Of a stretch of DNA of 64,000 bases, positions 1 to 64,000 are shown one piece after another (the stretch's first letter is position 1; each line of letters starts with the position of its first letter). The notes beneath the pieces are model-generated. The model made no database searches. It was not told the origin of the DNA and was given only the letters and a program-made list of their open reading frames with translations. Both the position numbers and the translations under genes were made by a program. Location: assembly GCA_035691205.1 (NCBI GenBank), contig DASSJM010000017.1, positions 9,481 through 73,480 of the forward strand. Direction: 5' to 3'. This stretch comes from Actinomycetota bacterium (GTDB lineage: Bacteria > Actinomycetota > UBA4738 > HRBIN12).

Positions 1-250
1 AGGCCGATCCGGCCGGCGATCGCGACGAACGGGCGGAGCACGGCGAGCGCGGCGGTCCGTCTGGCGCCCACCGGCCCGGCCGAGGCGTTCCGCTCCAGGA
101 TCGGAGCCGCGAGGAGCGTCCACAGCAGGAGGCAGACGCCGAGCGCGACGCCCGCCTGCCAGGCGCCGACCAGGCGGGGGCGCGCGCGCACCTCGTCGTC
201 ACCCTCGGCGCGGTCCTCGTCCGTCTGTGGGTCGAAGGTCTCGATCGCCA
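1..250 (-). CDS. Hypothetical membrane-anchored protein, N-terminal part only (gene runs off the window start). It is the immediate downstream partner of the MBOAT gene, in the AlgJ/DltD-like position.
   Basis: ATG at 248-250 (minus strand), 3 nt after the MBOAT stop. Translation MAIETFDPQTDEDRAEGDDEVRARPRLVGAWQAGVALGVCLLLWTLLAAPIL has a hydrophobic anchor. The frame stays open to the window edge. Confidence 0.35.
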
Positions 251-253
251 TGG

Positions 254-1672
254 TCAGAACCTGAAGTAGATGAACGGGGTGACGCCCTGCGGTCCCAGGG
301 TCGTGATCGCGAACAGCACGAGTGCCAACGCGGCACCTTGCAGCACCGGCGCGAGGCGCGAGAACACCACCCGCACCCGGAGGGCCGGCTCGCTCGGCAG
401 GTACTGGACGACCAACATCCCGACGATCGCGATCAGCACGAGCGGCGTGACCACCTCGAGCGAGCCGGGAGCGAAGAGCCGTCCCAGCAGCTCGAAGGCG
501 GAGCCCATGGAGTCGGAGCGGAAGAACACCCAACCCAGGCAGACGAGGTGGAACGTCACGATCCGCTGCCGCGCCAGGGCCCAGCCCGCGGTTGCCTGCG
601 CGATGCCCTGGGCCCGCGCTCGCATCCGTCGTCGACGCCCGATCACGAGGGCGGCCCCGTTGTAGGCGCCCCAGGCGAGGAAGGTCCATCCCGCTCCGTG
701 CCACAGGCCGCCGAGGATCATCGTGACCATCAGGTTGACCGCCGTCCGCAGCTCGCCGTGACGGCTGCCGCCCAGCGGCACGTACAGGTAGTCGCGGAGC
801 CAACTGGACAAGGTCATGTGCCAACGGCGCCAGAAGTCCTGGATCGAGATCGCCGTGTAGGGACGGTCGAAGTTGGCGGGGAACTCGAACCCGAGCAGGA
901 GCGCCGTGCCGATCGCGATGTCGGTGTACGCGCTGAAGTCGGCGTAGATCACGATCGCGTAGGCGTAGATCGCGATGAGGACCTCGAGCCCGCCGTGCGC
1001 GGATGGCGCGCCGAAGACCGGGTCCACGATCTGGGTCGCGAGGTAGCTCGAGATCACGACCTTCTTGAAGAGCCCGCCGAGGATCAGGAACGCTGCGCGC
1101 GACAGGTCGATCGCACCCGCGTCGCGGCGGCGCCGGATCTGTGGGATCAGGTCCTTGCCGCGGACGATCGGTCCTGCGATCAGGTGGGGGAAGAACGCGA
1201 GGTACACCGAGACGTCCAGCCAGCCGGACGGCTGGATCTCGTAGCGCGAGACGTCCACGACGTAGCTGATCGCCATGAACGTGTAGAACGAGATGCCGAT
1301 CGGCAGGAGCACCTGCAGCAAGGGCAGTGGCGGCTCCAACCCCACCGACTCGAAGGCGTTCGCGACGTTCAGCGCGAAGAACCCGTAGTACTTGAACCAC
1401 GCGAGCGGCAGCAGGAGCGCTCCAACGGCGACGAGCGTTCGACGTCGGCGCCGAACGTCGTCCTGTTGGCGCTCGACCCAGGCGGCGGCCCCCCAGGCGA
1501 GCGTGCTCACGAGGACCAGGAGCCACACGAGTCCGGGGTCCCACCAGCCGTAGAAGACGTAGCTCGCGGCGAGGATGAACCACTTCCACGGCGTGCGGTA
1601 CCGATTCAGCACCCAGTGCAGGGCGAACACGATCGCGAAGAACAGCGCGAAGTCGGTCGTCGGGAACAGCAT
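254..1672 (-). CDS. MBOAT family membrane-bound O-acyltransferase (AlgI/DltB-like)
   Basis: 472 aa, multi-TM. Conserved MBOAT His motif FWRRWHMTLSSWLRDYLYVPLGG. Non-junk amino-acid composition. Confidence 0.9.
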   Translation of the reverse strand: MLFPTTDFALFFAIVFALHWVLNRYRTPWKWFILAASYVFYGWWDPGLVWLLVLVSTLAWGAAAWVERQQDDVRRRRRTLVAVGALLLPLAWFKYYGFFALNVANAFESVGLEPPLPLLQVLLPIGISFYTFMAISYVVDVSRYEIQPSGWLDVSVYLAFFPHLIAGPIVRGKDLIPQIRRRRDAGAIDLSRAAFLILGGLFKKVVISSYLATQIVDPVFGAPSAHGGLEVLIAIYAYAIVIYADFSAYTDIAIGTALLLGFEFPANFDRPYTAISIQDFWRRWHMTLSSWLRDYLYVPLGGSRHGELRTAVNLMVTMILGGLWHGAGWTFLAWGAYNGAALVIGRRRRMRARAQGIAQATAGWALARQRIVTFHLVCLGWVFFRSDSMGSAFELLGRLFAPGSLEVVTPLVLIAIVGMLVVQYLPSEPALRVRVVFSRLAPVLQGAALALVLFAITTLGPQGVTPFIYFRF

Positions 1673-1758
1673 CGTCTCGGTGGGCGCCGCCTACGCCGCC
1701 CGGTGTCGCTCCCTCCCCGGCCATGGGGTTCGGTTCGAGGTTAGGCTAGCCGACCGAG

Positions 1759-2928
1759 ATGGCCGATCCCATCGATCCGCTCGACTACCTCGATCTGGAT
1801 CGCCTGTTGACCGACGAGGAGCGGGCGGTTCGGGACACGGTCCGGGACTGGGTTCGGGACCGGGTCCTCCCCGGGATCGAGGGATGGTTCGAGGCCGGCG
1901 GGTTCCCGCTCGAGGTCGCCAAGGAGCTCGGCGCGATGGGGCTCCTCGGGATGCACCTCACCGGCTACGAGTGCGCGGGCACGAACGCGGTCTCTTACGG
2001 CCTGGCGTGCCTGGAGCTCGAGGCGGGCGACAGCGGCTTCCGCTCGTTCGTCTCCGTGCAGGGATCGCTCTGCATGTTCCCGGTCTGGCGCTTCGGCTCC
2101 GAGGAGCAGAAGCAGCGCTGGCTCCCGCCGATGGCTCGAGGCGAGGTCGTCGGCTGCTTCGGGCTCACCGAGCCGGACGCAGGATCCGACCCATCGAGGA
2201 TGCGCACGAGCGCGCGCCGCGACGGTACGGACTGGATCGTCTCGGGCACGAAGATGTGGATCACGAACGGGAGCGTCGCCGACCTCGCGGTCGTCTGGGC
2301 GCAGACCGACGAGGGCATCCGCGGCTTCCTCGTGCCCACCGACACGCCCGGGTTCTCCTCGAGCGACATCCACCGCAAGCTGTCGCTCCGGGCGTCGGTC
2401 ACCTCCGAGCTGGTGCTGGACGACGTGCGACTGCCGCAGGAGGCCGTGCTCCCCGAGGCGACCGGGATCAAGGGTCCGCTCTCATGCCTGTCCGAGGCGA
2501 GGTACGGGATCGTGTGGGGCGCGATGGGGGCCGCCCGGACCTGCTTCCAGACCGCCCTCGACTACTCGAAGACGCGCGTGCAGTGGGGACGGCCGATCGG
2601 AGGGTTCCAGCTCACGCAGCGCAAGCTCGCCGACATGGCGCTCGAGCTGAGCAAGGGGACGTTGCTCGCCCTGCACCTCGGGCGGATGAAGGACGAAGGA
2701 CGCCTGCTGCCCGGGCATGTGAGCATGGGCAAGCTCAACAACGTGCGGGAGGCCCTCGCGATCGCGCGCGAGGCTCGAGGGATCCTGGGCGCGAGCGGGA
2801 TCACGCTCGAGTACCCGGTGATCCGTCACATGAACAACCTCGAGTCGGTCCTCACCTACGAGGGCACGAACGAGATCCACACGCTCATCGTGGGCGAGGC
2901 CCTCACCGGGCTCCGCGCGTTCGAGTAG
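1759..2928 (+). CDS. Acyl-CoA dehydrogenase (glutaryl-CoA dehydrogenase-like)
   Basis: 389 aa. ACAD motifs GCFGLTEPDAGSDP, MWITNGS, YEGTNEIHTLIVG. Start is 14 nt after a Shine-Dalgarno-like stretch. Confidence 0.9.
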   Translation: MADPIDPLDYLDLDRLLTDEERAVRDTVRDWVRDRVLPGIEGWFEAGGFPLEVAKELGAMGLLGMHLTGYECAGTNAVSYGLACLELEAGDSGFRSFVSVQGSLCMFPVWRFGSEEQKQRWLPPMARGEVVGCFGLTEPDAGSDPSRMRTSARRDGTDWIVSGTKMWITNGSVADLAVVWAQTDEGIRGFLVPTDTPGFSSSDIHRKLSLRASVTSELVLDDVRLPQEAVLPEATGIKGPLSCLSEARYGIVWGAMGAARTCFQTALDYSKTRVQWGRPIGGFQLTQRKLADMALELSKGTLLALHLGRMKDEGRLLPGHVSMGKLNNVREALAIAREARGILGASGITLEYPVIRHMNNLESVLTYEGTNEIHTLIVGEALTGLRAFE

Positions 2929-2944
2929 GTCTGGTTCCTCCCGG

Positions 2945-3745
2945 TTACCAGTCCCAGCCGCCCGAAGGCTCGACGGGCTCGGCCGGCTCGACGGGTTCGA
3001 TGGGTTCGACCGGCTCGACGGGCTCGGCCTTGAAGAGCAGCCGCCACGTGAGCGGCCCGAAGTACCCGTCGGCCTGGCTCTGCAGCCCAGGACGTGACCG
3101 CTCGAACGCCTCGACGGCCGCGCGCGTCTTGGGGCCGTACTCGCCGTCCATGGGTCCCGGATCGAAGCCCAGCAGGGCGAGCTGTTCCTGCGCGGCACGC
3201 ACGCGATCCGAGCCCTCGCCGTAGAAGGGGTACGGGACGGGCTTGCCCCGGTCGAGCTCGGACTTGGCCTTGGCGGTCATGGCCCGCGCGTCGGCCGGGG
3301 TTCCCAGGAACTCGTAGTGCATCGGATCCTTGATGCTCTGGTACCAGCCGCCCCAGAAGAACCCGTACCCCCACCAGAGGCCGGGCAGCCACGTCGGCAT
3401 GTCGGAGACGAACGCCTCGCGATACGGGTTGGACGGGGCGTTGATGTCCACCGCCAGCCCCCACGAGTGGTTAGAGGGCACCGACGTTCCGCGGATCGCG
3501 CGGCAGGCGAACCCCCAGCTCTGCCCGGTCTTGACGTCGTAGCCGCGTCGCTCCGTCTCGTCGATCAGCATCGCGACGAGTTGCGCGATCGCCTCGTTCA
3601 CGGGCAACCGGAGGCCGTCCTCGCGGCTCAGGCTGACGAGCCGGTCCTGCTGGCAGGTCGGCCAGCCGCTGCCCCACCCGCGGGTGCTCGCGCTCGTGCG
3701 CGAGACGGTCGGCGCCTTCGGGTACTCGCCGAGCGACGGCGACAT
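2945..3745 (-). CDS. Peptidase M15 (VanY/zinc D-Ala-D-Ala carboxypeptidase-like) with a C-terminal peptidoglycan-binding domain and an (E/A)PVEP repeat tail
   Basis: M15 signature NHSWGLAVDIN (SxHxxGxAxD). PG_binding_1-like VRAAQEQLALLGFDPGPMDGEYGPKTRAAVEAFE. Start chosen at the internal ATG 3745 (MSPSLGEYPK), which is preceded by gaggaggg. The ORF-track start at 3838 adds an Arg/Gly-rich extension that is probably not translated. Confidence 0.8.
   Translation of the reverse strand: MSPSLGEYPKAPTVSRTSASTRGWGSGWPTCQQDRLVSLSREDGLRLPVNEAIAQLVAMLIDETERRGYDVKTGQSWGFACRAIRGTSVPSNHSWGLAVDINAPSNPYREAFVSDMPTWLPGLWWGYGFFWGGWYQSIKDPMHYEFLGTPADARAMTAKAKSELDRGKPVPYPFYGEGSDRVRAAQEQLALLGFDPGPMDGEYGPKTRAAVEAFERSRPGLQSQADGYFGPLTWRLLFKAEPVEPVEPIEPVEPAEPVEPSGGWDW
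2966..3028. repeat. Tandem 6/12-nt periodic repeat (ggctcgacgggytcg...) encoding EPVEPVEPIEPVEPAEPVEP at the C-terminus of the M15 peptidase
   Basis: Directly visible periodic repeat. It produces GSTGS repeats in the shadow frame. Confidence 0.8.
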
Positions 3746-3881
3746 CAGGGTCCCTCCTCTTCCCAGATGGGCTCCTCGATCTCGAGATCGTCCGGCGGAT
3801 CCTCGTGCCGATCGGGGTCCCATGCCTCCAGGTCCCACTTGCCCGGATCGATCCGCTCGCGCGGTCGTCGGTCGTCGGTCC

Positions 3882-4898
3882 TCATGTCGCGTCCTCCACG
3901 AGGTCGGGGATGTCGATCACGCCGCCGTGCGGGAACTCGGCGAGGTACCGATCGAAGTCCCACCCTTGCAGGAACTCCATGGCCGCCTCGAAGCCGCTGT
4001 CGAACAGCAGGTCCTGCACGGTCTCGTCGATGTCGAAGTCGGTCGCTCTGACGCCGAACGTGTCGACGAAGATCGTCCGTGCGAGCGCCGAGGGCTCGTC
4101 GATGTGGATCTGGTCGTGGAAGCTCGTCATCGTTCCGAGCATGGCTCGCGCGAGGCTGAACGTGCCGTGCACGTCGTACTTCTGGCGCTGCGCGGCATCG
4201 GGCTTGGCCGACAGCTTGACCCCGAAGGTGGGCCAGCGCGCCGGCCGCCCATCGGTCCGGTCGAACACCTCGATCGGGAAGTTCGACAGCATCCCGCCGT
4301 CGACCATGTACGAGGTCTGCTCCTTGCCCTCCGCGTCGCGACTCGTGAAGCGGAGGGGCTCGTAGAAGAACGGGATCGACATCGACGCCCGGACGGCGCC
4401 GGCGACCGACTGCTCGTCGGGGTCGAGCCCGTACTGCGGGTAGTCCCACGGGAGCCGGACCAGGCGTGCCCTGGTCACGTCGGAGGTCATCACCACGAGC
4501 CGGTAGGACCTCTCGGGGGGAAGCGAGCTCCCGGGGTCCTCGATGCGGAGGTCGCCGAACGTGCGCACCCCGAGCGCCGCCAGTTGCTGGTCCAGCCACT
4601 CGCGTAGGTAGCTACCCTCGTAGATCCCCTTCTCGAACAGCAGCGACGCACCCTTGCCCACAAGCCAGAGGTGGTCGAGGTACCCCTTGTCCTCGAAGCG
4701 TCCGTAGTCGATCTCGCGCATCACGCGCTGCAGTTCGTCGGGCGTGATGTCGGCGGCGATCAGGGCACCCACGATCGCCCCGGCCGATGTCCCGGCGATC
4801 CGGTGGAACGCGTAGCCGGCCTGCTGCAGGGCGGAGTACGCGCCGACGAGCCCGATGCCCTTGACGCCTCCACCCTCGAGCACGAGGTCAGCGTCCAT
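3882..4898 (-). CDS. Patatin-like phospholipase (PNPLA family)
   Basis: Start MDADLVLEGGGVKGIGLVGAY (GGGxKG oxyanion motif). GTSAGAIVGA (GxSxG nucleophile). DGG motif in YMVDGGMLSNFP. gggagga SD upstream of ATG 4898. The ORF-track N-terminal 43-aa extension was rejected. Confidence 0.9.
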   Translation of the reverse strand: MDADLVLEGGGVKGIGLVGAYSALQQAGYAFHRIAGTSAGAIVGALIAADITPDELQRVMREIDYGRFEDKGYLDHLWLVGKGASLLFEKGIYEGSYLREWLDQQLAALGVRTFGDLRIEDPGSSLPPERSYRLVVMTSDVTRARLVRLPWDYPQYGLDPDEQSVAGAVRASMSIPFFYEPLRFTSRDAEGKEQTSYMVDGGMLSNFPIEVFDRTDGRPARWPTFGVKLSAKPDAAQRQKYDVHGTFSLARAMLGTMTSFHDQIHIDEPSALARTIFVDTFGVRATDFDIDETVQDLLFDSGFEAAMEFLQGWDFDRYLAEFPHGGVIDIPDLVEDAT

Positions 4899-5493
4899 CG
4901 CCGTCCTCCCCGGCGACGGTGATCGGCTCGCCCCGCCAAACGGGATCGGGCGGGACCGTCGAGAGGTGGAACACGTTCGCGAGGTGTACCCACATGCGTT
5001 CGCCGATCGTGGGTGACTCCTTGGCATACCGGTCCATCCGTTGCCGCGCGCTGTTCAGGCTGCCCTCGGGCTGACCTCTGGCGTCGCGCGGCAGCGCGAG
5101 GGTCTCGGCCATGTCGCGGCGGAGCGTCTCGTACCGGAGCGCCGCGATGCGGTGACCCTCGGCCCTCGTCGCGTATCGCAGGAACGTCTGCAGGCTCGAC
5201 AGCACGGCCGCGAGGACGCTGATCACGCCGACGACGATCAGCCACGTCTGCGAGTTGGCCGCGCCGTCGCCCGTCTCGCTCGCGTTCTGCACCGAGGCGA
5301 AGGCGCTGGTCCCCACCACCGTGGTGAGCACGACGACGGGGATGCCCAGCATGAGGTACCGCCGCCGGAGCCGGTCGGCCATCAGGCGGTGTCCGTGCTC
5401 GGCGGCGGCAACCCGCCGATGCCAGGACTCGTAGAGGTTCTCGAGGGCGTCGTCCCAGGCCAACCGGCTGGGCTTCGTCGGTGTCGTGGCCAT
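4888..5493 (-). CDS. Two-TM membrane protein, SLATT-like in architecture (helical N-region, two TM helices, helical C-region). Possible pore-forming or holin-like effector.
   Basis: 201 aa. TM1 LMLGIPVVVLTTVVGTSAFASV and TM2 WLIVVGVISVLAAVLSSLQTFL, flanked by charged helices (ENLYESWHRRVAAAEHGHRLMADRLRRRY...RYATRAEGHRIAALRYETLRRDMAETL). Strong SD ggaggagagg 6 nt upstream of the ATG. Its stop overlaps the patatin start by 11 nt. Confidence 0.6.
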   Translation of the reverse strand: MATTPTKPSRLAWDDALENLYESWHRRVAAAEHGHRLMADRLRRRYLMLGIPVVVLTTVVGTSAFASVQNASETGDGAANSQTWLIVVGVISVLAAVLSSLQTFLRYATRAEGHRIAALRYETLRRDMAETLALPRDARGQPEGSLNSARQRMDRYAKESPTIGERMWVHLANVFHLSTVPPDPVWRGEPITVAGEDGDGR

Positions 5494-5602
5494 GTGCCTC
5501 TCCTCCGTGTGGGGCGATGCTGACGACTCGCGTCGCCGCGCGCGATGGGGCGTTCGGCGTACGGACCGCGTCGACGGATATCTGGGCTACAGCGTCGGGT
5601 GG

Positions 5603-6298
5603 CTAGGGCGGCGACGCCTGGCGATAGCGGACGCGGAAGAAGGCGAGGACCGCCGGCCCCGCCGGGGACGACCGGACCACGGTGCTCGCGGACGGGTTCG
5701 CGACGCTGAGCGAGAGCGTGACGTCGTCGTCGCGCGGGTGGTTGGGGTCGTACAGGCGCAGGGTGAGGGCCGTTCCGCTCAGGTCGTAGCCGTACGCGAG
5801 GACCTGGTGGTTCTCCTTCAGGTCGAACGGGTCGCTCGACCGAATGCGGACCAGGCCGAGGGGAGACGGTCGTCCGGCGTCCACGTCGGCGCGCACCTTC
5901 GGCCACTCCTCCGTGATCATCCGCCACGAGCGTCCGTGTGGGGCGACCCCGAGGCGGCTCCAGACGGTCTCGCCGTCGGGAAGGAGCGGGCTCATCAGCT
6001 GGAGGTACCGAGCGGGACCGAGCGGCAGGTCGAAGCTGTCGAACAGCCGGTCCACCAGGTAGTCGAAGAGCGGACCGTCATCGGGCGGCGTGGTGTCCGG
6101 CGGCGGCGGGCGGTCGGCCTCGAAGTAGTCGCGAGCCGCGAACGCCATGCCGCCGCACAGGCCGTTCGACGCGTCGCCGATCGGGACGCTCACCACGCCC
6201 GGGATGCCGATGCGCCGGACGGGGACGCGTGCGAACGAGTTCGGGAACCCGAACCCCGAGGTGCTCGGAAGGAACCCGGGGACCACGCGCGTCGTCAT
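5603..6298 (-). CDS. Hypothetical protein with papain-fold, C39-like cysteine-peptidase Cys and His motifs
   Basis: Start at internal ATG 6298 (MTTRVVPGFLP...). NGLCGGMAFAARDYF resembles the C39 catalytic-Cys block xCGxAxLxM. ENHQVLAYGYD resembles the C39/papain His block NH(F/A)VVLxGYD. The ORF-track start at 6511 adds a junk-like extension. Confidence 0.6.
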   Translation of the reverse strand: MTTRVVPGFLPSTSGFGFPNSFARVPVRRIGIPGVVSVPIGDASNGLCGGMAFAARDYFEADRPPPPDTTPPDDGPLFDYLVDRLFDSFDLPLGPARYLQLMSPLLPDGETVWSRLGVAPHGRSWRMITEEWPKVRADVDAGRPSPLGLVRIRSSDPFDLKENHQVLAYGYDLSGTALTLRLYDPNHPRDDDVTLSLSVANPSASTVVRSSPAGPAVLAFFRVRYRQASPP

Positions 6299-6461
6299 CG
6301 GCTCGACACCTCGGCCGCACGGTGCCACGCCGAGGCCCCGGGCGGTAGCGCCGCTCGTCCTACGTCGGGGACCGGATGCTCCCGGAGCGGCCGGCCGCCG
6401 GGCGCTGGACCCCGTCGGGTAGCCTTGCGCACACACCGACGAGCGGAGGTTCGATCCGACC

Positions 6462-6650
6462 ATGACACGAGAGCTGGAGTGGCCGCTGTTCGAGAAGGCG
6501 ATCGAGATCACGGCATCCGCCCTTCGCGGCGGGATGGGTGGGGAGAACAGCCAGCCCCCGAGCTATGCGGGCGATGTGTTCCGCGCCGTGTGGGACTCGC
6601 TCAAGGAGGCGGCTCAGGAGCTGCCGGAGCGTGGCAAGGCCGGCTTCTAG
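6462..6650 (+). CDS. Small hypothetical protein (62 aa)
   Basis: MTRELEWPLFEKAIEITASALRGGMGGENSQPPSYAGDVFRAVWDSLKEAAQELPERGKAGF. Balanced composition. gcggagg SD upstream. Divergent from the cassette. Confidence 0.4.
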   Translation: MTRELEWPLFEKAIEITASALRGGMGGENSQPPSYAGDVFRAVWDSLKEAAQELPERGKAGF

Positions 6651-7015
6651 TCCACGCTGCTGGACAGGTCGCGGAGCGAGACGATCCCCACCAGCACCCC
6701 GTCATCGGTGACGGGCAGGTGACGGAACCCACGCTCGAGCATGAGGTCCCGCGCGACGGCCACGTCCGTGCCGGCCTCGACGGTGACGGGATCGTGGGTC
6801 ATCCAGTCGGCGACCGGGTGGTGCGCGGCGTCGAAGTCGCTCGCCAGCGCACGCAGGATGTCTCGTTCGGTGAAGATCCCGGCCGCAGCGCCGCCGTCGA
6901 GCACGAGTGCCGAGCCCACGCCGCGCCCGCCCATCAGGGTGGCCGCCTCGGCGACCGTCGCGCCGGGCTCGACCGTCACGAGATCCCTGCTCATGATGTC
7001 GCGGACCGTGGCCAT
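6647..7015 (-). CDS. CBS domain-containing protein
   Basis: 122 aa. MATVRDIMSRDLVTVEPGATVAEA...GIVSLRDL is a typical CBS pair. Confidence 0.85.
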   Translation of the reverse strand: MATVRDIMSRDLVTVEPGATVAEAATLMGGRGVGSALVLDGGAAAGIFTERDILRALASDFDAAHHPVADWMTHDPVTVEAGTDVAVARDLMLERGFRHLPVTDDGVLVGIVSLRDLSSSVD

Positions 7016-7910
7016 CTCTGAGAGAGAACCTATCCGTCGCCGCGCCGGTCGGGAAGCCCTGCGGCGCTGGTACCGGCCTCGTCGCGACGCCTATCCATGG
7101 CGCGCCGACCGGGACCCGTACGCGATCTTGGTCTCTGAGGTGATGCTGCAGCAGACGCAGGCACCGCGGGTGGTGCCGGTGTATGTGGCGTTCCTCCGGC
7201 GGTTCCCGACCGTGATCGCGCTCGCCCGCGCTCCTCGGCGGGCGGTCCTCCGCGCGTGGGCTGGCCTCGGCTACAACCGTCGCGCGGTCGCGCTGTCCGA
7301 GGCGGCTCGGCGCATCGTGCGGGACCACGCCGGTCGCGTTCCCGAGACGCGCCAGGCCCTCGAAGGCCTTCCCGGCGTCGGTCCCTACACCGCGGCCGCG
7401 GTCGCCTCCCTCGCGTTCGGCGTGCCGGCTGCGGCCGTGGACACGAACGTCCGACGGGTCGTGGCCCGCGTCCACCTCGGCGTCGAGCCGCACGAGGCGC
7501 CCAGGGGCGAGGTGGAGACCGCGGCGGACGCGTGGCTCGATCGACGAGACCCGGGTGCGTGGAACTCGGCGGTGATGGATCTTGGACGCGAGGTGTGTCG
7601 GCCGCGCCCGCGCTGCGGCATCTGTCCGCTCGCTTCGGCGTGCCGGTTCCGAGCCTCCGGAGCGGTCGGGACGCCCGGCCCCCGGCGGCAGGGCCCGTTC
7701 GAGGGCTCCACCCGCCAGGTGCGCGGCGCGGTGGTCGGCGCGCTCCGCGAGCGCCCGACGCTCACGCTCGCGGGTCTCTCCTGTCAGACCGCGTTCGAGC
7801 TCGAGCGCATCGTCGCCTGCCTGCCCGGGCTCGTAGACGATGGGATCGTCCACGCCGGACCGGCGGCCCTGGCCGGCCGGTCGTCGGGCCGGGTGCGGCT
7901 CGCGACCTGA
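6996..7910 (+). CDS. mutY: A/G-specific adenine DNA glycosylase (MutY-like HhH-GPD with a 4Fe-4S loop)
   Basis: LRRWYRPRRDAYPWR (MutY N-terminal motif). VSEVMLQQTQ. GLGYNRRA. LPGVGPYTAAAV (HhH). CxxxxxxCxxCxxxxxC in CRPRPRCGICPLASAC. Start uncertain: ATG 6993/6996 or GTG 7008. All three overlap the divergent CBS gene start. Confidence 0.75.
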   Translation: MSRTVAISEREPIRRRAGREALRRWYRPRRDAYPWRADRDPYAILVSEVMLQQTQAPRVVPVYVAFLRRFPTVIALARAPRRAVLRAWAGLGYNRRAVALSEAARRIVRDHAGRVPETRQALEGLPGVGPYTAAAVASLAFGVPAAAVDTNVRRVVARVHLGVEPHEAPRGEVETAADAWLDRRDPGAWNSAVMDLGREVCRPRPRCGICPLASACRFRASGAVGTPGPRRQGPFEGSTRQVRGAVVGALRERPTLTLAGLSCQTAFELERIVACLPGLVDDGIVHAGPAALAGRSSGRVRLAT

Positions 7911-7929
7911 GTCGGGCGAGCCCCGCCGC

Positions 7930-8964
7930 TCAGAGGGCGCGGAGGGCGGGAGCGACCTCGGCCGCGAACAGCGAGGTGGCACGGGCGGCGGTCGCCAGGT
8001 CCATCCCCGGGTAGTGCAGCCGGACGACCAGGTGGAGCTCGTCGCGATCCTCGTTCCGGGTCACCAAGGGGCCGAGCGCCGCGACCACTTCCTCGGGGGG
8101 CCCGGCGACGGTCCAGCGGCGCGCCTCCTCCTCCGCCAGCGTCGGGGCGAGCGCGTCGTGCTCCGGCGTGTCGTGGCCCGCGTCCCAGGCCGTGTACGCC
8201 CCGAGCTGCTGGGTCAGACCCTCCCGGAGCAGCTTCCAGTGGTCGCCCTCCGTCCATGGGAACGCGTTCTGCGTGAGCGCGACCGCGAGCGTCCGGGGAT
8301 CGCGCCCAGCGCTCCTCGCGCCCTCGTCCAGGACCGAGAGGGCGTGCCGGAGGTCATCGGGCTCCGTCGCGTCGGTGATGTACCCGTCGGCCAGGCGGCC
8401 GGCCCGCCGGAGCCCGCGATCGTCGTAGCCCCCCAGGAAGATCCTCGGGCCGCCCGGCCGCGCCGGGGTCGGGGTCACGCGCACGCGATCGAAGCGCATC
8501 GTGCGGCCCTCGAACGAGAACCGGCGGCCGGTCCACGCGCGTCGGAGCACCTCGATCGTGTCCGTCGTGCGCCGGGCGCGCTCGCGCATCGAGGCGCCGA
8601 ACATCCGGAACTCCTCCTCGCGCCATCCGAGTCCCAGCCCGAGGATCAGGCGGCCGTTCGAGAGCTGGTCCACGACCGCCGCGTCCTCGGCGAGGCGGAG
8701 CGGGTCGTGCAGCGGCGTGAGCAGGATGCCGGTGCCGAGCTCGATCCGCTCGGTCACGGCCGCGAAGGCCGCGAGCATCGGGAGCAGGGAGGGCAGGTAG
8801 CCGTCGGACGAGCCGTGATGCTCGCTCACCCAGGCCGAGTCGAACCCGAGCGACTCGGCCAGCCGTACCAGCTCGAGCGTCTCGCCGTACTCCTGCGCGA
8901 GCGTCCGGCTCGAGCCCGCGGGGATCTGGCCCGTGAACAGCCCGATGCCGATCCGGAGCGTCAT
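7930..8964 (-). CDS. LLM-class (luciferase-like) F420-dependent oxidoreductase
   Basis: Start MTLRIGIGLFTGQIP at ATG 8964. LLM motifs AESLGFDSAWVSEHH and NGRLILGLGLGW. The ORF-track 92-aa N-terminal extension was rejected. Confidence 0.85.
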   Translation of the reverse strand: MTLRIGIGLFTGQIPAGSSRTLAQEYGETLELVRLAESLGFDSAWVSEHHGSSDGYLPSLLPMLAAFAAVTERIELGTGILLTPLHDPLRLAEDAAVVDQLSNGRLILGLGLGWREEEFRMFGASMRERARRTTDTIEVLRRAWTGRRFSFEGRTMRFDRVRVTPTPARPGGPRIFLGGYDDRGLRRAGRLADGYITDATEPDDLRHALSVLDEGARSAGRDPRTLAVALTQNAFPWTEGDHWKLLREGLTQQLGAYTAWDAGHDTPEHDALAPTLAEEEARRWTVAGPPEEVVAALGPLVTRNEDRDELHLVVRLHYPGMDLATAARATSLFAAEVAPALRAL

Positions 8965-9024
8965 CGCAGCGAAACCTACACGGCGCGCGAGGCATCCCGC
9001 GCGTCGGCGCGAGAAGATGCGCGC

Positions 9025-9396
9025 GTGCGGATCCGGATCGACCCCTCCTCGCGCGAGCCGGCCTCGACGCAGATGGCCGGGGCGATCCGCGCCGCGGTCG
9101 AGCGCGGCACCCTGAAGCCGGCCGAGCGCCTCCCGCCGGTGCGTGAGCTCGCAGCTGAGCTCGGGCTGGCCCCCAACACGGTCGCGAAGGCGTATCGGGT
9201 CCTGGAGTCCGAGGGGCTGCTCGAGGGCCGGGGTCGCCACGGCACCTTCGTCGCCGAGCGCCTGCCGGGCCGCGTCCCGCGGGCCGAGAGCCGGCTGGAC
9301 GAGGCCGCGGACGCGTTCGTCCGCCGTTCCCGCCAGCTCGGGTTCGGTGCGGCCGGTGCGCGGGATGCCCTCGAGCGGGCGCTGCGGCGGCGCTGA
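9025..9396 (+). CDS. GntR family (YtrA-like, short) transcriptional regulator
   Basis: VRIRIDPSSREPASTQMAGAIRAAVERGTLKPAERLPPVRELAAELGLAPNTVAKAYRVLESEGLLEGRGRHGTFVAE is a winged-HTH GntR signature. GTG start 9025. Divergent from the LLM gene, 60-bp spacer. Confidence 0.75.
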   Translation: MRIRIDPSSREPASTQMAGAIRAAVERGTLKPAERLPPVRELAAELGLAPNTVAKAYRVLESEGLLEGRGRHGTFVAERLPGRVPRAESRLDEAADAFVRRSRQLGFGAAGARDALERALRRR

Positions 9397-9400
9397 CCGG

Positions 9401-10162
9401 CTAGCCGACCGCGAGCAGGGCGGCCATCACGGCGAACCCGCCCGCGATGCCGAAGAACTGCACGACGCCGACGCGGATGTCGGATCCCTTGTGGAGCTCG
9501 GGGATCAGGTCGGCCCCGGCGATGTAGATGAACGCGCCGGCCGAGATCGCGAGCAGGGGCCGCTCGATCCCGCCGAGCGCGCCGTCCAGCAGGAGCGCGA
9601 TCGTCGCCCCGAGGACCGCCGTCATCGCGGAGGCGACGTTGTAGACGAGCGCCCGCTTGGGCGCGAGCCCCGCGTGGACCAGCACGCCGAGGTCGCCCAT
9701 CTCCTGGGGGATCTCGTGCAGCGCCACGGCGATCGTCGTGGCGATGCCGAGCGACGGGCTCACCAGGAACGAGCCGGCGATGATCGCGCCGTCCACGAAG
9801 TTGTGCACCCCGTCGCCGACCAGGTTCGTGAGCACCACCGGCTGCACGTGGTGGTGCTCGGGGGCGTTCAGCTGGTGATGGAGGTGGATGAACTTCTCGA
9901 GCACGTAGAGGAACAGGATCGACAGCGCCATCACCCAGGACAGCTCGACCGTGATGCCCCCGCTCTCGGCGAGCTCGGGCAGGAGGTGGAACAGCGTGTC
10001 GCCGAGGAGGGCGCCGACCGCGAAGCTCACCAGGATCGGAACGATCCTGCGGAGCAGCCCTTCTTGGACGACCAGAGCCACGATGCCCACGAACGCGATC
10101 GCGCTCACCGCGAGGACGGCGAGGATCGTCGCGCCCCAGACCGATGCGGAGGCGGCCAGCAC
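9401..10162 (-). CDS. ZIP family metal (zinc) transporter (ZupT-like)
   Basis: 253 aa, about 8 TM. His-rich loop HLHHQLNAPEHHHVQ. HNFVDGAIIAGSF and HEIPQEMGD are ZIP signature motifs. Confidence 0.9.
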   Translation of the reverse strand: MLAASASVWGATILAVLAVSAIAFVGIVALVVQEGLLRRIVPILVSFAVGALLGDTLFHLLPELAESGGITVELSWVMALSILFLYVLEKFIHLHHQLNAPEHHHVQPVVLTNLVGDGVHNFVDGAIIAGSFLVSPSLGIATTIAVALHEIPQEMGDLGVLVHAGLAPKRALVYNVASAMTAVLGATIALLLDGALGGIERPLLAISAGAFIYIAGADLIPELHKGSDIRVGVVQFFGIAGGFAVMAALLAVG

Positions 10163-10197
10163 GGGCCGAGGCTACACGACCGCTCCCTGCGTCCCGG

Positions 10198-10959
10198 TCA
10201 AGGCGTCAGGTACGGGCGGTCCGGGCGGGCGACCTCGACGACCTGCTGCGCGTCCACGATGACCTCGCGCCCGAGCGGGAAGACCGAGCCGGTGACCTCC
10301 ACCCAGTCGTCGGCCTCGAACTCGCCCGGCCGGACGTTCACCACCCGGACCTGCGCGACCGTCGCATCCGCGGCGCAGCAGGACACGACGTAGCGGGTGA
10401 GCAGGATCTCGTCCGCGGGGGTGTCGTCGCGCCGGACCACGAAGCCCACGAACGTGACCGTCTCGCCGGCCCTCGCCGCAAGCGCCCGCTCCCCCTCCGG
10501 CGTGGTCTGCGCCGCGGCCACGTCGACCAGCGTGAGCTCGCCCTCGCCGATCTCGGTCGCCGAGGCGGCGAACCCCGCACCGGAGAACCCCGAGCGCTTC
10601 CCGGCGGAGAACGTGCCCAGGGTCGCCGGCGGCGCCGCGAGCACCAGGACCACCGGAACCACCATCAGGGCCATGATCCACGCCTCGCGGGCCCGCAGCG
10701 GCTCGGGCGCGGTGGTCCGAGCCGAGACGATCCGACCGATCGTCGACGCCGTGAGCAGGACGGCCGCCACCGGGACCACCCAGTCGGTCCGCGTCGACAG
10801 GTACAGCGCATCGCGCCCGGTGAGCCACAGGAACCAGAACAGGAAGGCCCACGCGCCGAGGACCGCCGCGCCCGCCACCCGGGCCGGGCTCCACCTGCGG
10901 GGCCGGCCCACCTCGGCGAGCCCGCGCGCCGTTCGCCGGGCCATGACGGCGTCGCTCAT
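10198..10959 (-). CDS. TIGR03943/DUF1980 family protein, partner subunit of a two-component membrane permease
   Basis: Start MSDAVMARR at ATG 10959, ATGA-overlapping the upstream permease stop. N-terminal TM helices. C-terminal Cys pair RYVVSCCAADA typical of this family. The rest of the 866-aa ORF-track entry is a shadow. Confidence 0.8.
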   Translation of the reverse strand: MSDAVMARRTARGLAEVGRPRRWSPARVAGAAVLGAWAFLFWFLWLTGRDALYLSTRTDWVVPVAAVLLTASTIGRIVSARTTAPEPLRAREAWIMALMVVPVVLVLAAPPATLGTFSAGKRSGFSGAGFAASATEIGEGELTLVDVAAAQTTPEGERALAARAGETVTFVGFVVRRDDTPADEILLTRYVVSCCAADATVAQVRVVNVRPGEFEADDWVEVTGSVFPLGREVIVDAQQVVEVARPDRPYLTP

Positions 10960-11960
10960 CCGAACACCACCCCGATCCACAGCGCGCCGACGAGCGTGGC
11001 GGCCGCCGCGGTGAGGACCACGATGCGGACGAACCCGCGCCGGAACGTCCCCGCGTACAGCGCGAGCAGCTTGGCGTCGACCATCGGCCCGAAGACCAGG
11101 AACCCGAGCTGCGCCGAGACGCCGAACGGCGCGAACGAGGCCGCGACGAACGCGTCGGACTCCGAGCAGAGCGAGAGGGCTGCGGCGAGGGCCATCATCG
11201 CGACGACCGACAGGATCGGGAGGTCGGCGACGCTCGAGAGCCACGAGGCGGGCAGGAACGTCTGGATCGCGGCGGCGATCGTCGCGCCCAGCAGCAGGTA
11301 GCGGCCCATGAACAGGAAGTCGTTGCCCAGGTGCACGAAGAACCGGCGCCACCTGGCCTCGGGGCGGCCGAGCTCGAGCAGGTGCTCGTGCGACTCCTCC
11401 GGGTTCGGCTTGAGGAGCTCCTCGGTGGTCCGCGAGCCGAGCACCCACCCCACCGCGATCGCGACGAGGACCCCGAGCGCGAAGCGCCCGCCGACCACGG
11501 TCCACATCGTTGCGCGTCCTCGGAACGCGACGAACGTCGATGCGATCACGACCGGGTTGATCACGGGCGCCGCGAGCATGAAGGTCACGGCGGCCGACGG
11601 CATGAGCCCTCGCTGCATCAGCCGGCGTGCCACCGGCACCGAGCCGCACTCGCAGATCGGGAACGCGAGGCCGGCGAGCGCGGCCGCGGGGAGCTGGAGC
11701 GGGCGCGGGAGGCGCCCGAGACGCTCGAGCGTCCCGATCGGCACGAAGACCTCGACGAGCGCGGCGGCGAGCGCGCCGAGCATCACGAAGGGGAGCGCCT
11801 GGATCAGCAGCGACCCGAAGATCACGAAGAAGGTCCGGACCCAGTCGACGCGGCCGGGGTCGAGCAGGCGAAGGACGAGGGCGGCCGCGATCAGCATCCC
11901 CGCAACGGCGAGCGCGGTTCGAGCGGTGGCGGTCCGGTCGTGCCCGGGCGCGATCTCCAT
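10956..11960 (-). CDS. DUF318/YraQ-like permease (two-component membrane permease subunit)
   Basis: 334 aa multi-TM. Conserved ICECGSVP motif. Confidence 0.85.
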   Translation of the reverse strand: MEIAPGHDRTATARTALAVAGMLIAAALVLRLLDPGRVDWVRTFFVIFGSLLIQALPFVMLGALAAALVEVFVPIGTLERLGRLPRPLQLPAAALAGLAFPICECGSVPVARRLMQRGLMPSAAVTFMLAAPVINPVVIASTFVAFRGRATMWTVVGGRFALGVLVAIAVGWVLGSRTTEELLKPNPEESHEHLLELGRPEARWRRFFVHLGNDFLFMGRYLLLGATIAAAIQTFLPASWLSSVADLPILSVVAMMALAAALSLCSESDAFVAASFAPFGVSAQLGFLVFGPMVDAKLLALYAGTFRRGFVRIVVLTAAAATLVGALWIGVVFG

Positions 11961-13292
11961 CTAGCAGTACCTCGCGAACGAGACGGCGAAGCCCTGGAAG
12001 GCGTCGGCCACCATCCTCCCACCCTCGGGATCCTCGGCCGCCAGGAGCGCGTCCACCGCGGCCTGCCCCGTGACCTGTTCCGCTCGGAGCACGTCCTGGT
12101 CGAGGAAGAGCCCGCCCGGGACCACCGCCTCGACCGCGGGAGCCGCTCCCGGGATCGAGGCCTCGACGGCGTCCACGGCGAACGCATCCGGCACCGCGGT
12201 CCTCCCGCGCTCCCAGGTGCCGGTGCCGGCAACCACCACGAGCGTCGCATCGCCCGTCGCGGCCTGCGCCTCGGTCACGATGCGGCGGGTGAGCCGGTCC
12301 ATGGCTCGGATGCCGCCGTCGAGCACCACCCCGAGGACGTCCGGCACGTCGTCGGCCCCGTACCCCGTCGACAGGTGCACCTCCACGGCGAGGGGGGCGG
12401 CCGCGGCGTCGCCGATCACCGTGTCCACGGGGTCCTGGTCCGGGTACCAGCCGCCGCCGACCAGGCCGCGGTCGCGTGGCGCGGTCTCGACGAGTCCCAC
12501 CAGCGTCCGAGGGTGGGCCCGTTCCAGGTCGTCGGCGAGCGACGCGATCACCGGGACGGGGGAGCCCTCGGCGAAGGCCTCGGCGACGCGCCCCTCGTCG
12601 CTGCGGACGAAGGAGCCCGTGATGCCGTGCTGGGAGGGGAGGCCGCCCGTGCCGATCGTCGTGAGCGCCGCCGTGGGGTCCAGCGGCAGGGATCCGACCT
12701 CGGCCTGCAGGGTTCCCGCCCCCCGTTCCAGCAGTGAGGCGAGGAAGGCCCACGCGCCGGGGCGGGCCTCGAGCTCGGCGGAGCCTGCGCCCTTCCACGC
12801 GATCAGCAGGATCAGCCGCGGCGGACGACCCGATGCCGAGGCGACGCCGGGGACGGCGGTGCCCGAGCGAACGTCGGGGAAGGGGCGTTGGAACCCGAGC
12901 GCGTCGCTCACGGTCGGGGCGACGCGGTCGAGGGTGACCCCGTCGGAGATCGGCGTGCCCGAGGCGATCCCCGCGCCGACGAACACCAGCGGGACCCGGT
13001 CGTCCGCGGCCGTGCCCACCGACGGCCAGGGGAGGCGAAGCTCGTCCACCTGCGTGTACACGGGCGTGCTCGCGCCGACTGCGAGGACGTCGGGGGAGCG
13101 CCCCTCCCGGTAGCCGTTCGCGATGGCCGTCCGCAGCGTCTCGGGGAGCGGGCAGAAGGGCACGCGGGCTGCGCTCGGCTCGGCCTCACATGACCGCCCC
13201 ACGCAGAGCACCTGGAGGATGCCGGCGGGGATCCCGATCGCGGCGAGCGCGACGAGGAGCACGAGGAGCCGACGACCGGTCACCGACCTCAC
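11961..13292 (-). CDS. Signal-anchored extracytoplasmic protein, divergent alkaline-phosphatase-superfamily-like paralog of the three downstream lipoproteins
   Basis: N-terminal MRSVTGRRLLVLLVALAAIGIPAGIL. Shares the TIGTGGLPSQHGITG block (TIGTGxxPxxHGI) with the NPP-type lipoproteins. Other catalytic blocks are not recognisable. Confidence 0.65.
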   Translation of the reverse strand: MRSVTGRRLLVLLVALAAIGIPAGILQVLCVGRSCEAEPSAARVPFCPLPETLRTAIANGYREGRSPDVLAVGASTPVYTQVDELRLPWPSVGTAADDRVPLVFVGAGIASGTPISDGVTLDRVAPTVSDALGFQRPFPDVRSGTAVPGVASASGRPPRLILLIAWKGAGSAELEARPGAWAFLASLLERGAGTLQAEVGSLPLDPTAALTTIGTGGLPSQHGITGSFVRSDEGRVAEAFAEGSPVPVIASLADDLERAHPRTLVGLVETAPRDRGLVGGGWYPDQDPVDTVIGDAAAAPLAVEVHLSTGYGADDVPDVLGVVLDGGIRAMDRLTRRIVTEAQAATGDATLVVVAGTGTWERGRTAVPDAFAVDAVEASIPGAAPAVEAVVPGGLFLDQDVLRAEQVTGQAAVDALLAAEDPEGGRMVADAFQGFAVSFARYC

Positions 13293-13355
13293 GCTACCGC
13301 GCGCGGATCGGTGGGTTGTCGTTCACGGCGACGGCGTGGTTGCTTATCCGGGTCC

Positions 13356-15071
13356 ATGTCCCCCCGACGCTGGTTCGCGCTGCTCGCCGTCCTGCTCGTG
13401 CTGGGCGCAGCATGCACCGACGGAGGCTCGAGCGACGTCGCGTCGGGCCCGTCCCCGACCGGGAGGGAGACGGGGACCGCCGCCACGACCTCCGAGCCCT
13501 CGGAGGCAGCCGAGCCGGTCGCCGAGGGCGCGATGGCCGACCTCGCCTGCTCGTTGCCTCACGAGTGGCTCCTGAGGACCTGGCGCGGGAACCGCGACGA
13601 TCGCAGCGCCGAGCTGCAGATCCTGCCGATCGAGCCGAACTTCGTGGGCTCGGGGCTCCCGCACGTGGGGCCCTGGGACTACGCGCAGGACATCCCGATG
13701 TTCTGGTACGGGCCCGGCCACATCGCGCCCGCCGGCGTCGTGAACCGGCCGGTCACCCTCGCCGGCGTCGCCCCGACGCAGGCCGAGCTCCTGGGCTTCT
13801 CCTTCCGCACCCGGGACGGCACCCCGATGCGCGAGGCCGTGGCCGGGAACGCGACCCCGCCCCGGCTCGTCGTGACGATGATCTGGGACGCGGCCGGCCG
13901 CAACGTGCTCGATCGGTGGCCCGACGACTGGCCGTACCTCGCATCGCTGATCGAGAGCGGGGCCTGGTACGAGCGCGCGACGGTGGGCACGAGCCCGACG
14001 AGCACCGCGCAGACGCACGCGACGATCGGCACCGGCACGTTCCCCGACGACCACGGCATCGTGGCGCACCGGATGCGCATCGGCGAGGTGCTGTCCACGC
14101 CGTGGGCCCAGGGCCCCGCGTACCTGATCGACCCGACGCTGGCCGATCTGTACGACGTGGCCCACGGCAACGAGCCGGTGGTCGGCGAGCTGGGGACCGT
14201 GAGTATCCACCTCGGGATGCTCGGTCACGGCTCGATGTGGGGCGGGGGCGACGAGGACATCGCGGTGATCCGCGAGAAGGTCGGGGCCGAGACGCTCGGC
14301 GAGGAGGGGTTCGAGTGGAACCTCACCCCGCTGCTCCAGCCCTACTACCGGTTCCCGGACTACATCAACGAGGTGGGCGGGTTCGAGGAGGACGTGCGGG
14401 AGGTCGACGCAGCCGACGGGCAGCTGGACGGGAAGTGGCGCGAGAACGACATCGAGGCGCTGTTGCAGGGGTTCGACACGCCGGCGCGGATCCCGTACCA
14501 GACGAGGGTGCTGAAGGAGATGATCTCGCGCGAGGGCTTCGGCGCGGACGACGTCCCCGACCTGTTGTTCGTGAACTACAAGATGATCGACTACATCAGC
14601 CACGTGTGGACCGTGAACAGCCCCGAGATGCAGGACGCCGTGCGGGCCCAGGACGAGGCGCTCGAGGACCTGGTCACGTTCCTGGACCGGGAGGTCGGGG
14701 AGGGCGAGTGGGTGTTCGCGCTCACCGCCGATCACGGCTCGATCCCCGACCCCGACCTGACCGGCGCGTTCCAGATCTCGGCCACCCCGATCGTGAACGG
14801 CATCAACGCGACCTTCGACACCGACGGGGATGGCGCCAAGCTGGTAGAGCTGGTCCAGCCGACGCAGATCTTCGTGAACGAGCGCGAGCTCCGGCAGGAC
14901 GGCCACACGCTCGAGGAGCTCGCCGACTGGATCATGGGGTTGACGAAGGCGGACACGGCTCAGCCGGGCGTCGTCGTCCCGGCCGAGGAGGCCGACGACC
15001 TCGTGTTCCAGGCGGCCTTCCCCTCGGCGATCATGAACGACCTCGCATGCCTGCCGGAGGCACGGGGGTGA
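13356..15071 (+). CDS. Alkaline-phosphatase-superfamily lipoprotein, nucleotide pyrophosphatase/phosphodiesterase-like (paralog 1)
   Basis: Lipobox LLVLGAAC. LVVTMIWDAAG. ATVGTSPTSTAQTHATIGTGTFPDDHGIVAH (NPP catalytic-Thr and metal-site blocks). ALTADHGS. C-terminal LACLPEARG. Start at internal ATG 13356. Confidence 0.85.
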   Translation: MSPRRWFALLAVLLVLGAACTDGGSSDVASGPSPTGRETGTAATTSEPSEAAEPVAEGAMADLACSLPHEWLLRTWRGNRDDRSAELQILPIEPNFVGSGLPHVGPWDYAQDIPMFWYGPGHIAPAGVVNRPVTLAGVAPTQAELLGFSFRTRDGTPMREAVAGNATPPRLVVTMIWDAAGRNVLDRWPDDWPYLASLIESGAWYERATVGTSPTSTAQTHATIGTGTFPDDHGIVAHRMRIGEVLSTPWAQGPAYLIDPTLADLYDVAHGNEPVVGELGTVSIHLGMLGHGSMWGGGDEDIAVIREKVGAETLGEEGFEWNLTPLLQPYYRFPDYINEVGGFEEDVREVDAADGQLDGKWRENDIEALLQGFDTPARIPYQTRVLKEMISREGFGADDVPDLLFVNYKMIDYISHVWTVNSPEMQDAVRAQDEALEDLVTFLDREVGEGEWVFALTADHGSIPDPDLTGAFQISATPIVNGINATFDTDGDGAKLVELVQPTQIFVNERELRQDGHTLEELADWIMGLTKADTAQPGVVVPAEEADDLVFQAAFPSAIMNDLACLPEARG

Positions 15072-16759
15072 GGTTGGCGGCGCCGCTGCTGGCGCTCGGT
15101 CTGCTCGCCGCCGCCTGCACCTCCGATGCCACGGAATCACCGTCGGCGACGGGGGACGCGGTCGCGACGGGCTCGACGGGCCCGACGGGTGGAGGGGAGA
15201 TCGCCCCGCCGGCCCCCGGGGAGCTCGCCGACGCGGCGTGCGCGATCCCCCACGAGCAGCTCCTCCGCGTCTGGCGTGGGACCGATCCCGAGCGCTCGGG
15301 CCAGATCGTGTTCGTCCCGGCCGAGCCGAACTTCGTGGGCACCAACTTCCCGCATTCGGGGCCGTGGGACTACCTTCAGGACGTGCCGCTGTTCTGGTAC
15401 GGCCCGGGCGTCGTCCCCGCGCTCGGTCGCGTAGACACCCCCGCGACGATCGCGGACATCGCTCCGACGCAGGCGCGGCTGCTGGACTTCGACTTCGAGG
15501 CACCCGACGGTCGGGCGCTGGACGAGATCCCGCCCCCGAAGACGCCCCCCCGTCTCATCGTCACGCTGGTGTGGGACGCGGGCGGCATCGGTGTGCTCGA
15601 CGCGTTCCCCGACGACTGGCCGGTGCTCGGCTCCCTGATCGAGGACGGCGTCTGGTACGAGGACGCGAGCGTCGGCTCGAGCCCGTCGATCACGCCGGCG
15701 ACGCACGCCACGATCGGCGCGGGAGCTTTCCCGCTGCACACGGGGCAGACCGACGCGGAGTTCCGGATCGGCGACGAGCTGGTCCGCGCCGGCGCGCTCG
15801 GGCCGGTGCTCATGATGGAGCCGACGCTCGGCGATCTGTACGACCGCGCGATGGACAACGAGCCCCTCGTCGGCGCCCTCGCGAGCGTTACGTGGCACCT
15901 GAACATGGCGAGCCACGGGGGGCTGTGGGGCGGCGGCGACAAGGACATCGCGGTGCTGCGCGTCCCAGCGGAGGCCGACAACGAGGGCGCCGAGGGCACC
16001 GTCTGGAACCTCCAGGGCCGGTACCTGCCGTTCTACGAGTTCCCCGAGTACGTCAACGACCTGCCGCCGCTGTCCTCGTACACGGAGGAGGTCGACCGGG
16101 AGGACGGCGCGCTCGACGGCCGCTGGCGGGACAACTCGATCGAGCAGTACGAGGAGGGCTGGGCTACGCCGGCCCGCATCCCGTACCAGGGCCGGATGGT
16201 CGAGGAGGTGATCGCCCGAGAGGGGTTCGGCGACGACGACGTGCCGGACCTGCTGTTCGTGAACTTCAAGGCGATCGACCACGTGAGCCACATCTGGAGC
16301 GTGAACAGCCCCGAGATGGCGGACACCCTCCGTTGGCAGGACCGCGACCTCGAGAGTTTCGTGGGGTTCCTCGATCGCGAGGTCGGGCGCGGTCGATGGG
16401 TGTTGGTCCTGACCGCCGACCACGGGGCGCAGTACGACCCGGCCGTCTCCGGCGCCTTCCAGGTGACCCCCCGTGAGCTCGAGGACGACCTGAACGCCGC
16501 GTTCCCCTCGGAGACCGGCGGGTCGGTCTTCCTCGCCGTGCGCACGAGCCAGATCTACGTGAACGAGGACACGATGCGCGCGAGCGGGTACTCGCTGGAG
16601 CAGATCGCGCGGTTCGTCCTCGGGTACACGAAGGGGCAGGGCCATCCCGAGGGCCCCGAGGCCGTCCCCGGGGAGGAGCGCGACGACCGCGTGTTCGCCG
16701 CCGCGCTCCCGATCCGCCAGCTGGACCGCCTGGAGTGCCTCCCGGAGGCTCGCGGATGA
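15047..16759 (+). CDS. Alkaline-phosphatase-superfamily lipoprotein (paralog 2)
   Basis: Lipobox LLAAAC. LIVTLVWDAGG. VGSSPSITPATHATIGAGAFPLHTGQ. LTADHGAQ. C-terminal LECLPEARG. Start is ATG 15047 or GTG 15068; the GTG overlaps the stop of paralog 1 (GTGA). Confidence 0.85.
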   Translation: MPAGGTGVRLAAPLLALGLLAAACTSDATESPSATGDAVATGSTGPTGGGEIAPPAPGELADAACAIPHEQLLRVWRGTDPERSGQIVFVPAEPNFVGTNFPHSGPWDYLQDVPLFWYGPGVVPALGRVDTPATIADIAPTQARLLDFDFEAPDGRALDEIPPPKTPPRLIVTLVWDAGGIGVLDAFPDDWPVLGSLIEDGVWYEDASVGSSPSITPATHATIGAGAFPLHTGQTDAEFRIGDELVRAGALGPVLMMEPTLGDLYDRAMDNEPLVGALASVTWHLNMASHGGLWGGGDKDIAVLRVPAEADNEGAEGTVWNLQGRYLPFYEFPEYVNDLPPLSSYTEEVDREDGALDGRWRDNSIEQYEEGWATPARIPYQGRMVEEVIAREGFGDDDVPDLLFVNFKAIDHVSHIWSVNSPEMADTLRWQDRDLESFVGFLDREVGRGRWVLVLTADHGAQYDPAVSGAFQVTPRELEDDLNAAFPSETGGSVFLAVRTSQIYVNEDTMRASGYSLEQIARFVLGYTKGQGHPEGPEAVPGEERDDRVFAAALPIRQLDRLECLPEARG

Positions 16760-18417
16760 GTCGGCGCCTGGCCGCCGCGCTGCTCGCGCTCGGTCTGCTG
16801 GGGGCGTCCTGCATCGCCCCGGACGCCGAGCAGGGGACGGCCGGCGGGGTCACGGGCGACCGGGCGTCGCTGAAGCGGTTGATCCGTCGTGCGTGCGCGG
16901 AGGTGCCGCACGACGCGCTGCTGCGCACGTGGCGGGGCACGCGCCTGGACCGTAGCGGCGACATCCAGATCATCCCCTTCGAGCCCGACTTCGTGAACGG
17001 CGGGCTCACCCACGCCACGCCGTTCGACCACACGCAGGAGGTGCCGCTCCTGCTGTTCGGGTCCGGGATCCGCCCCGGCGTCTACCCGGAGCCGGTCACG
17101 CTGGCGGACGTCGCGCCGACGCTCGGCGCGGTGCTCGACTTCCCGTTCGAGACGCCGGACGGTCACGCGCAGCTACAGGCCTTGTTGCCGGAGGACCGGC
17201 GCGAGCCTCCGCGACTGGTGGTCACGCTGGTCTGGGATTCGGCGGGCGACAACGTGCTGGAGCGGTGGCCCGAGGCCTGGCCGACCCTGCGGGCGATGGC
17301 CGAGGAGGGAGCGTGGTTCACCGACGCGCAGGTCGGCGCGTCGCCCTCGAACACGCCGACCGGCCATGCCACGATCGGGACGGGCAGGTTCCCCAATCAC
17401 AACGGGTTCGTCGACGAGTACATCCGGGTGAACGGGATGCTCCAGAAGCCCAACGAGAACGGGCCGGGGTTCCTGCTCGACCCCACCCTCGCCGACCTGT
17501 ACGACCGCGCGATGGGCAACGAGCCGAAGGTGGCAGCGATCGCCACGCTCGCGGCTCACGTCATGATGATGGGCCACGGCTCGCAGTGGGTCGGCGGCGA
17601 CCGAGACATCGCGGTCACCCGCGAGAACGAGTCCGGTCCCACGGCCGGCGCCGAGAGCACCTCGTGGAACCTCACCAGCGACATGTCGTCCTTCTACGTC
17701 CTGCCCGCGTACGCGAACGAGCTCGCGCCACTGGAGGACTACCTGGACGAGGTCGACCGCGCGGACGGCGCGCGGGACGGGATGTGGCGCGAGCACGCGT
17801 TCGCGCAGTACGCGGAGGGGTTCGACACACCGGCCAGGACGCCGTACCAGCAAGCGCTCGTCGAGGAGGTGATGCGGCGCGAGGAGCTCGGCGCCGACCG
17901 GGTTCCGGACCTCCTGTTCGTGAACTACAAGGCGATCGACACGATCGGGCACCTGTTCAGCGCCGACGGCATCGAGATGTCCGACGCGGTCCGCACGCAG
18001 GACGACGCCCTCGCCTCGTTCGTTGCGTTCCTGGATGAGACGGTCGGCCGCGGCCGGTGGACGATGGCCGTCGTGGCCGACCACGGCACCCAGGACGACC
18101 CCCGGGTCTCGGGCGCGTTCTCGATCGACATCCGCAAGCTCGAGGAGGGGCTCGCCGCCCGGTTCGACGACGACGGCGACGACGCCGTGCTGGTCAAGAA
18201 GGTGCGGCCCACCCAGATCTGGCTGAACCACGACGAGCTCGAGGACAACGGCCTGAAGCTCGCGGACATCACCGGCTGGCTCTTCCGGCTCAGCCAGGCG
18301 GAGGTCGTGAAGCCGGGGCGCACGCCGCCCGAGCCCCAGGCGCCGGTGTTCGCGGGCGTCCTGCCGTCTCGTATCCTTTCCGGACTCCCGTGCCTGCCCG
18401 AGGCCAGCGCGGGCTGA
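16756..18417 (+). CDS. Alkaline-phosphatase-superfamily lipoprotein (paralog 3)
   Basis: ATG 16756 overlaps the stop of paralog 2 (ATGA). Lipobox LLGASC. LVVTLVWDSAG. VGASPSNTPTGHATIGTGRFPNHNGF. VVADHGTQ. C-terminal LPCLPEASAG. Confidence 0.85.
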   Translation: MSRRLAAALLALGLLGASCIAPDAEQGTAGGVTGDRASLKRLIRRACAEVPHDALLRTWRGTRLDRSGDIQIIPFEPDFVNGGLTHATPFDHTQEVPLLLFGSGIRPGVYPEPVTLADVAPTLGAVLDFPFETPDGHAQLQALLPEDRREPPRLVVTLVWDSAGDNVLERWPEAWPTLRAMAEEGAWFTDAQVGASPSNTPTGHATIGTGRFPNHNGFVDEYIRVNGMLQKPNENGPGFLLDPTLADLYDRAMGNEPKVAAIATLAAHVMMMGHGSQWVGGDRDIAVTRENESGPTAGAESTSWNLTSDMSSFYVLPAYANELAPLEDYLDEVDRADGARDGMWREHAFAQYAEGFDTPARTPYQQALVEEVMRREELGADRVPDLLFVNYKAIDTIGHLFSADGIEMSDAVRTQDDALASFVAFLDETVGRGRWTMAVVADHGTQDDPRVSGAFSIDIRKLEEGLAARFDDDGDDAVLVKKVRPTQIWLNHDELEDNGLKLADITGWLFRLSQAEVVKPGRTPPEPQAPVFAGVLPSRILSGLPCLPEASAG

Positions 18418-18440
18418 CGGCACGAGGGGAAAGCGGAGAG

Positions 18441-21400
18441 ATGGCGCTCACGAAGGATCGTCCCGGTCAGGTCGTCGACGTGCCCGAGCCGGGCAGGCGC
18501 GGCCGGCCGTCCCACCTGCTGGTCCTGTTCATCGCGATCGGGCTCCTGCTGCTGGCGTTCGGCTGGACGTTCCTGCAGGACCCGTCGATCAGCGCGCCGA
18601 CCCGAGACCCGGCCTGGTACACGTGGCGCTCGAACCTGCTGATGAACGACGACCCCGGGCTCGTGGCCGGGGACTGGGGTCCGTTCCACATGTTCGGCGG
18701 CGGCTACCGGGTCGCGGTGCCGCTGTACGGCTCGATCCTGCAGCGGGTCGCGGGGATCGACCTGTACACGTTCAGCGCGTTCATGATGATCGGCCTCCCG
18801 GTGCTGAGCGGCCTGGCCCTCGGCGCGTTCTCCTGGCGCAGGCATCGAGATCCGCTCCTGTTCCTCCTGGTGATGCTCTCGACGGCGGCGCTGTTCATGA
18901 CCACGCCGTACGTCGGGTACCTGGACAACATCACCGTCCTGTACTTCCTGTCGCTCACGCTGGCGTTCTTCGAACCCGGGCGAACGTCGTGGGGCTCGCG
19001 CGTCGCGCTGTTCCTGTTGGGGATCGCGGCGGCGTACACGCACCCGACCACGTGCGTGATCTTCGGCATGTCCCTCATGGGCGTGTTCGGCCTGCGACTG
19101 CTCACGAGCCGGTTCCACCTCGGACCGCCGCTCCGGGAGCTCGGGCCGTCGCTGATGTCGGTCGGGTTCGGGATGATCGCTGGTCTGGGGAGCTGGCTCG
19201 TCTCGCCGTGGGGCGTCGCCGGCTCGCTCGCCGACGCCGCCCTCCCGCCGCCCTACACGAAGGAGGTCTTCCTCAAGCGCCTGGACGGCTGGGTCGACTC
19301 CCTGCAGCCGATGATCATCGTGCCGCTCGTGCTGCTCGCGATCGGCTGGACGGTCTACCGCGCCCGCAAGGACCGCAAGCCCTCCGACGGGTTCGCGACG
19401 ATCTCCGCGATGATGCTCCTCCCGTTCCTCGGGGTCTTCGGCTTCGTCGTCGCCACCTACCCGTACTACCGCTTCATGAACGCGACCGTCGGCCTGTTCC
19501 CGCTCGCGGGGCTCGGCGCGTACGTCGCGATCCGGTGGCTGTGGAAACGAGACGGCGCGGCCAAGATCGCCGGCGTGATCGCCTCGCTCGTGATCGTGGC
19601 CTCCTTCGGGTACATCTGGGTGAACGGACGCGAGGCCGCGCAGTGGGCCGACGCGGACAACCAGTGGATCGACCAGCCCACCCGGACCGCGCTCGAGGCG
19701 ACCCGCGCGATCGTCGAGGGCGAGTCCGAGCAGAGCCCGATCGTCTTCGTCGTGAACTACCAGGACGCCTATCAGGCCTACGGCTGGTCGAAGACGTTCA
19801 CCAACGTCTCGCGGACCGGCCTGCCCGGCGACGCCGTGAAGCGCTCGATGACCTACTTCGGGAGCGTCGAGGACTTCGTGGCCGATCGCCCGACCCAGCT
19901 CACCGACGAGACCTACAACAAGATGGCGCGCGGGTTCCATCGCGAGCTCGGCGAGCTGCGGCAGGAGTACACGGGAGCGCCGATCGTGTTCCTCGTCCGC
20001 CAGTTCAACGAGGGCACGGGCAACGAGGAGCTCCTGGACGCCGGGGGTGACGACCTCATCATCCTGGGCGACGACATCGCGGTCGTGACCGGCGAGGGGC
20101 TGACCACCCCTTCGACGGCCTCGCTCGAGGCCGCCCGCGCGGCCGAGGCCGAGGTGGCCGCGTTCTACGCCGACCACCCGGGGATCTTCGGGAACCTCGG
20201 GCACACCCTATGGGTGCTCGTGGCGCTCGGGCTGCTGCTGATCGTGCCGGGCGCGCTGGCGGCGCGGTTCTTCGACCTGGACGACGCGTGGCTGAAGGTC
20301 GCGCTGATCCCGGGGATCTCGATCACCCTGACGGTGCTGTCCGGGATCGCGGTCGTGGCGGTGACCCGAGCGCCGTTCGGCGTCGCGCACGGGTGGGCCT
20401 CGCTCGGGCTGGCCACGGCGGTCGCCGCCGCGCTCCGCTTCGGCTCGGCGCCGATCCTGCGGGTGCTGAACGCGTTCGGCAGGTTCTTCAACAAGATGTT
20501 CTCGGTCTTCTCCAACGCGGACTTCGCGTCGCTGATGGGGGTGCAGTTCCTGGCGATGGCGGCCGACGGCGTGATCCGCGGCTCGATCGCCAAGTCGATC
20601 GCGTTCGGCGGTCAGGAGGGCTTCGACGTCACCACCGTCCCCGACGCGAACTACCTGCTGAAGGTGGTGCTGGCGCTCTACATCCCGTACACGTTCATCA
20701 GCCCGTTCATCGGCGTGTTCATCGACCGGTTCGAGCGGCGTCGCGTGCTCTCGCTCTCCAACGTCGTGACGGCGGTGGTGGTCGCGGTCGTGGCGGCGGG
20801 GGCCCTGATCCCGCTCGGCGACGACACGTCCGAGGGCAAGATCGGCATCACCGCCGCGCTGATCCTCGGCATGCTCGTGATGCAGGCCTGCGTGCGGATC
20901 GTGCTCGCGGTCAAGTCGGCCGCGATGCCCGACGTGCTGGCGGGCAGGGACCTGATGCAGGGCAACGGCCTCTCGCAGGCCGGCGGGGCGCTGTTCCAGG
21001 TCCTGGGCGCCGGGATCGCGTTCGGGTTCGGCGCGGTGCTCCCCGCGTGGCTGGTCGTGGTCGGCGGGGCGGGCGTGCTGATCGCCGCCTCGGTCGTGGC
21101 TCGGCGGATCCGCCGGATGGAGGCCGCCCCCCACGAGATGAGCTTCGGCCAGGAGGCCAAGCGCATCCTGAGCGACATCGTGGCCGGTCTGCGCGAGGTG
21201 AAGGACCGACCGGCGGGCGCGCTGGGCCTGACCTCGTTCCAGATGATCCGGTACCAGTTCTGGGGCTTCACCCTGTTCGTCTTCGGCCTCTACGCGAAGA
21301 ACCTGGTCGAGGGCGGGGAGGCCGACACGATGGCCCTGGGCCTCGTGGGAGGGCTCGGGTTCCTGGGCGGCGCGCTTGGCCTCGTCCTCGCGCAGCGCTG

Positions 21401-21818
21401 GAAGGACACGATCCCGCCGATCCGACTGCTGCTCGGCTCGATGGCGCTCCTGGGCGCCGGCACGGTCGTGTTCGGTTGGTCGATCACGATGGTGGGGTTC
21501 GCGGCCCTGCTGTTCGTCGGGTTCTTCGCCTTCTTCATGGCGAAGATCTCCGCCGACACGATCATGCAGCAGGCCATGCCGGATGATTTCCGAGGACGCG
21601 CGTTCGCGCTGTTCGACATCGCCTACAACCTCGGCTTCATCGTGCCGGCGATCATCCTGTCGTTCGTGTGGGTCGAGAACGATCCCGGCCAGGTGCGGAC
21701 GATCCTGCTCGTGTCCGGGGCGGTGTTCCTGGTGCTCACCGGGTTCGTGTGGCGCTGGTCCAGGTCGATCCGAGGCCAGTTCGCCCCGCAGGACGACCTC
21801 GTGGATGCGGAGGCCTAG
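18441..21818 (+). CDS. Large (1125 aa) polytopic membrane protein: N-terminal multi-TM domain (possibly GT-C-like), a central soluble domain and a C-terminal MFS transporter domain
   Basis: Start MALTKDRPGQ at ATG 18441, after ggggaaagcggagag. About 12 TM helices in the first 450 aa, with an acidic first loop (LLMNDDPGLVAGDWGPFH). The C-terminal about 520 aa has 12 predicted TM helices and the MFS signature FIDRFERRRVL. Confidence 0.85.
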   Translation: MALTKDRPGQVVDVPEPGRRGRPSHLLVLFIAIGLLLLAFGWTFLQDPSISAPTRDPAWYTWRSNLLMNDDPGLVAGDWGPFHMFGGGYRVAVPLYGSILQRVAGIDLYTFSAFMMIGLPVLSGLALGAFSWRRHRDPLLFLLVMLSTAALFMTTPYVGYLDNITVLYFLSLTLAFFEPGRTSWGSRVALFLLGIAAAYTHPTTCVIFGMSLMGVFGLRLLTSRFHLGPPLRELGPSLMSVGFGMIAGLGSWLVSPWGVAGSLADAALPPPYTKEVFLKRLDGWVDSLQPMIIVPLVLLAIGWTVYRARKDRKPSDGFATISAMMLLPFLGVFGFVVATYPYYRFMNATVGLFPLAGLGAYVAIRWLWKRDGAAKIAGVIASLVIVASFGYIWVNGREAAQWADADNQWIDQPTRTALEATRAIVEGESEQSPIVFVVNYQDAYQAYGWSKTFTNVSRTGLPGDAVKRSMTYFGSVEDFVADRPTQLTDETYNKMARGFHRELGELRQEYTGAPIVFLVRQFNEGTGNEELLDAGGDDLIILGDDIAVVTGEGLTTPSTASLEAARAAEAEVAAFYADHPGIFGNLGHTLWVLVALGLLLIVPGALAARFFDLDDAWLKVALIPGISITLTVLSGIAVVAVTRAPFGVAHGWASLGLATAVAAALRFGSAPILRVLNAFGRFFNKMFSVFSNADFASLMGVQFLAMAADGVIRGSIAKSIAFGGQEGFDVTTVPDANYLLKVVLALYIPYTFISPFIGVFIDRFERRRVLSLSNVVTAVVVAVVAAGALIPLGDDTSEGKIGITAALILGMLVMQACVRIVLAVKSAAMPDVLAGRDLMQGNGLSQAGGALFQVLGAGIAFGFGAVLPAWLVVVGGAGVLIAASVVARRIRRMEAAPHEMSFGQEAKRILSDIVAGLREVKDRPAGALGLTSFQMIRYQFWGFTLFVFGLYAKNLVEGGEADTMALGLVGGLGFLGGALGLVLAQRWKDTIPPIRLLLGSMALLGAGTVVFGWSITMVGFAALLFVGFFAFFMAKISADTIMQQAMPDDFRGRAFALFDIAYNLGFIVPAIILSFVWVENDPGQVRTILLVSGAVFLVLTGFVWRWSRSIRGQFAPQDDLVDAEA

Positions 21819-22352
21819 GTGGAGCGAACGCCATCACCCGATCCGGTGGCCGAGGCGGCTGCCTACCAGGCGCACCTGCTCGGCCTCCTCGGCGAGGACG
21901 ACCCGGCCGAGGTGCAGGCCACCACCCCCCAGTCGTGGGGGGCGCTCGTAGCGGAGGCGGCTGCCCGGGTGGCCGAACGTCCCGAGCCCGGCGAGTGGTC
22001 GGTGCTCGAGTGCCTGGGCCACGCCTTCGACTCCGAGTGGGTGGTCGGCGCCCGCTACCGGTGGATCGTCGCGCACGACGAGCCGCCGCTCGTCGGCTAC
22101 GACCAAGACCTGTGGGTCGACCGCCTCCAGCACGGACTCGACGACCCCGTGATCCTGCTCGAGACCTTCGCCGCGCTGCGGAGCGCCAACCTCGCCATGT
22201 GGGCGCGCTCGACCGAGGAGGATCGCGCCCGGATCGGCATGCACACCGAGCGTGGGCCCGAGAGCTTCGACCTCACCTTCCGCCTGCAGGCCGGCCACGA
22301 CCGGTTCCACCTCGATCAGGCCCGCCGCGCCCTCGCGGCGGTCGCGGGCTAG
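21819..22352 (+). CDS. DinB-family protein (DinB_2/MDMPI_N-like metal-dependent four-helix bundle)
   Basis: GTG start. WSVLECLGHAFDSEW motif. 177 aa. Confidence 0.8.
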   Translation: MERTPSPDPVAEAAAYQAHLLGLLGEDDPAEVQATTPQSWGALVAEAAARVAERPEPGEWSVLECLGHAFDSEWVVGARYRWIVAHDEPPLVGYDQDLWVDRLQHGLDDPVILLETFAALRSANLAMWARSTEEDRARIGMHTERGPESFDLTFRLQAGHDRFHLDQARRALAAVAG

Positions 22353-22624
22353 TTCTCGACGGCGGCGACCGTGCGTTCGAACTCGGGGAAGTAGCTCCCG
22401 ATCACCGAGACGTCGAACGAACGCAGGATCGACTCCTTCGGCTCGCGTTCGAGCAGGAACTCCATGCACGCGCGGACGAACGCGTCCGGTGTTCGCCCCG
22501 CGCCCAGTCGCTCCAGGTCCTCGGCCGAGACGCTGACCTCGTGCTCCGTGCTCGAGCCGTCTTCGTCGTCGATCCGGACGGAGAACCGCCCGTCGTCCCT
22601 CGGCTGAACGGTGATGGCGGCCAT
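22349..22624 (-). CDS. Small hypothetical protein (91 aa)
   Basis: MAAITVQPRDDGRFSVRIDDEDGSSTEHEVSVSAEDLERLGAGRTPDAFVRACMEFLLEREPKESILRSFDV... Protein-like composition. 4-nt convergent overlap with the DinB gene. Confidence 0.45.
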   Translation of the reverse strand: MAAITVQPRDDGRFSVRIDDEDGSSTEHEVSVSAEDLERLGAGRTPDAFVRACMEFLLEREPKESILRSFDVSVIGSYFPEFERTVAAVEN

Positions 22625-22647
22625 CGCGCGGGTATCGTACGCGCGCC

Positions 22648-23436
22648 GTGCCCGAGATCCGACTCGACGACGTCACGCTGTACTGCGAGGTGGACGGCGA
22701 CGGCGCACCCGTCACGGTCGTCGCCCACGGCCTGACGAACAACCGGAACGAGCTCGCGGGGTTCACGCCGCTGCTCCCGGGGACCAAGGTGCGGTTCGAC
22801 TTCCGGGGCCACGGCAAGACCGTCACGTCGCCGGACGCCCGCTTCCGGTTCGAGGACTTCGCGCGCGACGTCGATGCGGTGGCCGCGGCCTACGAGGCGA
22901 CCGTCGCGATCGGCACCTCGCTCGGCGCGGGGGCGATCGGGAACCTGGTCTGCCGGGTCCCCGATCGCTTCGAGCGGATGGTGTGGCTCCTGCCGGCCGG
23001 GCTGGACATCCCCTTCCCGCTGAAGGACCGGTACCACGAGCTCGCGGGCGGCCTCGAGGGCAAGACGCCCGCCCAGGCGCTCGAGGCGATCCTCGGCGAT
23101 CCCGCGAAGATGGCCGAGCGGATCCAGACGCCGTGGCGCTGGGAGATCGAACGGGTGCTCTGGGAGCACGACGACTTCGACGCGCTCGCGCGAGCGATCA
23201 ACGGCGTCATCGAGGACTGGCCGATCCCCGATCGCGAGCTTCTGCGGGACGTGGCGATCCCCACGCTGATCGTCGGGATCGGCGGCGATGAGATCCACCC
23301 GGCCGAGCTCGCGATCCTGCTCGCCGACCTCATGCCGAACGCGGAGCTCCAGATGTTCGAGAGCCAGGATGCGTTGTTCCGACGGATCCCCGAGCTCCTT
23401 CCCCGGGTGGCGGCCTTCCTGATGGGGGAAGGATGA
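22648..23436 (+). CDS. Alpha/beta hydrolase
   Basis: VVAHGLTNN and GTSLGAGAI (GxSxG) motifs. 262 aa. Confidence 0.85.
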   Translation: MPEIRLDDVTLYCEVDGDGAPVTVVAHGLTNNRNELAGFTPLLPGTKVRFDFRGHGKTVTSPDARFRFEDFARDVDAVAAAYEATVAIGTSLGAGAIGNLVCRVPDRFERMVWLLPAGLDIPFPLKDRYHELAGGLEGKTPAQALEAILGDPAKMAERIQTPWRWEIERVLWEHDDFDALARAINGVIEDWPIPDRELLRDVAIPTLIVGIGGDEIHPAELAILLADLMPNAELQMFESQDALFRRIPELLPRVAAFLMGEG

Positions 23437-23461
23437 GGCACATGACACGGTTGTCGCCTGC

Positions 23462-24010
23462 ATGAGCGAGCTGACCGAGTTCCGGGCGAGCAAGGACGCG
23501 TTCTTCCGCGATCACCCGCGATCGCCTCTGACCGAGGACCAGCGCTCCGGCTTCGGGGGGCTCGAGTACTTCGCCGAGGATCCGGCGCTCGCCGTCCGAG
23601 CGACGCTCGAGGTCGAGGGCGTCGACCGCGACGAGCCGATCGTGATGCAGACGACGGACGGAGGGCAGCAGGTCTATCGGCGCGCCGGCGTCGTGCGGTT
23701 CGAGGTGGATGGCGAGCCGGCGCAGGTCACGCTGTACTCCTCGTCCAACATGCACGAGCTGTTCCTGCCGTTCCGCGATCGGACGAGCGGGTCCGAGACG
23801 TACGGCGCCGGTCGCTACCTCGAGGTCGAGCCTCCGGGCCCCGAAGGCCATGTCGAGGTCGACTTCAACTACGCGTACAACCCGTACTGCGCCTACAACC
23901 CCGACTGGGCGTGCCCGATCCCGCCCGGCGAGAACTGGCTGGGCGTGCCGATCCGCGCCGGCGAGAGGACCTTCCCGGGCGCCTACGAGCCCGGACACGG
24001 CGTCGGGTAA
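23462..24010 (+). CDS. DUF1684 domain protein
   Basis: 182 aa. Conserved YAYNPYCAYNPDWACPIPPGENWL block typical of DUF1684. Confidence 0.8.
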   Translation: MSELTEFRASKDAFFRDHPRSPLTEDQRSGFGGLEYFAEDPALAVRATLEVEGVDRDEPIVMQTTDGGQQVYRRAGVVRFEVDGEPAQVTLYSSSNMHELFLPFRDRTSGSETYGAGRYLEVEPPGPEGHVEVDFNYAYNPYCAYNPDWACPIPPGENWLGVPIRAGERTFPGAYEPGHGVG

Positions 24011-24019
24011 CCTGCGCTG

Positions 24020-24733
24020 GTGACCGAGGAGCTGTACGCGACAGACGCTTACCTAACGACCTGTGAGGCGATCGTCGAGAGCGTCGGCGACGATGGCCTC
24101 GTGCTCGACCGGACCGTGTTCTACGCGCGAGGTGGTGGCCAGCCGGGCGACACCGGGATCCTTCGCTGGGACGGCGGGCAGGCGCGGGTCACCGACACGT
24201 TCAAGCAGAGCGGGCGGCTCCTGCACGTGGTCGATCCCTCCGAGGCGCCGGAGCCGGGCACGGCCGTCACCTGTGAGATCGACTGGGATCGCCGCCACGC
24301 GTTGATGCGCACCCACACGGCCTTGCACGCGCTGTCGGGCATCGTCTTCACGGGCTTCGGTGCCAAGGTGACCGGCGGCAACATCTCGGAACCCGGCGTC
24401 GCGAGGATGGACTTCGAGCTCGAGTCGATGTCGGGCGAGTTCGGCCGCGAGGTGGAGGAGCGACTGAACGCCGCTCTGGAACAGGACCGCCCCGTCCACG
24501 TCAGCTTCCTGCCCCGGGTGGAGGCCCTCGCCGATCCGGACCTCATCCGCACCAAGGTGAACCTGATCCCCGAGCACGTGGACCCGATCCGGGTGATCGA
24601 CATCGAGGGCATCGACAAGCAGGCGGACGGCGGGACGCACGTGCGCTCGACCTCGGAGGTCGGCCACGTCCGCGTGGCGAAGACCGAGAGCAAGGGCAAG
24701 GCCTTCAAGCGGATGCGGATCGAGCTCGCCTGA
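24020..24733 (+). CDS. AlaX-like alanyl-tRNA editing protein (tRNA synthetase second additional domain)
   Basis: HTALHAL (HxxxH zinc site). DGGTHV. CEIDWDRR. GTG start. Confidence 0.85.
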   Translation: MTEELYATDAYLTTCEAIVESVGDDGLVLDRTVFYARGGGQPGDTGILRWDGGQARVTDTFKQSGRLLHVVDPSEAPEPGTAVTCEIDWDRRHALMRTHTALHALSGIVFTGFGAKVTGGNISEPGVARMDFELESMSGEFGREVEERLNAALEQDRPVHVSFLPRVEALADPDLIRTKVNLIPEHVDPIRVIDIEGIDKQADGGTHVRSTSEVGHVRVAKTESKGKAFKRMRIELA

Positions 24734-24735
24734 AC

Positions 24736-25644
24736 GTGGGCGACCCGCACGCCCGGCATGACCTCCTCGGCGGGCTGGCGGCCGCCGCGTCGGCGATCCT
24801 GTTCGGCGCCATCATCATCTGGGGACGATTCGTCCTCGAACGTGGCATCCCGGTCGAGACGATGTTGTCGATCCGTTTCGCGATCGGCGCCCTCGTGCTC
24901 CTCGCCGCGATCCTCCTCACGCGGCGGCCCGTCCTCGCGGAGCCGGGCGAGCGTCACCGGCTCGTGCTGCTGTCGCTGTTCGGCTATGCGATCGAGGCGA
25001 GCATCTACTTCACGGCGACCCAGCACGGGACCGTCGCCAGCGTCACGCTGCTGTTCTTCATCTACCCGGTCTGGGTGATGCTGTGGGCCCGAGCCCTCGG
25101 TGGCCGTGTGCCGACCGGGTTGACCGTCGTCGCCCTCGTGTGCGCCGTCCTGGGCGCGGTCATCGTCGTCGGGACCGGGACGGGTCTATCGATCGACGGC
25201 GTCGGCGTGGTGCTCGCGCTCGCGACCTCGCTCACCTACAGCGGGTACCTGACCGGCGCCGACCTGTGGATCAAGCGGACGAACGCGCTCACCGCGGCGA
25301 TGTGGGTGAGCGCCGGGGCGTCGGTCGGCCTGTTCGTCTGGGCCAACGCGGTCGGGCACTGGCAGCTGCCCTCGGGCGCGGCGGAGTGGGGGCCGCTCGT
25401 CGGGATGGGCCTCGCCTCCGGCGCCGCCTTCTTCTTCCTCATGGAGGCCCTGAACCGCATCGGAGCCGTCCGCACGGCGATCGTCTCGGCGATGGAGCCG
25501 CTCGCCGCGGCCGTTCTCGGGCTCTGGTTCCTGGACGAGTCCGTGACCGCCGGGATCGCCGTCGGCGGTCTGTTGATCCTCGCGGGCTCGGTGCTCGCGA
25601 GCCTCGCCCGCACGCCGACCCCGCAGGAGCAGCAGATCCCCTGA
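24736..25644 (+). CDS. EamA/DMT family transporter
   Basis: 302 aa, 10 TM. Two EamA-like halves. GTG start 3 nt after the previous stop. Confidence 0.85.
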   Translation: MGDPHARHDLLGGLAAAASAILFGAIIIWGRFVLERGIPVETMLSIRFAIGALVLLAAILLTRRPVLAEPGERHRLVLLSLFGYAIEASIYFTATQHGTVASVTLLFFIYPVWVMLWARALGGRVPTGLTVVALVCAVLGAVIVVGTGTGLSIDGVGVVLALATSLTYSGYLTGADLWIKRTNALTAAMWVSAGASVGLFVWANAVGHWQLPSGAAEWGPLVGMGLASGAAFFFLMEALNRIGAVRTAIVSAMEPLAAAVLGLWFLDESVTAGIAVGGLLILAGSVLASLARTPTPQEQQIP

Positions 25645-25654
25645 GGGTCGCCGA

Positions 25655-27427
25655 TCAGCCGGTGTCGACGCTCGCGTACGCGGGCCAGGAGCGGTCGCTG
25701 CCTGCGTAGATGGCCTCGACGAGGAACGAGCCGCCACCGAGTTCCGGGAGTGGCGCCTCGAACGAGCCGTCGGCGGCCGTCACCACGGTTCCAACCGGGA
25801 TGGACGCGGGCTCGAGCACCGCGATCGGCCGACCAACCTCTTGTGTCGGCGAGAGGAAGACGAGGGCGAAGTAGCCGGCGCTCTCCGACGAGGGCGAGAC
25901 GCGAGCGCCGAAGGTCGCCGTGAAGGTCGCGCCCGGCGTGACCGGGAAGGCGGTCGAGTTGGCGGCGGCGACCTCCGAGGCAGTGGCCTGCACGTGGAGC
26001 ATGTTGATGCCACCCCGGTCGCTCGGCTGGAGCTCGATCGTCGCGTCACCCCATACGCTCCATCCGTCCAGACCCGCGTCGAAGTCGCCGTTCGGCACGC
26101 GGTTCGTCGTCTGGAGACCCTGCGTGTACCTCGCCTCATAGAGCGTGAGGTCGGCCGGCGACGCGCACCCGCACTCGGTGTTGACACGGAACGCCGCGAT
26201 CCCCTCCACCGCGCCTTCGGGGACCGTTCCGCCGAACGTGTACTCGGCGAACGCACCTTCGCCGGAGCTCGGAGTCGCGGAGACGACGACCTCAGCGTCG
26301 GCGATCGGCGCGCCGCCCACCTTCCGGAGCTCGCCGGTGACCAGGGTGCCCGTCGGGTCCGTGCCAAGCTCGAGCTCGGTTCGCGTGCGGAAGTAGCGGC
26401 CGATGAGCCACGTGAACGTGCCCGGTCGTGTCTCGGGGAGAACCCGATCGGGGAGGTCGGACCAGGACTGGAAGATGACGTGGCTCAGTCGGCCGCCCTC
26501 GAGGACCTCGTACTCCGCCATACGGGCCTCGGCTCGCTCCGCCCAGTCCAGGTCGGTCATCGGCGGCGAGCCGCCGCCGTCGTAGATCACCCCGAAGTCG
26601 ATCCCGCGGCCGCGCGCGAAGCGCTCCAGCTCGGCCACCGCCTCGGGCCATCCCTGCATGTACCACCCGATGTCCACGTGGAAGAAGGGCAGCTCGTGCC
26701 CGGTCACGCGCGCGAAGGTACGCATCCAATCCTTGTAGGACTCGACCTGATCGATCGAGGTGAGCGGCTCGATGTCGCCGACCACGACGCGGGGGTCGGT
26801 GTCGCGTACCGCGGCGAGGAACCGCTTCACCTTCTTCGCGACCTTCGCCACCGGCCAGTGGCACGCCTGTGGTCCGTCGTACAGGCTCGCGTAGTAGAGC
26901 GGCTCGTCCATCGCGATGTACTCCACCGAGGCGCCCGCGTCGCGGATACGGTCGATCACGAGGGGCCCATTCGTCGGTCCGTGCGAGAACCCCTCGACGT
27001 CCAGGCCGCACTCGTTCGTCGGGTTCAGCGGCCCGACCTCGAACGCGATGTCGAACCCGCGTCGTTCGAGGTCGGTGACCACCTTGCGGATGCGTGCGTC
27101 CGTCGCGGTCACGCTGTTCAAGATCCATCCGCCGTAGATCTTGAAGACGTCCACGTGCCCGGCCGCCTTCTTCCACGGGGCGTCGCGCTCGAACAGGTCG
27201 AAGAAGTCCACCGACCCGTGCGCGAGCTCACCGGGAGGCTCGTCCTGAAGCGGGGCGAACCACACCTCGTGGCCGCTCGGTGCGGCCGGTCGAGCCGACG
27301 CGATCCTCGCTTCCCTCGGCGCGTATCCCTCGGGGGCGATCGCGCCGGCACCCGCTGGGATGGCGATCGACCCGCTGAGGACGACCAGTGCGATGATGCT
27401 CGTCAGGCTCCGTAGGGGCTTGCCCAT
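25655..27427 (-). CDS. Secreted hypothetical protein: N-terminal TIM-barrel-like (possible glycoside hydrolase) domain and a C-terminal beta-sandwich/CBM-like domain
   Basis: Signal peptide MGKPLRSLTSIIALVVLSGSIAIPAGAGA. 590 aa. Function inferred weakly from composition and architecture only. Confidence 0.7.
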   Translation of the reverse strand: MGKPLRSLTSIIALVVLSGSIAIPAGAGAIAPEGYAPREARIASARPAAPSGHEVWFAPLQDEPPGELAHGSVDFFDLFERDAPWKKAAGHVDVFKIYGGWILNSVTATDARIRKVVTDLERRGFDIAFEVGPLNPTNECGLDVEGFSHGPTNGPLVIDRIRDAGASVEYIAMDEPLYYASLYDGPQACHWPVAKVAKKVKRFLAAVRDTDPRVVVGDIEPLTSIDQVESYKDWMRTFARVTGHELPFFHVDIGWYMQGWPEAVAELERFARGRGIDFGVIYDGGGSPPMTDLDWAERAEARMAEYEVLEGGRLSHVIFQSWSDLPDRVLPETRPGTFTWLIGRYFRTRTELELGTDPTGTLVTGELRKVGGAPIADAEVVVSATPSSGEGAFAEYTFGGTVPEGAVEGIAAFRVNTECGCASPADLTLYEARYTQGLQTTNRVPNGDFDAGLDGWSVWGDATIELQPSDRGGINMLHVQATASEVAAANSTAFPVTPGATFTATFGARVSPSSESAGYFALVFLSPTQEVGRPIAVLEPASIPVGTVVTAADGSFEAPLPELGGGSFLVEAIYAGSDRSWPAYASVDTG

Positions 27428-27504
27428 CCGCTCCTTCCCGACGTGCGCGTTCCGCGCAGCGTCTTACACCAGACGGCTCGAGGGCGCAACGGCGGATGGG
27501 GCGC

Positions 27505-29433
27505 CTACGCGGCAAGGACGACCGCGAGCGCCGTGATCGCGATGTAGATCGCGAGCCCGCCGGCCACCAGCATCACCCGCAGCGAGCGCTGGATCGGCGA
27601 CCGGCCGAACGCGTAGTAGGCGATGGGACCGAACAGCGGCACGACAATCACGACCAGCATCCACAGCACGCGTGTGCGGTTGGGCACCGCGTCCTGGCGC
27701 ACGAGGTCCCACAAGGCGATCGAGATCCACGCGGAGTACAGGATCAGCGGCAGCGCGTAGGCGTACAGGCCGAGCAGGATCCCGAAGAACCCGGTGGCGA
27801 GCGGTATCCCGAGCACGGTGACCTCCTGGGAGACGTCGGACGACGCGGGCACGTCGAGCGTGCGGGCGTCGCGGATCTGGATCCGGTGCGGAACGCCGGT
27901 TTCGGCGATCGCGGGCGAGGGCGGCGCGTCCTCGGCGCCGGGCATGTTCTCCTGTGGCGGGGGCGGGGGCTGCGAGCGCCAGTCGCCGGTCTCCACGTCG
28001 CCGAGCGCCGCGTGCAGGTACCGCTCGAGCGGACCGAAGACCGCGCCGAGGGAGCCGCCGGGGACCTTCGCGAGCGGTGAGTCGCATCCGGCGCGCCACT
28101 CGATCGCCGCCGGCAGGCTCGTCGAGAAGTCGTTCCCGGCGAAGCAGTCTCCTCCCGCGGTCGGCGCGCCGAGCAGGAGGTCGGCGTCGCCGGAGCCCCG
28201 GACGACGTTGTCGCGGATCTCGTTCCCCTCGGTCAGCCACAGGTTCTCGTCGGGCGAGGGCAGGAGCGCGATGCCGAAGTTCACGTGATCCTCGACGAGG
28301 TTCTGGGTGACCACGTTGTCGCGCCCGCCGTTGACGATGATCCCGGTGCCGAGCGACGGGTACTGCAGGTCGTAGGCGGGCGCACCCTCGTTGTTGTTGT
28401 CGTGGACCCAGTTCCCCGCGATCACCATGCCGTGCTGCGGCGCGAGCTCCTCGGAGTCGAGCGTGTTGGGCACGATCCCGCTCATGTTGTTCCGCCACTC
28501 CGAGTTGACGACGAACATCTGCCCGCCGGCGTTGGTGCCGCTGAAGCCGAGCGCGTTGTTCTCGGCGAGCACGTGGGTCACCACCGAGTGGCACGGGAAG
28601 CATTGGCCGACGTAGAACCCCGAGTCCGGGTGCCCGCTCGCGTAGGAGTGGTCGAACTGACCGTAGACCGAGTCGTACGCGAAGAGGCCGTAGTCCCCGT
28701 TGTTGAACGCGGTGAGGTAGGAGCCGCGGTAGCCGAACACGCTCGACCAGTAGAACCCGTTGAGCAGGTAGTGGCGCGCGGTGAGGTTCTCGATCGCGAC
28801 GCCGTCGGCCTCGATCACCTGGATGCCGTTGTCGAGCGTGAACCCGCCCTCCAGGATCGTCTCGTTGCGGTCCAGGCCCCGGATCGTGAGGAACGGCGTC
28901 GTGACGAGCACGGCCTCCTCATACACGCCGGGGGAGATGAGCACGATGCCGCCGGGCTCGGCCGCGTCGACGGCCGCTTGGATCGTCGGCGCGTCCTGCG
29001 GGACCCGGATCTCGTCGCCGGGGAGCCCGGGCGGGACCTCGCGGCCGGGCCCGACCTCGCCTGCACCGCCCGGCAGCGACGCGTCGCCGACCAGGACGAC
29101 ACCGACCATCCCGATCCCAGGGGCCCCGTGGAGCGTGCAGTGGTACGGGAAGGCGCCCTCTGCGTCGAAGGTATGCCCGAACCCCTCATCGGGTCCGAGG
29201 TCCTCCGACGCGAAGGACCCGTCGTCGGCGGTGATGTTGTGCAGGGTTCGTCCGTCGTTGGTCCATTCGATCTCGCCGCCGACCGGGATACGGACGACCC
29301 TCGGGTCGAACACGTTGTCGATCGCGGAGACACCCTCAGAACCATCGTCGGAGGTGCCCCGGGCGGGCGCGGCGGGAAGTGCCAGCGCGAGGAGGACCGA
29401 GAGAGCGAGGGCGGCGCGCAGGCGGGGGCGCAT
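27505..29433 (-). CDS. Fusion protein: signal peptide, type-1-copper cupredoxin domain, right-handed beta-helix (NosD/PbH1-like) domain and a C-terminal PLDc_N-type membrane anchor
   Basis: Start MRPRLRAALALSVLLALALPAAPA at ATG 29433. Cu site LHNITAD...YHCTLHGAPGIGMVGVV (H/C/H/M). PbH1-like repeats (NNMSGIV, GNWVHDNN, VTQNLVEDHVNFGIAL). C-terminal 2TM with WMLVVIVVPLFGPIAYYAFGR (PLDc_N motif). Confidence 0.8.
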   Translation of the reverse strand: MRPRLRAALALSVLLALALPAAPARGTSDDGSEGVSAIDNVFDPRVVRIPVGGEIEWTNDGRTLHNITADDGSFASEDLGPDEGFGHTFDAEGAFPYHCTLHGAPGIGMVGVVLVGDASLPGGAGEVGPGREVPPGLPGDEIRVPQDAPTIQAAVDAAEPGGIVLISPGVYEEAVLVTTPFLTIRGLDRNETILEGGFTLDNGIQVIEADGVAIENLTARHYLLNGFYWSSVFGYRGSYLTAFNNGDYGLFAYDSVYGQFDHSYASGHPDSGFYVGQCFPCHSVVTHVLAENNALGFSGTNAGGQMFVVNSEWRNNMSGIVPNTLDSEELAPQHGMVIAGNWVHDNNNEGAPAYDLQYPSLGTGIIVNGGRDNVVTQNLVEDHVNFGIALLPSPDENLWLTEGNEIRDNVVRGSGDADLLLGAPTAGGDCFAGNDFSTSLPAAIEWRAGCDSPLAKVPGGSLGAVFGPLERYLHAALGDVETGDWRSQPPPPPQENMPGAEDAPPSPAIAETGVPHRIQIRDARTLDVPASSDVSQEVTVLGIPLATGFFGILLGLYAYALPLILYSAWISIALWDLVRQDAVPNRTRVLWMLVVIVVPLFGPIAYYAFGRSPIQRSLRVMLVAGGLAIYIAITALAVVLAA

Positions 29434-29493
29434 CGCGGCCGAGGCTAGCACCCGTGCACGACCCGACCGTGGAGCGGGTACCGTGGGTACGCC

Positions 29494-30888
29494 ATGCCGA
29501 CCGAACGCTTCACCGCCCTGGACGCCTCGTTCCTGTACCTGGAGAGGCCCGCGATGCACATGCATGTGGCCGGGCTCTCGGTGTTCGATCCCTCGACGCG
29601 CCCGCGCGGGCCGCTGCGGTTCGAGGACGTGGCGAACGTCTTCGCCACGCGGTTGCACCTCGCGCCGCGCCTGCGACAGAAGGTCAAGACCGTGCCCTTC
29701 GGGCTCGGGTTGCCGGTCTGGGTCGACGACGCGGCGTTCGACCTTGGTTTCCACGTCCGCAGGGCGGCGCTGCCCTCGCCGGGCGGCCGACGCGAGCTCG
29801 CCGAGCAGGTCCAGCGCGTGCTCTCGCGCCCGCTCGATCGCTCCAAGCCCCTGTGGGAGCTCTACGTGATCGAGGGCCTCGAGGACGGCCACGTGGCCAC
29901 GCTCATGAAGGTCCACCACGCGATGATCGACGGCCTGTCGGGGATGCACCTCACGGCCGCGATGTTCGACCTGTCGCGCGAGCCGCGCGACGAACCGCCG
30001 CCGCCAGCGTGGGAGCCGGCGCCGGAACCCACGCCCCAGGACCTGCTGCGCGAGGCGTCCGAGGACCTCGTGACGCACCCCGCGCAGGCCCTCGCCCAGG
30101 CGTTCGAGGCGGTCCGGCGGACGCCCGCGCTCGCGGCCCTGGGTCTCGGCGCGGTGCTCTCGGGGTTCCGCAGCATCCTGGACATGGGCGCCCGTCCGGC
30201 CTCGCCGCTCGATGTGCGGATCGGACCCAACCGCCGGTTCGCGATGACCGATGCCCCGCTGCAGCGCTTCAAGGACATCAAGGACTCGCTCGGAGGTACG
30301 GTGAACGACGTCGTCCTGACGGTCGTCGGCGGGGCCCTGCACCGACTGCTGAAGGAGCGGAAGGAGCCGACCAAGGGGCGCACGCTCAGGGTCATGGTGC
30401 CGGTGTCGGTGCGCTCGGGCGGCGACGGTCCGCTCGGCAACCGCGTCGCGCCGGCGTTCATCGACCTGCCGGTCGGTCCCCTCGGGCCCAAGCGCCGGCT
30501 CGCCCTCGTCCGTGAGGGGACGCGCCACCTCAAGGAGTCGATGATGGCCATGAGCGCGGACACGATCATCGGACTGGGCGCGTACGCGCCGGGCGGGCTC
30601 CTCGCCGGGGCGGCGCGGTTGGCCAGCCGGGGGCCGTGGTTCAACCTCACGGTCTCCAACATCCCGGGTCCGCCCCAGCCCCTGTACATGGCCGGCGCCC
30701 GGCTGGTGGCCCAGTATCCGGCGATCCCGCTGGGTGAGAACTCGGCGCTATCGATCGCGTGTACCTCGCTCGGCGGGACGATGGCGTTCGGGCTGACCGG
30801 CGACTGGGACGGCATCCCGGACCTGGAGCGCCTCGCGTTCGCCCTGGACGAGTCCCTCGCCGAGATCTCGAAGGCCGCCGGCCTCTAG
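29494..30888 (+). CDS. Wax ester synthase/diacylglycerol acyltransferase (WS/DGAT)
   Basis: HHAMIDGLSG (HHxxxDG active site). 464 aa. Confidence 0.9.
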   Translation: MPTERFTALDASFLYLERPAMHMHVAGLSVFDPSTRPRGPLRFEDVANVFATRLHLAPRLRQKVKTVPFGLGLPVWVDDAAFDLGFHVRRAALPSPGGRRELAEQVQRVLSRPLDRSKPLWELYVIEGLEDGHVATLMKVHHAMIDGLSGMHLTAAMFDLSREPRDEPPPPAWEPAPEPTPQDLLREASEDLVTHPAQALAQAFEAVRRTPALAALGLGAVLSGFRSILDMGARPASPLDVRIGPNRRFAMTDAPLQRFKDIKDSLGGTVNDVVLTVVGGALHRLLKERKEPTKGRTLRVMVPVSVRSGGDGPLGNRVAPAFIDLPVGPLGPKRRLALVREGTRHLKESMMAMSADTIIGLGAYAPGGLLAGAARLASRGPWFNLTVSNIPGPPQPLYMAGARLVAQYPAIPLGENSALSIACTSLGGTMAFGLTGDWDGIPDLERLAFALDESLAEISKAAGL

Positions 30889-31796
30889 GCGGGCAGGCGG
30901 TCCAGCCACTCCCGGGCGGCCACGAGCCAGCGCTCCGGCGCCTCCATCTGCGGGACGTGGCCGACGCCCGGCAGCACGCAGAGGTCCCACCAGGGGTGCG
31001 AACGGACGGCGGCGCGCGCGTATCCGATGGGGACCAGGCGATCCTGGTCGCCGTGGATCGCGAGCACCGGCGCCTCGATCCCGTCCAGGATCCACCGGGT
31101 GATCTCGGGGCGACGGCGGAGCGACATCAGCGAGCGCGCGGCCTCGAGGAAGGCCGCCCCGGCGTCGGGGTTCCGTTGGTGGCGGACGAGCTGCTCGACG
31201 TGCAGCCGGACGAGGTCCTCGGGGATCGTCGAGGGATCGGCGGCGATGATCCGCAGGCCGAGCTCGACGGCGCGCTCGGCCTCGAGGCGCGTGATCCGCT
31301 GATGGGCGGCCCACTCGCCGACTCTGGGCACCTGGTAGAGGGCGAACCCCGCGACCACGATCGGAGCGGGGAGGTGTCCCCGGGCGTAGGGGAAGACCGA
31401 GTTCGACAGGATCAGACCCTGGACCGAGTCCGGCTCGAGCGCGGCCTGGAGCATCGCGATCGCCCCGCCCATCGAGTTCCCGGCGAGCACCACCGGCCCC
31501 CCGCCCGCGACCCCGCTTACGAACCGCGACACGAGCGCGCGCTGATCGGTCAGGCGGCTGCGGTGGCCGTCGCGGCTCGTTCGGCCGAACCCGTACAGGT
31601 CCATCGCGAGGACCCGCCCGTGCCGAGCGAGCTCGGGGGCGACCAGCAGCCACGAGAGGAGCGAGCCGCCGAGCCCGTGGACCAGCACGAACGTCCGCTC
31701 CGCGGGTCCATCCCACTCCACGTAGTGGACGGGTCCGTCTAGATCGGCGAACCGGCTCGGCGGCACCGCGATCGGCTGATGCATCGGCTCCATCAT
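30885..31796 (-). CDS. Alpha/beta hydrolase
   Basis: Start MMEPMHQP at 31796. VLVHGLGGS. GNSMGG nucleophile elbow. The ORF-track 817-aa extension was rejected. Confidence 0.85.
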   Translation of the reverse strand: MMEPMHQPIAVPPSRFADLDGPVHYVEWDGPAERTFVLVHGLGGSLLSWLLVAPELARHGRVLAMDLYGFGRTSRDGHRSRLTDQRALVSRFVSGVAGGGPVVLAGNSMGGAIAMLQAALEPDSVQGLILSNSVFPYARGHLPAPIVVAGFALYQVPRVGEWAAHQRITRLEAERAVELGLRIIAADPSTIPEDLVRLHVEQLVRHQRNPDAGAAFLEAARSLMSLRRRPEITRWILDGIEAPVLAIHGDQDRLVPIGYARAAVRSHPWWDLCVLPGVGHVPQMEAPERWLVAAREWLDRLPA

Positions 31797-31871
31797 CCGA
31801 CCTCGGCGATCGGGTCGACCAGGGCAAGGCTCCGCAAGCCCGCATCGCGCGCCCTGGCTAGACTCCGACCC

Positions 31872-33197
31872 ATGGTCACCGTTCGGCTGCGGCCGCCGCT
31901 CCGCGAGCGCGCCGAGGGTCTGGGGGAGGTCCGGGTTCCGGGGACGACGGTCGCGGAGGCCCTGCGGGCGCTCGAGGCCGATCACCCTCGTCTGGCGGGG
32001 TGGGTGCTCGACGACCGCGGCCGCATCCGCGAGCACGTAGCGGTCTTCCTGGATGGCGAGCGCGTGAGCGGCGACGAGGCGGTCGCCGGCGACGACCGCC
32101 TGGAGATCGTCGGCGCCGTGTCCGGCGGGAGCGATGAGGCCGAGGTGCTCGTCGGGACCAAGAAGGGCCTCTTCGTGCTGCGCGGGCCGCGCGGCGGCGC
32201 GCTTCGGATCGCGACCCGGGCCTTCGCGGGCCAGTCGGTGGAGTTCGCGATCCGCGATCCGCGCACCGGGCGGTACCTCGCCAGCGTGACCCACGGGCAG
32301 TTCGGCCCTCGGGTGTTCTGGACCGAGGACCCGGCGGGGGAGTGGGAGCAGACCGATGGCCCGCGCTTCCCCGAGGACACGGATGCCAGCGTCGAGCGCA
32401 TCTGGGTCATCACGCCCGGCGAGGCCGAGGATCTCGTCTACGCCGGGGTGGACCCCGCCGCGCTCTTCGAGAGCCGAGACGGAGGGATGACGTGGGAGCT
32501 GAACCGGGGATTGTGGGACCAGCCGAGCAGGTCCGAGTGGATCCCGGGTCTGGGCGGCCTGATGGTCCACTCGATCTGCCCCTGGCCGGGCGACCCCAGC
32601 CGCCTCGCGGTCGGGATCTCCGCGGTCGGCGTATGGGTGACCGAGGATGGTGGCGCGACCTGGGTGGTGGGCAACGAGGGGATCGTGCCGCGCTACCTGC
32701 CCGAGGAGGCGCGTTCGCAGCCGCTCGGCCGGTGCATCCACCACCTCGAGCGCGCACCGCTCCGCCCGGAGCGCGTCTTCATGCAGTTCCACGGAGGCGT
32801 GTACCGGTCCGACGACGCCGGGATGACGTGGACGAGCATCGCGGAGGGCCTCCCCAGCGACTTCGGGTTCCCGCTGGTCGTGGACCCTAGGGATCCGGAC
32901 TCCGCCTACGTGATCCCGTTGAACGCCGACGCGGACCGCGTCTCGGCCGAGGGGCGCCTGCGCGTCTTCGAAACCCGCGATGCCGGTGGCACCTGGACGG
33001 CGCGTTCCGAGGGGCTTCCGCAGTCCGACGCGTACCTGACGATCCTGCGGCAGGCGTTCGGCGCAGACGCGCGGGACCCGATGGCGCTGTGGTTCGGGGC
33101 GACCTCCGGCGAGGTGTATGGCTCCGACGACGCCGGCGCCACGTGGCACCTGGCGGCCCGTGACCTGGCGCCCGTGCTGTCCGTCCGCCCGAGCTGA
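31872..33197 (+). CDS. Fusion: MoaD/ThiS-like beta-grasp domain ending in Gly-Gly, joined in frame to a BNR/Asp-box beta-propeller (sialidase-like or Ycf48-like)
   Basis: N-terminal 85 aa MVTVRLRPPLRERAEGLGEVRVPGTTVAEALRALEADHPRLAGWVLDD...DRLEIVGAVSGG. Six SxDxGxTW-like repeats follow (SRDGGMTWEL, TEDGGATWVV, RSDDAGMTWTSI, TRDAGGTWTA, GSDDAGATWHL). One continuous frame. Confidence 0.8.
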   Translation: MVTVRLRPPLRERAEGLGEVRVPGTTVAEALRALEADHPRLAGWVLDDRGRIREHVAVFLDGERVSGDEAVAGDDRLEIVGAVSGGSDEAEVLVGTKKGLFVLRGPRGGALRIATRAFAGQSVEFAIRDPRTGRYLASVTHGQFGPRVFWTEDPAGEWEQTDGPRFPEDTDASVERIWVITPGEAEDLVYAGVDPAALFESRDGGMTWELNRGLWDQPSRSEWIPGLGGLMVHSICPWPGDPSRLAVGISAVGVWVTEDGGATWVVGNEGIVPRYLPEEARSQPLGRCIHHLERAPLRPERVFMQFHGGVYRSDDAGMTWTSIAEGLPSDFGFPLVVDPRDPDSAYVIPLNADADRVSAEGRLRVFETRDAGGTWTARSEGLPQSDAYLTILRQAFGADARDPMALWFGATSGEVYGSDDAGATWHLAARDLAPVLSVRPS

Positions 33198-33462
33198 ATC
33201 CAGCCCGCGTGCGTCGCCAACCGTGAGGGCGACCCCGGGACAGGTGCTCTGACCTGGCCCGATATGGGAATACGGGGCATCTTCACGGTGTCTCAACACG
33301 TGAGGCCCTTTACAGGAGCAGCGGACTGCATCTACCATGGGTCCCCGGAGGCCCGGGGAGGCCGGTTTCTGTGCGTCCCGGCCCTGTTCGTCGAGATGGT
33401 CCCGAAGACCTCAGAGGGGCGAAGCGCGCTCCACGGAGGCTTCGAGGAGGAGAGTGAAGTTC

Positions 33463-34395
33463 ATGCCAGAGCCAGCACGCCCGCTCGGAACGGATGACGC
33501 CGACGACCTTCGGCTGTACCTGGAGGCGGCGGCGCGCGAGCCTCTCCTCACCAAGGAGGAGGAGGTCGAGCTCGCCATCCTGATCGAGCACGGCAAGGAG
33601 GCCGAGGAGCGCCTGCGCGCCGGCCGCCTGCGTTCGGAGAAGTCCATCATGAAGGCCCGCCAGGAGGTCCGGAAGGCCGAGGCCGCCCGCCAGCGCTTCA
33701 TCATGGCCAACCTGCGACTGGTGGTCTCCGTCGCCCGCAAGTACCAGGGCCAGGGGCTGCCGCTGCTGGACCTCATCCAGGAGGGCAACATCGGCCTGAT
33801 GCGCGCCGTCGAGCTGTTCGACTGGCGCCGGGGGTTCAAGTTCTCGACCTACGCCACGTGGTGGATCCGCCAGGGCATCACCCGGGCGATCGCCGACCGG
33901 TCGCGCTCGATCCGGCTGCCGGTCCACATCCACGACCGCCTGCGCAAGCTCAACCGCACGCGGTTCCAGTTCGCCCAGTCCATGGGGCGCGAGCCGTCCC
34001 GCGAGGAGCTCGCCAAGGCCCTGGACACCACGGTGGAGGAGATCGACGACCTCACGGAGATGGGCCGGCGCGAGCCGCTGTCGCTGCAGTCGCCCGTGGG
34101 CGAGGACACCGAGCTCGGCGACCTCATCGAGGAGGTCGACTCGGACGCGGCGTTCAACGAGGTGGAGGACGCGCTGCTCCGCGAGGAGATCGGGACGGCC
34201 GTGGACCGCGTGCTCGACGAGCGTGAGCGCCACGTGGTCGCGCTGCGGTACGGGCTCGAGAACGGGCAGCCGCTCTCGCTGCGCGAGACCGGCAAGGTGC
34301 TCGGGCTGTCCGGCGAGCGGGTCCGTCTGATCGAGCGCGAGGCGCTGCGCAAGCTGCGCGACTCCAACCTGATCTCGGCCGTCGCGGCGATGTAG
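33463..34395 (+). CDS. RNA polymerase sigma factor, sigma-70 family (group 1/2, HrdB/SigB-like)
   Basis: Regions 2.x-4.2: [59 protein letters not shown] gaggaggag before the ATG. Confidence 0.9.
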
Positions 34396-34422
34396 CCGGG
34401 CCGGCCATCGGGAGACGCCGGA

Positions 34423-34449
34423 GGGGCGGGCCGCAAGCCCGCCCCTTCC
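34423..34449 (+). terminator. GC-rich hairpin (9-bp stem GGGGCGGGC/GCCCGCCCC, loop CGCAA) followed by TT, between the sigma factor and the aminotransferase
   Basis: Perfect inverted repeat seen directly, immediately after the sigma factor stop. Weak U-tract, as is common in high-GC genomes. Confidence 0.45.
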
Positions 34450-34451
34450 GC

Positions 34452-36179
34452 ATGCCCGGGTACGATGCGCGCGTGTCCGGCGATCCGCTCCTGATCGAGA
34501 CGATCCGTTCCTCGGTGATCGGGGAGGACGAGGCCGTCGAGGGGCCGTTCGGCCTCCGGCGCGTGACGTATGCGGACTACACGGCCTCGGGCCGCTCCCT
34601 GGCCTTCATCGAGGACTTCATCCGCGAGGCCGTCCTGCCCCTGTACGCGAACACGCACACCGAGTCGAGCGGGACGGGGCGCCAGACCACGCGCTTCCGC
34701 GAGGACGCGCGGCGCCTGATCCGGGACGCCGTCGGGGGCACCGACGAGCACGTCGTGATCTTCTGTGGTTCGGGCTCGACGGGGGCGATCGACAAGATGA
34801 TCGACTGCCTGAACCTCCGCCTGCCCGCCGATCTCGACGATCGGTTCGGACTCCTCGAGCGGATCCCGGCCGCCGAGCGGCCGGTGGTGTTCATCGGGCC
34901 GTACGAGCATCACTCCAACGAGCTCCCGTGGCGCGAGTCGATCGCCGAGCTCGTCACGATCCCCGAGGACGCCGACGGCCGGATCGACCTCGAGTCGCTC
35001 GAGCGCGAGCTGCACGCGCACGCCGACCGGTCCGTGAAGATCGGCTCGTTCTCGGCCGCCTCCAACGTGACGGGGATCCTCAGCGACACCCGCGCGATCT
35101 CGGCGATGCTCCACCGGCACGGGGCCCTGTCGTTCTGGGACTTCGCGGCGGCGGCGCCCTACGTCCAGATCGAGATGGCGCCGCACCGCGACGGCGACCC
35201 GCTCGATCACCTGGACGCGGTGTTCATCTCGCCCCACAAGTTCATCGGAGGCCCGGGGACGCCGGGGGTGCTGGTGGCGCGCCGCGATCTCTTCCACAAC
35301 CGCGTCCCGAGCGTCCCGGGGGGCGGCACGGTGGAGTACGTGAACCCGACCGAGCACGTGTACCTCTCGGATGTCGAGCACCGCGAGGAGGGTGGGACGC
35401 CGGACATCGTCGGCTCGATCCGCGCCGGGCTCGTGTTCCAGCTGAAGGAGGCGGTAGGGACCGACACGATCCGTGAACGCGAGGAGTCCTTCACGCACCG
35501 GGCGATGCACCGGTGGCAGGAGAACCCGAACATCGAGATCCTGGGCAGCCACGACCTTCCGCGGCTGTCGATCGTCTCGTTCGTGGTTCGGCATGCCGGA
35601 CGGTACCTGCACCACAACTTCGTCGTCGCGCTCTTGAACGACCTGTTCGGGATCCAGTCGCGGGGCGGATGCTCGTGCGCGGGGCCGTACGGACACCGGC
35701 TCCTGGGGATCGACCTCGACACCTCCCATGAGTTCGAGCGCGAGATCGCGCGCGGGTGTGAGGGCATCAAGCCCGGCTGGGTCCGCGTGAACTTCAACTA
35801 CTTCATCTCGGAGGCGGTGTTCGACTTCGTGCTCGACGCCGTGGACCTGGTCGCGACGGACGGGTGGCGGCTCCTGCCCTGGTACCGGTTCGACCCTGCC
35901 AGCGCGATGTGGCGCCACGCCGAGGGCCTCGGCGAGCCGCCGCTCGGCCTGTCCGACGTGCGGTACGAGGACGGGACGATGGCCTTCGCTCACCGGCGCC
36001 ACCAGGAGCCCGGATCGCGCCTCGCCTCCTACCTGACCGAGGCCCGGGCCCTGCTGGCGGACCCGCCGGCCGCGCCGGCGTTCGAGCCGCTCACGGGGCC
36101 GGTCGGTCCCGACTTCGAGACCCTCCGGTGGTTCTGGCTCCCGAGCGATGTCGCCACGCCGAGCGCCCGGGCAGGCTGA
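34452..36179 (+). CDS. Aminotransferase class V-fold PLP-dependent enzyme (cysteine desulfurase-like)
   Basis: 575 aa. PLP-lysine block FISPHKFIGGPGTPG. GSGSTGAID. Confidence 0.85.
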   Translation: MPGYDARVSGDPLLIETIRSSVIGEDEAVEGPFGLRRVTYADYTASGRSLAFIEDFIREAVLPLYANTHTESSGTGRQTTRFREDARRLIRDAVGGTDEHVVIFCGSGSTGAIDKMIDCLNLRLPADLDDRFGLLERIPAAERPVVFIGPYEHHSNELPWRESIAELVTIPEDADGRIDLESLERELHAHADRSVKIGSFSAASNVTGILSDTRAISAMLHRHGALSFWDFAAAAPYVQIEMAPHRDGDPLDHLDAVFISPHKFIGGPGTPGVLVARRDLFHNRVPSVPGGGTVEYVNPTEHVYLSDVEHREEGGTPDIVGSIRAGLVFQLKEAVGTDTIREREESFTHRAMHRWQENPNIEILGSHDLPRLSIVSFVVRHAGRYLHHNFVVALLNDLFGIQSRGGCSCAGPYGHRLLGIDLDTSHEFEREIARGCEGIKPGWVRVNFNYFISEAVFDFVLDAVDLVATDGWRLLPWYRFDPASAMWRHAEGLGEPPLGLSDVRYEDGTMAFAHRRHQEPGSRLASYLTEARALLADPPAAPAFEPLTGPVGPDFETLRWFWLPSDVATPSARAG

Positions 36180-36265
36180 GCGCGAGCCGCCCCGTTCGCC
36201 CGCCGGGGGACCATCGGCCTTGGTCGGGCAGCCGAACGTGTGAGACGGTCGATGCGGAGGTGGTG

Positions 36266-36958
36266 ATGATGTCGCTGCTCTCCGGTCGGGAGGATGCGGC
36301 CACGGGTCGAGGCGCACCGAGGGTGGGTCGTGCGGTCTCGATCGACGTCGGGCCGATCCGGCTGCCCGGCGACCTGACCCTGCCGCCCGAGCCCGCCGCC
36401 GTCGTGGTGTTCGCGCACGGGAGCGGCTCGAGCCGCAGGTCCCCGCGCAACGTCTGGGTGGCCGAGCGCCTGCAGGCCGACGGCCTCGGCACCCTGCTGT
36501 TCGACCTGCTCACCGAGGACGAGGCGGACGATCGAGCGTTGGTGTTCGACATCCCGTTCCTGGCCGATCGCCTGCAATGGGCCGTCCGTTGGATGCAGGA
36601 GTCGTCCGGCCTCGACCGCCCCATCGCATTGTTCGGCGCCAGCACGGGTGCCGGCGCCGCGCTCGTCGCGGCGACGCGCACCCCGGCCGTCGCGTCGGTG
36701 GTCTCGCGCGGTGGCCGACCCGACCTGGCGGGCGAGGCGCTCGAGTACGTGAGGGCCCCGACCCTCCTGATCGTCGGAGGCGCGGACGAGGCGGTCCTCG
36801 AGCTCAACCGGACCGCCCAGCGCCGGATCCCGGGCGAGACCCGCCTGGAGGTGGTCCCGGGCGCGACCCACCTGTTCGAGGAGCCGGGCGCGCTCGAGCG
36901 GGTCGCCGAGCTCGCGGCGAGCTGGGTCTCGGCGCACCTGCCGGCCGCGGAGGGTTAG
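36266..36958 (+). CDS. Dienelactone hydrolase family alpha/beta hydrolase
   Basis: VVVFAHGSGSSRRSPRN. GASTGAGAAL. Start at ATG 36266 inside a longer ORF-track entry. Confidence 0.8.
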   Translation: MMSLLSGREDAATGRGAPRVGRAVSIDVGPIRLPGDLTLPPEPAAVVVFAHGSGSSRRSPRNVWVAERLQADGLGTLLFDLLTEDEADDRALVFDIPFLADRLQWAVRWMQESSGLDRPIALFGASTGAGAALVAATRTPAVASVVSRGGRPDLAGEALEYVRAPTLLIVGGADEAVLELNRTAQRRIPGETRLEVVPGATHLFEEPGALERVAELAASWVSAHLPAAEG

Positions 36959-36967
36959 GCCGGACCT

Positions 36968-37639
36968 TCACCGCCGCGCGAGGGCTCGAGCCTCCTCCAC
37001 CTGCTTGGCGATGGCGGTCATGACCAGGTCGGTGAACACCTGGAGGTCCTCGACCGAGGCGGGATCGCCCCGCGGCTCGACCGGCTCCCCGTAGGCGAGG
37101 GCGACCCTCGGGCGCCACGGCCGACGCCAATGCAGTCCGGAGTGGGGCCAGCGATCCTGGGTGCCCCAGATCCCCACCGGGATAACGGGTGTGCCGGTCG
37201 CGAGGGCGATCCGGCCCATGCCGCTCCGACCCCGCATGAGGCCGCCGTCTGGGTCGGGGTTCACGGTGCCCTCGGGGAAGATCCCCGCCAGCGCCCCATC
37301 GCGGATCGTGGCGATCGCCTCCTCGAGCGCCCCCGCGTCACGCACCCCTCGGCGAAGCGGGATCTGCCGGTACAGCCGGAGCGCCCAGGCCACCTTGGCC
37401 TTGCGGAAGAACTCGGCCGCGACCAGGAACCGCGTCATCCGCCGTCGCCGCTCACCGGTGACGAGCGAGAGGACCACGCCATCGAGCGCGGATACGTGGT
37501 TGCCCGCGACGATCGCCGGGCCGCTCGTCGGGATGTTCGCCGTGCCGCTCACGCGGAGACGGAACAGCAGCCGGCACGCGGCGCCCACCACGAGCAGCCC
37601 GAACCGCCACCACCCGTTGAGATCACCCCGCCGAGCCAC
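36968..37639 (-). CDS. plsC: 1-acyl-sn-glycerol-3-phosphate acyltransferase (PlsC/LPLAT family)
   Basis: HxxxxD motif IVAGNHVSALD. FPEGT block. Confidence 0.9.
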   Translation of the reverse strand: MARRGDLNGWWRFGLLVVGAACRLLFRLRVSGTANIPTSGPAIVAGNHVSALDGVVLSLVTGERRRRMTRFLVAAEFFRKAKVAWALRLYRQIPLRRGVRDAGALEEAIATIRDGALAGIFPEGTVNPDPDGGLMRGRSGMGRIALATGTPVIPVGIWGTQDRWPHSGLHWRRPWRPRVALAYGEPVEPRGDPASVEDLQVFTDLVMTAIAKQVEEARALARR

Positions 37640-37655
37640 GCGCGGATGCTACCCC

Positions 37656-38852
37656 GTGACCCGCCGGTACGATTCGGGTCCCGAACGCGAGGAGCACGCA
37701 TTGGACGTCAGGGACCTGCAGGGGATCGTCGCGCGCCGGTACGAGGACTTCGTCGAGGCGTTGCGTGACATGGTGAACGTGGATTGCGGCTCGTACACGC
37801 CTCAGGGCGTGAACGCGATCGCCGATCGGTGCCAGGCACGGTTCGAGGCGGGGGGCTGGGCCGTCGAGCGCCGGGCGCACGACGGCGAGCCCCGGCTCGG
37901 CGACCTGTTGGTCGGTCGCCTGTCCGGCTCCGGCGGCCCTCGCGTGCTGATGATCGGGCACATGGACACGGTCTTCGATCCCGGGACCGTGGCCGAGCGT
38001 CCGTTCCGGATCGAGGGCGGCCGCGCGCTCGGCCCGGGCGTCTCGGACATGAAGGGCGGGCTGCTCACGGGGTTCTTCGCGGTCGAGACGCTCCAGGATG
38101 CGGGGTTCGACGGGTTCGGGCAGATCACGTACATCTGCAACCCGGACGAGGAGATCGGCTCGCCGTGGTCGCGCGACGTCATCCGGGCCGAGGCCGCGAA
38201 CGCCGACGTCGCCCTCGTGCTCGAGGGCGCCCGCGAGAACGGCGACATCGTGAGCGCCCGCAAGGGCGTCTCCGACTACACGATCGAGATCGCCGGGCGC
38301 GCGGCGCACGCGGGCGTCGAGCCCGAGCGCGGCCGGAGCGCGATCCTGGAGGCGGCGCACAAGACCGTCGCGCTGCAGGCGCTGAACGGGCGGTGGCCGG
38401 GCGTCACCGTGAACGTCGGCGTGGTGCACGGCGGCACCCGCCCCAACGTCGTTGCCGAGCGCTGCTTGCTGGAGGTCGACGTGCGCTCGCCGGTCGAGGA
38501 GACCTTCCAGGAGGCCGAGGCCGCCGTCGAGGCGATCGCGGGTGAGCACACGGTCCCCGACGTCACCGTGAGCGTTCGCGGCGGCGGCTGGCACCGGCCG
38601 ATGGAGAAGAAGGAGGGCGGGGCGCGCCTCGCCGAGCTCGCCATCGGCGTGGCCGCCGACCTCGGGTTCCAGCTGCGCGACGCCGCGACCGGCGGGGCCT
38701 CGGACGCCAACACCACCTCGGCGGCGGGCGTTCCCACGCTCGACGGCCTGGGCCCGATCGGCGGGGACGACCACTCGCCGAACGAGTGGCTCGAACTTCC
38801 GAGCGTGGTTCCTCGAATCTCGCTGCTCGCCGGGCTACTCTCGCGACTCTAG
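37656..38852 (+). CDS. M20 family metallopeptidase (carboxypeptidase G2/glutamate carboxypeptidase-like)
   Basis: GHMDTV, SDMKGG, NPDEEIGS, ARKG blocks. Start is GTG 37656 or TTG 37701 (no in-frame ATG). Confidence 0.8.
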   Translation: MTRRYDSGPEREEHALDVRDLQGIVARRYEDFVEALRDMVNVDCGSYTPQGVNAIADRCQARFEAGGWAVERRAHDGEPRLGDLLVGRLSGSGGPRVLMIGHMDTVFDPGTVAERPFRIEGGRALGPGVSDMKGGLLTGFFAVETLQDAGFDGFGQITYICNPDEEIGSPWSRDVIRAEAANADVALVLEGARENGDIVSARKGVSDYTIEIAGRAAHAGVEPERGRSAILEAAHKTVALQALNGRWPGVTVNVGVVHGGTRPNVVAERCLLEVDVRSPVEETFQEAEAAVEAIAGEHTVPDVTVSVRGGGWHRPMEKKEGGARLAELAIGVAADLGFQLRDAATGGASDANTTSAAGVPTLDGLGPIGGDDHSPNEWLELPSVVPRISLLAGLLSRL

Positions 38853-38868
38853 GACCCGAAGGCAGGGG

Positions 38869-39357
38869 GTGTCGCCGGTGGAGATCACCACCGTGGTCTT
38901 CGACAAGCCCGACGACCTGAACGTCGTCGTGGGCCAGTCCCACTTCATCAAGACCATCGAGGATCTGCATGAGGCCTGCGCCCACGTGCCCGGCATGCGC
39001 TTCGGCATCGCGTTCAACGAGGCGAGCGGCCCGTGCCTGGTCCGCCGCAGCGGCAACGACCCGGAGCTCGTGGACCTCGCCGTGCGCAACGCGCAGGCGA
39101 TCGGGGCCGGGCACGTGTTCGTGATCGCGATGCGCGACGGCTTCCCGATCAACGTCCTGAACGCCATTAAGCTGGTCCCCGAGGTCTGCCGGGTCTTCTG
39201 CGCGACCGCCAACCCGCTGGAGGTCGTGGTGGCCGAGACCGAGACCGGACGCGGCGTCGTCGGCGTGATCGACGGCTCCCCGCCGAAGGGCGTCGAGACC
39301 GACGAGGACGAGGCGGAGCGCAAGGACATGCTCCGGCGCTTCGGGTACAAGCTGTGA
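38869..39357 (+). CDS. Adenosine-specific kinase family protein (PF04008-like)
   Basis: VVGQSHFIKTIEDLHEA, GPCLVRRSGND, NVLNAIK, VCRVFCATANPLEVVVAETE, GVETDEDEAERK. GTG start after a ggcaggggg SD. Confidence 0.75.
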   Translation: MSPVEITTVVFDKPDDLNVVVGQSHFIKTIEDLHEACAHVPGMRFGIAFNEASGPCLVRRSGNDPELVDLAVRNAQAIGAGHVFVIAMRDGFPINVLNAIKLVPEVCRVFCATANPLEVVVAETETGRGVVGVIDGSPPKGVETDEDEAERKDMLRRFGYKL

Positions 39358-40478
39358 GCGAGGTCCCGGTCTCCTCGGAGTTCCTGCACGGGCTGCGCGA
39401 CGCGCACGTCACCTACCGGCACCTGGTCGAGGGGATCCCGGCCGTCCTGTACATCGACGCGGTCGACGACGCGTCCACCAACCTCTACACGAGCCCGCAG
39501 ATCGAGACGCTGACCGGCTTCTCGGCGCGGGAGTGGGGGGAGGATCCGGACCTGTGGCTCTCCCGCATGCACGAGGACGACCGGGAGCGCGTCCTGGCGG
39601 AGCACCGGGGATCCAATCGCACCGGGGAGCCGTTCTCCGTCGAGTACCGCGTGCACGCGAAGGACGGGTCGATCGTCTGGATCCGGGACGAGGCCGTCCT
39701 GGTCCGAGATGCGGATGGCGATCCCGCGTTCTGGCGCGGCGTCATGGTCGACGTGACGCTCGAGCGTCGCGCCAACGAGAAGCTCCGTAGGAGCCTCGAC
39801 GCGCTCCGCAGGACGATGGAGGATCGTCGCAGCCTGCTGCTCCGTCTCGAGGACGCGCAGGAGGAGGAGCGTCGACGGATCGCCGCGGACATCCACGACG
39901 ACTCGATCCAGGTGATGAGCGCCGCCGATCTCCGCGCGCAGATGCTGGTTCAGCAGATCCAGGAGCCGGCTCTCCGGGCCGAGGCCGCGGAGCTGCGCGA
40001 GATCATCCGCGCGTCGGTCGAGCGGCTCCGCCACTTGCTGTTCGAGCTGCGACCGCCGGCCCTCGATCGCGAGGGCCTCGTCTCCGCCCTCCGTGCGTAC
40101 GCGAGCGACGGGACCCCGGTGCCGCGGATCCTCGACCGGCTGGGCTCGGAGCCGCCGCCGGAGGTCCGCGGGATCTTGTTCCGGATCGCGCAGGAGGCGG
40201 TCGCGAACGCGCGCAAGCACGCCGGCGCCGACACGATCACGATCTCGGTCGCGAGCGAGGACGGCGGGGTGAGCGTGATCGTCGAGGACGATGGCCGCGG
40301 CTTCGACCTGTCGGCGATGCAGACGCCGCGGCGGGGTCACATCGGGCTCCCGACCATGGTGGAGCGCGCCGAGCTCGCCGGCGGCCGTTGTCGCATCGAG
40401 AGCCGGCCGGGCGATGGGACCACCGTCCAGGCCTGGGTCCCCGTCGGCATGCCGGTTCCCGCCGACGCCGGGTCCTGA
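39354..40478 (+). CDS. PAS-domain sensor histidine kinase (HisKA_3/NarL-type)
   Basis: PAS (EYRVHAKDGSIVWIRDEAVLVRDADGDPAFWRGVMVDVT). H-box RRRIAADIHDDSIQ. HATPase N/G boxes. GTGA overlap with the upstream gene. Confidence 0.85.
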   Translation: MSEVPVSSEFLHGLRDAHVTYRHLVEGIPAVLYIDAVDDASTNLYTSPQIETLTGFSAREWGEDPDLWLSRMHEDDRERVLAEHRGSNRTGEPFSVEYRVHAKDGSIVWIRDEAVLVRDADGDPAFWRGVMVDVTLERRANEKLRRSLDALRRTMEDRRSLLLRLEDAQEEERRRIAADIHDDSIQVMSAADLRAQMLVQQIQEPALRAEAAELREIIRASVERLRHLLFELRPPALDREGLVSALRAYASDGTPVPRILDRLGSEPPPEVRGILFRIAQEAVANARKHAGADTITISVASEDGGVSVIVEDDGRGFDLSAMQTPRRGHIGLPTMVERAELAGGRCRIESRPGDGTTVQAWVPVGMPVPADAGS

Positions 40479-40493
40479 GCCGGCCCGAAACGG

Positions 40494-41567
40494 CTACTCG
40501 CGGGTGGTGACCTTGGACGCGCGCGTGTACTGCCCGGGTGTTCGCCCGCGCGTGCGAGCCAGGCGCCAGGCGAGGAGCTGGACCGGGACGATGGATACCG
40601 CGGACATCAGCGCCCGGTCGAGGTAGCCGGTGGCGACGGCGCGCGCCCCCTTGGGCGCCTCGCCGTCCGGGGTGACCACCATCACGGCGGCCCCGGACTC
40701 GACCAGGTCGGCCGCGAGGGACAGGTCCAGGCGGCGGGTCTCGGGCTCGGTCGCCATCACGATCGCGGTCATGCCCGGCCCGGCGAGCTCGAGCGGACCG
40801 TGGCGGAACAGGCCGGACTCGACCGACTCCGCCATGATTCCCGACTCCTTCAGCACCAGCGCGCCGAGCTCGGTCGCGGCGCGGGCGGGACCCCGGCCGA
40901 GCAGGACCATCACCTCTCGGCTGCCGTGCCAGGCCTCGAGCTCCTCGGCCAGCGGCTCGGGATCCTCGAGCAGGCGTTCGGCCGAGCGCGCGGCGCCCTC
41001 GGCCGCCGTGCGTGTGCGGTCCACCGCCGTGTCCACGCTGTCCCCGGCGAGGAGCCGCGCGAGGCCCGACAACGTGGCCATCGCCGCCGCGAACGTCATC
41101 GTCGAAGGGCCGGACTCCGGGCCCGCCGAGGTGTCGAGCGCGATGTCGGCGCGGTGCGCGAGATCGTTGTCGATGCCGTTCGTGATCGCGATGACGAATG
41201 GCCGCGTGCGCTGCTTGGACAGCTCGGCCGCGAGCTTCACGATCTCGACGCTCTCGCCGGACTGGCTGACGATGACGGCGAGGGTCTGCGCGTTCAGGAC
41301 CGGGCGACGGAAGTGGAGGACCTCCGCCGCGTCCACCAGGAGCGCCGGCACCCCGCGCGCGGCGAGGTCGTTCACCGCCGGGTAGCACGCGTCGTACGAG
41401 CTGCCCATCCCGGTGAACACGAGCGTGCGCGAGACGGCCGCGGCCTCGCGGATCTGCTCGAGCGCCTCGCGCTGGTCATCGAGCGCGGCCGCGGCCCGGC
41501 GCATCGCGTCGGGCTGCCCCGCGATCTCAGCGAGGAACGGGTCGGGGAACCCCTGGAGCGATCTCAT
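40494..41567 (-). CDS. SIS domain protein (sugar phosphate isomerase/aminotransferase-like, AgaS/GlmS C-terminal-like)
   Basis: Two SIS halves: VFTGMGSSYDACYPAVNDL and VIVSQSGESVE. Confidence 0.85.
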   Translation of the reverse strand: MRSLQGFPDPFLAEIAGQPDAMRRAAAALDDQREALEQIREAAAVSRTLVFTGMGSSYDACYPAVNDLAARGVPALLVDAAEVLHFRRPVLNAQTLAVIVSQSGESVEIVKLAAELSKQRTRPFVIAITNGIDNDLAHRADIALDTSAGPESGPSTMTFAAAMATLSGLARLLAGDSVDTAVDRTRTAAEGAARSAERLLEDPEPLAEELEAWHGSREVMVLLGRGPARAATELGALVLKESGIMAESVESGLFRHGPLELAGPGMTAIVMATEPETRRLDLSLAADLVESGAAVMVVTPDGEAPKGARAVATGYLDRALMSAVSIVPVQLLAWRLARTRGRTPGQYTRASKVTTRE

Positions 41568-41603
41568 CCGGCGAGTGTACGGCGCGAAGCAGCCGACGGC
41601 CCT

Positions 41604-42641
41604 TCAGACGCACGTCGCGCGGCCCGCGTCCTCGAAGGCCGGCTGCCCCGCGGCGGAGACCCACTCCCACAGGTAGCCGGTCCGCTTCAGCGCGATCCGC
41701 AGGATCCCGAACGCGTCGCCCTGCGCGACGACGAGGTTACGGGGCGGGCTGCCCCCCGCGATCGCGTAGTGCCGCGCGCCGCCGGTGCCCACCACGAACT
41801 GCCGGATCCCGGCCTCCCGGTCGCGGTGGCCCTCGGGGTCCTGCGGGGCCCACCGCTGGTAGTTGTGCGAGTGGCCGTTCAGCACGATGTCGGCGTGCGC
41901 CTCGTACAGCAGGTCCCAGAGCGGGCCGACGGAGCTCGTCGCGCCGCTCCCGGTCGAATGGGAGAAGCGCGGGTGATGCCAGTAGGCGAGCGTGCAGGCG
42001 CGGTCGGCGTTCGCGGCGAGGTCGTCCTGGAGCCACGCGTACATCCGCTCCCCGGGACCCGGGTCGGTCGGATCGGTGGCCTCGTCGCACCCGCCGGCGG
42101 CGAAGCAGAGCTCCGAGTTCAGCGCGATGAGGTGCCAGCAGGGATCGTCCGGGCACGCCCCGAGGTCGTAGGAGTAGTAGCCGAGCCCGTCCGGCCCCCT
42201 GACCGCGCGACCGAAGTACCGGAAGTAGCCGCGCGGTCGCGAGCCCGCGTCGTTGCCGTACTCGTGGTTGCCCGGGACCGGTGAGATGAGGTCGAAGACG
42301 CGACCCCAGGTCGGGTCGAAGTAGTCGACGTAGTTGGCGTACTCGCCGTTGTCGTACTGGTTGTCGCCGAGCGGGAGCACCCGGTCCAGGCCCGTGTCCT
42401 CGAGCAGGTCGGCGGTGTCGTCGTACTGGCAGATCGACGGCGCGTCGTTGCCGCGAGGGTCGGAGGGGCACGCGATGTCGCCCGCGGCGCCGATCACGAA
42501 CCGGTGCCCCTGGGTCGAGACGTTGGGCCGCGCTCCTCGCCGGTCCACCCGATCGGTACCGATCACCTCGACGGAGACGGCCTGCCAGGTCGCCCCGAGG
42601 AGCGACACCAGCGCAACGACGAGCGCGAGCAGTCGACGCAT
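41604..42641 (-). CDS. Secreted metallophosphoesterase (calcineurin-like/purple acid phosphatase-like)
   Basis: Signal peptide. GDIAC, GDNQYDNG, GNHEY, GHSHNYQR metal-ligand blocks. Confidence 0.85.
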   Translation of the reverse strand: MRRLLALVVALVSLLGATWQAVSVEVIGTDRVDRRGARPNVSTQGHRFVIGAAGDIACPSDPRGNDAPSICQYDDTADLLEDTGLDRVLPLGDNQYDNGEYANYVDYFDPTWGRVFDLISPVPGNHEYGNDAGSRPRGYFRYFGRAVRGPDGLGYYSYDLGACPDDPCWHLIALNSELCFAAGGCDEATDPTDPGPGERMYAWLQDDLAANADRACTLAYWHHPRFSHSTGSGATSSVGPLWDLLYEAHADIVLNGHSHNYQRWAPQDPEGHRDREAGIRQFVVGTGGARHYAIAGGSPPRNLVVAQGDAFGILRIALKRTGYLWEWVSAAGQPAFEDAGRATCV

Positions 42642-42788
42642 CCAACGATGCTACCGAGCACGGAGGTGACCGAGCGTCCCTCGAGCGAAGGCCCTCCGCG
42701 GTCCTCGCACCGGGGGGACCTTCGACCGATGGGGCGCTCCGGCCGCATGCCTAGCGTGAGGCGAGACCCGATCCCGAGCGAGGATGCC

Positions 42789-43295
42789 ATGACCCCCACG
42801 ATCGAGAGCGTCAGGCAGGAGCACGAGCAGTTCCAGCCGTACCTGGAGGAGATCCGGGCCGTCGCGGACTCGGTCGGGCGGGCGTCGACCAAGTCGGTGC
42901 TCGGCAGGGTTGCCGAGATCCACGAGTTCCTCGCCCACCGGCTGATCCCCCACGCGGTCGCCGAGGGCCGACTCATGCTCCCCCTGGTCCGCAAGCTGAA
43001 CGGCGGCCCCGAGACCGCCATCGGGATGAACCAGTGCCACGTGCAGCTCGGCCAGCTGACCGACCAGCTGGAGTCCGCCGTCGCTCGGGCCCACGAGAAG
43101 GGCATGGACCACGGGACGGAGAGCGAGCTCCGCCGCATCCTCTACGGCCTCCACGCCCTGCTGACCGCGCACTTCGCCCAGGCCGAGGACGTCTTCACCG
43201 CGGCGCTCGAGCGTGACCGCGAGCCGTCGAAGCGGGCCGATCTGTTCGAGGACGTGGAGCGCTCCGCCGAGGAGATCTCGGACCAGTTCGAGTAG
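42789..43295 (+). CDS. Hemerythrin HHE cation-binding domain protein
   Basis: Start at internal ATG 42789. H...HxxxE patterns (IHEFLAHRLIPHAVAE, LHALLTAHFAQAED). Confidence 0.8.
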   Translation: MTPTIESVRQEHEQFQPYLEEIRAVADSVGRASTKSVLGRVAEIHEFLAHRLIPHAVAEGRLMLPLVRKLNGGPETAIGMNQCHVQLGQLTDQLESAVARAHEKGMDHGTESELRRILYGLHALLTAHFAQAEDVFTAALERDREPSKRADLFEDVERSAEEISDQFE

Positions 43296-43303
43296 GCCCC
43301 GCC

Positions 43304-44044
43304 TTGACGCCTCGGGCGAGGACGAAGACACTCCCCAGATCGCCGGAGGAGGGGGAGAGCGTGGGCCGATCCGATGCGTACCAGCGTGACGTCGACACGC
43401 TCGCGGCAGAGTTGGAGCGCGTCGAAGCCGTCTTCCGCGGGCTCTCGGACGACGAGTGGACGATGAGCACCAAGCTCGTGCCGCTGGACACCGACAAGGC
43501 CCACTGGACGGTGTTCGAGCTCGCCGGGCACTTCGACATCTCGATCGGACTGACGCGGATGCTGATCGCGGACATCCAGGAGGGTCAGCCTGGCCGCGAC
43601 CGCACGAGCTTCTTCATCTTCCCCCGGTCCGAGGTCGCCCCCGTCGTCTATGACTACGCGTTCACGATGGTCGAGGGGAAGACCCCGGCCGAGATGCCCG
43701 ATGTCTTGCACGAGACCTTCTCGAAGACGATCGAGGAGTCGCGGGCGACGCCTCCGGAGGCGATCGGGCCCGGCTACTACGCGCTGATGCAGCTGGGCGA
43801 GTTCGTCCCGAGCCGGGTGCTGGAGGCCGTGGTCCACGGCCTCGACCTGACCGACGCCCTCGGCCGAGACACGATCGCGACGCCGGACGGCATCGCCATC
43901 ACCGCCGCGATCCTGGATGACCTCCTCGCACGACGGACTGTGCCCGGCCGGCCGGCCGACCTCCTCGACGACGACCTGGCGTGGATCCGGGCAGCCTCGG
44001 GTCGCGGGGAGCATCCGGACCCACGGCTTCCGCTGATCGGGTAG
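43304..44044 (+). CDS. Mycothiol-dependent maleylpyruvate-isomerase N-terminal domain family (TIGR03083/DinB_2-like)
   Basis: WTVFELAGHFD motif. Alternative GTG start at 43361. Confidence 0.75.
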   Translation: MTPRARTKTLPRSPEEGESVGRSDAYQRDVDTLAAELERVEAVFRGLSDDEWTMSTKLVPLDTDKAHWTVFELAGHFDISIGLTRMLIADIQEGQPGRDRTSFFIFPRSEVAPVVYDYAFTMVEGKTPAEMPDVLHETFSKTIEESRATPPEAIGPGYYALMQLGEFVPSRVLEAVVHGLDLTDALGRDTIATPDGIAITAAILDDLLARRTVPGRPADLLDDDLAWIRAASGRGEHPDPRLPLIG

Positions 44045-44056
44045 TCGCGGAGCATC

Positions 44057-44117
44057 AGCGGAGGCGGACGGGGATCGAACCCGCCTGGGAGCTCTCGCCC
44101 CCACACCGGTCTTGAAG
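44057..44117 (-). repeat. Partial copy of the tRNA-Sec 3' half (anticodon loop through 3' end), a direct repeat of 45512-45572 with 2 mismatches in about 59 nt
   Basis: cggaggcggacggggatcgaacccgcctgggagctctcgcccccacaccggtcttgaag versus cggaggcggacgggaatcgaacccgcctgggagctctcgcccccacaccggttttgaag. Looks like an att-type duplication scar. Confidence 0.75.
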
Positions 44118-44201
44118 TCAGCTCGCGTACGTTCCGTGTCCTGTCGCCAGATCGCGGCTCGTCGCGTTCCGCAAGTCAGGGTGAGTCTGCAGGGGCGGTC
44201 G

Positions 44202-44831
44202 TCAGAACCAGGTGGACGCCCTGCAGACCTGACCCGTCTGCTGATCGACGGCGTACGCCGCGTACCCTTCGAGCGCGCCCCGCTCCGGGAGGGACCCCTG
44301 AACCGCGAGGACGCCGCCGTCGCTCGCCACCCTGGTGCCTCGGAAGAACACGGAACTATTGGGCCAAGGCGGAGGAAAGGGGATGGTTGGGCTGTGATGG
44401 CGGAGCCGGATGAGCCAGCTATCGCCCACCGGGCTGCGATGGACCTCAAACCGTACCTTGATCCGGCTGTCTACCCTCGTGAGTTCCAGGTGCGATCTGG
44501 CACCGTCGCTGCACGTTCCTACCGACGCCGCGTCCGGCTCTGCTGAAGCAAGAACAGGTGGAGGTCCGGTCACCGCCGGTCCGGTCACCGCCGGTCCGGT
44601 CACCGCCGGTACTGGAGCGGCCGGTGTCTCCGAAGCCCGGATCGCATCGAGTCCCGAGATGCCCGCGAACGCGATCGCTGAGGCCGCGACGGCCGCCATC
44701 AACACCGTGCCTGTCTGCCTGCGTCGGATACGCCGGAACGTGTTCGGCCCGGGTGTCGGGTCGCCCCCGAGCATGTCCTGCGCGTGTCGGTGGAACGTTT
44801 CACGGAGATCGCGATCGAGATCGTTCGTCAT
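44202..44831 (-). CDS. Anti-sigma factor (single TM) with an extracytoplasmic Cys-containing domain paralogous to the secreted protein at 45726-46115
   Basis: ATGA overlap with the ECF sigma stop. TM GTVLMAAVAASAIAFAGISGL. AVTGP x3 linker. C-terminal domain GTCSDG...KVRFEV...GDSWLIRLRHH...TGQVCRAS. Confidence 0.65.
   Translation of the reverse strand: MTNDLDRDLRETFHRHAQDMLGGDPTPGPNTFRRIRRRQTGTVLMAAVAASAIAFAGISGLDAIRASETPAAPVPAVTGPAVTGPAVTGPPPVLASAEPDAASVGTCSDGARSHLELTRVDSRIKVRFEVHRSPVGDSWLIRLRHHSPTIPFPPPWPNSSVFFRGTRVASDGGVLAVQGSLPERGALEGYAAYAVDQQTGQVCRASTWF
44566..44610. repeat. Perfect 3x15-nt tandem repeat (ccggtcaccgccggt) encoding (P)AVTGP x3 in the anti-sigma linker
   Basis: Seen directly in the sequence. 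Confidence 0.85.
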
Positions 44832-45349
44832 CGGTCACCTCCCGCCAGGTGGGCGCGAAGGGTGCTTGTCGCGCGGGTCACGAGTTGGTGGAACGCTCCC
44901 GTCGAGCAGCCGAGGACGGCAGCCGCCTCGCGTTCGGGGAGATCCTCGTAGTAACGGAGCACGATCGCTGCGCGCTGACGAGCCGGAAGGACCGCGAGCG
45001 CGCGCCACAGATCGTCGCGCATCTCGGGTTCACCCTCGAACGTCACGGTCGTGGTTGGCTGACGCTGGATCCAGTCTCGCTCCAACGCGCGACGCCGCAG
45101 CTGCGACGTGAACAGGTTCACCATCGTCCGACGCAGGTACCCCGGGAACGCATCGGGTGTCCGGAGATGCCCGAACCGGCCCGTCACTCGGACGAACGCC
45201 TCCTGCACGAGATCCTCGGCGAGGTCCCGGTTGCCCGTTAGGAAGTAGGCGGTCGTGAGGGCCGAGGGGGCGTTGCGCAGGTAGAGCTCCTCGAGCCGTG
45301 CCTGCCGGCCCGTCGTCTCTTCGGCAACCTGGGTCTCTACCTGATCCAT
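44828..45349 (-). CDS. ECF (group 4) RNA polymerase sigma factor
   Basis: Region 2 LAEDLVQEAFVRVTGRF. Region 4 LPARQRAAIVLRYYEDLPEREAAAVLGCSTGAFHQL. Start at ATG 45349 (MDQVETQ...); an alternative upstream ATG is at 45421. Confidence 0.8.
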   Translation of the reverse strand: MDQVETQVAEETTGRQARLEELYLRNAPSALTTAYFLTGNRDLAEDLVQEAFVRVTGRFGHLRTPDAFPGYLRRTMVNLFTSQLRRRALERDWIQRQPTTTVTFEGEPEMRDDLWRALAVLPARQRAAIVLRYYEDLPEREAAAVLGCSTGAFHQLVTRATSTLRAHLAGGDR

Positions 45350-45513
45350 CACTCGCCTCGCCAACTTAGACGTTGAGCGATGCAGGATGAGTACGCTCGA
45401 CTCCTGACCCTCGAAGGGCACCCCGAATCACCGGCGCGCCGTGCGAAGCCGGCTCCCGGTGCGCCCGATGGCCGCCCACGGCGGACGCGTAGCGGTTGCG
45501 CTTCCGCACGTAG

Positions 45514-45606
45514 CGGAGGCGGACGGGAATCGAACCCGCCTGGGAGCTCTCGCCCCCACACCGGTTTTGAAGACCGGGGGGCCCACCAGGCGCCCTGACG
45601 CCTCCG
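45514..45606 (-). tRNA. selC: tRNA-Sec (selenocysteine, anticodon UCA)
   Basis: Reverse complement GGAGGCGTCAGGGCGCCTGGTGGGCCCCCCGGTCTTCAAAACCGGTGTGGGGGCGAGAGCTCCCAGGCGGGTTCGATTCCCGTCCGCCTCCG. Anticodon stem CCGGT/ACCGG with loop CTTCAAA (anticodon TCA, U33). Long variable arm TGGGGGC-GAGA-GCTCCCA. T-loop GGTTCGATTCC. 93 nt. CCA not encoded. Confidence 0.75.
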
Positions 45607-45725
45607 CGCCGAGGATACCGGGCGCCCGTCATCTCCCTGCGCCGGTCTTGACCCTCACCCGGGGCCCTCTTGACCTGCCCTTTATCCCGGCCCGCCTAGG
45701 GTGAGCTGAGTCGAGCAAGGAGGGC

Positions 45726-46115
45726 GTGATGAGGAAGATGGCAGGGATCGTGCTGGCGGGGGCGCTGGCCTTCGCGATGATCGGCGGGAACGGGGTCGCC
45801 CTGGCCGGGGACAACGACGTGATCCGGGAGGGCTCCTGCTCGGGATCGGCCGACTGGAAGCTGAAGCTCTCGCCGGAGGACGGCGGCCTCGAGGTGGAGT
45901 ACGAGGTCGACCAGAACGTCACGGGCGACCGGTGGCGGGTCAAGATCCGTCACGACGGGGACCTGGTCTTCAACGGCGTCCGGACGACCCGTGGGGCGAG
46001 CGGATCGTTCGAGGTCCGGATCGTCGAGCCCGACAACAGCGGCAACGACGCGTTCCGGGCGCGTGCCCGCAACCTGTCCACCGGCGAGGTCTGCGTCGGC
46101 AGCGCCTCGTTCTGA
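45726..46115 (+). CDS. Small secreted protein (129 aa) with a Cys pair, paralogous to the anti-sigma factor sensor domain
   Basis: Signal peptide MMRKMAGIVLAGALAFAMIGGNGVALAG. GSCSGS...EVEYEV...GDRWRVKIRHDG...TGEVCVGS. Strong SD aaggaggg. Confidence 0.7.
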   Translation: MMRKMAGIVLAGALAFAMIGGNGVALAGDNDVIREGSCSGSADWKLKLSPEDGGLEVEYEVDQNVTGDRWRVKIRHDGDLVFNGVRTTRGASGSFEVRIVEPDNSGNDAFRARARNLSTGEVCVGSASF

Positions 46116-46241
46116 GTAGGAACGGCTTCGCGAACGGCCCGCCGGGTTCGGCCCGGCGGGCCTTCGTCCGTCCGATCCCGTCGGGCGGGAACGCCGAACA
46201 GCCGGGCGTTCGTTCCCCGGCGCCTGTCGCAGGTCGTCGCG

Positions 46242-46445
46242 TCAGGCGGCCTTGCGGAACTCGGCCGGGTGCTCGATGTGGATCTCCGGCGGGGCAACGG
46301 CCTTCCTCGCCCGGTACGAGCTCCACATCACCAGCGCGCCGAAGGCGGCCAGCGCGAGCAGGCCGATGAGCCCCCTCCAGAAGATCGCCTCGGTCCCCGC
46401 CGGAGGTGCGTATTCGGTGGGCCAAGCGACACCGATCATCTCCAT
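46242..46445 (-). CDS. Small single-TM hypothetical protein
   Basis: MEMIGVAWPTEYAPPAGTEAIFWRGLIGLLALAAFGALVMWSSYRARK. ggaggg SD. The start may be the second ATG (46439). Confidence 0.35.
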   Translation of the reverse strand: MEMIGVAWPTEYAPPAGTEAIFWRGLIGLLALAAFGALVMWSSYRARKAVAPPEIHIEHPAEFRKAA

Positions 46446-46574
46446 CCCTCCGTAGCCATCCTCGGCCAGGTGGTGCGTCCGGGCATGGTCCGGGAGTCCC
46501 GGGTTCCTGGGGACCCAGGCACGGCCCTCCGCCTACCGGGGGTCGTCGGCGGGCGGGGCTACCATGTTCGGGCG

Positions 46575-47384
46575 ATGGAGGGCGCCTTCTTCGACCTCGA
46601 CAAGACGATCATCTCCAAGTCGTCCTCGCTCGCGCTCTCACGGCCGATGTACCGGGCCGGGATGGTCACGCGGGGGCAGCTCGTGCGGAGCGCCTACGCG
46701 CAGCTCGTGTACGCGCTCGTCGGCGCGGACGAGAAGAAGATGGACCGCCTGAAGGAGGGGATGCTCGAGCTCACGAAGGGCTGGGATCGAGCCGAGGTCG
46801 AGACGCTCGTGCGCGACGTGATCATCGACGTGATCGATCCGTACGTGTACCAGGAGGCGCTCGACCTGATGGAGCAGCACCGCTCGGAGGGTCGCCTCGT
46901 GTACATCGTGTCGTCCTCGCCCGAGGAGGTGGTGCGACCGGTCGCGAGGCACCTGGGCGTGGCCGGGGTGCTCGCCACCCGCGCCAAGATCGAAGACGGC
47001 AAGTACACGGGGGAGCTGGAGTTCTACTGCGCCGGCGAGGGCAAGGCCGAGGCGCTCCGCGAGCTGGCCGAGCGCATGAGCATCGACCTCGAGGTCTCGT
47101 ACGCCTACTCGGACTCGATCGCGGACCTGCCGATGCTGGAGGCGGTGGGCCATCCGGTGGCGGTCAACCCCGACCGCGACCTGCGTAAGCAGGCCGAGGA
47201 GCGCGAGTGGGACGTGCTCGATTTCCGAAAGCCGGTCCGACTGCGCACCAGGATCGTCCAGACCGCGGCGCAGCCCAAGACGCAGGTGACGGCGGGGGTG
47301 ATCGCCGCGGTCGCGGCGGCCGCGATCCTGGGCTGGCTCGTCGTGCGTTCGCGGGTGGCTCGCCGGACCACCCAGGCCGCCTGA
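46575..47384 (+). CDS. HAD-IB family hydrolase (SerB-like fold) with a C-terminal TM helix
   Basis: FFDLDKTI (DxDxT). YIVSSSPEEVV. SDSIADLPMLEAVGHPVAVNPD. Start at internal ATG 46575. Confidence 0.8.
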   Translation: MEGAFFDLDKTIISKSSSLALSRPMYRAGMVTRGQLVRSAYAQLVYALVGADEKKMDRLKEGMLELTKGWDRAEVETLVRDVIIDVIDPYVYQEALDLMEQHRSEGRLVYIVSSSPEEVVRPVARHLGVAGVLATRAKIEDGKYTGELEFYCAGEGKAEALRELAERMSIDLEVSYAYSDSIADLPMLEAVGHPVAVNPDRDLRKQAEEREWDVLDFRKPVRLRTRIVQTAAQPKTQVTAGVIAAVAAAAILGWLVVRSRVARRTTQAA

Positions 47385-47605
47385 ACCGACGGCCGACGAC
47401 GTGACTGAGGGATTCGCGCGACCCGTCCGCCGGACGTACGATGTCGGTGTCGCCTTCGGGCGACCGCGAAGGGAGCAGAAACCCACGCGCGTCTTGCCGC
47501 GGGAGGCAAGCTCGGGGGTCGACGGCTCGTCCGTCGAACACCGAGTGTGTGCAGACAGCGCATGATCGCTGCTCCCTTCGCGCTCGTCCGGGGAGCGTGA
47601 TCGCG

Positions 47606-47854
47606 TCAGCCGGAGCGGGCGGAGGGGTGCTCGAGGCGCTCGGCCAGGCGCTCGGCGCGCTCGGCGGCCTCGTCCTCGAGGCCGGCGGTGACGGCGCCCG
47701 TGATGGATAGGAGCTCGGTCTCGACCCTTCCCCCCAGGCGCCCGGAGCCGCGCTTCAGCAGCGCGTCGAGCCGCGCGATCGCGCGCTCCAGGCGCGTCTC
47801 CGGATCCCGGTCGTGGCGCTGCCGCCACTCCTGGAGGTCGACGACGTCTCCCAT
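47606..47854 (-). CDS. Small hypothetical helical protein (82 aa)
   Basis: MGDVVDLQEWRQRHDRDPETRLERAIARLDALLKRGSG... No convincing SD. The rest of the ORF-track entry 47606-48547 is a shadow. Confidence 0.3.
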   Translation of the reverse strand: MGDVVDLQEWRQRHDRDPETRLERAIARLDALLKRGSGRLGGRVETELLSITGAVTAGLEDEAAERAERLAERLEHPSARSG

Positions 47855-47925
47855 ACCCCGGATGGTAGACCCGGGGTCTGACACTCCCGCGGAGGCTGGA
47901 GGATCTTCTGTTGTTGGCCTCGGGA

Positions 47926-48702
47926 TCAGGCCGGGGACAGCCCGTATCCCGCGAGGAAGTCCAGCACCGAGGCTAGGTCCGTCCGCTGGGTCATGTCGTT
48001 CGACCGGCAGTTGACGTCGCCCCAGCTCGTCACCGACACGAGCGTCAAGGTGTCCTGCCAGAAGTGTGGACCACCTGAGTCGCCCCCACAGGTGCCGCCG
48101 TCGGCGACGTTCGGGTTCTGCTGAACGTGCAGGTTGTTCTGGGTCAGGCCTCCATAGGGCGACGAGGTGGAGCGGCGGATCAGGTCGAAGACGAGGTTCG
48201 GCGGCGGCCACGTGTCGTGCCCCCCGTAGCCGACCGCGACGAAGACGTCGTCGTCGATCTCGCCGGCGTCCTTCAGGTCGCTCAGGAACCCCTCGGCCGG
48301 GAGCACCGGGTACTCCTTGAGCTTGACGCTCTTGTCCAGGACCACGACGGCCACGTCGTTGTCCAGCGTGTTGGGGTTGTAAGCGGGGTGGGTGACCGGC
48401 GTGCCGGTCTTCCCCTTCTTCGGGTCGTTCCGGAAGTCGTCGGTGACCTCGACGTCGAAGTAGACGCGGGCCGCGGACGTCCCGTACGTGCAGTGGCTGG
48501 CCGTCAACACCACGGTCTCGGACATCAGCGTGCCGGAGCAGCGCCACATGTAGGAACCGTCCTCGTCGTAGAAGGCAAGCATCCCGACGAACGGGTACTG
48601 GTTGTCCCAGTCCTCCACCGACTCACCCGTGATCGCGCTCGCCGAGGTCGGTACGAGCGCGAACAGGAGCGAGGACGCGAGGAGCGCGAGGAGCTTCCGC
48701 AT
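47926..48702 (-). CDS. Secreted trypsin-like serine protease (S1 family)
   Basis: Signal peptide MRKLLALLASSLLFALVPTSASA. TASHC (His). DNDVAVV (Asp). GDSGGP (Ser). Confidence 0.9.
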   Translation of the reverse strand: MRKLLALLASSLLFALVPTSASAITGESVEDWDNQYPFVGMLAFYDEDGSYMWRCSGTLMSETVVLTASHCTYGTSAARVYFDVEVTDDFRNDPKKGKTGTPVTHPAYNPNTLDNDVAVVVLDKSVKLKEYPVLPAEGFLSDLKDAGEIDDDVFVAVGYGGHDTWPPPNLVFDLIRRSTSSPYGGLTQNNLHVQQNPNVADGGTCGGDSGGPHFWQDTLTLVSVTSWGDVNCRSNDMTQRTDLASVLDFLAGYGLSPA

Positions 48703-48919
48703 GGGTCCCTCCTTCTGGGCGGTATCCCCAGCCTATCGAGCGTTGGCTGGGACGGACAAGGCAACGCCTCGGCGCGCCGGCCCAGGGTGCCGGCATGCTC
48801 GGGCGTTCCTGACGGCTCGGTCTTGGGTGTCAGGTTGCGTGCCTGCTCCCGGCTTCGTACGCTGCGGCCAGGCTCTGGTCCGAGGCCGAGCAGCGGACGT
48901 GAGAACGGGAGGGTCGCCC

Positions 48920-49309
48920 ATGTCCGAGCCGATCGTGGCGATCGACACGTCGGAGATCCGCGAGGGACGCCTGGAGGAGCTCAAGGCCGCGGTGCACGAG
49001 CTGGTCGAGTTCGTGGATGCGAACGAGCCGCGGCCGATCGCCTACAACGTCTATCTCGACGAGCGGGAACGGCGGATGACGGTGGTCCAGGTGCACCCGG
49101 ACTCCGCGTCGATGGAGCTGCACCTGAAGGTCGCCGGCCCGGCTTTCCCGCGGTTCACCGACCTCATCGAACTCCGGACGATGGACCTCTACGGCGGGCC
49201 GAGCGAGGAGTTGCTGCAGCTCGTGCGGAACAAGGCGCAGCTGCTAGGGAACGTGAGGGTCGTCCTCCATGAGCGGCACGCCGGCTTCGTCCGATCCGGC
49301 ACGGCCTGA
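48920..49309 (+). CDS. Hypothetical small cytoplasmic protein (129 aa)
   Basis: Start ATG 48920 after gggaggg. MSEPIVAIDTSEIREGRLEELKAAVHELVEFVDANEPRPIAYNVYLDE... Protein-like composition. Confidence 0.55.
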   Translation: MSEPIVAIDTSEIREGRLEELKAAVHELVEFVDANEPRPIAYNVYLDERERRMTVVQVHPDSASMELHLKVAGPAFPRFTDLIELRTMDLYGGPSEELLQLVRNKAQLLGNVRVVLHERHAGFVRSGTA

Positions 49310-49485
49310 ACCCTCGTCGCCGACGGACGACATCCCCCGACAAGAACGGCGAATCGGTCGCCTTGGTGATTCACGCCGCCGGCTCCGGCGACTAGTGTTC
49401 GCGCACGCGGTTCGCCGCGACTCCCCGAAGTCCTCTCCCTCGCTTCCCCGTGGTGTCGGTGCTTCCCCTCGGACGTGGAGCAGGG

Positions 49486-50559
49486 ATGGAGGAGGTCGCG
49501 CGGATCGTGCTGGCGCTCGAGGCACCGGACGTCGTCGAGGAGGTCATGCACTTCCTCGACCGCACCGGCCGGGCCCGCGTCGTCGGCACCGCGGTCGACG
49601 GGTCGCAGCTCGCGGACGCGGTCCGGCAGCTCGAGCCCGACGCGGTGGTCGCCTCGCCGGCGCTCGTTGGCTCGCGTGAGGCGCTGAACGGGAGCGCGCT
49701 CCTCGCCCTGGACACCTCGCAGTCGGTCGGCTCGCTCCGCCGTGCCATCCGGGCCGGAGCCAGCGGCTTCTACCTGTGGCCCGCCGAGCGCGAGGAGCTC
49801 GCGCTCGCCGCGGCGCGCGTGCGGCCTCAGTCGGAGCAGGCTGCCGGCGAGCGCGCCCCGGTGCTCGCGGTCTACGCGCCCCGAGGGGGTGCCGGTGCGA
49901 CCTTCATCGCGACGCATCTCGCCGCCGCGTACGCGCGACGCGAGACGCGGTGCGTCCTCGTGGACCTCGACGTCGTGTTCGCCGACGCGTCGGCCGCCGT
50001 CGGGATCCGGGACGACGAGGAGGTTCGAACGGTCGCCGACCTGCGAGCCCTGGCCGACGAGGTCGCGCCGCGCCACGTCGAGGAGATCGCGTGGCGTCAT
50101 CCCGTCGGGTTCGACGTCCTCCTCGCGCCGGGCACGAACGATGGTCGGGTCAGCGGCGACGACTACCGGCGCGCGATCGGCGCCGCCCGGCGAACGTGCG
50201 ACGTGGTGGTGCTCCACGTGCCGCGGGCGCTCGACGAGGTCGCGAGGGCGGGGCTCGAGATCGCGGACCTGGTGCTGATGGTGCTCGGCCTCGACGTGCT
50301 GTCGTTCCGCGACGCCAAGCGAGCGATCGAGGCCGCCGGGCTCGACGGACGTTGCGCGTTCGTCGTCGATCGCACGGCGCGTTCGGAGATCACCCCCGGC
50401 GACGTGAAACGCGTGTTCGGGCAGGAGCCGCTCGCGGTGATCCCATCGGACCACGGCGTTCGGGCGGCGCAGGACCGAGGCGAGCTGCTCCCCGCGCGCG
50501 GTCGGGTCGGGCGAGCCGTGGATCGGCTGGCTCGAACCGCGATCGAGGTGGCGAGGTGA
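49486..50559 (+). CDS. Flp pilus assembly protein CpaE/TadZ-like (receiver-like N-domain plus MinD/ParA-type ATPase)
   Basis: VLAVYAPRGGAGATFIATHLA (deviant Walker A). Start ATG 49486 (MEEVARIV) after ggagcaggg. Alternative GTG at 49450. Confidence 0.8.
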   Translation: MEEVARIVLALEAPDVVEEVMHFLDRTGRARVVGTAVDGSQLADAVRQLEPDAVVASPALVGSREALNGSALLALDTSQSVGSLRRAIRAGASGFYLWPAEREELALAAARVRPQSEQAAGERAPVLAVYAPRGGAGATFIATHLAAAYARRETRCVLVDLDVVFADASAAVGIRDDEEVRTVADLRALADEVAPRHVEEIAWRHPVGFDVLLAPGTNDGRVSGDDYRRAIGAARRTCDVVVLHVPRALDEVARAGLEIADLVLMVLGLDVLSFRDAKRAIEAAGLDGRCAFVVDRTARSEITPGDVKRVFGQEPLAVIPSDHGVRAAQDRGELLPARGRVGRAVDRLARTAIEVAR

Positions 50560-51839
50560 GCCGCAGGGACGCGCTCGCCGAGGTCCGGCGCGGGCTCCAC
50601 CAGCGCCTGCTCGGCAGGGTCGACGCCCAGGCGCTCGAGGGCGTACCTCGGGCGGAGCGACGGCTCCGCGTCCGCGAGGAGGCGCTCGCGGTGCTCCGCG
50701 AGCAGGGGCACATCCTGCCGCAAGGTGCGCTCGCCAAGGTCGTGAACGAGGTTTCGGATGCGGTCGTCGGGCTGGGACCGATCGAGTTCCTGCTCAAGGA
50801 CCCCGACGTCACCGAGGTGATGGTGAACGGGCCCGACGACGTCTACGTGGAGCGGAAGGGGCGGATCGAGAGGGTGGAGGACCGTCTGTTTGAGGGGGAG
50901 GAGGCGGTCCTCCACGTGATCGAACGTATCGTGGCACCGCTGGGTCTTCGGGTCGACGCAACGTCACCTTGGGTGGACGCGCGACTGCCGGATGGCTCTC
51001 GGGTGCACGCGATCGTCCCGCCCCTTTCGCTCTGCGGTCCCGTGCTCAACGTGCGGACCTTCGCGTCGATCCCCCTCGGGCCGGAGGCGCTGCTCGCCGG
51101 CGGAACCCTCGGGCCGCGGATGCTCGCCTTCCTCGCGGCGTGCGTGCGGGGTCGGGCCAACGTGGTGATCTCGGGCGGGACGAGCTCAGGCAAGACGACG
51201 CTGCTCGGGGTGCTCTCGTCCTTCATCCCGGACGGGGAGCGGCTCATCACGATCGAGGATGCCGCCGAGCTCCGCCTGGGCAAGCCGCACGTGATCGGGC
51301 TCGAGGCCCGGCCGGCGAGCGCCGAGGGGCGTGGCGAGGTGACCGTGCGGGACCTGGTGCGGAACGCGCTCCGGATGCGGCCCGACCGGATCATCGTCGG
51401 CGAGGTCCGCGGAGGAGAGGCGCTCGACATGCTGCAGGCGATGAACACGGGTCACGATGGCTCGCTCTCGACCGCGCATGCGAACTCGGCACGCCACTCG
51501 CTGTGGCGACTGGAGACGATGGCGCTGATGTCGGACGTCGACCTGCCCGTCGCCCATATCCGCGCGCAGGTGGCATCGGCGATCGACGTCGTCGTGCACA
51601 CCGCACGCCTGCGGGATGGCCGTCGCGTGGTGTTCCAGATCGCGAGCGTCGAGGGGCTGGACGACGAAGGGGATCCCCTGGTCACGGAGGTATTCGGGTT
51701 CCGCCCCCGGTTCGGTCGGCACGGTGCGTTCGTGTGCTCGGGCGTGGTGCCTGCGGTGGCCCGACTCCTTCGGGAGCGCGGGGCCGTCCTGGAAGACGAC
51801 GCGTTCGTGCCGGGCATCGACGGGTCGGAGGCAGCGTGA
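50556..51839 (+). CDS. Tad/CpaF secretion ATPase (TadA)
   Basis: Walker A GGTSSGKTT. Walker B/Asp box RIIVGEVRGGEA. His box TGHDGSLSTAHAN. GTGA overlap with cpaE. Confidence 0.9.
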   Translation: MSRRDALAEVRRGLHQRLLGRVDAQALEGVPRAERRLRVREEALAVLREQGHILPQGALAKVVNEVSDAVVGLGPIEFLLKDPDVTEVMVNGPDDVYVERKGRIERVEDRLFEGEEAVLHVIERIVAPLGLRVDATSPWVDARLPDGSRVHAIVPPLSLCGPVLNVRTFASIPLGPEALLAGGTLGPRMLAFLAACVRGRANVVISGGTSSGKTTLLGVLSSFIPDGERLITIEDAAELRLGKPHVIGLEARPASAEGRGEVTVRDLVRNALRMRPDRIIVGEVRGGEALDMLQAMNTGHDGSLSTAHANSARHSLWRLETMALMSDVDLPVAHIRAQVASAIDVVVHTARLRDGRRVVFQIASVEGLDDEGDPLVTEVFGFRPRFGRHGAFVCSGVVPAVARLLRERGAVLEDDAFVPGIDGSEAA

Positions 51840-52666
51840 TCGGGCTCCTTGGCGCCGCCGCACTCTCTGCGTTCGCCTTCGTGTCGCTTGCCTTGGCGCT
51901 CCAGGCCGCGGACCGACGCGGGGTGCTCGAGCGAGCGGGATGGATGCCGGTGGCGAGCGGCGGCTTCCCCCGGGTGCCCGTGAGGGCCGACGCCCTGATC
52001 GTGCCCGCCGTGGTCCTCGCGTGGATCGCAGGTGTGCGGATCGGAGGCGTCGTCCTCGGGCTCGCAGCCGCCGTCGCCGTGGCGGTGGTGCCGTGGCTCG
52101 GGCGGCGGCGCCGCGACGCCGCGCGCGATCGAGCCGCGCAGGAGCAGCTCGCCGAGGGCGTCGGCGTGATCGCCTCGGGCCTCCGCTCGGGGCTGTCCCT
52201 CGCTCGGTCCATCGAGCTCGCCTCCGGGGAGCTCGCACCACCGCTCGGTCCGTCGTTCCGCCGGGCCGCAGATCGGATCGCGCTCGGTGAACCCCTCGAG
52301 GCGGCGATCGACTCATGGGCGGTCGAGGTCGGCGGTCCCGACGTCCGGGTCACGGCCGGCGTCCTGCGGCTCCATCGAAGGACCGGCGGCGGGCTGGCCA
52401 CGGCGCTGGACGGCCTCGCCTCGACCCTTCGAGCCCGCCGGAGCGCCGCCCGGGAGCTCCGGTCGCTCACCGCGCAGGCGCGCCTGTCCGCCACGATCCT
52501 CGGCCTGCTGCCGATCGGGTTCTTCGTCTTCCTGTCGGTCGTCGCGCGCGAGGATCTACGGCTCGCGTTCGGAACACCGGTCGGCTCGGGCGCCGTGATC
52601 CTCGGGTTCACGCTGCAGGCGCTCGCCTATCTGTGGATCCGCCACCTGCTCAGGGTCGAGCCGTGA
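51836..52666 (+). CDS. Type II secretion system F-family protein TadB
   Basis: GTGA-coupled. Polytopic. GspF-like repeats. Confidence 0.8.
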   Translation: MIGLLGAAALSAFAFVSLALALQAADRRGVLERAGWMPVASGGFPRVPVRADALIVPAVVLAWIAGVRIGGVVLGLAAAVAVAVVPWLGRRRRDAARDRAAQEQLAEGVGVIASGLRSGLSLARSIELASGELAPPLGPSFRRAADRIALGEPLEAAIDSWAVEVGGPDVRVTAGVLRLHRRTGGGLATALDGLASTLRARRSAARELRSLTAQARLSATILGLLPIGFFVFLSVVAREDLRLAFGTPVGSGAVILGFTLQALAYLWIRHLLRVEP

Positions 52667-53490
52667 TCGCGGTTCTGGCGGCCTCGCTCGCCGCGATGTC
52701 GAGCACGCTCGCGGTCGGAGCGCTCGCGATCCGGACGCGCGGGTCGCTCGCGGCCAGCCTGCCGACGACCGACGTGACCGACCCTCGGCGGTCGCCGCTC
52801 GCGGTGATCGGGTCGCTCCCGATGGTGCGGCGGATCGGGCTCCGAGGCCCCTCGCTTCGTCGTCTGGAGGCGAGCGGGGGTCCATGGACCGAGCGCGAGG
52901 CGATCGGCGCGAAGGCGCTGTCGGCTGGAGCGGCCGCGCTGCTGTGCGTCCTCGCCGGTGCCTGGCCGCTGGCGCTGCCGCTGGTCGTGCTCGGGCTCCG
53001 GCTACCCGAGGTCTGGCTTTCGAGACTGGCCGCCAGGCGGCTGACTTCCGCTGACCGTGAGGTGCCGGTGCTGCTCGACCTGCTGGCGGTGGCCGTCTCG
53101 GCCGGCCTGCCGCCGCAGGCCGCGCTCCGACGGGCGATCGACGCCGCCGAAGGTCCCCTGGCGGACGAGCTCCGGCTGGTCGTGCGTGCGACGGACCTGG
53201 GCGGACGGTGGCGGGACGAGCTGTCGATGGCCGCCCGTCGCCTCGGCCTTCCCGATCTGGACCGGGTCGTGGGCACGCTCACGCGTGCGGAGGCGCTCGG
53301 CTCCTCGCTGGCTGAGGAGGTGGCGCGCCTGGCCGCGGACGTCCGCGAGCGACGCCGCGCGGTCGCCACCGAGCGCGCCCGGACGGCCCCGGTGAAGATG
53401 CTGTTCCCCCTCGTGTTCCTCGTCCTCCCCGCGTTCCTCCTCCTCACGGTGGTCCCGGTGCTCATCGCCACCGTCGAGTCGATCCGTTAG
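52663..53490 (+). CDS. Type II secretion system F-family protein TadC
   Basis: GTGA-coupled. Polytopic. Paralogous to TadB. Confidence 0.8.
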   Translation: MIAVLAASLAAMSSTLAVGALAIRTRGSLAASLPTTDVTDPRRSPLAVIGSLPMVRRIGLRGPSLRRLEASGGPWTEREAIGAKALSAGAAALLCVLAGAWPLALPLVVLGLRLPEVWLSRLAARRLTSADREVPVLLDLLAVAVSAGLPPQAALRRAIDAAEGPLADELRLVVRATDLGGRWRDELSMAARRLGLPDLDRVVGTLTRAEALGSSLAEEVARLAADVRERRRAVATERARTAPVKMLFPLVFLVLPAFLLLTVVPVLIATVESIR

Positions 53491-53506
53491 GAGGAGGTGC
53501 ACCGAG

Positions 53507-53737
53507 ATGCTGCTGTTCTGGTACGTGCGGGCACGCTCGCTCGTCGCCGATCTGTGGGTGCGGGCGTGGGTTCGGGCGCGCGTGGAGGCTGGTCAGACCA
53601 CGGCCGAGTACGCCCTGGTGATCCTCGCGGCCGCCGCCGTCGCCGTGGTGCTGATCGCGTGGGCCCGGTCCTCGGGCAAGCTGCCCGAGTTCTTCGACAA
53701 CATCATCGACCAGGTCGCGGGGAGCGCCGGAGGGTAG
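53507..53737 (+). CDS. flp: Flp/Fap family type IVb pilin
   Basis: EAGQTTAEYALVILAAAAVAVVLIAW matches the Flp motif (G/xxxxEY plus hydrophobic helix). 76 aa. Confidence 0.8.
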   Translation: MLLFWYVRARSLVADLWVRAWVRARVEAGQTTAEYALVILAAAAVAVVLIAWARSSGKLPEFFDNIIDQVAGSAGG

Positions 53738-53760
53738 TGGGGTGCTGGCGAGCGCTGGGG

Positions 53761-54141
53761 TCAGCGCTTCTCCATGTACTTCTTCAGCCCGAGGAGCGGA
53801 AGGATGAACGCGGCCAGGAGCGACGCCACCCAGACGATCACGGCGGCCAGGATCCAGGTCGTGGTCCCGTCGATCGTGAACCCATCGGAGATCAGGTCGG
53901 TGATGATCAGCGCGATCAGGGTGGCGATCAGGGCCACGCCTCCCAGGGCCGCCGACTCGTTCCTCCTGAACATGTTCGCCATGAACGGGGTCATCAGGGC
54001 GAGCGCGATGGTGAAGATGATGACCGCCGTGATGAACGCCGTCGCGTCGATGCTCATGTCGTCCAGGACGAGCGAGGCGACCCACAGGCCGAGGGCATTC
54101 GCCAGCAGCATCACACCGGTGCGGACCAGGAATCGGATCAT
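53761..54141 (-). CDS. Small polytopic membrane protein, phage-holin-4_2-like family (PF04020-like)
   Basis: Start MIRFLVRTGVMLLANALGLWVASLVL at ATG 54141. Four TM helices. Lies on the opposite strand between flp and tadE. Confidence 0.6.
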   Translation of the reverse strand: MIRFLVRTGVMLLANALGLWVASLVLDDMSIDATAFITAVIIFTIALALMTPFMANMFRRNESAALGGVALIATLIALIITDLISDGFTIDGTTTWILAAVIVWVASLLAAFILPLLGLKKYMEKR

Positions 54142-54196
54142 GGCGGCATCCTGGCACGCCGTGGCTTGCGGGGCAAACCGGCAGGGCCCCTCGCCC

Positions 54197-54595
54197 GTGG
54201 CGCAGCCGGCTCGAGCCGGTGCGCACGAACGCGGCTCGGCCTCGGTCGAGTTCGCACTGGTGCTGCCGATCCTGCTCCTGGTCCTCATGGCGCTCGTGCA
54301 GGTGGGAGCGTTGGCACGGGATCAGCTGGTGCTCACGCAGGCATCACGGGCGGGGGCGCGGGAGGCGGCGGTCGACGGGTCGGTCGAGGCGGTGCAGGAG
54401 GCGGTTCGCTCGGCGGCGACGGCGCTGGACGCCGAGCGACTGTCGGTCGACGTCGTGTGGAGCGGCGCGCGCGGGGATCCGGTCACGGTCTCGATCGTCT
54501 ACGAGGTGCCGATCGCGTCGCCGCTCGCCGGCTGGGCACTGCCCGAGGCCGTGACCCTCCGCTCCAGCGCGACGATGCGCCAGGAGTTCGCGTGA
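54197..54595 (+). CDS. TadE-like pilus assembly protein
   Basis: ERGSASVEFALVLPILLLVLMALVQVG is a TadE N-terminal motif. GTG start. Confidence 0.75.
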   Translation: MAQPARAGAHERGSASVEFALVLPILLLVLMALVQVGALARDQLVLTQASRAGAREAAVDGSVEAVQEAVRSAATALDAERLSVDVVWSGARGDPVTVSIVYEVPIASPLAGWALPEAVTLRSSATMRQEFA

Positions 54596-54963
54596 GCAGC
54601 GAGCGCGGCTCGGTGTCGATCATCGTCGCGGCGATGATGGCGGCGATCGTCGTCCTTGCCCTGGGGGCGGCGGACGTCGCGCGGGTCTTCGCCGTCGCAT
54701 CGCGGGCTCAGTCGGCCGCGGACGCGGCGGCGCTGGCCGCGGCCCAGGAGCTCGCGCTGCCCGCGGGGGAGGGCTCCCCGGGCGACATCGCGGCCGCGTA
54801 CGCGATCCGGAACGGCGCCGCGCTCCGGACCTGCGCCTGCGAGCCCGGGACCTTCGACGCGCAGGTGGAGGTCGACGTTGCGGTCGGGCCCCTGTCCCTC
54901 GCGCCGGACGACCTGCGCGTCACCGCGTCGGCCCGCGCCGTGGTCGACCTCCCAACGCCGTAG
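54592..54963 (+). CDS. TadE/TadG-like (Rv3654c-like) pilus assembly protein
   Basis: GTGA-coupled. ERGSVSIIVAAMMAAIVVLALGAADVARVF. CxC near the C-terminus. Confidence 0.65.
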   Translation: MSSERGSVSIIVAAMMAAIVVLALGAADVARVFAVASRAQSAADAAALAAAQELALPAGEGSPGDIAAAYAIRNGAALRTCACEPGTFDAQVEVDVAVGPLSLAPDDLRVTASARAVVDLPTP

Positions 54964-54981
54964 GCGGGGGACGGTCAGGCC

Positions 54982-55341
54982 TCAGGCCGGCTTCGCGTAG
55001 TTGCTCGCTCCGAACCAGTCGACGACCACGGCCGGCTCGTCGCCGACGACCCAGGCGTCGTGGCCGCTGGGCAGCGAGGTGACGTCCCCGGGCTCGGCGA
55101 TGAACTCGGTGCCGTCGTCCATCAGGATCGCCAGCCTGCCGCTCAGGTGGTACTGGAAGTGAGGCGCCTCGCAACTCTCGGTCCCCGCGGTCGCCTTGAG
55201 GTGCGTCGACCAGCGCCATCCAGGCTCGAAGATGAACCGCCCGACCTCGCTGTCGCCGATCTTCAGGATCTCGGCTCGCCCGTCGGGGAACTCGCGGACC
55301 TCATCCGGCCTCTCGAAGCTCGAGTGCTCGGTCTGCTGCAC
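54982..55341 (-). CDS. Cupin domain protein
   Basis: 119 aa. HxH...E...H cupin motifs (STHLKATAGTESCEAPHFQYH...GHDAWVV). Confidence 0.85.
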   Translation of the reverse strand: MQQTEHSSFERPDEVREFPDGRAEILKIGDSEVGRFIFEPGWRWSTHLKATAGTESCEAPHFQYHLSGRLAILMDDGTEFIAEPGDVTSLPSGHDAWVVGDEPAVVVDWFGASNYAKPA

Positions 55342-55367
55342 GTTCGATCTCCCTTCGCTCGCCAGCG

Positions 55368-55383
55368 GGTAGGATTCTTACCT
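55368..55383. promoter_or_regulatory. 16-bp perfect palindrome TACCTACTAGTAGGTA in the cupin/TetR divergent intergenic region, a putative TetR operator
   Basis: Perfect inverted repeat seen directly, about 50 bp upstream of the TetR start and about 27 bp upstream of the cupin start. Confidence 0.55.
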
Positions 55384-55432
55384 ACTAGTAGGTAGACAGT
55401 CAAGCCCCGATCGATCGTGGAAGGATCCGGCG

Positions 55433-56044
55433 ATGGGTGTGGCAGGACGGCGAGGCGACGAGGGGACGGACGCCGCCATCCTGGACGTCGCCGAGCGACT
55501 GGTGCAGACCCGCGGGTTCAACGGCTTCAGCTACGCGGACGTCGCCTCGGAGCTCTCGGTGACCAAGGCGAGCCTCCACTACCACTTCCCGAGCAAGGCG
55601 GAGCTGGGAGAGGCGCTCATCGACCGGTACTCCGAGCGGTTCGCCGCGTCGCTCAGCGAGATCGGGTCGGGTGCGCTGGACGCCGGGCGGAGGCTCGATG
55701 CGTACGCGGGCCTGTACGCGGAGGTGCTGCGCGACGAGCGCATGTGCCTGTGCGGCATGCTCGCCGCCGAGTACGAGACGCTCCCCGGACCGATGCGCGA
55801 GGCGATCGTGCGGTTCTTCGATCTGAACGAGGTCTGGCTCTCGAGGGTGCTGACCGAGGGCCGGCGCGGGGGGGCGTTGACGTTCTCGGGATCCCCGCGG
55901 GAGACGGCGCGGGGCATCCTCAGCGGCCTGGAGGGGGCGATGCTGGTGATCCGGGCGCAGGGCGATCTGGCGCGCTTCACCACCACGGCGCGGAGGCTCG
56001 TCGCGAGCCTCGCCGGCGTGGTCCCCGCGCGCCGTCGGTCGTGA
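55433..56044 (+). CDS. TetR/AcrR family transcriptional regulator
   Basis: N-terminal HTH FNGFSYADVASELSVTKASLHYHFPSKAELGEAL. Confidence 0.85.
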   Translation: MGVAGRRGDEGTDAAILDVAERLVQTRGFNGFSYADVASELSVTKASLHYHFPSKAELGEALIDRYSERFAASLSEIGSGALDAGRRLDAYAGLYAEVLRDERMCLCGMLAAEYETLPGPMREAIVRFFDLNEVWLSRVLTEGRRGGALTFSGSPRETARGILSGLEGAMLVIRAQGDLARFTTTARRLVASLAGVVPARRRS

Positions 56045-56048
56045 GCGG

Positions 56049-57011
56049 CTAGCCGCCCGCGAGCACCGCGCCCCCGACCGCACCCGAGAGGTCGCCGTGC
56101 TCGGTGGTGAGCATCTTCGGGGGCTGGTCGGGCACGAACAGCAGGGGCAGCATCTCCTTCTCGATGCGCTCCACGAACGGGGCGCCCAGTCGGTCGCCGA
56201 GGCCTCCGCCGATGACGATCGCCTCCAGGCAGAGCAGGTTCTGCACCGTCGCGAGCCCGACGCCGAGCGCCCACACGGCGCCGTCGATCAGCTCCTCGGC
56301 GAGCTTGTCCTTGTGCTCCAGCGCCTCGGCGACCACACCGCTCGACATGCGCGAGCGACCCTTCTTCTCCATGATCTTGAACAGGTCCGTCTTGCGGCCG
56401 CCGTCGTGCAGCTCGCGCGCGTACACCTCCATCCGGCCGCGCCCCGCGTAGGCCTCGAGGTGCCCCTTCCGGCCGTCCGAGCACACGCGACCGCCCGGCT
56501 TCACGATGATGTGGCCGATCTCCCCGGCCGCGCCCTGCCCGCGGTACGGCTCGCCGTTCAGGATCAGCCCGCCGCCGACGCCCGTGCCGACCCACACGCC
56601 CAGCAGGTTGCGGTAGCCGCGGCCGGCCCCGCGCTTCCACTCGCCCAGGATCGCCACGCGGACGTCGTTGTCGATCGTGACCGGTGCGCCCGCCAGGCCC
56701 TCGGAGACCATCGCGCCGAGCGGCACCGGCTCGCTCGTCTGGAACCCCGGGAGGTTGGGCGAGCTCGAGACGGTGCCCGCCTCCGTGTCGATCGCCCCCG
56801 GCGCCCCGATCCCCACGCCCCGGACGTCGGAGGGATGGGCCTCGACCTCCGCGAGGGCCGCCGTTGCCACCGCCACGATCGCCGCCGCCACGTCCCGGGC
56901 ACCGGTGAGGGGCGTGGCGAGCCGGAACGTCCCCACCACCCGTTCCTCCCGCACGGCCGCTGCCTGGATCTTCGTGCCGCCGACGTCGATGCCGATCGTG
57001 ATGTCGCCCAT
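56049..57011 (-). CDS. ROK family sugar kinase (glucokinase-like)
   Basis: GIDVGGTK. ROK zinc motif GHIIVKPGGRVCSDGRKGHLE. 320 aa. Confidence 0.9.
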   Translation of the reverse strand: MGDITIGIDVGGTKIQAAAVREERVVGTFRLATPLTGARDVAAAIVAVATAALAEVEAHPSDVRGVGIGAPGAIDTEAGTVSSSPNLPGFQTSEPVPLGAMVSEGLAGAPVTIDNDVRVAILGEWKRGAGRGYRNLLGVWVGTGVGGGLILNGEPYRGQGAAGEIGHIIVKPGGRVCSDGRKGHLEAYAGRGRMEVYARELHDGGRKTDLFKIMEKKGRSRMSSGVVAEALEHKDKLAEELIDGAVWALGVGLATVQNLLCLEAIVIGGGLGDRLGAPFVERIEKEMLPLLFVPDQPPKMLTTEHGDLSGAVGGAVLAGG

Positions 57012-57040
57012 GCGTCCTCCTCGACCACCGAACCGGCCGA

Positions 57041-58234
57041 TCAGCCGGGAGTATCGCCCTCCGCGGGCCAGCCCGTGTAGGCCTGGTGGCCGCGCTTGCG
57101 GAGCTCATTGCCCATGACCCCTCGCTGGATCTCCGAGGTTCCCTCCCAGATCCGGTCCACGCGCAGCTCGCGCCAGATGCGCTCGACGGGGTTCTCGCGC
57201 ATGTAGCCGCGGCCGCCGAAGATCTGCACGGCCCGGTCCGCCACGCGTCCCGCCGTCTCCGAGCACACCAGCTTGACCGCGCTCGCGAGCGCGTGGAGCT
57301 CCTTGCGGGCGGTCCCGCCGCGCGCGGCCTGCCATCCCACCCGGTACAGCATCGCCTTGGCCGCCATGATCTCGGCGGCCATGTCGGCGAGCATGAACTC
57401 GACGGCCTGGAACTCCACGATCGGCCTGCCGAACTGCACGCGCTCGGTCGCGAACGCGAGCGACAGGTCGAGCGCCCGCGTGGCGGCGCCCATCGTCCGC
57501 GCCCCGATCATGATGCGCTCCTCGACGAACCAGTCCTTCGTGAGCTCGAACCCTTGGCCGACCTCGCCGAGCACCGCGTCGTCGTCCACACGCACGCCGT
57601 GGAACGCGAAGATCGGATGCTCGAACACGAAGGTGTGCGTGTACTTCGGGGTCCGGACGAGCTCCACGCCCGGCAGGTCCTTGTCGACGAGGAACACGGT
57701 GGCCTTTGACGCCTCGCCGTCGACGTGCGCGTGCACCAGGAAGAAGTCGGCGACGTCGCCCGAGGTGACGTGCCACTTCTCGCCATCGATCAACCAGCCG
57801 TCGCCGTCGCGACGCGCGCTCGTCCGAACCATCGTGGGGTCCGATCCGGCGCCCTCCTCGGTGATCGCGTACGCGTCGCGGCGCTCGCCACGGCAGGCGG
57901 GGCGCAGGTAGCGCTCCTTCTGGATCTCCGTCCCGATCGCCAGTGGGATCGACGGGCGCCACGGGAGATCCCAGAGGGCGCCCGTGGCATGTCCCCACTG
58001 CTCCTCGACCAGGATCTGCTGGAACGTGTCCAGGCCCTGCCCGCCGTCCTCGATCGCGTGGTTGATGGCGCCGAAGCCCGCGTCGAGCACGGCCCGCTTG
58101 GCCCTCGCGAAGCTCTCGTCGCCGAGCCCCTCGTTCTGCTCGCACTCGAGCTCGAGCGGGATCAGGACCTCGTCGGTGAAAGCACGCGCGCGCCGCTGCA
58201 GTTCGCGGTCGGCGTCGTCCAGCCGGATGTCCAA
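57041..58234 (-). CDS. Acyl-CoA dehydrogenase
   Basis: ACAD N/M/C domains. AITEEGAGSDP. QIFGGRGY. Confidence 0.9.
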   Translation of the reverse strand: MDIRLDDADRELQRRARAFTDEVLIPLELECEQNEGLGDESFARAKRAVLDAGFGAINHAIEDGGQGLDTFQQILVEEQWGHATGALWDLPWRPSIPLAIGTEIQKERYLRPACRGERRDAYAITEEGAGSDPTMVRTSARRDGDGWLIDGEKWHVTSGDVADFFLVHAHVDGEASKATVFLVDKDLPGVELVRTPKYTHTFVFEHPIFAFHGVRVDDDAVLGEVGQGFELTKDWFVEERIMIGARTMGAATRALDLSLAFATERVQFGRPIVEFQAVEFMLADMAAEIMAAKAMLYRVGWQAARGGTARKELHALASAVKLVCSETAGRVADRAVQIFGGRGYMRENPVERIWRELRVDRIWEGTSEIQRGVMGNELRKRGHQAYTGWPAEGDTPG

Positions 58235-58265
58235 CCTCGCTCCCGCGGTAGGGTCCAGCGGGAGT

Positions 58266-59437
58266 CTACGGAGGCGGGAGGGGTCTCGATCTCGGCAAGG
58301 TGTCCACGTCGGGGCCGCCGTCGAGCGCGAGGATCTCCCAGGCCTCGACGGGGCGGGCGGCGCCCTTGAGCGTGAGGGGCTCCCGCTCGTGCGCCTGGAC
58401 GCGATCCTTGACGAGCGCGTACGTGCGGAACCCGACGAGGACCGTTCCGGGGTCCGCCGCTGCCTGCAGGCGCGCAGCGACGTTCACGGAGAAGCCGATG
58501 GCCGTGTACGAGCGCAGGACGTCGCTGCCGAACATGCCCACCATGCAACGCCCGGTGTTCACCCCCACCCGCACCCGAAGGTCGGCCGGGATCCCTCTTC
58601 CGCGGACCGCCGCGGTCAGCTCCTCCGCCCGGGTACGCATCGCGAACGCCGCCTGGACCGCCGACCACGCCTGCACCGGCTCCTCCAGGGAGACCGGCGC
58701 GCCGAACAGGACCATGAGCCCGTCGCCGATGTAGCGGTCGAGCGTGCCGCGATGGGCGACGGCGATGGCCGCCATCTCGCGGAGGTACTCGTTGAGGACC
58801 TCGGAGAGCTCCTCGGGCTCCAAGGTGTCGGACAGGTCCGTGAACCCCACCATGTCCGCGAACAACGTCGTCAGCTTGCGACGCTCGACGCCCTCGGAGG
58901 GTGAGAGCTCGCCCGCCATCAGCCCCTCGGCGACCTGGTGAGGGAGGAACCGCTTCAGCTCGCCCGTCCGCACGAGCTCGGCCATCTGCTCCTCGACGCG
59001 CGACTCGAGCTGCCGGTTGAGCTCGGCGACCTGGCGCAGGTGCTCGGCCTCCAGGTCATGCAGGCGCTTCTTCGACAGGCCCGCGTTCACCCGGGCCCCC
59101 AGCAGGACGGGGTCGATCGGCTTGGGCAGGTAGTCGTCCGCCCCGAGCTCGATGCACCGCACGGCGCTGTCGGGGTCGTCGAGCGAGGTCACCATCACCA
59201 CGGGCAGGTGCCGTAGCGCCGGGTCGGCCTTCAGCTGCTCGAGCACCTGGTACCCGTCCATCTGCGGCATCACGACGTCGAGCAGGATGACGTCGACGTC
59301 TCCGGAGCGGGCCAGCTCGAGCGCCTGCGCGCCGCCCTCGGCCGCGATCGCCTGGTTTCCCTCGCGCTCGAGGTGGGCCGTCGTCATCAGGCGCGCCACG
59401 GGATCGTCGTCCACCACGAGCACCCGCGCCTGCTCGT

Positions 59438-59441
<4 letters not shown>
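58266..59441 (-). CDS. Response regulator receiver fused to an adenylate/guanylate cyclase (class III CYCc) domain
   Basis: VLVVDDDP...DVILLDVVMPQMDG (receiver Asp). Cyclase blocks TTLFADMVGFT, GDGLMVLFG, NTGRCMVG. GTGA overlap with the upstream kinase. Confidence 0.9.
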
Positions 59442-63220
<3,779 letters not shown>

Positions 63221-63240
63221 TCCCCTTTCGGTGCATCGCC

Positions 63241-64000
63241 CTATGCGGCCTCGGTGCAGGTTAGCCCGCGGACCGCGAGGGTGCGCCTGCCGGTCTCGAG
63301 GTCGCGCGTCCCCACCGCGAGCACCGTGCCGTCGGGGAGCGCGTCCACGGCGGTGAGCGCGTCGGACCCGCCCACGGGTGGACCATCGACGAACCTCCAG
63401 CGCCGGCCGTCCCAGCGAACCACCGCGACGCGGCTCGCCCCCTCTTCCCCCGCGGGACGCGATCCGACCGACCAGAGGTCCGCGCCGCCCACCGCGGCGA
63501 CGTCGGAGAGCACCGCGTCGTCGGGGATCGTCGCGGCTTCGGTCCACGCGGACCCGTCGAACCGCTGGATCGGCGTGCCGACGGCCCACACGTCGCTCGA
63601 CGCGAAGGCCTCGATCGCGGCGAGCTCGCCGTCCACCTCGGTCTCGCTCTTGCTCCACGCGAGCCCGTTGAAGCGCAGGATCAGCGGTCGGTTCTGCTGG
63701 TAGCCGACGACCCACAGATCGGTCGGGGAGACGGCGTCGACGTCGCGCAGCATCGCCCGGCCTCCTCCGATCGCGCGCCGGACGTCGACGATCTCCCAGG
63801 TGAAGCCGTCCCAGTGCAGCACGAGCGCGCGTTCGAGCGAGGCGGCGGGCTCGCCGACGTACCCGACCGCCCACACGTCGCTGGGCGAGAGCGCGACGAC
63901 GTCGTTCAGGACGCCGTCCACCTCGTCGGGCACCTCGACCTCGGCCCACGCGGTCCCGTCGAAGCGCAGGACCAAGGGGCTCTCGTCGAACCCGCTGGAG
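63241..64000 (-). CDS. Beta-propeller-repeat protein (W-x-V-G repeats), C-terminal part; the gene continues beyond the window end
   Basis: Repeats DVWAVGY, DLWVVGY, DVWAVGT, DLWSVGS, VLAVGT at about 45-aa spacing. Frame open to the window edge. Stop is 20 nt upstream of the kinase start. Confidence 0.55.
   Translation of the reverse strand, partial: SSGFDESPLVLRFDGTAWAEVEVPDEVDGVLNDVVALSPSDVWAVGYVGEPAASLERALVLHWDGFTWEIVDVRRAIGGGRAMLRDVDAVSPTDLWVVGYQQNRPLILRFNGLAWSKSETEVDGELAAIEAFASSDVWAVGTPIQRFDGSAWTEAATIPDDAVLSDVAAVGGADLWSVGSRPAGEEGASRVAVVRWDGRRWRFVDGPPVGGSDALTAVDALPDGTVLAVGTRDLETGRRTLAVRGLTCTEAA

Follow-up and report, generated by a model that had tools for sequence, protein, structure and literature searches.

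Gene content and layout of the cassette

We analyzed a 64-kb window (the whole stretch of DNA considered here) from an uncultured soil actinobacterium (Actinomycetota bacterium GCA_035691205.1 DASSJM010000017.1:9481-73480), in which a cassette of genes occupies positions 2945 to 6298 on the minus strand. A preliminary description of this DNA had listed four minus-strand genes, and all four are real, with coordinates read from the sequence: a papain-like gene (geneA; 6298..5603; 231 aa), a SLATT gene (5493..4888; 201 aa; NCBIfam NF033632), a patatin gene (4898..3882; 338 aa; Pfam PF01734), and a gene for an M15 peptidase with a peptidoglycan (PG)-binding domain (3745..2945; 266 aa; Pfam). The count of four overlooked a fifth coding element. 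The 137 nt separating patatin from M15 belong to an acidic ORF of 46 aa (3885..3745, minus strand), which is conserved and was also predicted by the gene caller of an independent assembly (L001).

A GGAGG-like motif precedes the start codons of geneA, SLATT, patatin, and M15, in agreement with the separate Shine-Dalgarno sequence claimed for each gene, and SLATT and patatin share 11 nt, as had also been claimed. The start of the acidic ORF overlaps the patatin stop (ATGA) and its stop overlaps the M15 start (TGATG), such that, from SLATT through patatin and the acidic ORF to M15, each gene is translationally coupled to the one before it by a start codon that overlaps a stop codon. Hydropathy placed membrane segments in SLATT only; geneA, patatin, the acidic peptide, and M15 carry no signal peptide.

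The spacer between geneA and SLATT holds a conserved, noncoding element (5590..5517, minus strand), recognized in a Mafft alignment of geneA-SLATT spacers (n = 17). It consists of two direct-repeat boxes, GTAGCCCAGAT at 5590-5580 and GTACGCCGAACGCCCCATC at 5562-5544 (minus strand), and a -10-like CAGCAT at 5522-5517, 27 to 28 nt downstream of the box; this distance is 28 nt in 8 of the 10 box-bearing loci. RNAalifold found no consensus RNA structure in the spacer, and a search of it against Rfam gave no match. The element is probably the promoter/operator of the SLATT-patatin operon.

Domain assignments and conserved motifs

Profile searches against Pfam and NCBIfam matched SLATT_4, patatin, and Peptidase_M15_4 with PG_binding_1, the domains that had been anticipated. 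The SLATT protein scored 103.5 bits against NF033632 (cutoff, 55) and 24.4 bits against Pfam PF18186, slightly under the gathering score of 27. Its two transmembrane segments (residues ∼46 to 66 and ∼81 to 105, with no other hydrophobic peak by hydropathy) are conserved in the SLATT alignment, as are the C-terminal cytoplasmic motifs HRIAALRYE, DRYAKESP, and VPPDP. The profile match above the curated cutoff and the two helices place the protein in the SLATT_4 family, which supports the earlier claim of a SLATT-like protein with two transmembrane segments. The PADLOC model of a CBASS-type two-transmembrane effector (PDLC00712; E = 8.9e-14) and the uncharacterized PHROG 36926 (E = 8.6e-29) also matched. 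The alternative raised earlier, that this protein belongs to a holin family, was not borne out, as no holin family in Pfam, NCBIfam, or PHROGs matched it.

The patatin assignment was likewise upheld (PF01734; 119.9 bits against a cutoff of 27.7; E = 2e-34). The catalytic motifs are intact (oxyanion G9-G-G-V-K-G, nucleophile G36-T-S38-A-G, and D200-G-G) and invariant across 32 aligned homologues, identifying the protein as a patatin-like phospholipase. PADLOC CBASS phospholipase models matched it (E = 9.8e-13), and there was no PHROG match. The NCBIfam CapV model, CBASS_lipase NF041079, gave only 28.8 bits against a cutoff of 200, and in a Foldseek comparison the AF2 model of patatin was about equally similar to VipD, AbCapV, PlpD, and CapE (TM score, ∼0.5 to 0.55). 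We therefore rejected a nucleotide-activated, CapV-type effector as the identity of this protein: it fails the equivalog cutoff, and its fold is no nearer to AbCapV than to VipD or PlpD.

The M15 protein matched Peptidase_M15_4 (PF13539; 39.9 bits against a cutoff of 25; E = 6.3e-10) and, in its C-terminal domain, PG_binding_1 (PF01471; 47.9 bits; E = 1.5e-12), in keeping with the peptidase and PG-binding domain described before. The profile and the zinc ligands (H93-x6-D100 and H143) identify it as an endolysin-like Peptidase M15 (LAS metallopeptidase). PHROG endolysin families matched over both domains (best E = 2.6e-19), and the protein ends in an (EPV)n tail. It has neither a leader peptide nor, by hydropathy, a hydrophobic segment. 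Because M15 is leaderless and transmembrane segments occur only in SLATT, M15 would reach the cell wall only through a breach of the membrane.

The acidic ORF (pI 4.2) carries the motif WDLExWDPDRHEDPPDDLEIEEP. This motif was present in 10 of 10 M15-bearing loci and in 0 of 27 patatin loci without M15 (Fisher P = 2.9e-9); judged by this co-occurrence, the acidic peptide is an obligate companion of M15. It forms an in-frame C-terminal tail of patatin in five loci (L002, L010, L011, L018, and L075) and a separate ORF in the window and in L012, L014, L019, and L032, and the alternation of these two states is a Rosetta-stone link between patatin and M15. The acidic peptide and M15 may form a toxin-antitoxin or immunity pair. 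M15 itself is present or absent among otherwise syntenic loci and, by its distribution, is an accessory restricted to one subclade.

For geneA, the preliminary description had proposed a C39-like papain-fold protein. The papain fold stood: the conserved residues C48 (NGLCGGM), H164 (NHQVL), and D184/N186 (YDPN) place a Cys at a helix N terminus and a His and an Asp/Asn on the following strands, a clan CA-like arrangement, and the nearest structural neighbors include staphopain C and C39-like peptidases. The family assignment did not stand, as no curated family model matched. Pfam and NCBIfam gave no match at an E value of ≤0.1, a PDB sequence search with a 31-sequence geneA profile returned nothing at an E value of ≤10, and we rejected placement in a curated peptidase family (C39, C1, C10, C47, or NlpC/P60) since there was no detectable sequence similarity. 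The cassette's own geneA is leaderless; some family members carry signal peptides, and many are fused to B_lectin, ricin-type lectin, aegerolysin, FG-GAP, MIR, or crystallin domains. The domain also stands in an effector-like position of an nSTAND1-WD40 protein.

Related loci and conserved linkage

We found ∼120 related loci, all from MAGs of uncultured Actinomycetota. Dozens of these loci repeat the block or its theme, in several gene orders. SLATT and patatin were adjacent in 16 of 19 nonredundant loci selected by SLATT and in 3 of 4 selected by patatin, and the two genes, in the order SLATT_4 to patatin, usually overlap or are closely spaced. On this linkage, the core of the unit is SLATT_4 plus patatin. 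geneA was found in three orders (upstream of the pair, downstream of it, or beside a paralogous patatin) and is missing from the SLATT-patatin loci L004, L006, and L113. It stands alone in ∼58 of 80 loci selected by geneA and is far commoner than the SLATT-patatin pair. Thus, by its distribution geneA is a frequent, dispensable neighbor of the pair, and we infer that it is a putative cysteine hydrolase functionally linked to the cassette.

One syntenic chromosomal site keeps the block in many relatives, with protein identities of 70 to 88%. This pattern resembles vertical descent with purifying selection, unlike the patchy turnover typical of defense genes. A second island (L027 and L116) assembles the theme from nonorthologous parts: patatin, NlpC/P60, a Peptidase_C1 with an I42 inhibitor, and SLATT. 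Its C1 peptidase is cytoplasmic and leaderless, and the partner is a chagasin-type I42 inhibitor beside SLATT. Moreover, some loci have conflict-type neighbors, namely TIR, SLATT_1/3, CHAT, Trypco1, and a PNP_UDP_1-SLATT operon; PNP_UDP_1 accompanies SLATT in the sister loci L009, L050, and L077 and also occurs in L017. BTAD (SARP-type) regulators were present in 5 of 15 surveyed neighborhoods, and BTAD and HTH regulators adjoin several islands. The suggestion of a functional unit is thus supported by recurrent co-occurrence in several orders and by the nonorthologous second island, but not in the form of a fixed four-gene operon.

The cassette itself lies between metabolic flanks, not in a defense island; the CBS neighbor noted before was confirmed, and there is no toxin-antitoxin context. 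No sensor or signal generator was recognizable in the cassette, nor an adjacent cyclase, within the window. As had been stated, no nucleotide cyclase of the CBASS kind is in view: none of the 46 window proteins matched CD-NTase/SMODS, and these were absent among the best 25 PADLOC families listed for 134 neighbor genes of 15 related loci. The sole class III cyclase of the window is a response-regulator fusion that lies >50 kb from the cassette, where its neighbor is a PAS hybrid kinase. Class III cyclases adjoin seven other loci (L007, L021, L022, L024, L025, L044, and L051), which may be due to chance. A profile search found no cyclic nucleotide-binding domain in SLATT or patatin. We rejected Pycsar, as no PycC-type cyclase adjoins an effector with such a domain, and membership in CBASS, given the lack of a CD-NTase in the window and a patatin score under the CapV cutoff.

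Proposed function and alternatives

From the established gene structure, domain identities, catalytic motifs, topology, linkage, and fusion or fission of the acidic peptide, we infer an order of events, a trigger, a role for geneA, and a purpose. The spacer between geneA and SLATT would supply a regulated promoter for transcription, and a trigger of unspecified kind would activate the cassette. SLATT would permeabilize the membrane or anchor patatin there, and patatin would hydrolyze phospholipids. The leaderless M15/PG-binding peptidase would then pass the breach and cut peptidoglycan; before the breach, the acidic peptide would restrain M15, either as a tether to patatin or as an inhibitor. 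geneA could be a protease that activates or gates SLATT or patatin, or else a further effector or cargo.

We consider it about an even prospect that the cassette acts on its own cell, disrupting the envelope from inside as a module of the conflict-system (abortive infection-like) kind. For its purpose we favor anti-phage suicide, with confidence somewhat short of even. SLATT4 and patatin (CapV) are both effector classes of CBASS (PMC12480259), and their membership in these membrane-killing classes gives the pair an affinity with conflict systems. The conflict-type neighbors at some loci, the SLATT protein of DRT10, and the effector-like position of the geneA domain in the nSTAND1-WD40 protein point the same way. 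The earlier CBASS-like effector reading holds as far as this resemblance of classes goes and fails as to membership. Against the conflict reading stand the missing sensor, the metabolic flanks, the vertical-looking inheritance, the occurrence of geneA mostly alone, and the restriction of relatives to uncultured MAGs.

Several of these observations would also fit a rather unlikely reading, lysis-mediated release akin to colicin release or type 10 secretion, in which a SLATT pore, the phospholipase, and M15 would open the envelope in a subpopulation and let out leaderless hydrolases or toxins; geneA, or the Peptidase_C1 of the sister island, would be cargo with an extracellular action. M15 is leaderless and is built of two domains like a phage endolysin, the geneA family has members with signal peptides and fusions to modules typical of extracellular proteins, and the C1 peptidase with its I42 inhibitor fits a dangerous enzyme restrained until export. 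The adjoining BTAD/HTH regulators and the vertical inheritance of the block at a syntenic site agree with release as well, and toxin release through domesticated holin/endolysin cassettes has been documented (PMC10847048). However, conflict systems are the only known setting of SLATT, which matches no holin family, and M15 is dispensable within the clade. Further, SLATT-patatin loci often lack geneA, which usually occurs elsewhere, so cargo and machinery are not obligately linked. A quite improbable role is developmental or stress autolysis or envelope remodeling in a filamentous or soil actinobacterium, with the cassette as a housekeeping-like chromosomal module that is controlled by its own transcription factor and has nothing to do with phage or competitors. 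Its conserved chromosomal position and high sequence conservation over many MAGs, the promoter/operator-like element conserved upstream of SLATT, the BTAD regulators, and the metabolic flanks would suit such a role, but elsewhere such SLATT and patatin proteins serve as conflict effectors, conflict-type neighbors occur at several loci, and the shuffling, gain, loss, and nonorthologous displacement of parts are unusual for housekeeping pathways.

We think it very doubtful that the cassette is a remnant or domesticated prophage lysis module made of a holin, a LysB-like lipase, and a LysA-like endolysin. Actinophage lysis cassettes have a similar order of pore protein, lipase, and endolysin, and M15 and SLATT match PHROG families, in the latter case an uncharacterized one. 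LysB enzymes are, however, cutinase type, not patatin. The 64-kb window contains no phage structural gene, integrase, or terminase, consistent with the earlier remark that phage context is lacking; a set of 2.9 million viral contigs contained no relative of SLATT or geneA, and 50,697 phage genomes gave no match to SLATT. The phage matches of M15 are distant (29 to 35% identity, to tape-measure lytic domains of Rhizobium phages). The domesticated lysis reading proposed earlier thus comes down to the endolysin-like architecture of M15. The chance juxtaposition of unrelated genes is hardly credible: while geneA often stands alone and many loci lack M15, it is contradicted by adjacency that recurs in several orders, the overlapping codons, the perfect co-occurrence of acidic motif and M15, and a theme rebuilt from nonorthologous parts.

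Comparison with known systems

We found no description of this gene combination; its parts are known immune-effector classes, and their combination is, as far as we found, undescribed. Like CBASS, the cassette has the SLATT4 and patatin effector classes, and membrane destruction is expected in both. In CBASS these are listed as separate classes (PMC12480259), whereas here they are paired and, in the window, translationally coupled. The cassette also differs in having no CD-NTase/SMODS in the window and in adding papain-like, M15, and acidic-peptide genes.

Other SLATT systems show similar couplings. The DRT10 defense system requires a SLATT protein, and in DRT10/UG17 RT-SLATT the membrane effector is SLATT, as proposed for the cassette, and its gene is likewise tied to an enzyme gene via an overlapping stop and start (bioRxiv 10.64898/2026.04.29.721553), although the protein is SLATT-5 in DRT10 and SLATT_4 here. 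The PNP_UDP_1/SLATT pairing in sister loci resembles the PNPase/TIR plus SLATT systems of Kaur et al. 2020 (PMC7159879). Unlike these systems, the window has no reverse transcriptase, noncoding RNA, PNPase, or TIR, and SLATT is paired in the cassette with another enzyme that would attack the membrane, in place of a signal generator.

The cassette's combination of a small membrane protein and a leaderless peptidoglycan peptidase with a wall-binding domain is shared by type 10 secretion systems and phage holin-endolysin cassettes. Serratia ChiWX employs an M15 enzyme. M15-family endolysin-like enzymes are common to the cassette and these systems (PMC10847048), but SLATT is no holin, there is no phage context, and spanins are missing, as they should be in a Gram-positive host; patatin, the papain-like enzyme, and the acidic peptide are not features of holin-endolysin or type 10 cassettes. 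With respect to staphopain-staphostatin and C1-chagasin (I42) pairs, the window shows no inhibitor gene next to geneA, unlike in staphopain-staphostatin; geneA is structurally near staphopain C, and the sister island pairs C1 with I42.

Bacterial gasdermin systems place a permeabilizing protein beside a cytoplasmic cysteine or serine protease able to gate it. The cassette likewise encodes a membrane protein beside a papain-like protein, by analogy only, as it has no gasdermin homology and its protease gene is dispensable at some loci. We regard as unlikely, but worth stating, a cyclase-independent immune or cell death system of soil Actinomycetota in which a cytoplasmic papain-type cysteine protease, once freed from inhibition, would switch on a SLATT pore and patatin, and these would set loose a leaderless endolysin that the acidic peptide had docked to the phospholipase. 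If this were true, the gating protease would be geneA here and the inhibitor-held C1 peptidase in the sister island, and the result would be a three-layer demolition, from protease to membrane to wall, that is gasdermin-like in function and built from unrelated parts.

Cassette genes and their predicted products

The cassette lies on the minus strand of the window and comprises geneA (6298..5603; 231 aa), which encodes a papain-fold protein without a family model, followed by genes for a SLATT_4-family two-transmembrane (2TM) protein (5493..4888; 201 aa), a patatin (4898..3882; 338 aa), an acidic peptide (3885..3745; 46 aa, pI 4.2), and an M15 peptidase (3745..2945; 266 aa). The preliminary description had proposed a four-gene cassette. 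Those four ORFs are present at the positions it reported, with GGAGG-type ribosome-binding sites and an 11-nt overlap between the SLATT and patatin genes, but it overlooked the fifth. What looked like a 137-nt spacer separating patatin from M15 is coding: it specifies the very acidic 46-aa protein, whose ATG overlaps the patatin stop codon (ATGA) and whose stop codon overlaps the M15 start (TGATG). The same ORF was also predicted by the gene caller of an independent assembly. The G+C content of the window is ∼70%, and database entries from a metagenome-assembled "Actinomycetota bacterium" match the cassette proteins at 100% identity.

The earlier domain assignments were borne out. The 2TM protein scored 103.5 bits against NCBIfam SLATT_4 (cut-off, 55) and also matched a PADLOC CBASS-type 2TM effector (8.9e-14) and one uncharacterised PHROG (8.6e-29). 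The patatin (Pfam, 2e-34) is predicted to be a catalytically competent phospholipase; its motifs GGGxKG, GTS38AG, and D200GG are invariant across homologues. The M15 protein combines Peptidase_M15_4 with PG_binding_1, has H93-x6-D100 and H143, and is matched over both domains by PHROG endolysin families. In a hydropathy scan of the five products, membrane segments were found only in SLATT, and neither a signal peptide nor a transmembrane segment was found in geneA, patatin, the acidic peptide, or M15. The predicted M15 product is a peptidase of endolysin-like type that lacks a leader and has a wall-binding domain.

Two other features of the window were recorded. A 62-aa ORF (6462-6650, plus strand; GC3 0.86, coding-like) is divergent from geneA and abuts a CBS-domain gene; it had no match in Pfam or PHROGs. 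At 27505-30528 (minus strand), a 1,007-aa protein carries a right-handed beta-helix region and a C-terminal PLDc_N domain.

Conservation of the arrangement in related loci

We compared the cassette with related loci (L numbers below), all of them MAG or metagenome fragments from uncultured, mostly soil, Actinomycetota, in which genes were called with a simple GC3-based finder and tblastn. A contig search with SLATT and a GTDB scan yielded 19 nonredundant SLATT-selected loci. Patatin lay directly downstream of SLATT in 16 of these 19, and SLATT lay upstream of patatin in 3 of 4 patatin-selected loci, although such fractions are biased by the seed (SLATT, geneA, or patatin). In the window and the loci closest to it (L002, L010, L011, L029, and L049), the two genes overlap; in the remaining loci they are spaced by 17 to 89 nt, except in L015, where the patatin match is split.

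Three positions were seen for geneA. It is upstream of SLATT in the window and in L002, L010 to L015, L018, L019, L029, L041, L049, and L075, and downstream of patatin in L017, L021 to L025, L042, L114, and L115. At three further loci (L009, L050, and L077), it follows a paralogous patatin (41 to 43% identical), with a divergent SLATT gene nearby. Three loci have patatin-geneA without SLATT (L044, L046, and L051), and three have SLATT-patatin without geneA (L004, L006, and L113).

A large group of relatives occupies one syntenic site with the order GH25, ADI, redoxin, (HD_4), geneA, SLATT, patatin, (peptide-M15), where parentheses mark variable members and LigD lies further downstream. The HD_4 gene, for a RelA/SpoT-type HD hydrolase of ∼200 aa, is directly upstream of geneA in the same direction in part of this group (L012:2235-2858, L013:9047-9652, L014:8513-9118, and L019:8434-9039) and is absent from the window. 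We found no synteny between the window flanks and other cassette loci, only a weak ArsP_1 similarity to L007. Genes of the Exo_endo_phos (EEP) family are found repeatedly, in convergent orientation and a short way downstream of the cassette, in two types of island (L003:13208-14722; L010, L011, and L075; L027:5217-6194) and may represent a further accessory component.

The acidic peptide and M15 behave as a unit

The acidic peptide is defined by the motif WDLE-x-(F/W)DPD-x-(Y/H)-x-x-PP-x-x-LE-x-EEP. This motif occurs in 10 of 10 M15-carrying loci and in none of 27 patatin loci without M15 (Fisher P = 2.9e-9). Even in L032, where M15 is 3 kb away from patatin, the motif is found in a 31-aa ORF directly upstream of M15. 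Moreover, identical patatin C termini are followed by peptide and M15 in L019 and by neither in L013, L015, L029, and L049. Because the motif tracks M15 and the same patatin C termini occur with both or with neither, the peptide and M15 are gained and lost as one unit.

The motif takes two forms, a separate ORF (window, L012, L014, L019, and L032) and an in-frame C-terminal extension of patatin (L002, L010, L011, L018, and L075). Since it alternates between a fused patatin tail and a free peptide, it may physically connect patatin and M15.

A conserved element in the geneA-SLATT spacer

At loci with geneA upstream, the geneA-SLATT spacer contains conserved DNA blocks in the order GTAGCCCGAAC, ∼13 variable nt, GT(C/A)ACCCGAACGCCCCATC, and a CACGAT box (window 5590-5580, 5562-5544, and 5522-5517). 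The distance from the CCCCATC motif to the start of the box is 27 to 28 nt (28 nt in 8 of the 10 box-carrying loci). A riboswitch or noncoding RNA in the cassette was considered and rejected: RNAalifold predicted no pairs in 12 geneA-SLATT spacers, and Rfam gave no match at an E value of ≤1 in window 2500-7500. We therefore read the spacer as a DNA-level regulatory site, a putative promoter/operator of a SLATT-patatin(-peptide-M15) transcript separate from geneA. BTAD regulators were found in 5 of 15 neighbourhoods surveyed and not in the window.

In L012, the spacer motif recurs (CCGTAGCC...CCCGAACGCCCC; L012:6195-6245) directly after the M15 stop codon, such that its SLATT-patatin-peptide-M15 block is flanked by similar sequences on both sides. 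Flanking direct repeats as an insertion scar were rejected as a general feature, being found in L012 and not in other loci.

The papain-fold family of geneA

The geneA family comprises 2,209 representative clusters (50% identity) at an E value of ≤1e-3, from bacteria and at least one archaeon, and we define it here as a large, uncharacterised, unnamed papain-fold family. It is not confined to the cassette; geneA stood alone in ∼58 of 80 geneA-selected metagenome loci, a fraction subject to the same seed bias. Among family proteins P0241 to P0390, the fusion partners of the domain in other organisms are B_lectin, ricin-type lectin, aegerolysin, FG-GAP, MIR, crystallin, DUF7910, and N_BRCA1_IG. 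Signal peptides are present in about a dozen of the 150 members. A 2,675-aa protein joins the geneA domain to nSTAND1 and WD40, with a trypsin-like motif at the N terminus by eye, and the domain forms the C terminus of a 981-aa Haloferax plasmid protein. Fusion to lectins and aegerolysin suggests that family members may act as effectors or toxins.

Variant loci and sister islands

The strongest evidence that the functional combination put forward in the preliminary description is selected as a unit comes from L027 and L116, where nonorthologous genes replace parts of the cassette while the functional theme is retained. This island (L027:4185-11228; L116:5001-11023) reads patatin(+), Exo_endo_phos(−), NlpC/P60(−), BTAD(−), Peptidase_C1(+), Inhibitor_I42(+), SLATT(+), and HTH_3(−). 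Again there is a phospholipase, a peptidoglycan hydrolase, and, directly upstream of SLATT, a cysteine peptidase of papain type, but the hydrolase and peptidase families differ from those of the cassette, and the peptidase is accompanied by a chagasin-type inhibitor of its own. On reading the N termini of the NlpC/P60 and C1 proteins, we saw no obvious leader. An apparently leaderless C1 peptidase and chagasin-type inhibitor directly upstream of SLATT are an unusual operon in themselves. Chance juxtaposition of the cassette genes is effectively excluded.

Other loci add or exchange components. L017 adds PNP_UDP_1, Peptidase_C1, and BTAD genes to SLATT-patatin-geneA. At L020:6738-10329, two SLATT genes (41% and 62% identity) flank a Peptidase_M15_4 gene that lacks both the PG-binding domain and the acidic motif and that adjoins a pair resembling, by eye, an RHH antitoxin and a PIN (VapC-like) toxin; this contig stops before any patatin gene. 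In L009:3356-8690 (also L050 and L077), genes for PNP_UDP_1, an unknown protein of 273 aa, and SLATT_4 (46% identity) form an operon divergent from a BTAD regulator and the paralogous patatin-geneA pair, with CHAT and Trypco1 upstream; the region resembles a conflict-system island. At L006:6074-9420, the genes directly upstream of SLATT_4-patatin encode a SLATT_3/SLATT_1 protein (587 aa), a DUF4231 protein, and a TIR_2 protein, and an MBL-fold gene 4 kb downstream has a weak Anti-Pycsar Apyc1 match.

Possible mechanism and purpose

We propose that SLATT and patatin would damage the membrane, because both serve exactly so in CBASS (PMC12480259). The breach would open the peptidoglycan to M15, as a holin does for an endolysin, and the acidic peptide would dock M15 on patatin or restrain it there. 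The geneA product could be a proteolytic gate of the system, a further effector, or cargo. Both structure models are of moderate confidence only.

The leading candidate purpose is abortive-infection-type defence. The identity of both core effectors, the modular shuffling of parts, the conflict-type neighbours in L006 (TIR, SLATT_1/3), L009 (CHAT, Trypco1, PNP_UDP_1-SLATT), and L020 (VapC-like by eye), and the effector-like position of the geneA domain in the nSTAND1-WD40 protein all argue for it. However, there is no sensor or cyclase with the cassette in the window, the flanks are mostly metabolic, and inheritance is syntenic, strongly conserved, and apparently vertical. Viral contigs scanned for geneA and SLATT contained no relatives, and plasmids carry only distant homologues, none so arranged; these orphan SLATT genes (Caballeronia) and isolated hypothetical geneA homologues (Paraburkholderia, Microvirga, and Haloferax) were uninformative.

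The main rival is lysis-mediated release of leaderless hydrolases, like type 10 secretion or colicin release. It is supported by the lectin, aegerolysin, and ricin fusions and occasional signal peptides of the geneA family, by the C1-I42 pairing in the sister island, and by domesticated lysis cassettes as a documented precedent (PMC10847048). A third candidate is developmental autolysis. Origin as a prophage remnant is effectively excluded, and the alternative reading as a phage-like lysis cassette failed: in addition to the empty viral-contig scans, tblastn against phage genomes gave no match for SLATT and only distant ones for M15.

Bacterial immune systems often use SLATT proteins and patatin phospholipases as their terminal effectors, and the cassette bears on the question of how these are activated beyond nucleotide-signalling or reverse-transcriptase systems. 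DRT10 requires a SLATT protein as a component, and SLATT sensing is an open question in that work (bioRxiv 10.64898/2026.04.29.721553). The cassette offers a compact setting without a signal generator, in which SLATT pairs directly with a second membrane enzyme, a putative cysteine protease recurs as the third partner, and a leaderless endolysin appears to be tied to the phospholipase by a peptide, fused or free. It makes testable predictions about binding partners, cleavage partners, and whether membrane breach licenses wall hydrolysis. Should the cassette instead serve to release proteins by lysis, it would amount to a type 10 secretion-like release system in Actinomycetota.

Comparison with known systems

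Cyclases do occur near some relatives. Class III adenylate/guanylate cyclase genes (PADLOC PycC matches) lie directly beside geneA or SLATT-patatin-geneA in several genomes (L007:6272-8696; L021/L022:8100-9700; L024/L025:8400-9300; L044; L051), and orthologues of one membrane-bound cyclase (535 aa) lie next to geneA by itself in L007 and next to all three genes in L021/L022. This adjacency may reflect chance in cyclase-rich actinobacteria. We considered whether a neighbouring class III cyclase might supply a Pycsar-like signal; the adjacency is probably incidental, because the only cyclase in the window is >50 kb off and is a response-regulator fusion, and no cNMP-binding domain is present. 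That cyclase (391 aa) lies within 58266-63949 (minus strand), beside a hybrid histidine kinase of 1,503 aa that combines five PAS domains with two receiver domains and an Hpt domain, and the pair looks like ordinary signalling unrelated to the cassette. The cassette is not Pycsar.

The comparison with CBASS made in the preliminary description stands for the effector classes and not for membership. No CD-NTase was found in the window or among the top 25 PADLOC families for neighbours of 15 related loci, and the patatin scored 28.8 bits against the CBASS CapV model (cut-off, 200); a structure search did not separate CapV-like from other patatins. PADLOC v2 gave no defence-context model for geneA, the acidic peptide, or M15. 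Full-text literature searches found no account of the SLATT-patatin pair or of the cassette, with a passing mention possible in the founding SLATT paper (Burroughs et al. 2015). What is already known is the effector classes, SLATT and patatin; what appears to be new is their sensor-less, multilayer arrangement with a putative adaptor peptide and an unnamed papain-fold family. By analogy, the cassette would work like CBASS terminal effectors combined with an endolysin.

Follow-up and report, generated by a model that had tools for sequence, protein, structure and literature searches.

The alkaline phosphatase (AP) superfamily is a main model for the evolution of active sites and for catalytic promiscuity, and one of its members, PafA, is in use for large-scale mutational enzymology. 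In PafA-type phosphomonoesterases, Lys162 and Arg164 contact the phosphate, and an Asn, Asn100 in PafA and Asn111 in Xac NPP, contacts the phosphoryl group. Natural circular permutants occur elsewhere, among DNA methyltransferases, swaposins and some glycosyl hydrolases, and are usually explained by tandem duplication with subsequent loss from either end, and no description of a circular permutation in the AP superfamily was found in the literature searched. Here we describe three tandem genes, W1, W2 and W3, in a window of 64,000 nucleotides (the whole stretch of DNA that was analysed). We consider it probable that they are old paralogues encoding surface-anchored, permuted, disulfide-closed two-metal phosphoesterases that are catalytically competent, co-transcribed and translationally coupled, a reading built on the established fold family, permuted order, intact catalytic residues, Cys covariation, operon geometry and conserved synteny.

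The sequence-only reading of this DNA had described three tandem genes with start/stop overlaps of 4 nt and a lipobox Cys in each, and both descriptions held (Table 1). The stop of W1 and the start of W2 share GTGA at 15068-15071, the stop of W2 and the start of W3 share ATGA at 16756-16759, and the Gram-positive lipobox pattern is matched by W1, W2 and W3 at Cys20, Cys17 and Cys19 and not by W4, a fourth paralogue next to the array. W2 is absent from the list of open reading frames as a frame of its own because it is enclosed in a long frame without stops (13190-16759), which is an artefact of high GC content. A GGAGG stands 7 nt upstream of the GTG with which W2 begins, the junction of W2 and W3 (16744-16759) is built in the same way, and the NTGA overlap is kept at most W1-to-W2 junctions in relatives. 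The lipobox predicts that all three products are lipoproteins; Cys20 of W1 is nearly invariant among homologues, and the AF2 model of W1 has a low-confidence tether after the lipobox (residues 17-51; pLDDT <50).

Table 1. Features of the W1-W3 locus (positions in the window).
Feature	Position	Strand	Remarks
ZIP-family (ZupT-like) metal importer	9401-10171	-	Last gene of the divergent unit; PF02535
TIGR03943 (DUF1980) putative permease subunit	10198-10959	-	Cys-Cys motif; start overlaps ArsP_1 stop
ArsP_1 permease	10956-11960	-	Directly downstream of W4; PF03773
W4, fourth paralogue	11961-13292	-	443 aa; divergent from the array; same permuted order; lacks the cap insert
Promoter-like motif	13314-13347	+	GGTTGTCGTTC, ~12 nt, GGTTGCTTAT; ends 8 nt before the W1 ATG
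W1	13356-15071	+	571 aa, ATG start; permuted PafA/PhoK-like protein of the alkaline phosphatase superfamily, predicted lipoprotein
Lipobox Cys20 codon of W1	13413-13415	+	Lipobox pattern match
Transplanted N-terminal module of W1	13533-13850	+	~Residues 60-165; opens with Cys65; contains metal ligand His103
C-L-P-E-A-R-G of W1	15048-15068	+	Contains Cys565, inferred disulfide partner of Cys65
Coupling cassette W1 to W2	15056-15071	+	GGAGG (15056-15060) within Pro-Glu-Ala codons
W2	15068-16759	+	563 aa, GTG start; paralogue 2
Lipobox Cys17 codon of W2	15116-15118	+	Lipobox pattern match
Transplanted N-terminal module of W2	~15224-15541	+	Equivalent of W1 module
C-terminal CLPEARG of W2	16736-16756	+	Equivalent of W1 tail
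W3	16756-18417	+	553 aa, ATG start; paralogue 3
Lipobox Cys19 codon of W3	16810-16812	+	Lipobox pattern match
Transplanted N-terminal module of W3	~16879-17205	+	Equivalent of W1 module
C-terminal CLPEASAG of W3	18391-18414	+	Equivalent of W1 tail
1125-aa membrane protein	18441-21818	+	23 nt downstream of W3; 700-aa domain fused to MFS_1

The region upstream of W1 carries no Shine-Dalgarno sequence, and the W1 transcript is therefore probably leaderless. More than 30 related loci have the motif GGTTGTCGTTC/GGTTGCTTAT at an equal spacing from the start codon, and it may act as the promoter; it resembles a promoter rather than the known PHO boxes. This lineage has no site model of the Pho regulator. 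Neither a Pho box nor a Zur box was found in the promoter region of the array, and no pst or pho genes are among the annotated genes of the window. We propose that W1-W3 and the gene of the 1125-aa membrane/MFS protein would share one transcript with a probably leaderless start at 13356, and that W2 and W3 would be translated by coupling, through the overlapping stop and start codons and the Shine-Dalgarno sequence inside the Pro-Glu-Ala codons.

All three proteins scored above the gathering cutoff (23 bits) that defines assignment to PF01663, the type I phosphodiesterase/nucleotide pyrophosphatase family, with 91.9 bits for W1, 64.1 for W2 and 90.2 for W3, and the catalytic blocks to which the sequence-only reading had pointed were found, as VGxSPxxTxxxHATIGxG and (T/V)ADHG. 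The Pfam search thus confirmed membership of the AP superfamily, but the closer label that had been given, NPP-type, needs revision, as the nearest solved relatives are the phosphomonoesterases PafA and PhoK/SPAP and not the classical NPPs. The best sequence matches of the W1-W3 family were PafA (family profile, E=7.9e-38) and PhoK, and the AF2 model of W1 (pLDDT 83, pTM 0.84) had PafA (5tj3) and SPAP (3q3q) as its top structural matches in Foldseek. Alignment with PafA gave T217 of W1 as the nucleophile and D178, D412, H416, D459, H460 and H103 as the metal ligands (D178/T217/D412/H416/D459/H460/H103, corresponding to PafA D38/T79/D305/H309/D352/H353/H486). These seven positions are intact in W1, W2 and W3, and are invariant in nearly all full-length representatives; the exceptions, P0164, P0167 and P0170 together with P0154 and P0160, in which Ser takes the place of Thr217, seem to be degenerate members as well. 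All three proteins should accordingly be regarded as predicted competent enzymes, and they may cleave phosphate monoesters or diesters on the outer side of the membrane. While the metal-ligand positions do not vary, the position equivalent to PafA Asn100 holds H in W1, A in W2 and E in W3, Asn being found there only in more distant permuted relatives, and this non-conserved position could mean lower or different activity. In the profile search, the cap region of W1 (238-383) did not align with residues 89-265 of the PafA chain, the insert that holds Lys162 and Arg164, so specificity for mono- or diesters is not transferable from PafA.

Profile alignment further showed that the predicted products of W1-W3 have the PafA/PhoK-type alkaline phosphatase fold in circularly permuted form, a feature that, like the pairing of Cys by covariation, the sequence-only reading had overlooked. 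The evidence came from three stretches that match the PafA chain out of order: query residues 168-237 align with 17-88, 384-533 with 266-419, and 66-162 with 435-533. An independent profile, built from the N-terminal module alone (A4; the N-terminal ~100 residues), matched the end of the PafA chain (435-533 of 549; E=6.4e-15) and of PhoK (452-548 of 565; E=3.6e-9), and it also matched the equivalent parts of sulfatases. In the module, His103 of W1 aligned with His475 of the PafA chain, which is PafA His486, the last metal-binding His. The collinear order of canonical NPPs and PafA is thus not kept in W1-W3, where the module with the last His lies at the N-terminus, and their order is a permutation of that found in all solved relatives. 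The PF01663 match ends at profile position 222-296 of 342 and never reaches the last 46 positions; there is no second copy of the module at the C-terminus, where just ~30 residues remain after the final aligned one. Foldseek gave a TM-score of only ~0.5 between the W1 model and PafA, a value that is expected, though no proof of permutation, since the aligner depends on sequence order.

In the proposed architecture, a lipid anchor and a disordered tether would be followed by the beta-strand/helix module with the last metal-binding His, then by the usual core with the Asp and the Thr nucleophile, a cap specific to the family, and the D-x3-H and D-H ligand blocks, and the chain would end where canonical enzymes run on into the last-His module. 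Because domain annotation leaves residues 21-165 unassigned, the last metal ligand seems to be missing, and in permuted members this seemingly absent ligand could lead to wrong calls of inactivity. Permuted members make up at least several hundred clusters at 50% identity and are spread over Actinomycetota and one or more further phyla. A natural permutant so widespread offers a ready test of how much chain connectivity weighs in the assembly of a two-metal site.

The array lies in a conserved cluster, with W4, ArsP_1, TIGR03943 and zinc importers on one side and the 1125-aa membrane/MFS protein on the other; neither the cluster nor W4 had been noted by the sequence-only reading. All seven catalytic positions are replaced in W4, which is for this reason a predicted pseudoenzyme, and wherever a related locus offers sufficient flanking sequence, W4 almost always adjoins the array. 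The ArsP_1 permease scored 176.6 bits against PF03773 (cutoff 32.3) and is weakly similar to SO_0444 Cu/Zn efflux transporters, and its neighbour scored 111.7 bits against TIGR03943 (cutoff 88.8) and also matched DUF1980_C; with both models above cutoff and the genes adjacent, the two correspond to the two-gene TIGR03943/ArsP_1 permease. The ZIP-family importer, a weak match to the ZupT model, is replaced by znuABC-zur in many relatives. The 1125-aa protein, which always adjoins the array in the close clade, has MFS_1 at residues 742-1068, preceded by a 700-aa domain with ~10 TM segments and a soluble part of ~195 aa according to hydropathy; residues 1-700 had no match in Pfam, NCBIfam or PDB. 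The locus thus holds a pair of active enzyme and pseudoenzyme within one conserved cluster with metal transporters, and this pair and the family-less 700-aa membrane domain are targets in the search for new biology of the envelope or of metal handling in the uncultured Actinomycetota that abound in soil.

Such a neighbourhood brings up the question of whether the cluster is a zinc-economy unit, in which ArsP_1/TIGR03943 would load the phosphatases with zinc and W4 would serve as chaperone or adaptor, or which would respond as a whole to zinc limitation. In Bacillus subtilis, the AP-superfamily exoenzyme LtaS receives its metal through TerC proteins, which offers a parallel. The constant company of W4, ArsP_1 and TIGR03943 in nearly all close relatives, with a ZIP importer next to them or znuABC-zur flanking, is consistent with this reading, as is the part that an ArsP/DUF318 relative plays in the zinc resistance of Shewanella (bioRxiv 10.1101/072470). 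We nevertheless hold it to be rather unlikely: the Zur box ATGRGAATCRTTCTCAT, which stands ahead of znuA in some 25 related loci, is absent from the whole window and from the W4/W1 intergenic regions of relatives, apart from one match with four mismatches at locus L022, and more distant permuted homologues do without the ArsP_1/TIGR03943/zinc-importer context. An even more speculative reading, to which we give little weight, makes the cluster a monoderm assembly system for exported metalloenzymes. If this were true, the ArsP_1/TIGR03943 pair would supply zinc on the outer side of the membrane, the dead, disulfide-stapled W4 would be a chaperone or docking partner with one to four permuted phosphatases as its clients, and the phosphatases and the giant membrane/MFS protein would jointly act on an envelope phosphate ester that is either polymeric or linked to a lipid.

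The tails of the proteins read ACLPEARG in W1, ECLPEARG in W2 and PCLPEASAG in W3. Conservation of this motif beyond the genome was a point on which the sequence-only reading had staked its case beforehand, and C[LIVM]PE does occur in 136 of 141 close homologues, the motif being present in most orthologues across 76 related loci. Since GGAGG lies within CCG-GAG-GCx, exactly at the spacing described above, and any Glu-Ala codons yield at least GAGG, CLPEA might be kept mainly as a nucleotide signal, with the Pro-Glu-Ala codons forming the Shine-Dalgarno sequence of the next overlapping paralogue. We regard this as very improbable, for CLPEA is no less conserved in W3 and in genomes with a single copy, whose following gene has a spacer and a Shine-Dalgarno sequence of its own, most W1 orthologues with overlapping starts lack an exact GGAGG (45 without, 11 with), and distant homologues retain specifically the Cys, which covaries with the N-terminal Cys.

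This covariation points to a role for the tail in the folded protein. Each of W1, W2 and W3 has exactly three Cys, so that the mature proteins contain none beyond the lipobox and the terminal pair, and among 52 informative representatives at 50% identity, Cys65 and Cys565 are both present in 34, both absent in 18 and never found singly; P0150 appears to have lost both independently. The pair is also present in W4 (Cys47, Cys443). Since the two Cys strictly co-occur and the mature protein has no other, a disulfide between Cys65 and Cys565 in W1, and between their equivalents in W2 and W3, likely staples the new termini, and the Cys of the C-terminal CLPEA would in this way close the cut of the permutation with the opening Cys of the N-terminal module. 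The richness of the cluster in metal-handling genes and a loose likeness of LPEA to sortase-type L-P-x-T/A motifs could instead point to a metal-binding or modification site, or to a sorting or processing signal, with no disulfide. That account has a low probability in our judgement: the motif is the very end of the protein, with no hydrophobic segment or charged tail after it, and so is not a sortase signal, and for two lone Cys of an exported protein, placed at ends that meet in the permuted fold and lost only together, a disulfide is the simplest explanation.

As to the history of the permuted, disulfide-closed enzymes, alignment of W1-W3 gave 48-51% protein identity, bearing out the earlier claim of paralogy, and 66-67% DNA identity (E=4e-124 and 4e-80); the similarity in these sequences is to be read as true paralogy, not chance. 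The array had been explained as a triplication for dosage or for diversification. A recent triplication for dosage it is not: W1-W3 are old orthologous groups, and their copy number ranges from 1 to 4 among related uncultured Actinomycetota. The W3 type stands closest to the gene that the most divergent relatives have as a single copy. Diversification remains plausible: residues conserved within each group lie beside T217, D412/H416 and H103 and in the cap, and such differences around the predicted active site and cap fit different substrates rather than dosage. All homologues are from uncultured organisms. HTGQ in W2 had been taken to mean changed or lost activity through the 'HGI/HNG' block, but alignment with PafA puts the metal ligands elsewhere, and the change is thus no sign of lost activity. 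W2 carries Thr at the His position of the 'HG' motif and Ala where PafA has Asn100, and might on these grounds, perhaps along with others, have become non-catalytic or altered in function. This is hardly probable given that the 'HG' His is not a metal ligand, that the seven catalytic positions are kept in W2 and conserved under purifying selection in 44 W2 orthologues, and that W4 shows what true degeneration looks like at the same locus.

Among described systems, PafA (5tj3; NF042991) shares with W1-W3 the Thr nucleophile and the six metal ligands, and alignment is good over the helical sub-domain that follows the D-H block (W1 384-533 with chain 266-419). However, the chain order of W1-W3 is permuted, the NCBIfam equivalog NF042991 gave only 99.5, 93.2 and 111.3 bits for W1, W2 and W3 against a cutoff of 650, H, A or E stands at the Asn100 position, the Lys162/Arg164 insert is unalignable, and the lipoprotein anchor and terminal Cys pair set W1-W3 apart. 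PhoK/SPAP of Sphingomonas (3q3q, 5xwi) shows the same out-of-order match in three segments, including that of the module profile to its C-terminus, and a Foldseek TM-score of ~0.5, but its order is canonical, its relation to W1-W3 is more remote, and it lacks the terminal Cys pair. The NPPs (Xac NPP 2gsn; ENPP1-7; PF01663) have the bimetallo core and Thr nucleophile in common with W1-W3, whereas their matches are far weaker (profile E=5e-5), their order is canonical, and they lack the large cap and the helical sub-domain. Finally, the natural permutants of other enzyme families resemble W1-W3 in keeping the same fold with the termini moved; in contrast to them, the moved piece here bears a predicted catalytic metal ligand, with a covarying Cys pair at the new ends.

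The three overlapping lipoprotein genes W1, W2 and W3 that the sequence-only reading had placed in a row were read from the sequence at those positions, with stop/start overlaps of GTGA at 15068-15071 (W1/W2) and ATGA at 16756-16759 (W2/W3). W2 has no separate entry in the mechanical ORF list, being enclosed by a stop-free frame of 1189 codons that masks it because of the ~71% G+C content. A lipobox Cys closes each signal peptide, at residue 20 in W1, 17 in W2 and 19 in W3, as had been claimed, and the Pfam model PF01663 was matched far above its cutoff by all three proteins. Protein identity among the three amounts to 48-51% and DNA identity to 66-67% (E=4e-124 and 4e-80); they are old paralogues, and nothing in the sequences points to gene conversion or a recent duplication. 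Twin arginines occur in the signal-peptide n-region of W1 (SPRRWF, 13356-13370) and W3 (SRRLAA, 16756-16770), whereas that of W2 holds only one Arg; whether export runs through Tat or Sec would bear on where metal loading and disulfide formation happen.

Features of the phosphatase array and its neighbourhood (window positions)
Feature	Position	Strand	Remarks
F420-dependent luciferase-like oxidoreductase	7933-8976	-	adjoins the GntR-family regulator
Small GntR-family regulator (Rv1152-like)	9025-9390	+	convergent with the ZIP gene
ArsP_1 permease, TIGR03943/DUF1980 subunit, ZIP importer	9401-11960	-	one unit behind W4
W4, fourth paralogue	11961-13292	-	443 aa; 63 bp upstream of W1, divergent
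W1	13356-15071	+	
W2	15068-16759	+	GTG start
W3	16756-18417	+	
Membrane protein	18441-21818	+	1125 aa; 23 nt past W3; MFS_1 at C-terminus
DinB_2 superfamily gene	21819-22352	+	start adjoins the 1125-aa gene's stop
Very large ORF	27505-30747	-	~1080 aa; beta-helix region and PLDc_N domain

By sequence, the closest solved structures are the alkaline phosphatases PafA (PDB 5tj3) and PhoK/SPAP (PDB 3q3q, 5xwi), and classical NPPs trail far behind. Foldseek with the AF2 model of W1 (pLDDT 83, pTM 0.84) gave the same ranking and confirmed the family, at a TM-score of only ~0.5 because Foldseek aligns sequentially. An offset of +11 converts the chain index to PafA numbering and recovers the published T79, N100, D305/H309 and D352/H353. 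On this scale (W1 residue numbers here and below), D178 corresponds to D38, T217 to T79, D412/H416 to D305/H309, D459/H460 to D352/H353 and H103 to H486, and these seven catalytic positions, and with them the bimetallo site, are intact in W1, W2 and W3. Among 53 full-length cluster representatives (50% identity), nearly all keep the seven positions as well; P0164, P0167 and P0170 deviate, as do P0154 and P0160, which have Ser for Thr217. The position equivalent to PafA Asn100 is His in W1, Ala in W2 and Glu in W3. Since W1-W3 score 93-111 bits with the NCBIfam PafA model against a cutoff of 650, they are relatives of PafA rather than PafA proper. The 'HGI/HNG metal-site block' of the sequence-only reading turned out not to be a metal site, the ligands mapping elsewhere in the PafA alignment; the HTGQ of W2, taken there as a possible sign of changed or lost activity, therefore says nothing on the matter, all seven positions of this paralogue being intact.

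The order of the aligned segments showed that the chain is circularly permuted. In the match of the family profile to PafA (total E=7.9e-38), residues 168-237 align with chain positions 17-88 and residues 384-533 with 266-419, and residues 66-162 align, out of order, with 435-533. As an independent test, a profile built from the N-terminal module only (the region of W1 residues 60-165, 38 diverse members) and searched against PDB sequences matched PafA at 435-533 of 549 (E=6.4e-15), PhoK at 452-548 of 565 (E=3.6e-9) and, in many sulfatases and in LtaS-type enzymes, the equivalent stretches late in the chain as well; single N-modules gave weak matches to the Sulfatase and Metalloenzyme Pfam models. 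Furthermore, the PF01663 match of W1-W3 ends at profile position 222-296 of 342, and only ~30 residues follow the last PafA-aligned position at the C-terminus. On the strength of the out-of-order PafA matches, the N-module profile and the truncated PF01663 match, we conclude from the alignments that the module with the last metal ligand has been relocated from the C-terminus to the N-terminus. Re-joining W1, W3 and W4 in canonical order left the Pfam and NCBIfam scores unchanged, because HMMER sums local stretches whatever their order. An exhaustive homologue search returned 368 clusters at E<=1e-30; the N-terminal His module was present in all full-length clusters inspected, and a Sericytochromatia MAG protein belongs to one of the member clusters. 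The permuted arrangement is thus not peculiar to the source genome. A literature search retrieved no description of a permuted NPP, PafA or AP-superfamily member.

The C-terminal tails read CLPEARG in W1, CLPEARG in W2 and CLPEASAG in W3, and the claim that CLPEA is conserved was borne out, C[LIVM]PE being found within the last 15 residues of 136/141 close homologues and in most orthologues across 76 related loci; in more distant representatives the Cys alone persists. This Cys565 has a partner in Cys65, which opens the N-terminal module in a C-x-L-P motif: both were present in 34 representatives and both absent in 18, no representative was mixed, and in the close relative P0150 Ala occupies the two sites. 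Each of W1, W2 and W3 contains exactly three Cys, namely the lipobox Cys and the equivalents of this pair, and exactly three were counted in 54/59 aligned homologues. Exported proteins are commonly oxidised in Actinobacteria. The permutation created two new chain ends that must adjoin in the fold, and Cys65 and Cys565 sit at these ends, which is why we infer a putative Cys65-Cys565 disulfide that would staple the new termini. Only tentatively can CLPEA be read as a vestigial copy of C-x-LP-H-E from the N-terminus, since its LPEA part is confined to the close clade; both motifs resemble S-I-P-E-P of PafA.

At the DNA level, the Pro-Glu-Ala codons (CCG GAG GCx) of W1 and W2 hold GGAGG exactly 7 nt before the next start, and by this position ahead of an overlapping start the tail also provides the ribosome-binding site of the cistron that follows (W1 to W2 and W2 to W3). 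This role was rejected as the main cause of CLPEA conservation, as W3 and single-copy genes keep CLPEA although the gene behind them lies beyond a spacer and is served by a site of its own, and as exact GGAGG is missing from most orthologues. The NTGA overlap is kept at most W1-to-W2 junctions of relatives. Upstream of W1 (13314-13347) lies a motif of GGTTGYCGTTC, ~12 nt and GTGTTTCGTAT, whose second part reads GGTTGCTTAT in the window; its conservation extends to >30 loci, and 7-8 nt separate its end from the start codon. The conserved motif, with no Shine-Dalgarno sequence present, supports the W1 start at 13356 and suggests that W1, the first cistron, is carried on a leaderless transcript. 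The 11-mer GGTTGTCGTTC has 3 matches in the window (<=1 mismatch) versus ~1 expected; as the rest of the window shows no enrichment of it, it is predicted to be a local promoter element rather than a regulon motif. A scan for promoter consensus and terminators inside the operon gave nothing meaningful, with no terminator-like site between W1, W2, W3 and the next gene. In the W4/W1 intergenic region of related locus L002 (8190-8245), 3-4 tandem copies of a ~14-nt unit (GGTGCCTGGCCAGA) were observed, and none in the window.

The 73 related loci in GTDB genomes all come from MAGs, labelled Actinomycetota or Actinomycetes nearly throughout, apart from a few other or unspecific labels. The most divergent genomes have one copy, which is W3-like, and others have two (W1+W2 or W1+W3), three or four. 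Gene order is kept while copy number varies; W1, W2 and W3 therefore represent orthologous groups older than these lineages. Group-specific conserved positions lie beside the nucleophile (215-218), D412/H416 (413-417) and H103 (100-107); others coincide with the Asn100 equivalent (238-239) or fall in the cap, a family-specific insert at 238-383. All three groups differ from one another at 16 positions, 8 of which belong to the cap. Dosage and substrate diversification had both been suggested for the triplication. The group-specific pattern fits diversification better than dosage.

W4 shares the permuted order and lacks the cap insert. All seven catalytic positions are replaced (e.g., Lys for D178, Pro for T217 and Gly-Thr for D459-H460), consistently in orthologues down to 44% identity; W4 is a conserved pseudoenzyme. 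Four of its Cys are invariant (30, 35, 47 and C-terminal 443); the terminal pair is retained among them, and the chain ends on Cys443. W4 adjoins the array in almost every close relative; its AF2 model (pLDDT 58) was too poor for use. In the metal-gene unit behind W4, the ArsP_1 and TIGR03943 genes overlap in their start/stop codons, and the TIGR03943/DUF1980 subunit scores above the model cutoff and carries a Cys-Cys motif, SCCAAD. An ArsP/DUF318 relative contributes to zinc resistance in Shewanella (bioRxiv 10.1101/072470). A literature search on TIGR03943 or DUF1980 function gave nothing relevant and no account of what the permease pair does. In many relatives znuABC-zur, of which the window has none, replaces the ZIP gene at its place. 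A clear palindromic Zur-box candidate, ATGRGAATCRTTCTCAT, derived from znuA upstream regions of relatives, precedes znuABC-zur in related locus L003 (2057-2073) and ~25 other related loci. It is absent from the W4/W1 promoter region and from the whole window; Zur control of the W4/W1 promoter was thus rejected, and the zinc link of the cluster is reduced to gene neighbourhood only.

On the other side, every close relative has the 1125-aa protein beside the array. Its residues 1-700 had no sequence match in Pfam, NCBIfam or PDB, even with a 15-sequence profile; their hydropathy indicates ~10 TM segments plus a ~195-aa soluble part, which gives the impression of a GT-C-like topology. The first loop is strongly conserved (TRDPAWYTWR), and L003 encodes the two halves in separate genes. 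The DinB_2 gene may belong to the same operon, since its start abuts the preceding stop and, in related locus L001, the two genes overlap by 1 nt. In some relatives (L003, 13424-16496; L030, ~14554-16173) the array is separated from the membrane protein by a GT87 glycosyltransferase and a further, divergent Phosphodiest/Metalloenzyme protein (638 aa, ~33% identity), which hints at envelope glycoconjugate chemistry. The position of the ~1080-aa ORF is conserved in L001 and L002, beside cupredoxin genes. More distant permuted homologues occur in other gene contexts.

Taken together, W1-W3 would be lipid-tethered to the outer face of the membrane through a disordered linker of ~30-40 residues (AF2 pLDDT of W1 is <50 for residues 17-51). 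The N-terminal module would insert into the core, where His103 would complete metal site 1, the Cys65-Cys565 disulfide would lock the fold, and phosphate mono- or diesters would be hydrolysed via the predicted Thr217 nucleophile. Embedded in an uncharacterised conserved cluster, W1-W3 constitute a circularly permuted, probably disulfide-stapled branch, expanded in tandem, of the PafA/NPP-type phosphatases.

Follow-up and report, generated by a model that had tools for sequence, protein, structure and literature searches.

A conserved fusion of a GT-C-like membrane domain with an MFS transporter, encoded beside phosphoesterase lipoproteins in Actinomycetota

What might a transporter be doing when a large membrane domain is joined to its N-terminus and its gene lies beside a row of lipoprotein genes? 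The question is raised by a 1125-aa protein encoded in the window, the whole stretch of 64,000 nucleotides from an Actinomycetota contig that was analyzed here (Table 1). An identical protein (P0001) is present at NCBI under the name "MFS transporter" only, and a homology search returned more than 120 full-length homologs. The hosts of the fusion protein are uncultured soil Actinomycetota.

Table 1. Coordinates of the genes and protein regions discussed (positions in the window)
Feature	Position	Strand	Assignment and basis
DUF1980 (TIGR03943-type) partner of the ArsP_1 permease	10198..10959	-	PF21537, E 4.6e-14
ArsP_1 (PF03773) permease	10956..11960	-	Pfam E 8.5e-52; synteny; conserved divergent operon with the 443-aa probable pseudoenzyme
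443-aa membrane-anchored or secreted lipoprotein paralog	11961..13292	-	divergent; about 30% tblastn identity, alignment A5
Lipoprotein 1 (Lpp1)	13356..15071	+	AP/NPP-superfamily phosphoesterase, catalytic residues intact; PF01663 E 7.9e-26; signal peptide ...LVLGAAC
Lipoprotein 2 (Lpp2), paralog	15068..16759	+	PF01663 E 2.2e-17; starts with GTG within GTGA, which also holds the stop of gene 1
Lipoprotein 3 (Lpp3), paralog	16756..18417	+	PF01663 E 2.7e-25; starts with ATG within ATGA, which also holds the stop of gene 2
Whole fusion gene	18441..21818	+	1125 aa; GT-C-like domain family (ND) joined to an MFS transporter; intact ORF and RBS
Residues 1-399	18441..19637	+	cytoplasmic N-tail and 13 TM helices; AF2 secondary structure, Foldseek, invariant columns
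Residues 400-585	19638..20195	+	acidic alpha/beta soluble domain, predicted extracytoplasmic; full-length model
Residues 586-667	20196..20441	+	three further TM helices, chain back to the cytoplasm
Residues 668-691	20442..20513	+	Phe-rich connecting helix FFNxMFSVFSN, conserved; modeled as a helix at 669-691
Residues 692-1109	20514..21767	+	complete 12-TM MFS; Pfam MFS_1, model, Foldseek, invariant columns

One gene, conserved in many species

The fusion had been proposed in a sequence-only reading of the locus, and its reading frame is indeed intact: the translation is stop-free, and neither of the faults that could split it into two genes, a frameshift or an internal stop, was found. The ATG is preceded by GGAGAG and is separated by 23 nt from the stop of the upstream lipoprotein gene; the same-strand adjacency described earlier stands. 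The codon-position composition (GC3 0.91, GC2 0.49) is like that of the real genes of this 71% GC window.

An uninterrupted fusion ORF of at least 1080 aa occurs in 68 of 73 species-level GTDB loci and, uninterrupted as well, in 56 metagenome loci, and distant fused members (34-39% identity) still keep the fusion. That assembly or annotation joined two genes in error is refuted for practical purposes: the frame is interrupted in 5 of the 73 loci, but the source assemblies of those five also break other genes into shifted pieces, and the 68 independent species-level genomes and 56 metagenome contigs come from many projects and assemblers. The fusion and its adjacency to the lipoproteins, whose conservation was one of the checks suggested earlier, are both kept in dozens of species-level genomes, with identities as low as about 34-50%.

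Relatives of the N-terminal domain, here called ND, also occur as stand-alone proteins of about 680 aa. Three loci (L156, L157, and L161) encode the orthologous MFS separately from ND but within the same NPP-ND cluster; it has about 40% identity to the fused MFS and the same private motifs. In a sulfotransferase-associated branch an unfused ND is followed by a Wzx-like MOP flippase and a Wzy_C gene, which take the place of the MFS. Furthermore, GT87-like genes are found in four loci, several relatives' loci hold more than one GT-C-type gene, and in L083 an epimerase and a DUF2304-GT2 lie beside ND, both usual partners in GT-C three-component systems (PMC11127046). The independent ND family, these split and Wzx-substituted arrangements, and the apparently dead fourth lipoprotein paralog divergent upstream all go beyond the sequence-only reading.

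A GT-C-like fold joined to a complete MFS

A hydropathy scan and both AlphaFold models agree that the N-terminal part is polytopic, that residues from about 400 to 585 form a soluble stretch, and that the MFS has its full 12 helices. The full-length model has a pLDDT of 82.1 and a pTM of 0.79, higher than the ND modeled alone (72.6 and 0.75). The predicted order, namely 13 TM helices, a soluble domain, 3 TM helices, and the 12-TM MFS, supplies the topology check suggested earlier and bears out both the soluble middle domain, alpha/beta in the models, and the complete C-terminal MFS.

In the AF2 models TM1 spans residues 26-46, and the first outer loop bears short juxtamembrane-type helices (57-69 and 72-76) before TM2; the conserved outer loops have low model confidence and are predicted to be flexible. 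The soluble domain consists of strands and helices with a pLDDT mostly of 85-95, carries 31 D/E versus 14 K/R, and is predicted to be extracytoplasmic because an odd number of TM helices (13) precedes it. The three TM helices that follow, in which P603, G604, and P645 are invariant and P624 is conserved in at least 90%, also occur in unfused family members. The connecting helix, with F682, F683, F687, and F690 nearly invariant among the fused proteins, is placed in the cytoplasm by counting of the modeled topology.

Within ND, D56, W62, R90, and D162 are family-invariant (alignments A2 and A3), and at least 90% of the family keeps H201 and R344. When fused and unfused members (26-44% identity) are compared, D56 and D162 remain invariant, and the same is true or nearly true of R90, H201, and R344.

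The earlier suggestion of a GT-C-like N-domain, made with a question mark, is supported at the level of the fold. Among PDB entries, the confident Foldseek matches of ND are GT-C glycosyltransferases only (ArnT, DPY19, STT3, AftA, ALG3, Emb, and PimE), with a probability of 1.0 for ArnT, DPY19, STT3, and ALG3, 0.92 for AftA, and 0.77 for Emb, and of at most 0.23 for any match that is not GT-C. ArnT (5ezm) was matched with an E of 2.7e-4 and STT3 with a TMq of 0.42, and EmbA/B were also matched. The TM-scores to GT-C enzymes are modest (0.30-0.43, below 0.5), and therefore the match holds at fold level only. By sequence, ND falls in no curated GT-C family: no Pfam or NCBIfam model matches residues 1 to about 680 above threshold (sub-threshold matches are to DUF6541 in 6 and to PTPS_related in 2 of 27 family members), hhalign against E. 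coli ArnT gives a probability of 0.9%, and a sequence search of the PDB returned no match.

ArnT, PglB, and STT3 have 13 TM helices and a C-terminal outer soluble domain, the same layout as ND. In the models ND presents the features of the GT-C fold, a polytopic fold with an N-terminal TM core and juxtamembrane helices in outer loop 1; as in the GT-C_A enzymes (ArnT, PglB/STT3, DPY19, and AftA), the N-terminus is predicted to be cytoplasmic and the 13 TM helices are followed by a soluble domain on the extracytoplasmic side. The GT-C_A enzymes carry a catalytic Asp in outer loop 1, D58 in PimE (PMC12041525). In the models of ND this loop has short helices and an invariant Asp, and a second conserved Asp follows TM3; D56, invariant in 27 diverse family members, stands directly ahead of the first loop helix, at a position that may be analogous to that of PimE D58. 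ND has no detectable sequence similarity to these enzymes, and it differs from them in having three extra TM helices after the soluble domain and a fused MFS.

The C-terminal part belongs to the major facilitator superfamily, with twelve helices at 693-1109 and a long central loop in the full-length model and with motif A as G758-x3-D762-R763-x2-R766, in which G758, D762, R763, and R766 are invariant; the signature FIDRFERRRVL, pointed out earlier, is intact at residues 760-770. Pfam MFS_1 matches residues 742-1068 (E 1.1e-21; 77.6 bits versus a gathering cutoff of 33.4), and the Foldseek TM-score, normalized to the MFS targets, is 0.7-0.79. AFGGxxGFDV in the TM1-2 loop and DDFRGRAFALFDIAYN are subfamily motifs. 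The DHA3/MFS_3 models (Mef, EntS) stay below their cutoffs (TIGR00900 79.9 versus 319.6 bits, EntS 18 versus 324), and so do those of the LplT type, the MFS part of Aas fusions (NF005291 22.9 versus 1349 bits, NF006386 21.7 versus 1221); the MFS of the Aas-LplT fusion models is weakly matched (E about 1e-5), and the fusion protein has no acyltransferase domain. PF05977 is precomputed for some homologs only, and JGI annotates some homologs as "sugar phosphate permease".

Phosphoesterase genes beside the fusion

The three lipoprotein genes, translationally coupled through their overlaps, encode signal peptides with lipobox cysteines, and PF01663 (Phosphodiest) is above threshold in all three products (62-92 bits versus a 23-bit cutoff), so that the three same-strand phosphodiesterase-like lipoproteins reported earlier are confirmed. 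Judged from sequence, they belong to the NPP branch of the alkaline phosphatase superfamily, with PF01663, the metal-binding Asp/His, and the Thr/Ser nucleophile; the motifs WD, S/T-x3-H, IDxxxH, and ADHG are kept in Lpp1-3 and lost in the 443-aa paralog (alignment A5). Like PafA and NPP enzymes they keep metal-ligand and nucleophile motifs, and unlike PafA they lie far below the equivalog cutoff (NF042991, 89-111 versus 650 bits), are about 560 aa long, and have a private insertion, DGxxDGxWR, and an N-/C-terminal Cys pair. Long S/T/P/G-rich linkers are present in Lpp1, Lpp2, and their relatives.

The 443-aa paralog has K for a metal Asp, no nucleophile T/H motif, and GTG for DHG; every catalytic motif is lost, and it is therefore a probable pseudoenzyme. 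It has a weak C-terminal match to PafA and is syntenic in most related loci. The ArsP_1 and DUF1980 pair next to it also adjoins P0137. A mechanically listed 1189-aa ORF (13190-16759) was rejected as a high-GC artifact containing the second lipoprotein gene.

An NPP gene is present within 6 kb of ND in 33 of 39 fused metagenome loci, in 6 of 8 unfused ones, and in 46 of 51 loci from genomes, as a rule about 30 nt upstream; around some fused loci none is present. Phosphoesterase genes of PF04185 are recurrent, often present neighbors of ND relatives, and the number of phosphoesterase paralogs per locus, belonging to two unrelated folds, varies from 0 to 5. Zinc-uptake genes (ZIP, ZnuABC-Zur) also recur.

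Proposed role and competing explanations

We propose, with confidence that is about even, that the fusion combines a flippase and a GT-C transferase in one protein and serves an extracytoplasmic glycoconjugate pathway in which phosphoesterases also take part. The MFS would move a lipid-linked sugar or glycan, most likely a polyprenyl-phosphate sugar, from the inner to the outer leaflet, and ND, joined to it by the short conserved helix, would receive this donor laterally. Asp56 of outer loop 1 would act as the catalytic base, Asp162, Arg90, His201, and Arg344 would surround the phosphate-sugar, and the soluble domain would hold the extracytoplasmic acceptor to which the sugar is transferred, for which a wall or membrane glycopolymer or a lipoglycan is favored. 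The co-transcribed NPP-type lipoproteins, along with PF04185 enzymes in relatives, may belong to this pathway too, where their target would be a phosphodiester- or pyrophosphate-containing portion of that envelope glycoconjugate or of its lipid carrier. The sequence-only reading had suggested a locus for envelope glycolipid or polymer processing and transport; this function, still tentative, agrees with the contexts of the relatives.

Indirect support for the fused MFS as the candidate donor flippase comes from the split arrangement and the Wzx substitution. Counted against it are its Foldseek matches, which are generic MFS proteins, and its nearest family-level likeness, which is to DHA3-type efflux pumps, carriers of small solutes. 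The GT-C fold is also known in nontransferases such as PIGU, which counts against a transferase, as do the missing sequence-level link of ND to GT-C families, its modest TM-scores, and the absence of a polyprenyl-phosphate-sugar synthase gene in or near the operon. The phosphoesterases, with their variable number and two folds, resemble a battery for phosphate scavenging more than one dedicated step of biosynthesis.

Like MprF and LplT-Aas, the protein would join a lipid translocator to an enzyme for the synthesis or use of the lipid that is moved; the partner enzymes of those two are cytoplasmic (aminoacyl-PG synthase and acyltransferase), in contrast to the outer-face GT-C-like domain here. 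LtaS is an extracytoplasmic enzyme of the alkaline phosphatase superfamily in the lipoteichoic acid pathway of S. aureus. As in the LtaA-LtaS pair of Staphylococcus aureus, an MFS and such an enzyme would serve an envelope polymer; however, LtaS is a PF00884 protein with its own TM anchor, and the pair has no GT-C component. LtaA, to which no sequence similarity of the fusion protein was found, is an MFS that flips a glycolipid, and MFS lipid flippases are thus established (PMC8866510). In three-component systems (GtrA/B/*, ArnC/E-F/T, CsbB-GtcA-YfhO, and GT136 pentofuranose) the lipid-linked donor, flippase, and GT-C are encoded together, as may be compared in L083, and the known flippases are separate proteins of the GtrA, SMR, or MATE type (PMC11127046). 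In the fusion protein the flippase candidate is instead an MFS that shares one polypeptide chain with the putative transferase. The partners that recur constantly are phosphoesterase genes, and no polyprenyl-phosphate-sugar synthase gene (GT2 or UbiA-type) lies in the operon or among its neighbors within the window; the relative L083 does have one, its DUF2304-GT2.

A bolder version, which we consider possible and yet doubtful, is that the MFS truly flips a polyprenyl-phosphate sugar or lipid-linked glycan and is hard-wired to the GT-C by which this is consumed, and that the NPP lipoproteins are phosphotransferases or phosphodiesterases of an undescribed phosphate-containing (teichoic-acid-like) or phosphate-sparing envelope polymer pathway, not scavenging hydrolases.

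Another explanation, rather unlikely in our judgment, is that the phosphoesterases are acceptors and not co-workers: ND-MFS would flip a polyprenyl-phosphate sugar and glycosylate them on the Ser/Thr/Pro-rich linkers after the lipobox cysteine, which would stabilize them or keep them on the cell surface. The protein-modifying enzymes DPY19 and STT3 are among the closest folds, NPP genes are the most constant neighbors whichever flippase or sugar genes are present, and the linkers of Lpp1, Lpp2, and their relatives are long. Transferase genes adjoining the gene of their own acceptor are known, as with pilin and TfpO/PilO. However, more than one GT-C-type gene, or Wzx, Wzy_C, and sulfotransferases, in several loci point to polymer assembly, an NPP gene is absent from the surroundings of some fused loci, and S/T-rich linkers are common among actinobacterial lipoproteins and unspecific.

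Phosphate scavenging, which we hold to be improbable, would have the lipoproteins and PF04185 enzymes hydrolyze external organophosphates and the MFS import the product or export something needed, with ND as a noncatalytic platform or lipid-binding module of GT-C-like fold. The intact, PafA-/NPP-like lipoproteins, the phospholipase C/acid phosphatase family to which PF04185 corresponds, a paralog number that varies as in nutrient-scavenging batteries, the JGI names with a weak PgtP match, and the ZIP and ZnuABC-Zur neighbors, which fit zinc-dependent phosphatases, all favor it. It leaves unexplained, however, why there should be a domain of 680 aa whose outer-face Asp, Arg, His, and aromatic residues are strictly conserved, and why ND occurs together with Wzx, Wzy_C, GT2, and epimerase genes; the MFS also lies outside the organophosphate:phosphate antiporter family (TIGR00881, 20 bits versus a 408-bit cutoff).

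More improbable still is carrier-lipid recycling, in which ND, like an oligosaccharyltransferase or ligase, would transfer a glycan from a polyprenyl-pyrophosphate donor and the NPP lipoproteins would dephosphorylate the released polyprenyl-pyrophosphate or cut a polymer-carrier phosphodiester. PF01663 enzymes hydrolyze, by family definition, pyrophosphate and phosphodiester bonds, and the Wzx and Wzy_C of variant loci handle polyprenyl-pyrophosphate-linked repeat units; yet the polyprenyl-pyrophosphate phosphatases known to us are integral membrane proteins (BacA, PAP2), and up to five paralogs would be superfluous.

About 680 residues are thus unannotated in a protein of at least 231 species-level genomes that is filed as "MFS transporter". 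The delivery of lipid-linked sugars to outer-face glycosyltransferases is a poorly resolved step, its flippases being mostly inferred and several actinobacterial ones not yet identified, and a GT-C-fold family fused to a transporter is a testable candidate for it. The linkage to phosphoesterases of two unrelated folds suggests that envelope glycosylation is tied, in a way not yet described, to phosphoester chemistry or to the economy of phosphate in uncultured soil Actinomycetota, which are abundant. If ND is catalytic, it would found a new glycosyltransferase family. If the MFS is indeed a flippase, it would be the first of the MFS type for a polyprenyl-phosphate sugar or lipid-linked glycan to be hard-wired to its GT-C, and a Rosetta-stone lead to the missing flippases of actinobacterial envelope glycolipid pathways, such as those for PIM intermediates.

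Architecture and conservation of the fusion

The fusion gene has 1125 codons in a single open frame, begins at an ATG preceded by GGAGAG, and lies 23 nt from the stop of the upstream gene. Its codon-position composition (GC3 0.91, GC2 0.49) is like that of real genes, the G+C content of the window being 71%, and an identical protein from an Actinomycetota MAG is present at NCBI under the name "MFS transporter". Pfam recognizes MFS_1 alone (residues 742-1068), and for this C-terminal part NCBIfam reports only DHA3-like and Aas/LplT-like similarity, all below threshold. Residues 1-680, referred to as the N-domain, match no Pfam or NCBIfam family across 27 family members, even with permissive E-values.

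Structure models of residues 1-680 (12-sequence alignment; pLDDT 72.6, pTM 0.75) and of the full-length protein (31 sequences; pLDDT 82.1, pTM 0.79) each agree on the domain order, and the polytopic N-terminal part, soluble middle domain and complete C-terminal MFS transporter proposed in the sequence-only reading are all present in them. Because 13 predicted transmembrane (TM) helices precede it, the soluble domain would lie outside; three further helices would then bring the chain back to the cytoplasm, as the N-terminus of an MFS transporter requires, and the charge distribution of the protein agrees with this topology. The high pTM over 1125 residues suggests that the two membrane domains may be packed in a defined manner. 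The MFS signature FIDRFERRRVL is intact at residues 760-770, as had been claimed, and of the objections foreseen to the fusion, neither a frameshift or stop nor lack of conservation was found: the translation is uninterrupted and distant members are also fused.

A search of the N-domain profile against 1.84 billion representative proteins (E < 1e-3) returned only 372 relatives, comprising a few clusters of fused proteins of ~1120-1210 aa and many stand-alone proteins of 650-735 aa, which keep the three C-terminal helices. Screening a single genome for each GTDB species found 231 positive genomes, all of them uncultured Actinomycetota; prefixes in their MAG names (SMAG, soil and Microflora Danica-type) suggest that they are largely of soil origin. 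Of the ORFs in the best 80 loci, 73 run to a stop codon; 68 of these have a length of 1080 aa or more, and the five shorter ones belong to assemblies in which other genes are also split by frameshifts. Starting from stand-alone members, a scan of metagenomes yielded 56 fused and 14 stand-alone loci, several stand-alone homologues lying on contigs too short for gene context. Fused members keep the architecture down to 34-39% identity.

Features of the window, predicted segments of the fusion protein, and related loci (L numbers)
Feature	Position	Strand	Remarks
MBOAT O-acyltransferase	254-1690	-
Patatin-like phospholipase	3882-5054	-
Divergent operon	10198-13292 and 9401-10171	-	After the 443-aa paralogue: ArsP_1 (PF03773) permease, CxC motif; DUF1980, SCCAAD motif; ZIP zinc transporter
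Divergent intergenic region	13293-13355		63 bp
Lipoprotein genes 1, 2, 3	13356-15071; 15068-16759; 16756-18417	+	Paralogous, preceding the fusion
n-regions SPRRWF; SRRLAA	13356-13400; 16756-16800	+
Fusion gene	18441-21818	+
Genes downstream of fusion			DinB_2, alpha/beta hydrolase, DUF1684, AlaX-like
WS/DGAT wax-ester/triacylglycerol synthase	29449-30888	+
Selenocysteine tRNA	45515-45605	-	Rfam RF01852, 75 bits
Cytoplasmic N-tail, disordered	ahead of TM1		Models
TM1	residues 26-46		Models
Short helices of outer loop	residues 57-69, 72-76		After TM1; models
13 TM helices in total	up to residue ~399		Models
Acidic alpha/beta soluble domain	residues ~400-585		Models
Three further TM helices	residues 586-667		Models
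Phe-rich helix, conserved	residues 669-691		Models
Twelve MFS helices	residues 693-1109		Usual long central loop; full-length model
Separate MFS gene	L156:1013-2305; L157:4902-6131; L161:2112-3236		Between NPP genes, upstream of unfused N-domain
Sulfotransferase-linked branch	L165:9023-12351; L171; L088/L170; L091		Divergent sulfotransferase and NPP, then unfused N-domain, Wzy_C (O-antigen ligase/polymerase-like), Wzx-like MOP flippase
Two distant N-domain paralogues	L083:6599-8497 and 2238-4337		Separated by NAD-epimerase and DUF2304-GT2; PF04185 divergently upstream
GT87-like, 382 aa, polytopic	L064:6653-7801; also L139, L146, L152		Sub-threshold; between lipoprotein and fusion genes, or just downstream of fusion
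ZnuA/ZnuC/ZnuB zinc-uptake operon	L073:3504-7775; L145:4887-7442		Directly upstream of fusion; adjacent NPP genes absent

Fold of the N-domain

When the N-domain model was compared with the PDB by Foldseek, the only high-probability matches were GT-C glycosyltransferases, namely ArnT (E 2.7e-4), the DPY19 C-mannosyltransferase, human OST STT3 (TMq 0.42), AftA, ALG3, EmbA/B and PimE, with TM-scores that are modest (0.30-0.43); transporters ranked lower, at probabilities of at most 0.23. Thirteen TM helices followed by a C-terminal outer domain is also the layout of ArnT, PglB and STT3. Sequence methods (PDB search, Pfam/NCBIfam, hhalign) linked the N-domain to no known family. PDB sequence searches with the whole protein, the N-domain profile and the MFS domain gave nothing useful, the sole match being a non-significant steryl-sulfatase stretch (E 0.15), and an hhalign comparison between E. 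coli ArnT and the family profile fell short of significance; the one stretch in which D162 aligned opposite an ArnT Asp was given no weight. Since Foldseek finds matches where sequence finds no link, the modelled N-domain is classed as GT-C-like by fold and left outside the described GT-C families. The tentative GT-C label of the sequence-only reading thus holds at the fold level and has no counterpart in sequence similarity to known families.

Polar N-domain residues that do not vary in an alignment of 27 members (26-44% identity to the window protein) are D56, R90 and D162, the last in the context GYLDN; H201 and R344 are nearly invariant, as is a large number of Trp, Tyr and Pro residues on the outer face. 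The stretches modelled with lowest confidence coincide with two conserved outer loops, DAALPPPYT (263-273) and YPYYRF (340-345), and so resemble the mobile outer loops that occur in ArnT and PglB. D56 (TRDPAWYTWR) stands immediately ahead of the first loop helix, and the catalytic Asp of GT-C_A enzymes, D58 in PimE, sits at an apparently matching place on the first outer loop (PMC12041525). Because the GT-C fold is also found in the non-transferase PIGU (PMC12041525), catalysis by the N-domain is not guaranteed.

Lipoprotein operon and gene context in relatives

The three lipoprotein genes overlap at GTGA and ATGA. Their products have Arg-rich signal peptides, each ending in a lipobox cysteine, and match PF01663 (type I phosphodiesterase/nucleotide pyrophosphatase, NPP) far above threshold, with partial PafA-like similarity; three extracytoplasmic phosphodiesterase-like lipoproteins therefore do stand beside the fusion, as first read. 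The alkaline-phosphatase-superfamily set (metal Asp, Thr/Ser nucleophile motif, DxxxH, DHG) aligns in all three. Two of the n-regions resemble twin-arginine motifs, so that the enzymes may already be folded and loaded with metal when they are exported. A 1189-aa ORF (13190-16759, +) was rejected as an artefact of high GC: about 620 codons at its start run through gene 1 in another frame, and just the 563 at its end are gene 2.

Divergently upstream, a membrane-anchored 443-aa paralogue (the pseudoenzyme) has lost every catalytic residue and may act as a binding protein for the ArsP_1 permease. In L087, a relative with only 39% identity, the pseudoenzyme/ArsP_1/DUF1980 trio still lies in synteny with the fusion; the literature on the PF03773/DUF1980 permease and zinc offered nothing specific. 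The intergenic region (GGGTTGTCGTTC...GTGGTT...TAT), with a motif conserved, among close relatives only, as GGGTTGTCGTTCnnGnCGGnGTCGTGTTTCGTATGCG, is probably a shared promoter, and the first lipoprotein gene may have a very short leader. A sigma-70-like promoter was looked for at the locus and not found, and the divergent intergenic region showed no PHO-box or Zur-box pattern.

Same-strand NPP-type lipoprotein genes, one to five in number and usually ending ~30 nt ahead of the fusion, occur in 46 of the 51 genome loci that have 6 kb or more of upstream sequence. In metagenomes, NPP genes lie within 6 kb in 33/39 fused and 6/8 stand-alone loci. The distant fused members P0163 and P0137 carry three and one, the latter together with the trio. 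Phosphoesterases of PF04185 (phospholipase C/acid phosphatase family, of unrelated fold) recur beside fused and stand-alone members.

In loci L156, L157 and L161 the MFS is a separate gene within an NPP-MFS-NPP-N-domain cluster. With the fused domain, the separate proteins have ~40% identity and the private motifs in common: AFGGxxGFDV, IDRxxRxR and DxFRGRAFxLxDIAYN. Such a pair, split here and fused elsewhere, is classic evidence that both parts work together. L157 also carries Wzy_C, Wzx, two sulfotransferases and a PF00884 sulfatase. The sulfotransferase-linked branch, with NPP and sulfatase genes nearby, looks like a sulfated surface polysaccharide locus, and four loci contain GT87-like genes (GT87 being polyprenyl-phosphate-mannose-dependent mannosyltransferases).

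The Znu operons, together with the ZIP gene of the window, suggest that the module is linked to zinc supply; no AT-rich palindrome was seen anywhere near the locus, nor a Zur-box-like AT-rich site in the window. The zinc operon of L073 is adjoined by a Fur/Zur-family-like ORF and a YibE/F protein. The MBOAT, patatin-like and WS/DGAT genes show no synteny with the fusion in relatives. The selenocysteine tRNA gene points to selenoprotein use by the organism.

Proposed function and alternatives

Translocators fused to an enzyme that handles the same lipid are known from MprF and LplT-Aas. MFS lipid flippases are established, as in LtaA (PMC8866510), and in extracytoplasmic glycosylation a lipid-linked donor is flipped and then used by a GT-C enzyme (PMC11127046). 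The fold, fusion and gene context would fit this logic, the MFS part being a flippase candidate covalently joined to the putative transferase, and the Wzx-like protein found in place of the MFS in the sister branch lends indirect support to a flippase role. Several observations count against it: the MFS part is most like efflux-type subfamilies, far below cut-offs, Foldseek gives no substrate hint, the fold similarity is only moderate, and the window contains no donor-synthase gene. As a substrate clue, full-length Foldseek was discarded, since generic MFS matches dominate and ferroportin, at the top, is not meaningfully separated from the others. On balance, a flippase and a GT-C transferase in one protein has about an even chance.

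The weakest link in this main reading is the role of the phosphoesterases, which, in the favoured view, may have as their target a phosphodiester or pyrophosphate, either in the glycoconjugate itself or in its carrier. That these exported proteins are instead the acceptors of glycosylation is rather unlikely. Quite improbable is an arrangement in which the enzymes are simply co-regulated phosphate scavengers and the MFS carries a solute.

The main reading, with flippase and transferase joined, agrees with the envelope glycolipid or polymer locus proposed from sequence: the contexts (Wzx, Wzy_C, GT2, GT87-like) fit, and the role is still provisional. The label that fits the protein best is that of a putative GT-C-type module for outer-face glycosylation, with an MFS built in and phosphoesterases as partners; neither the GT-C-MFS fusion nor the N-domain family is described in the searchable literature or in Pfam or NCBIfam models. 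The hosts are uncultured and the function is one that we infer. For the poorly understood flipping step, the firmly conserved architecture offers a candidate that can be put to a direct test.
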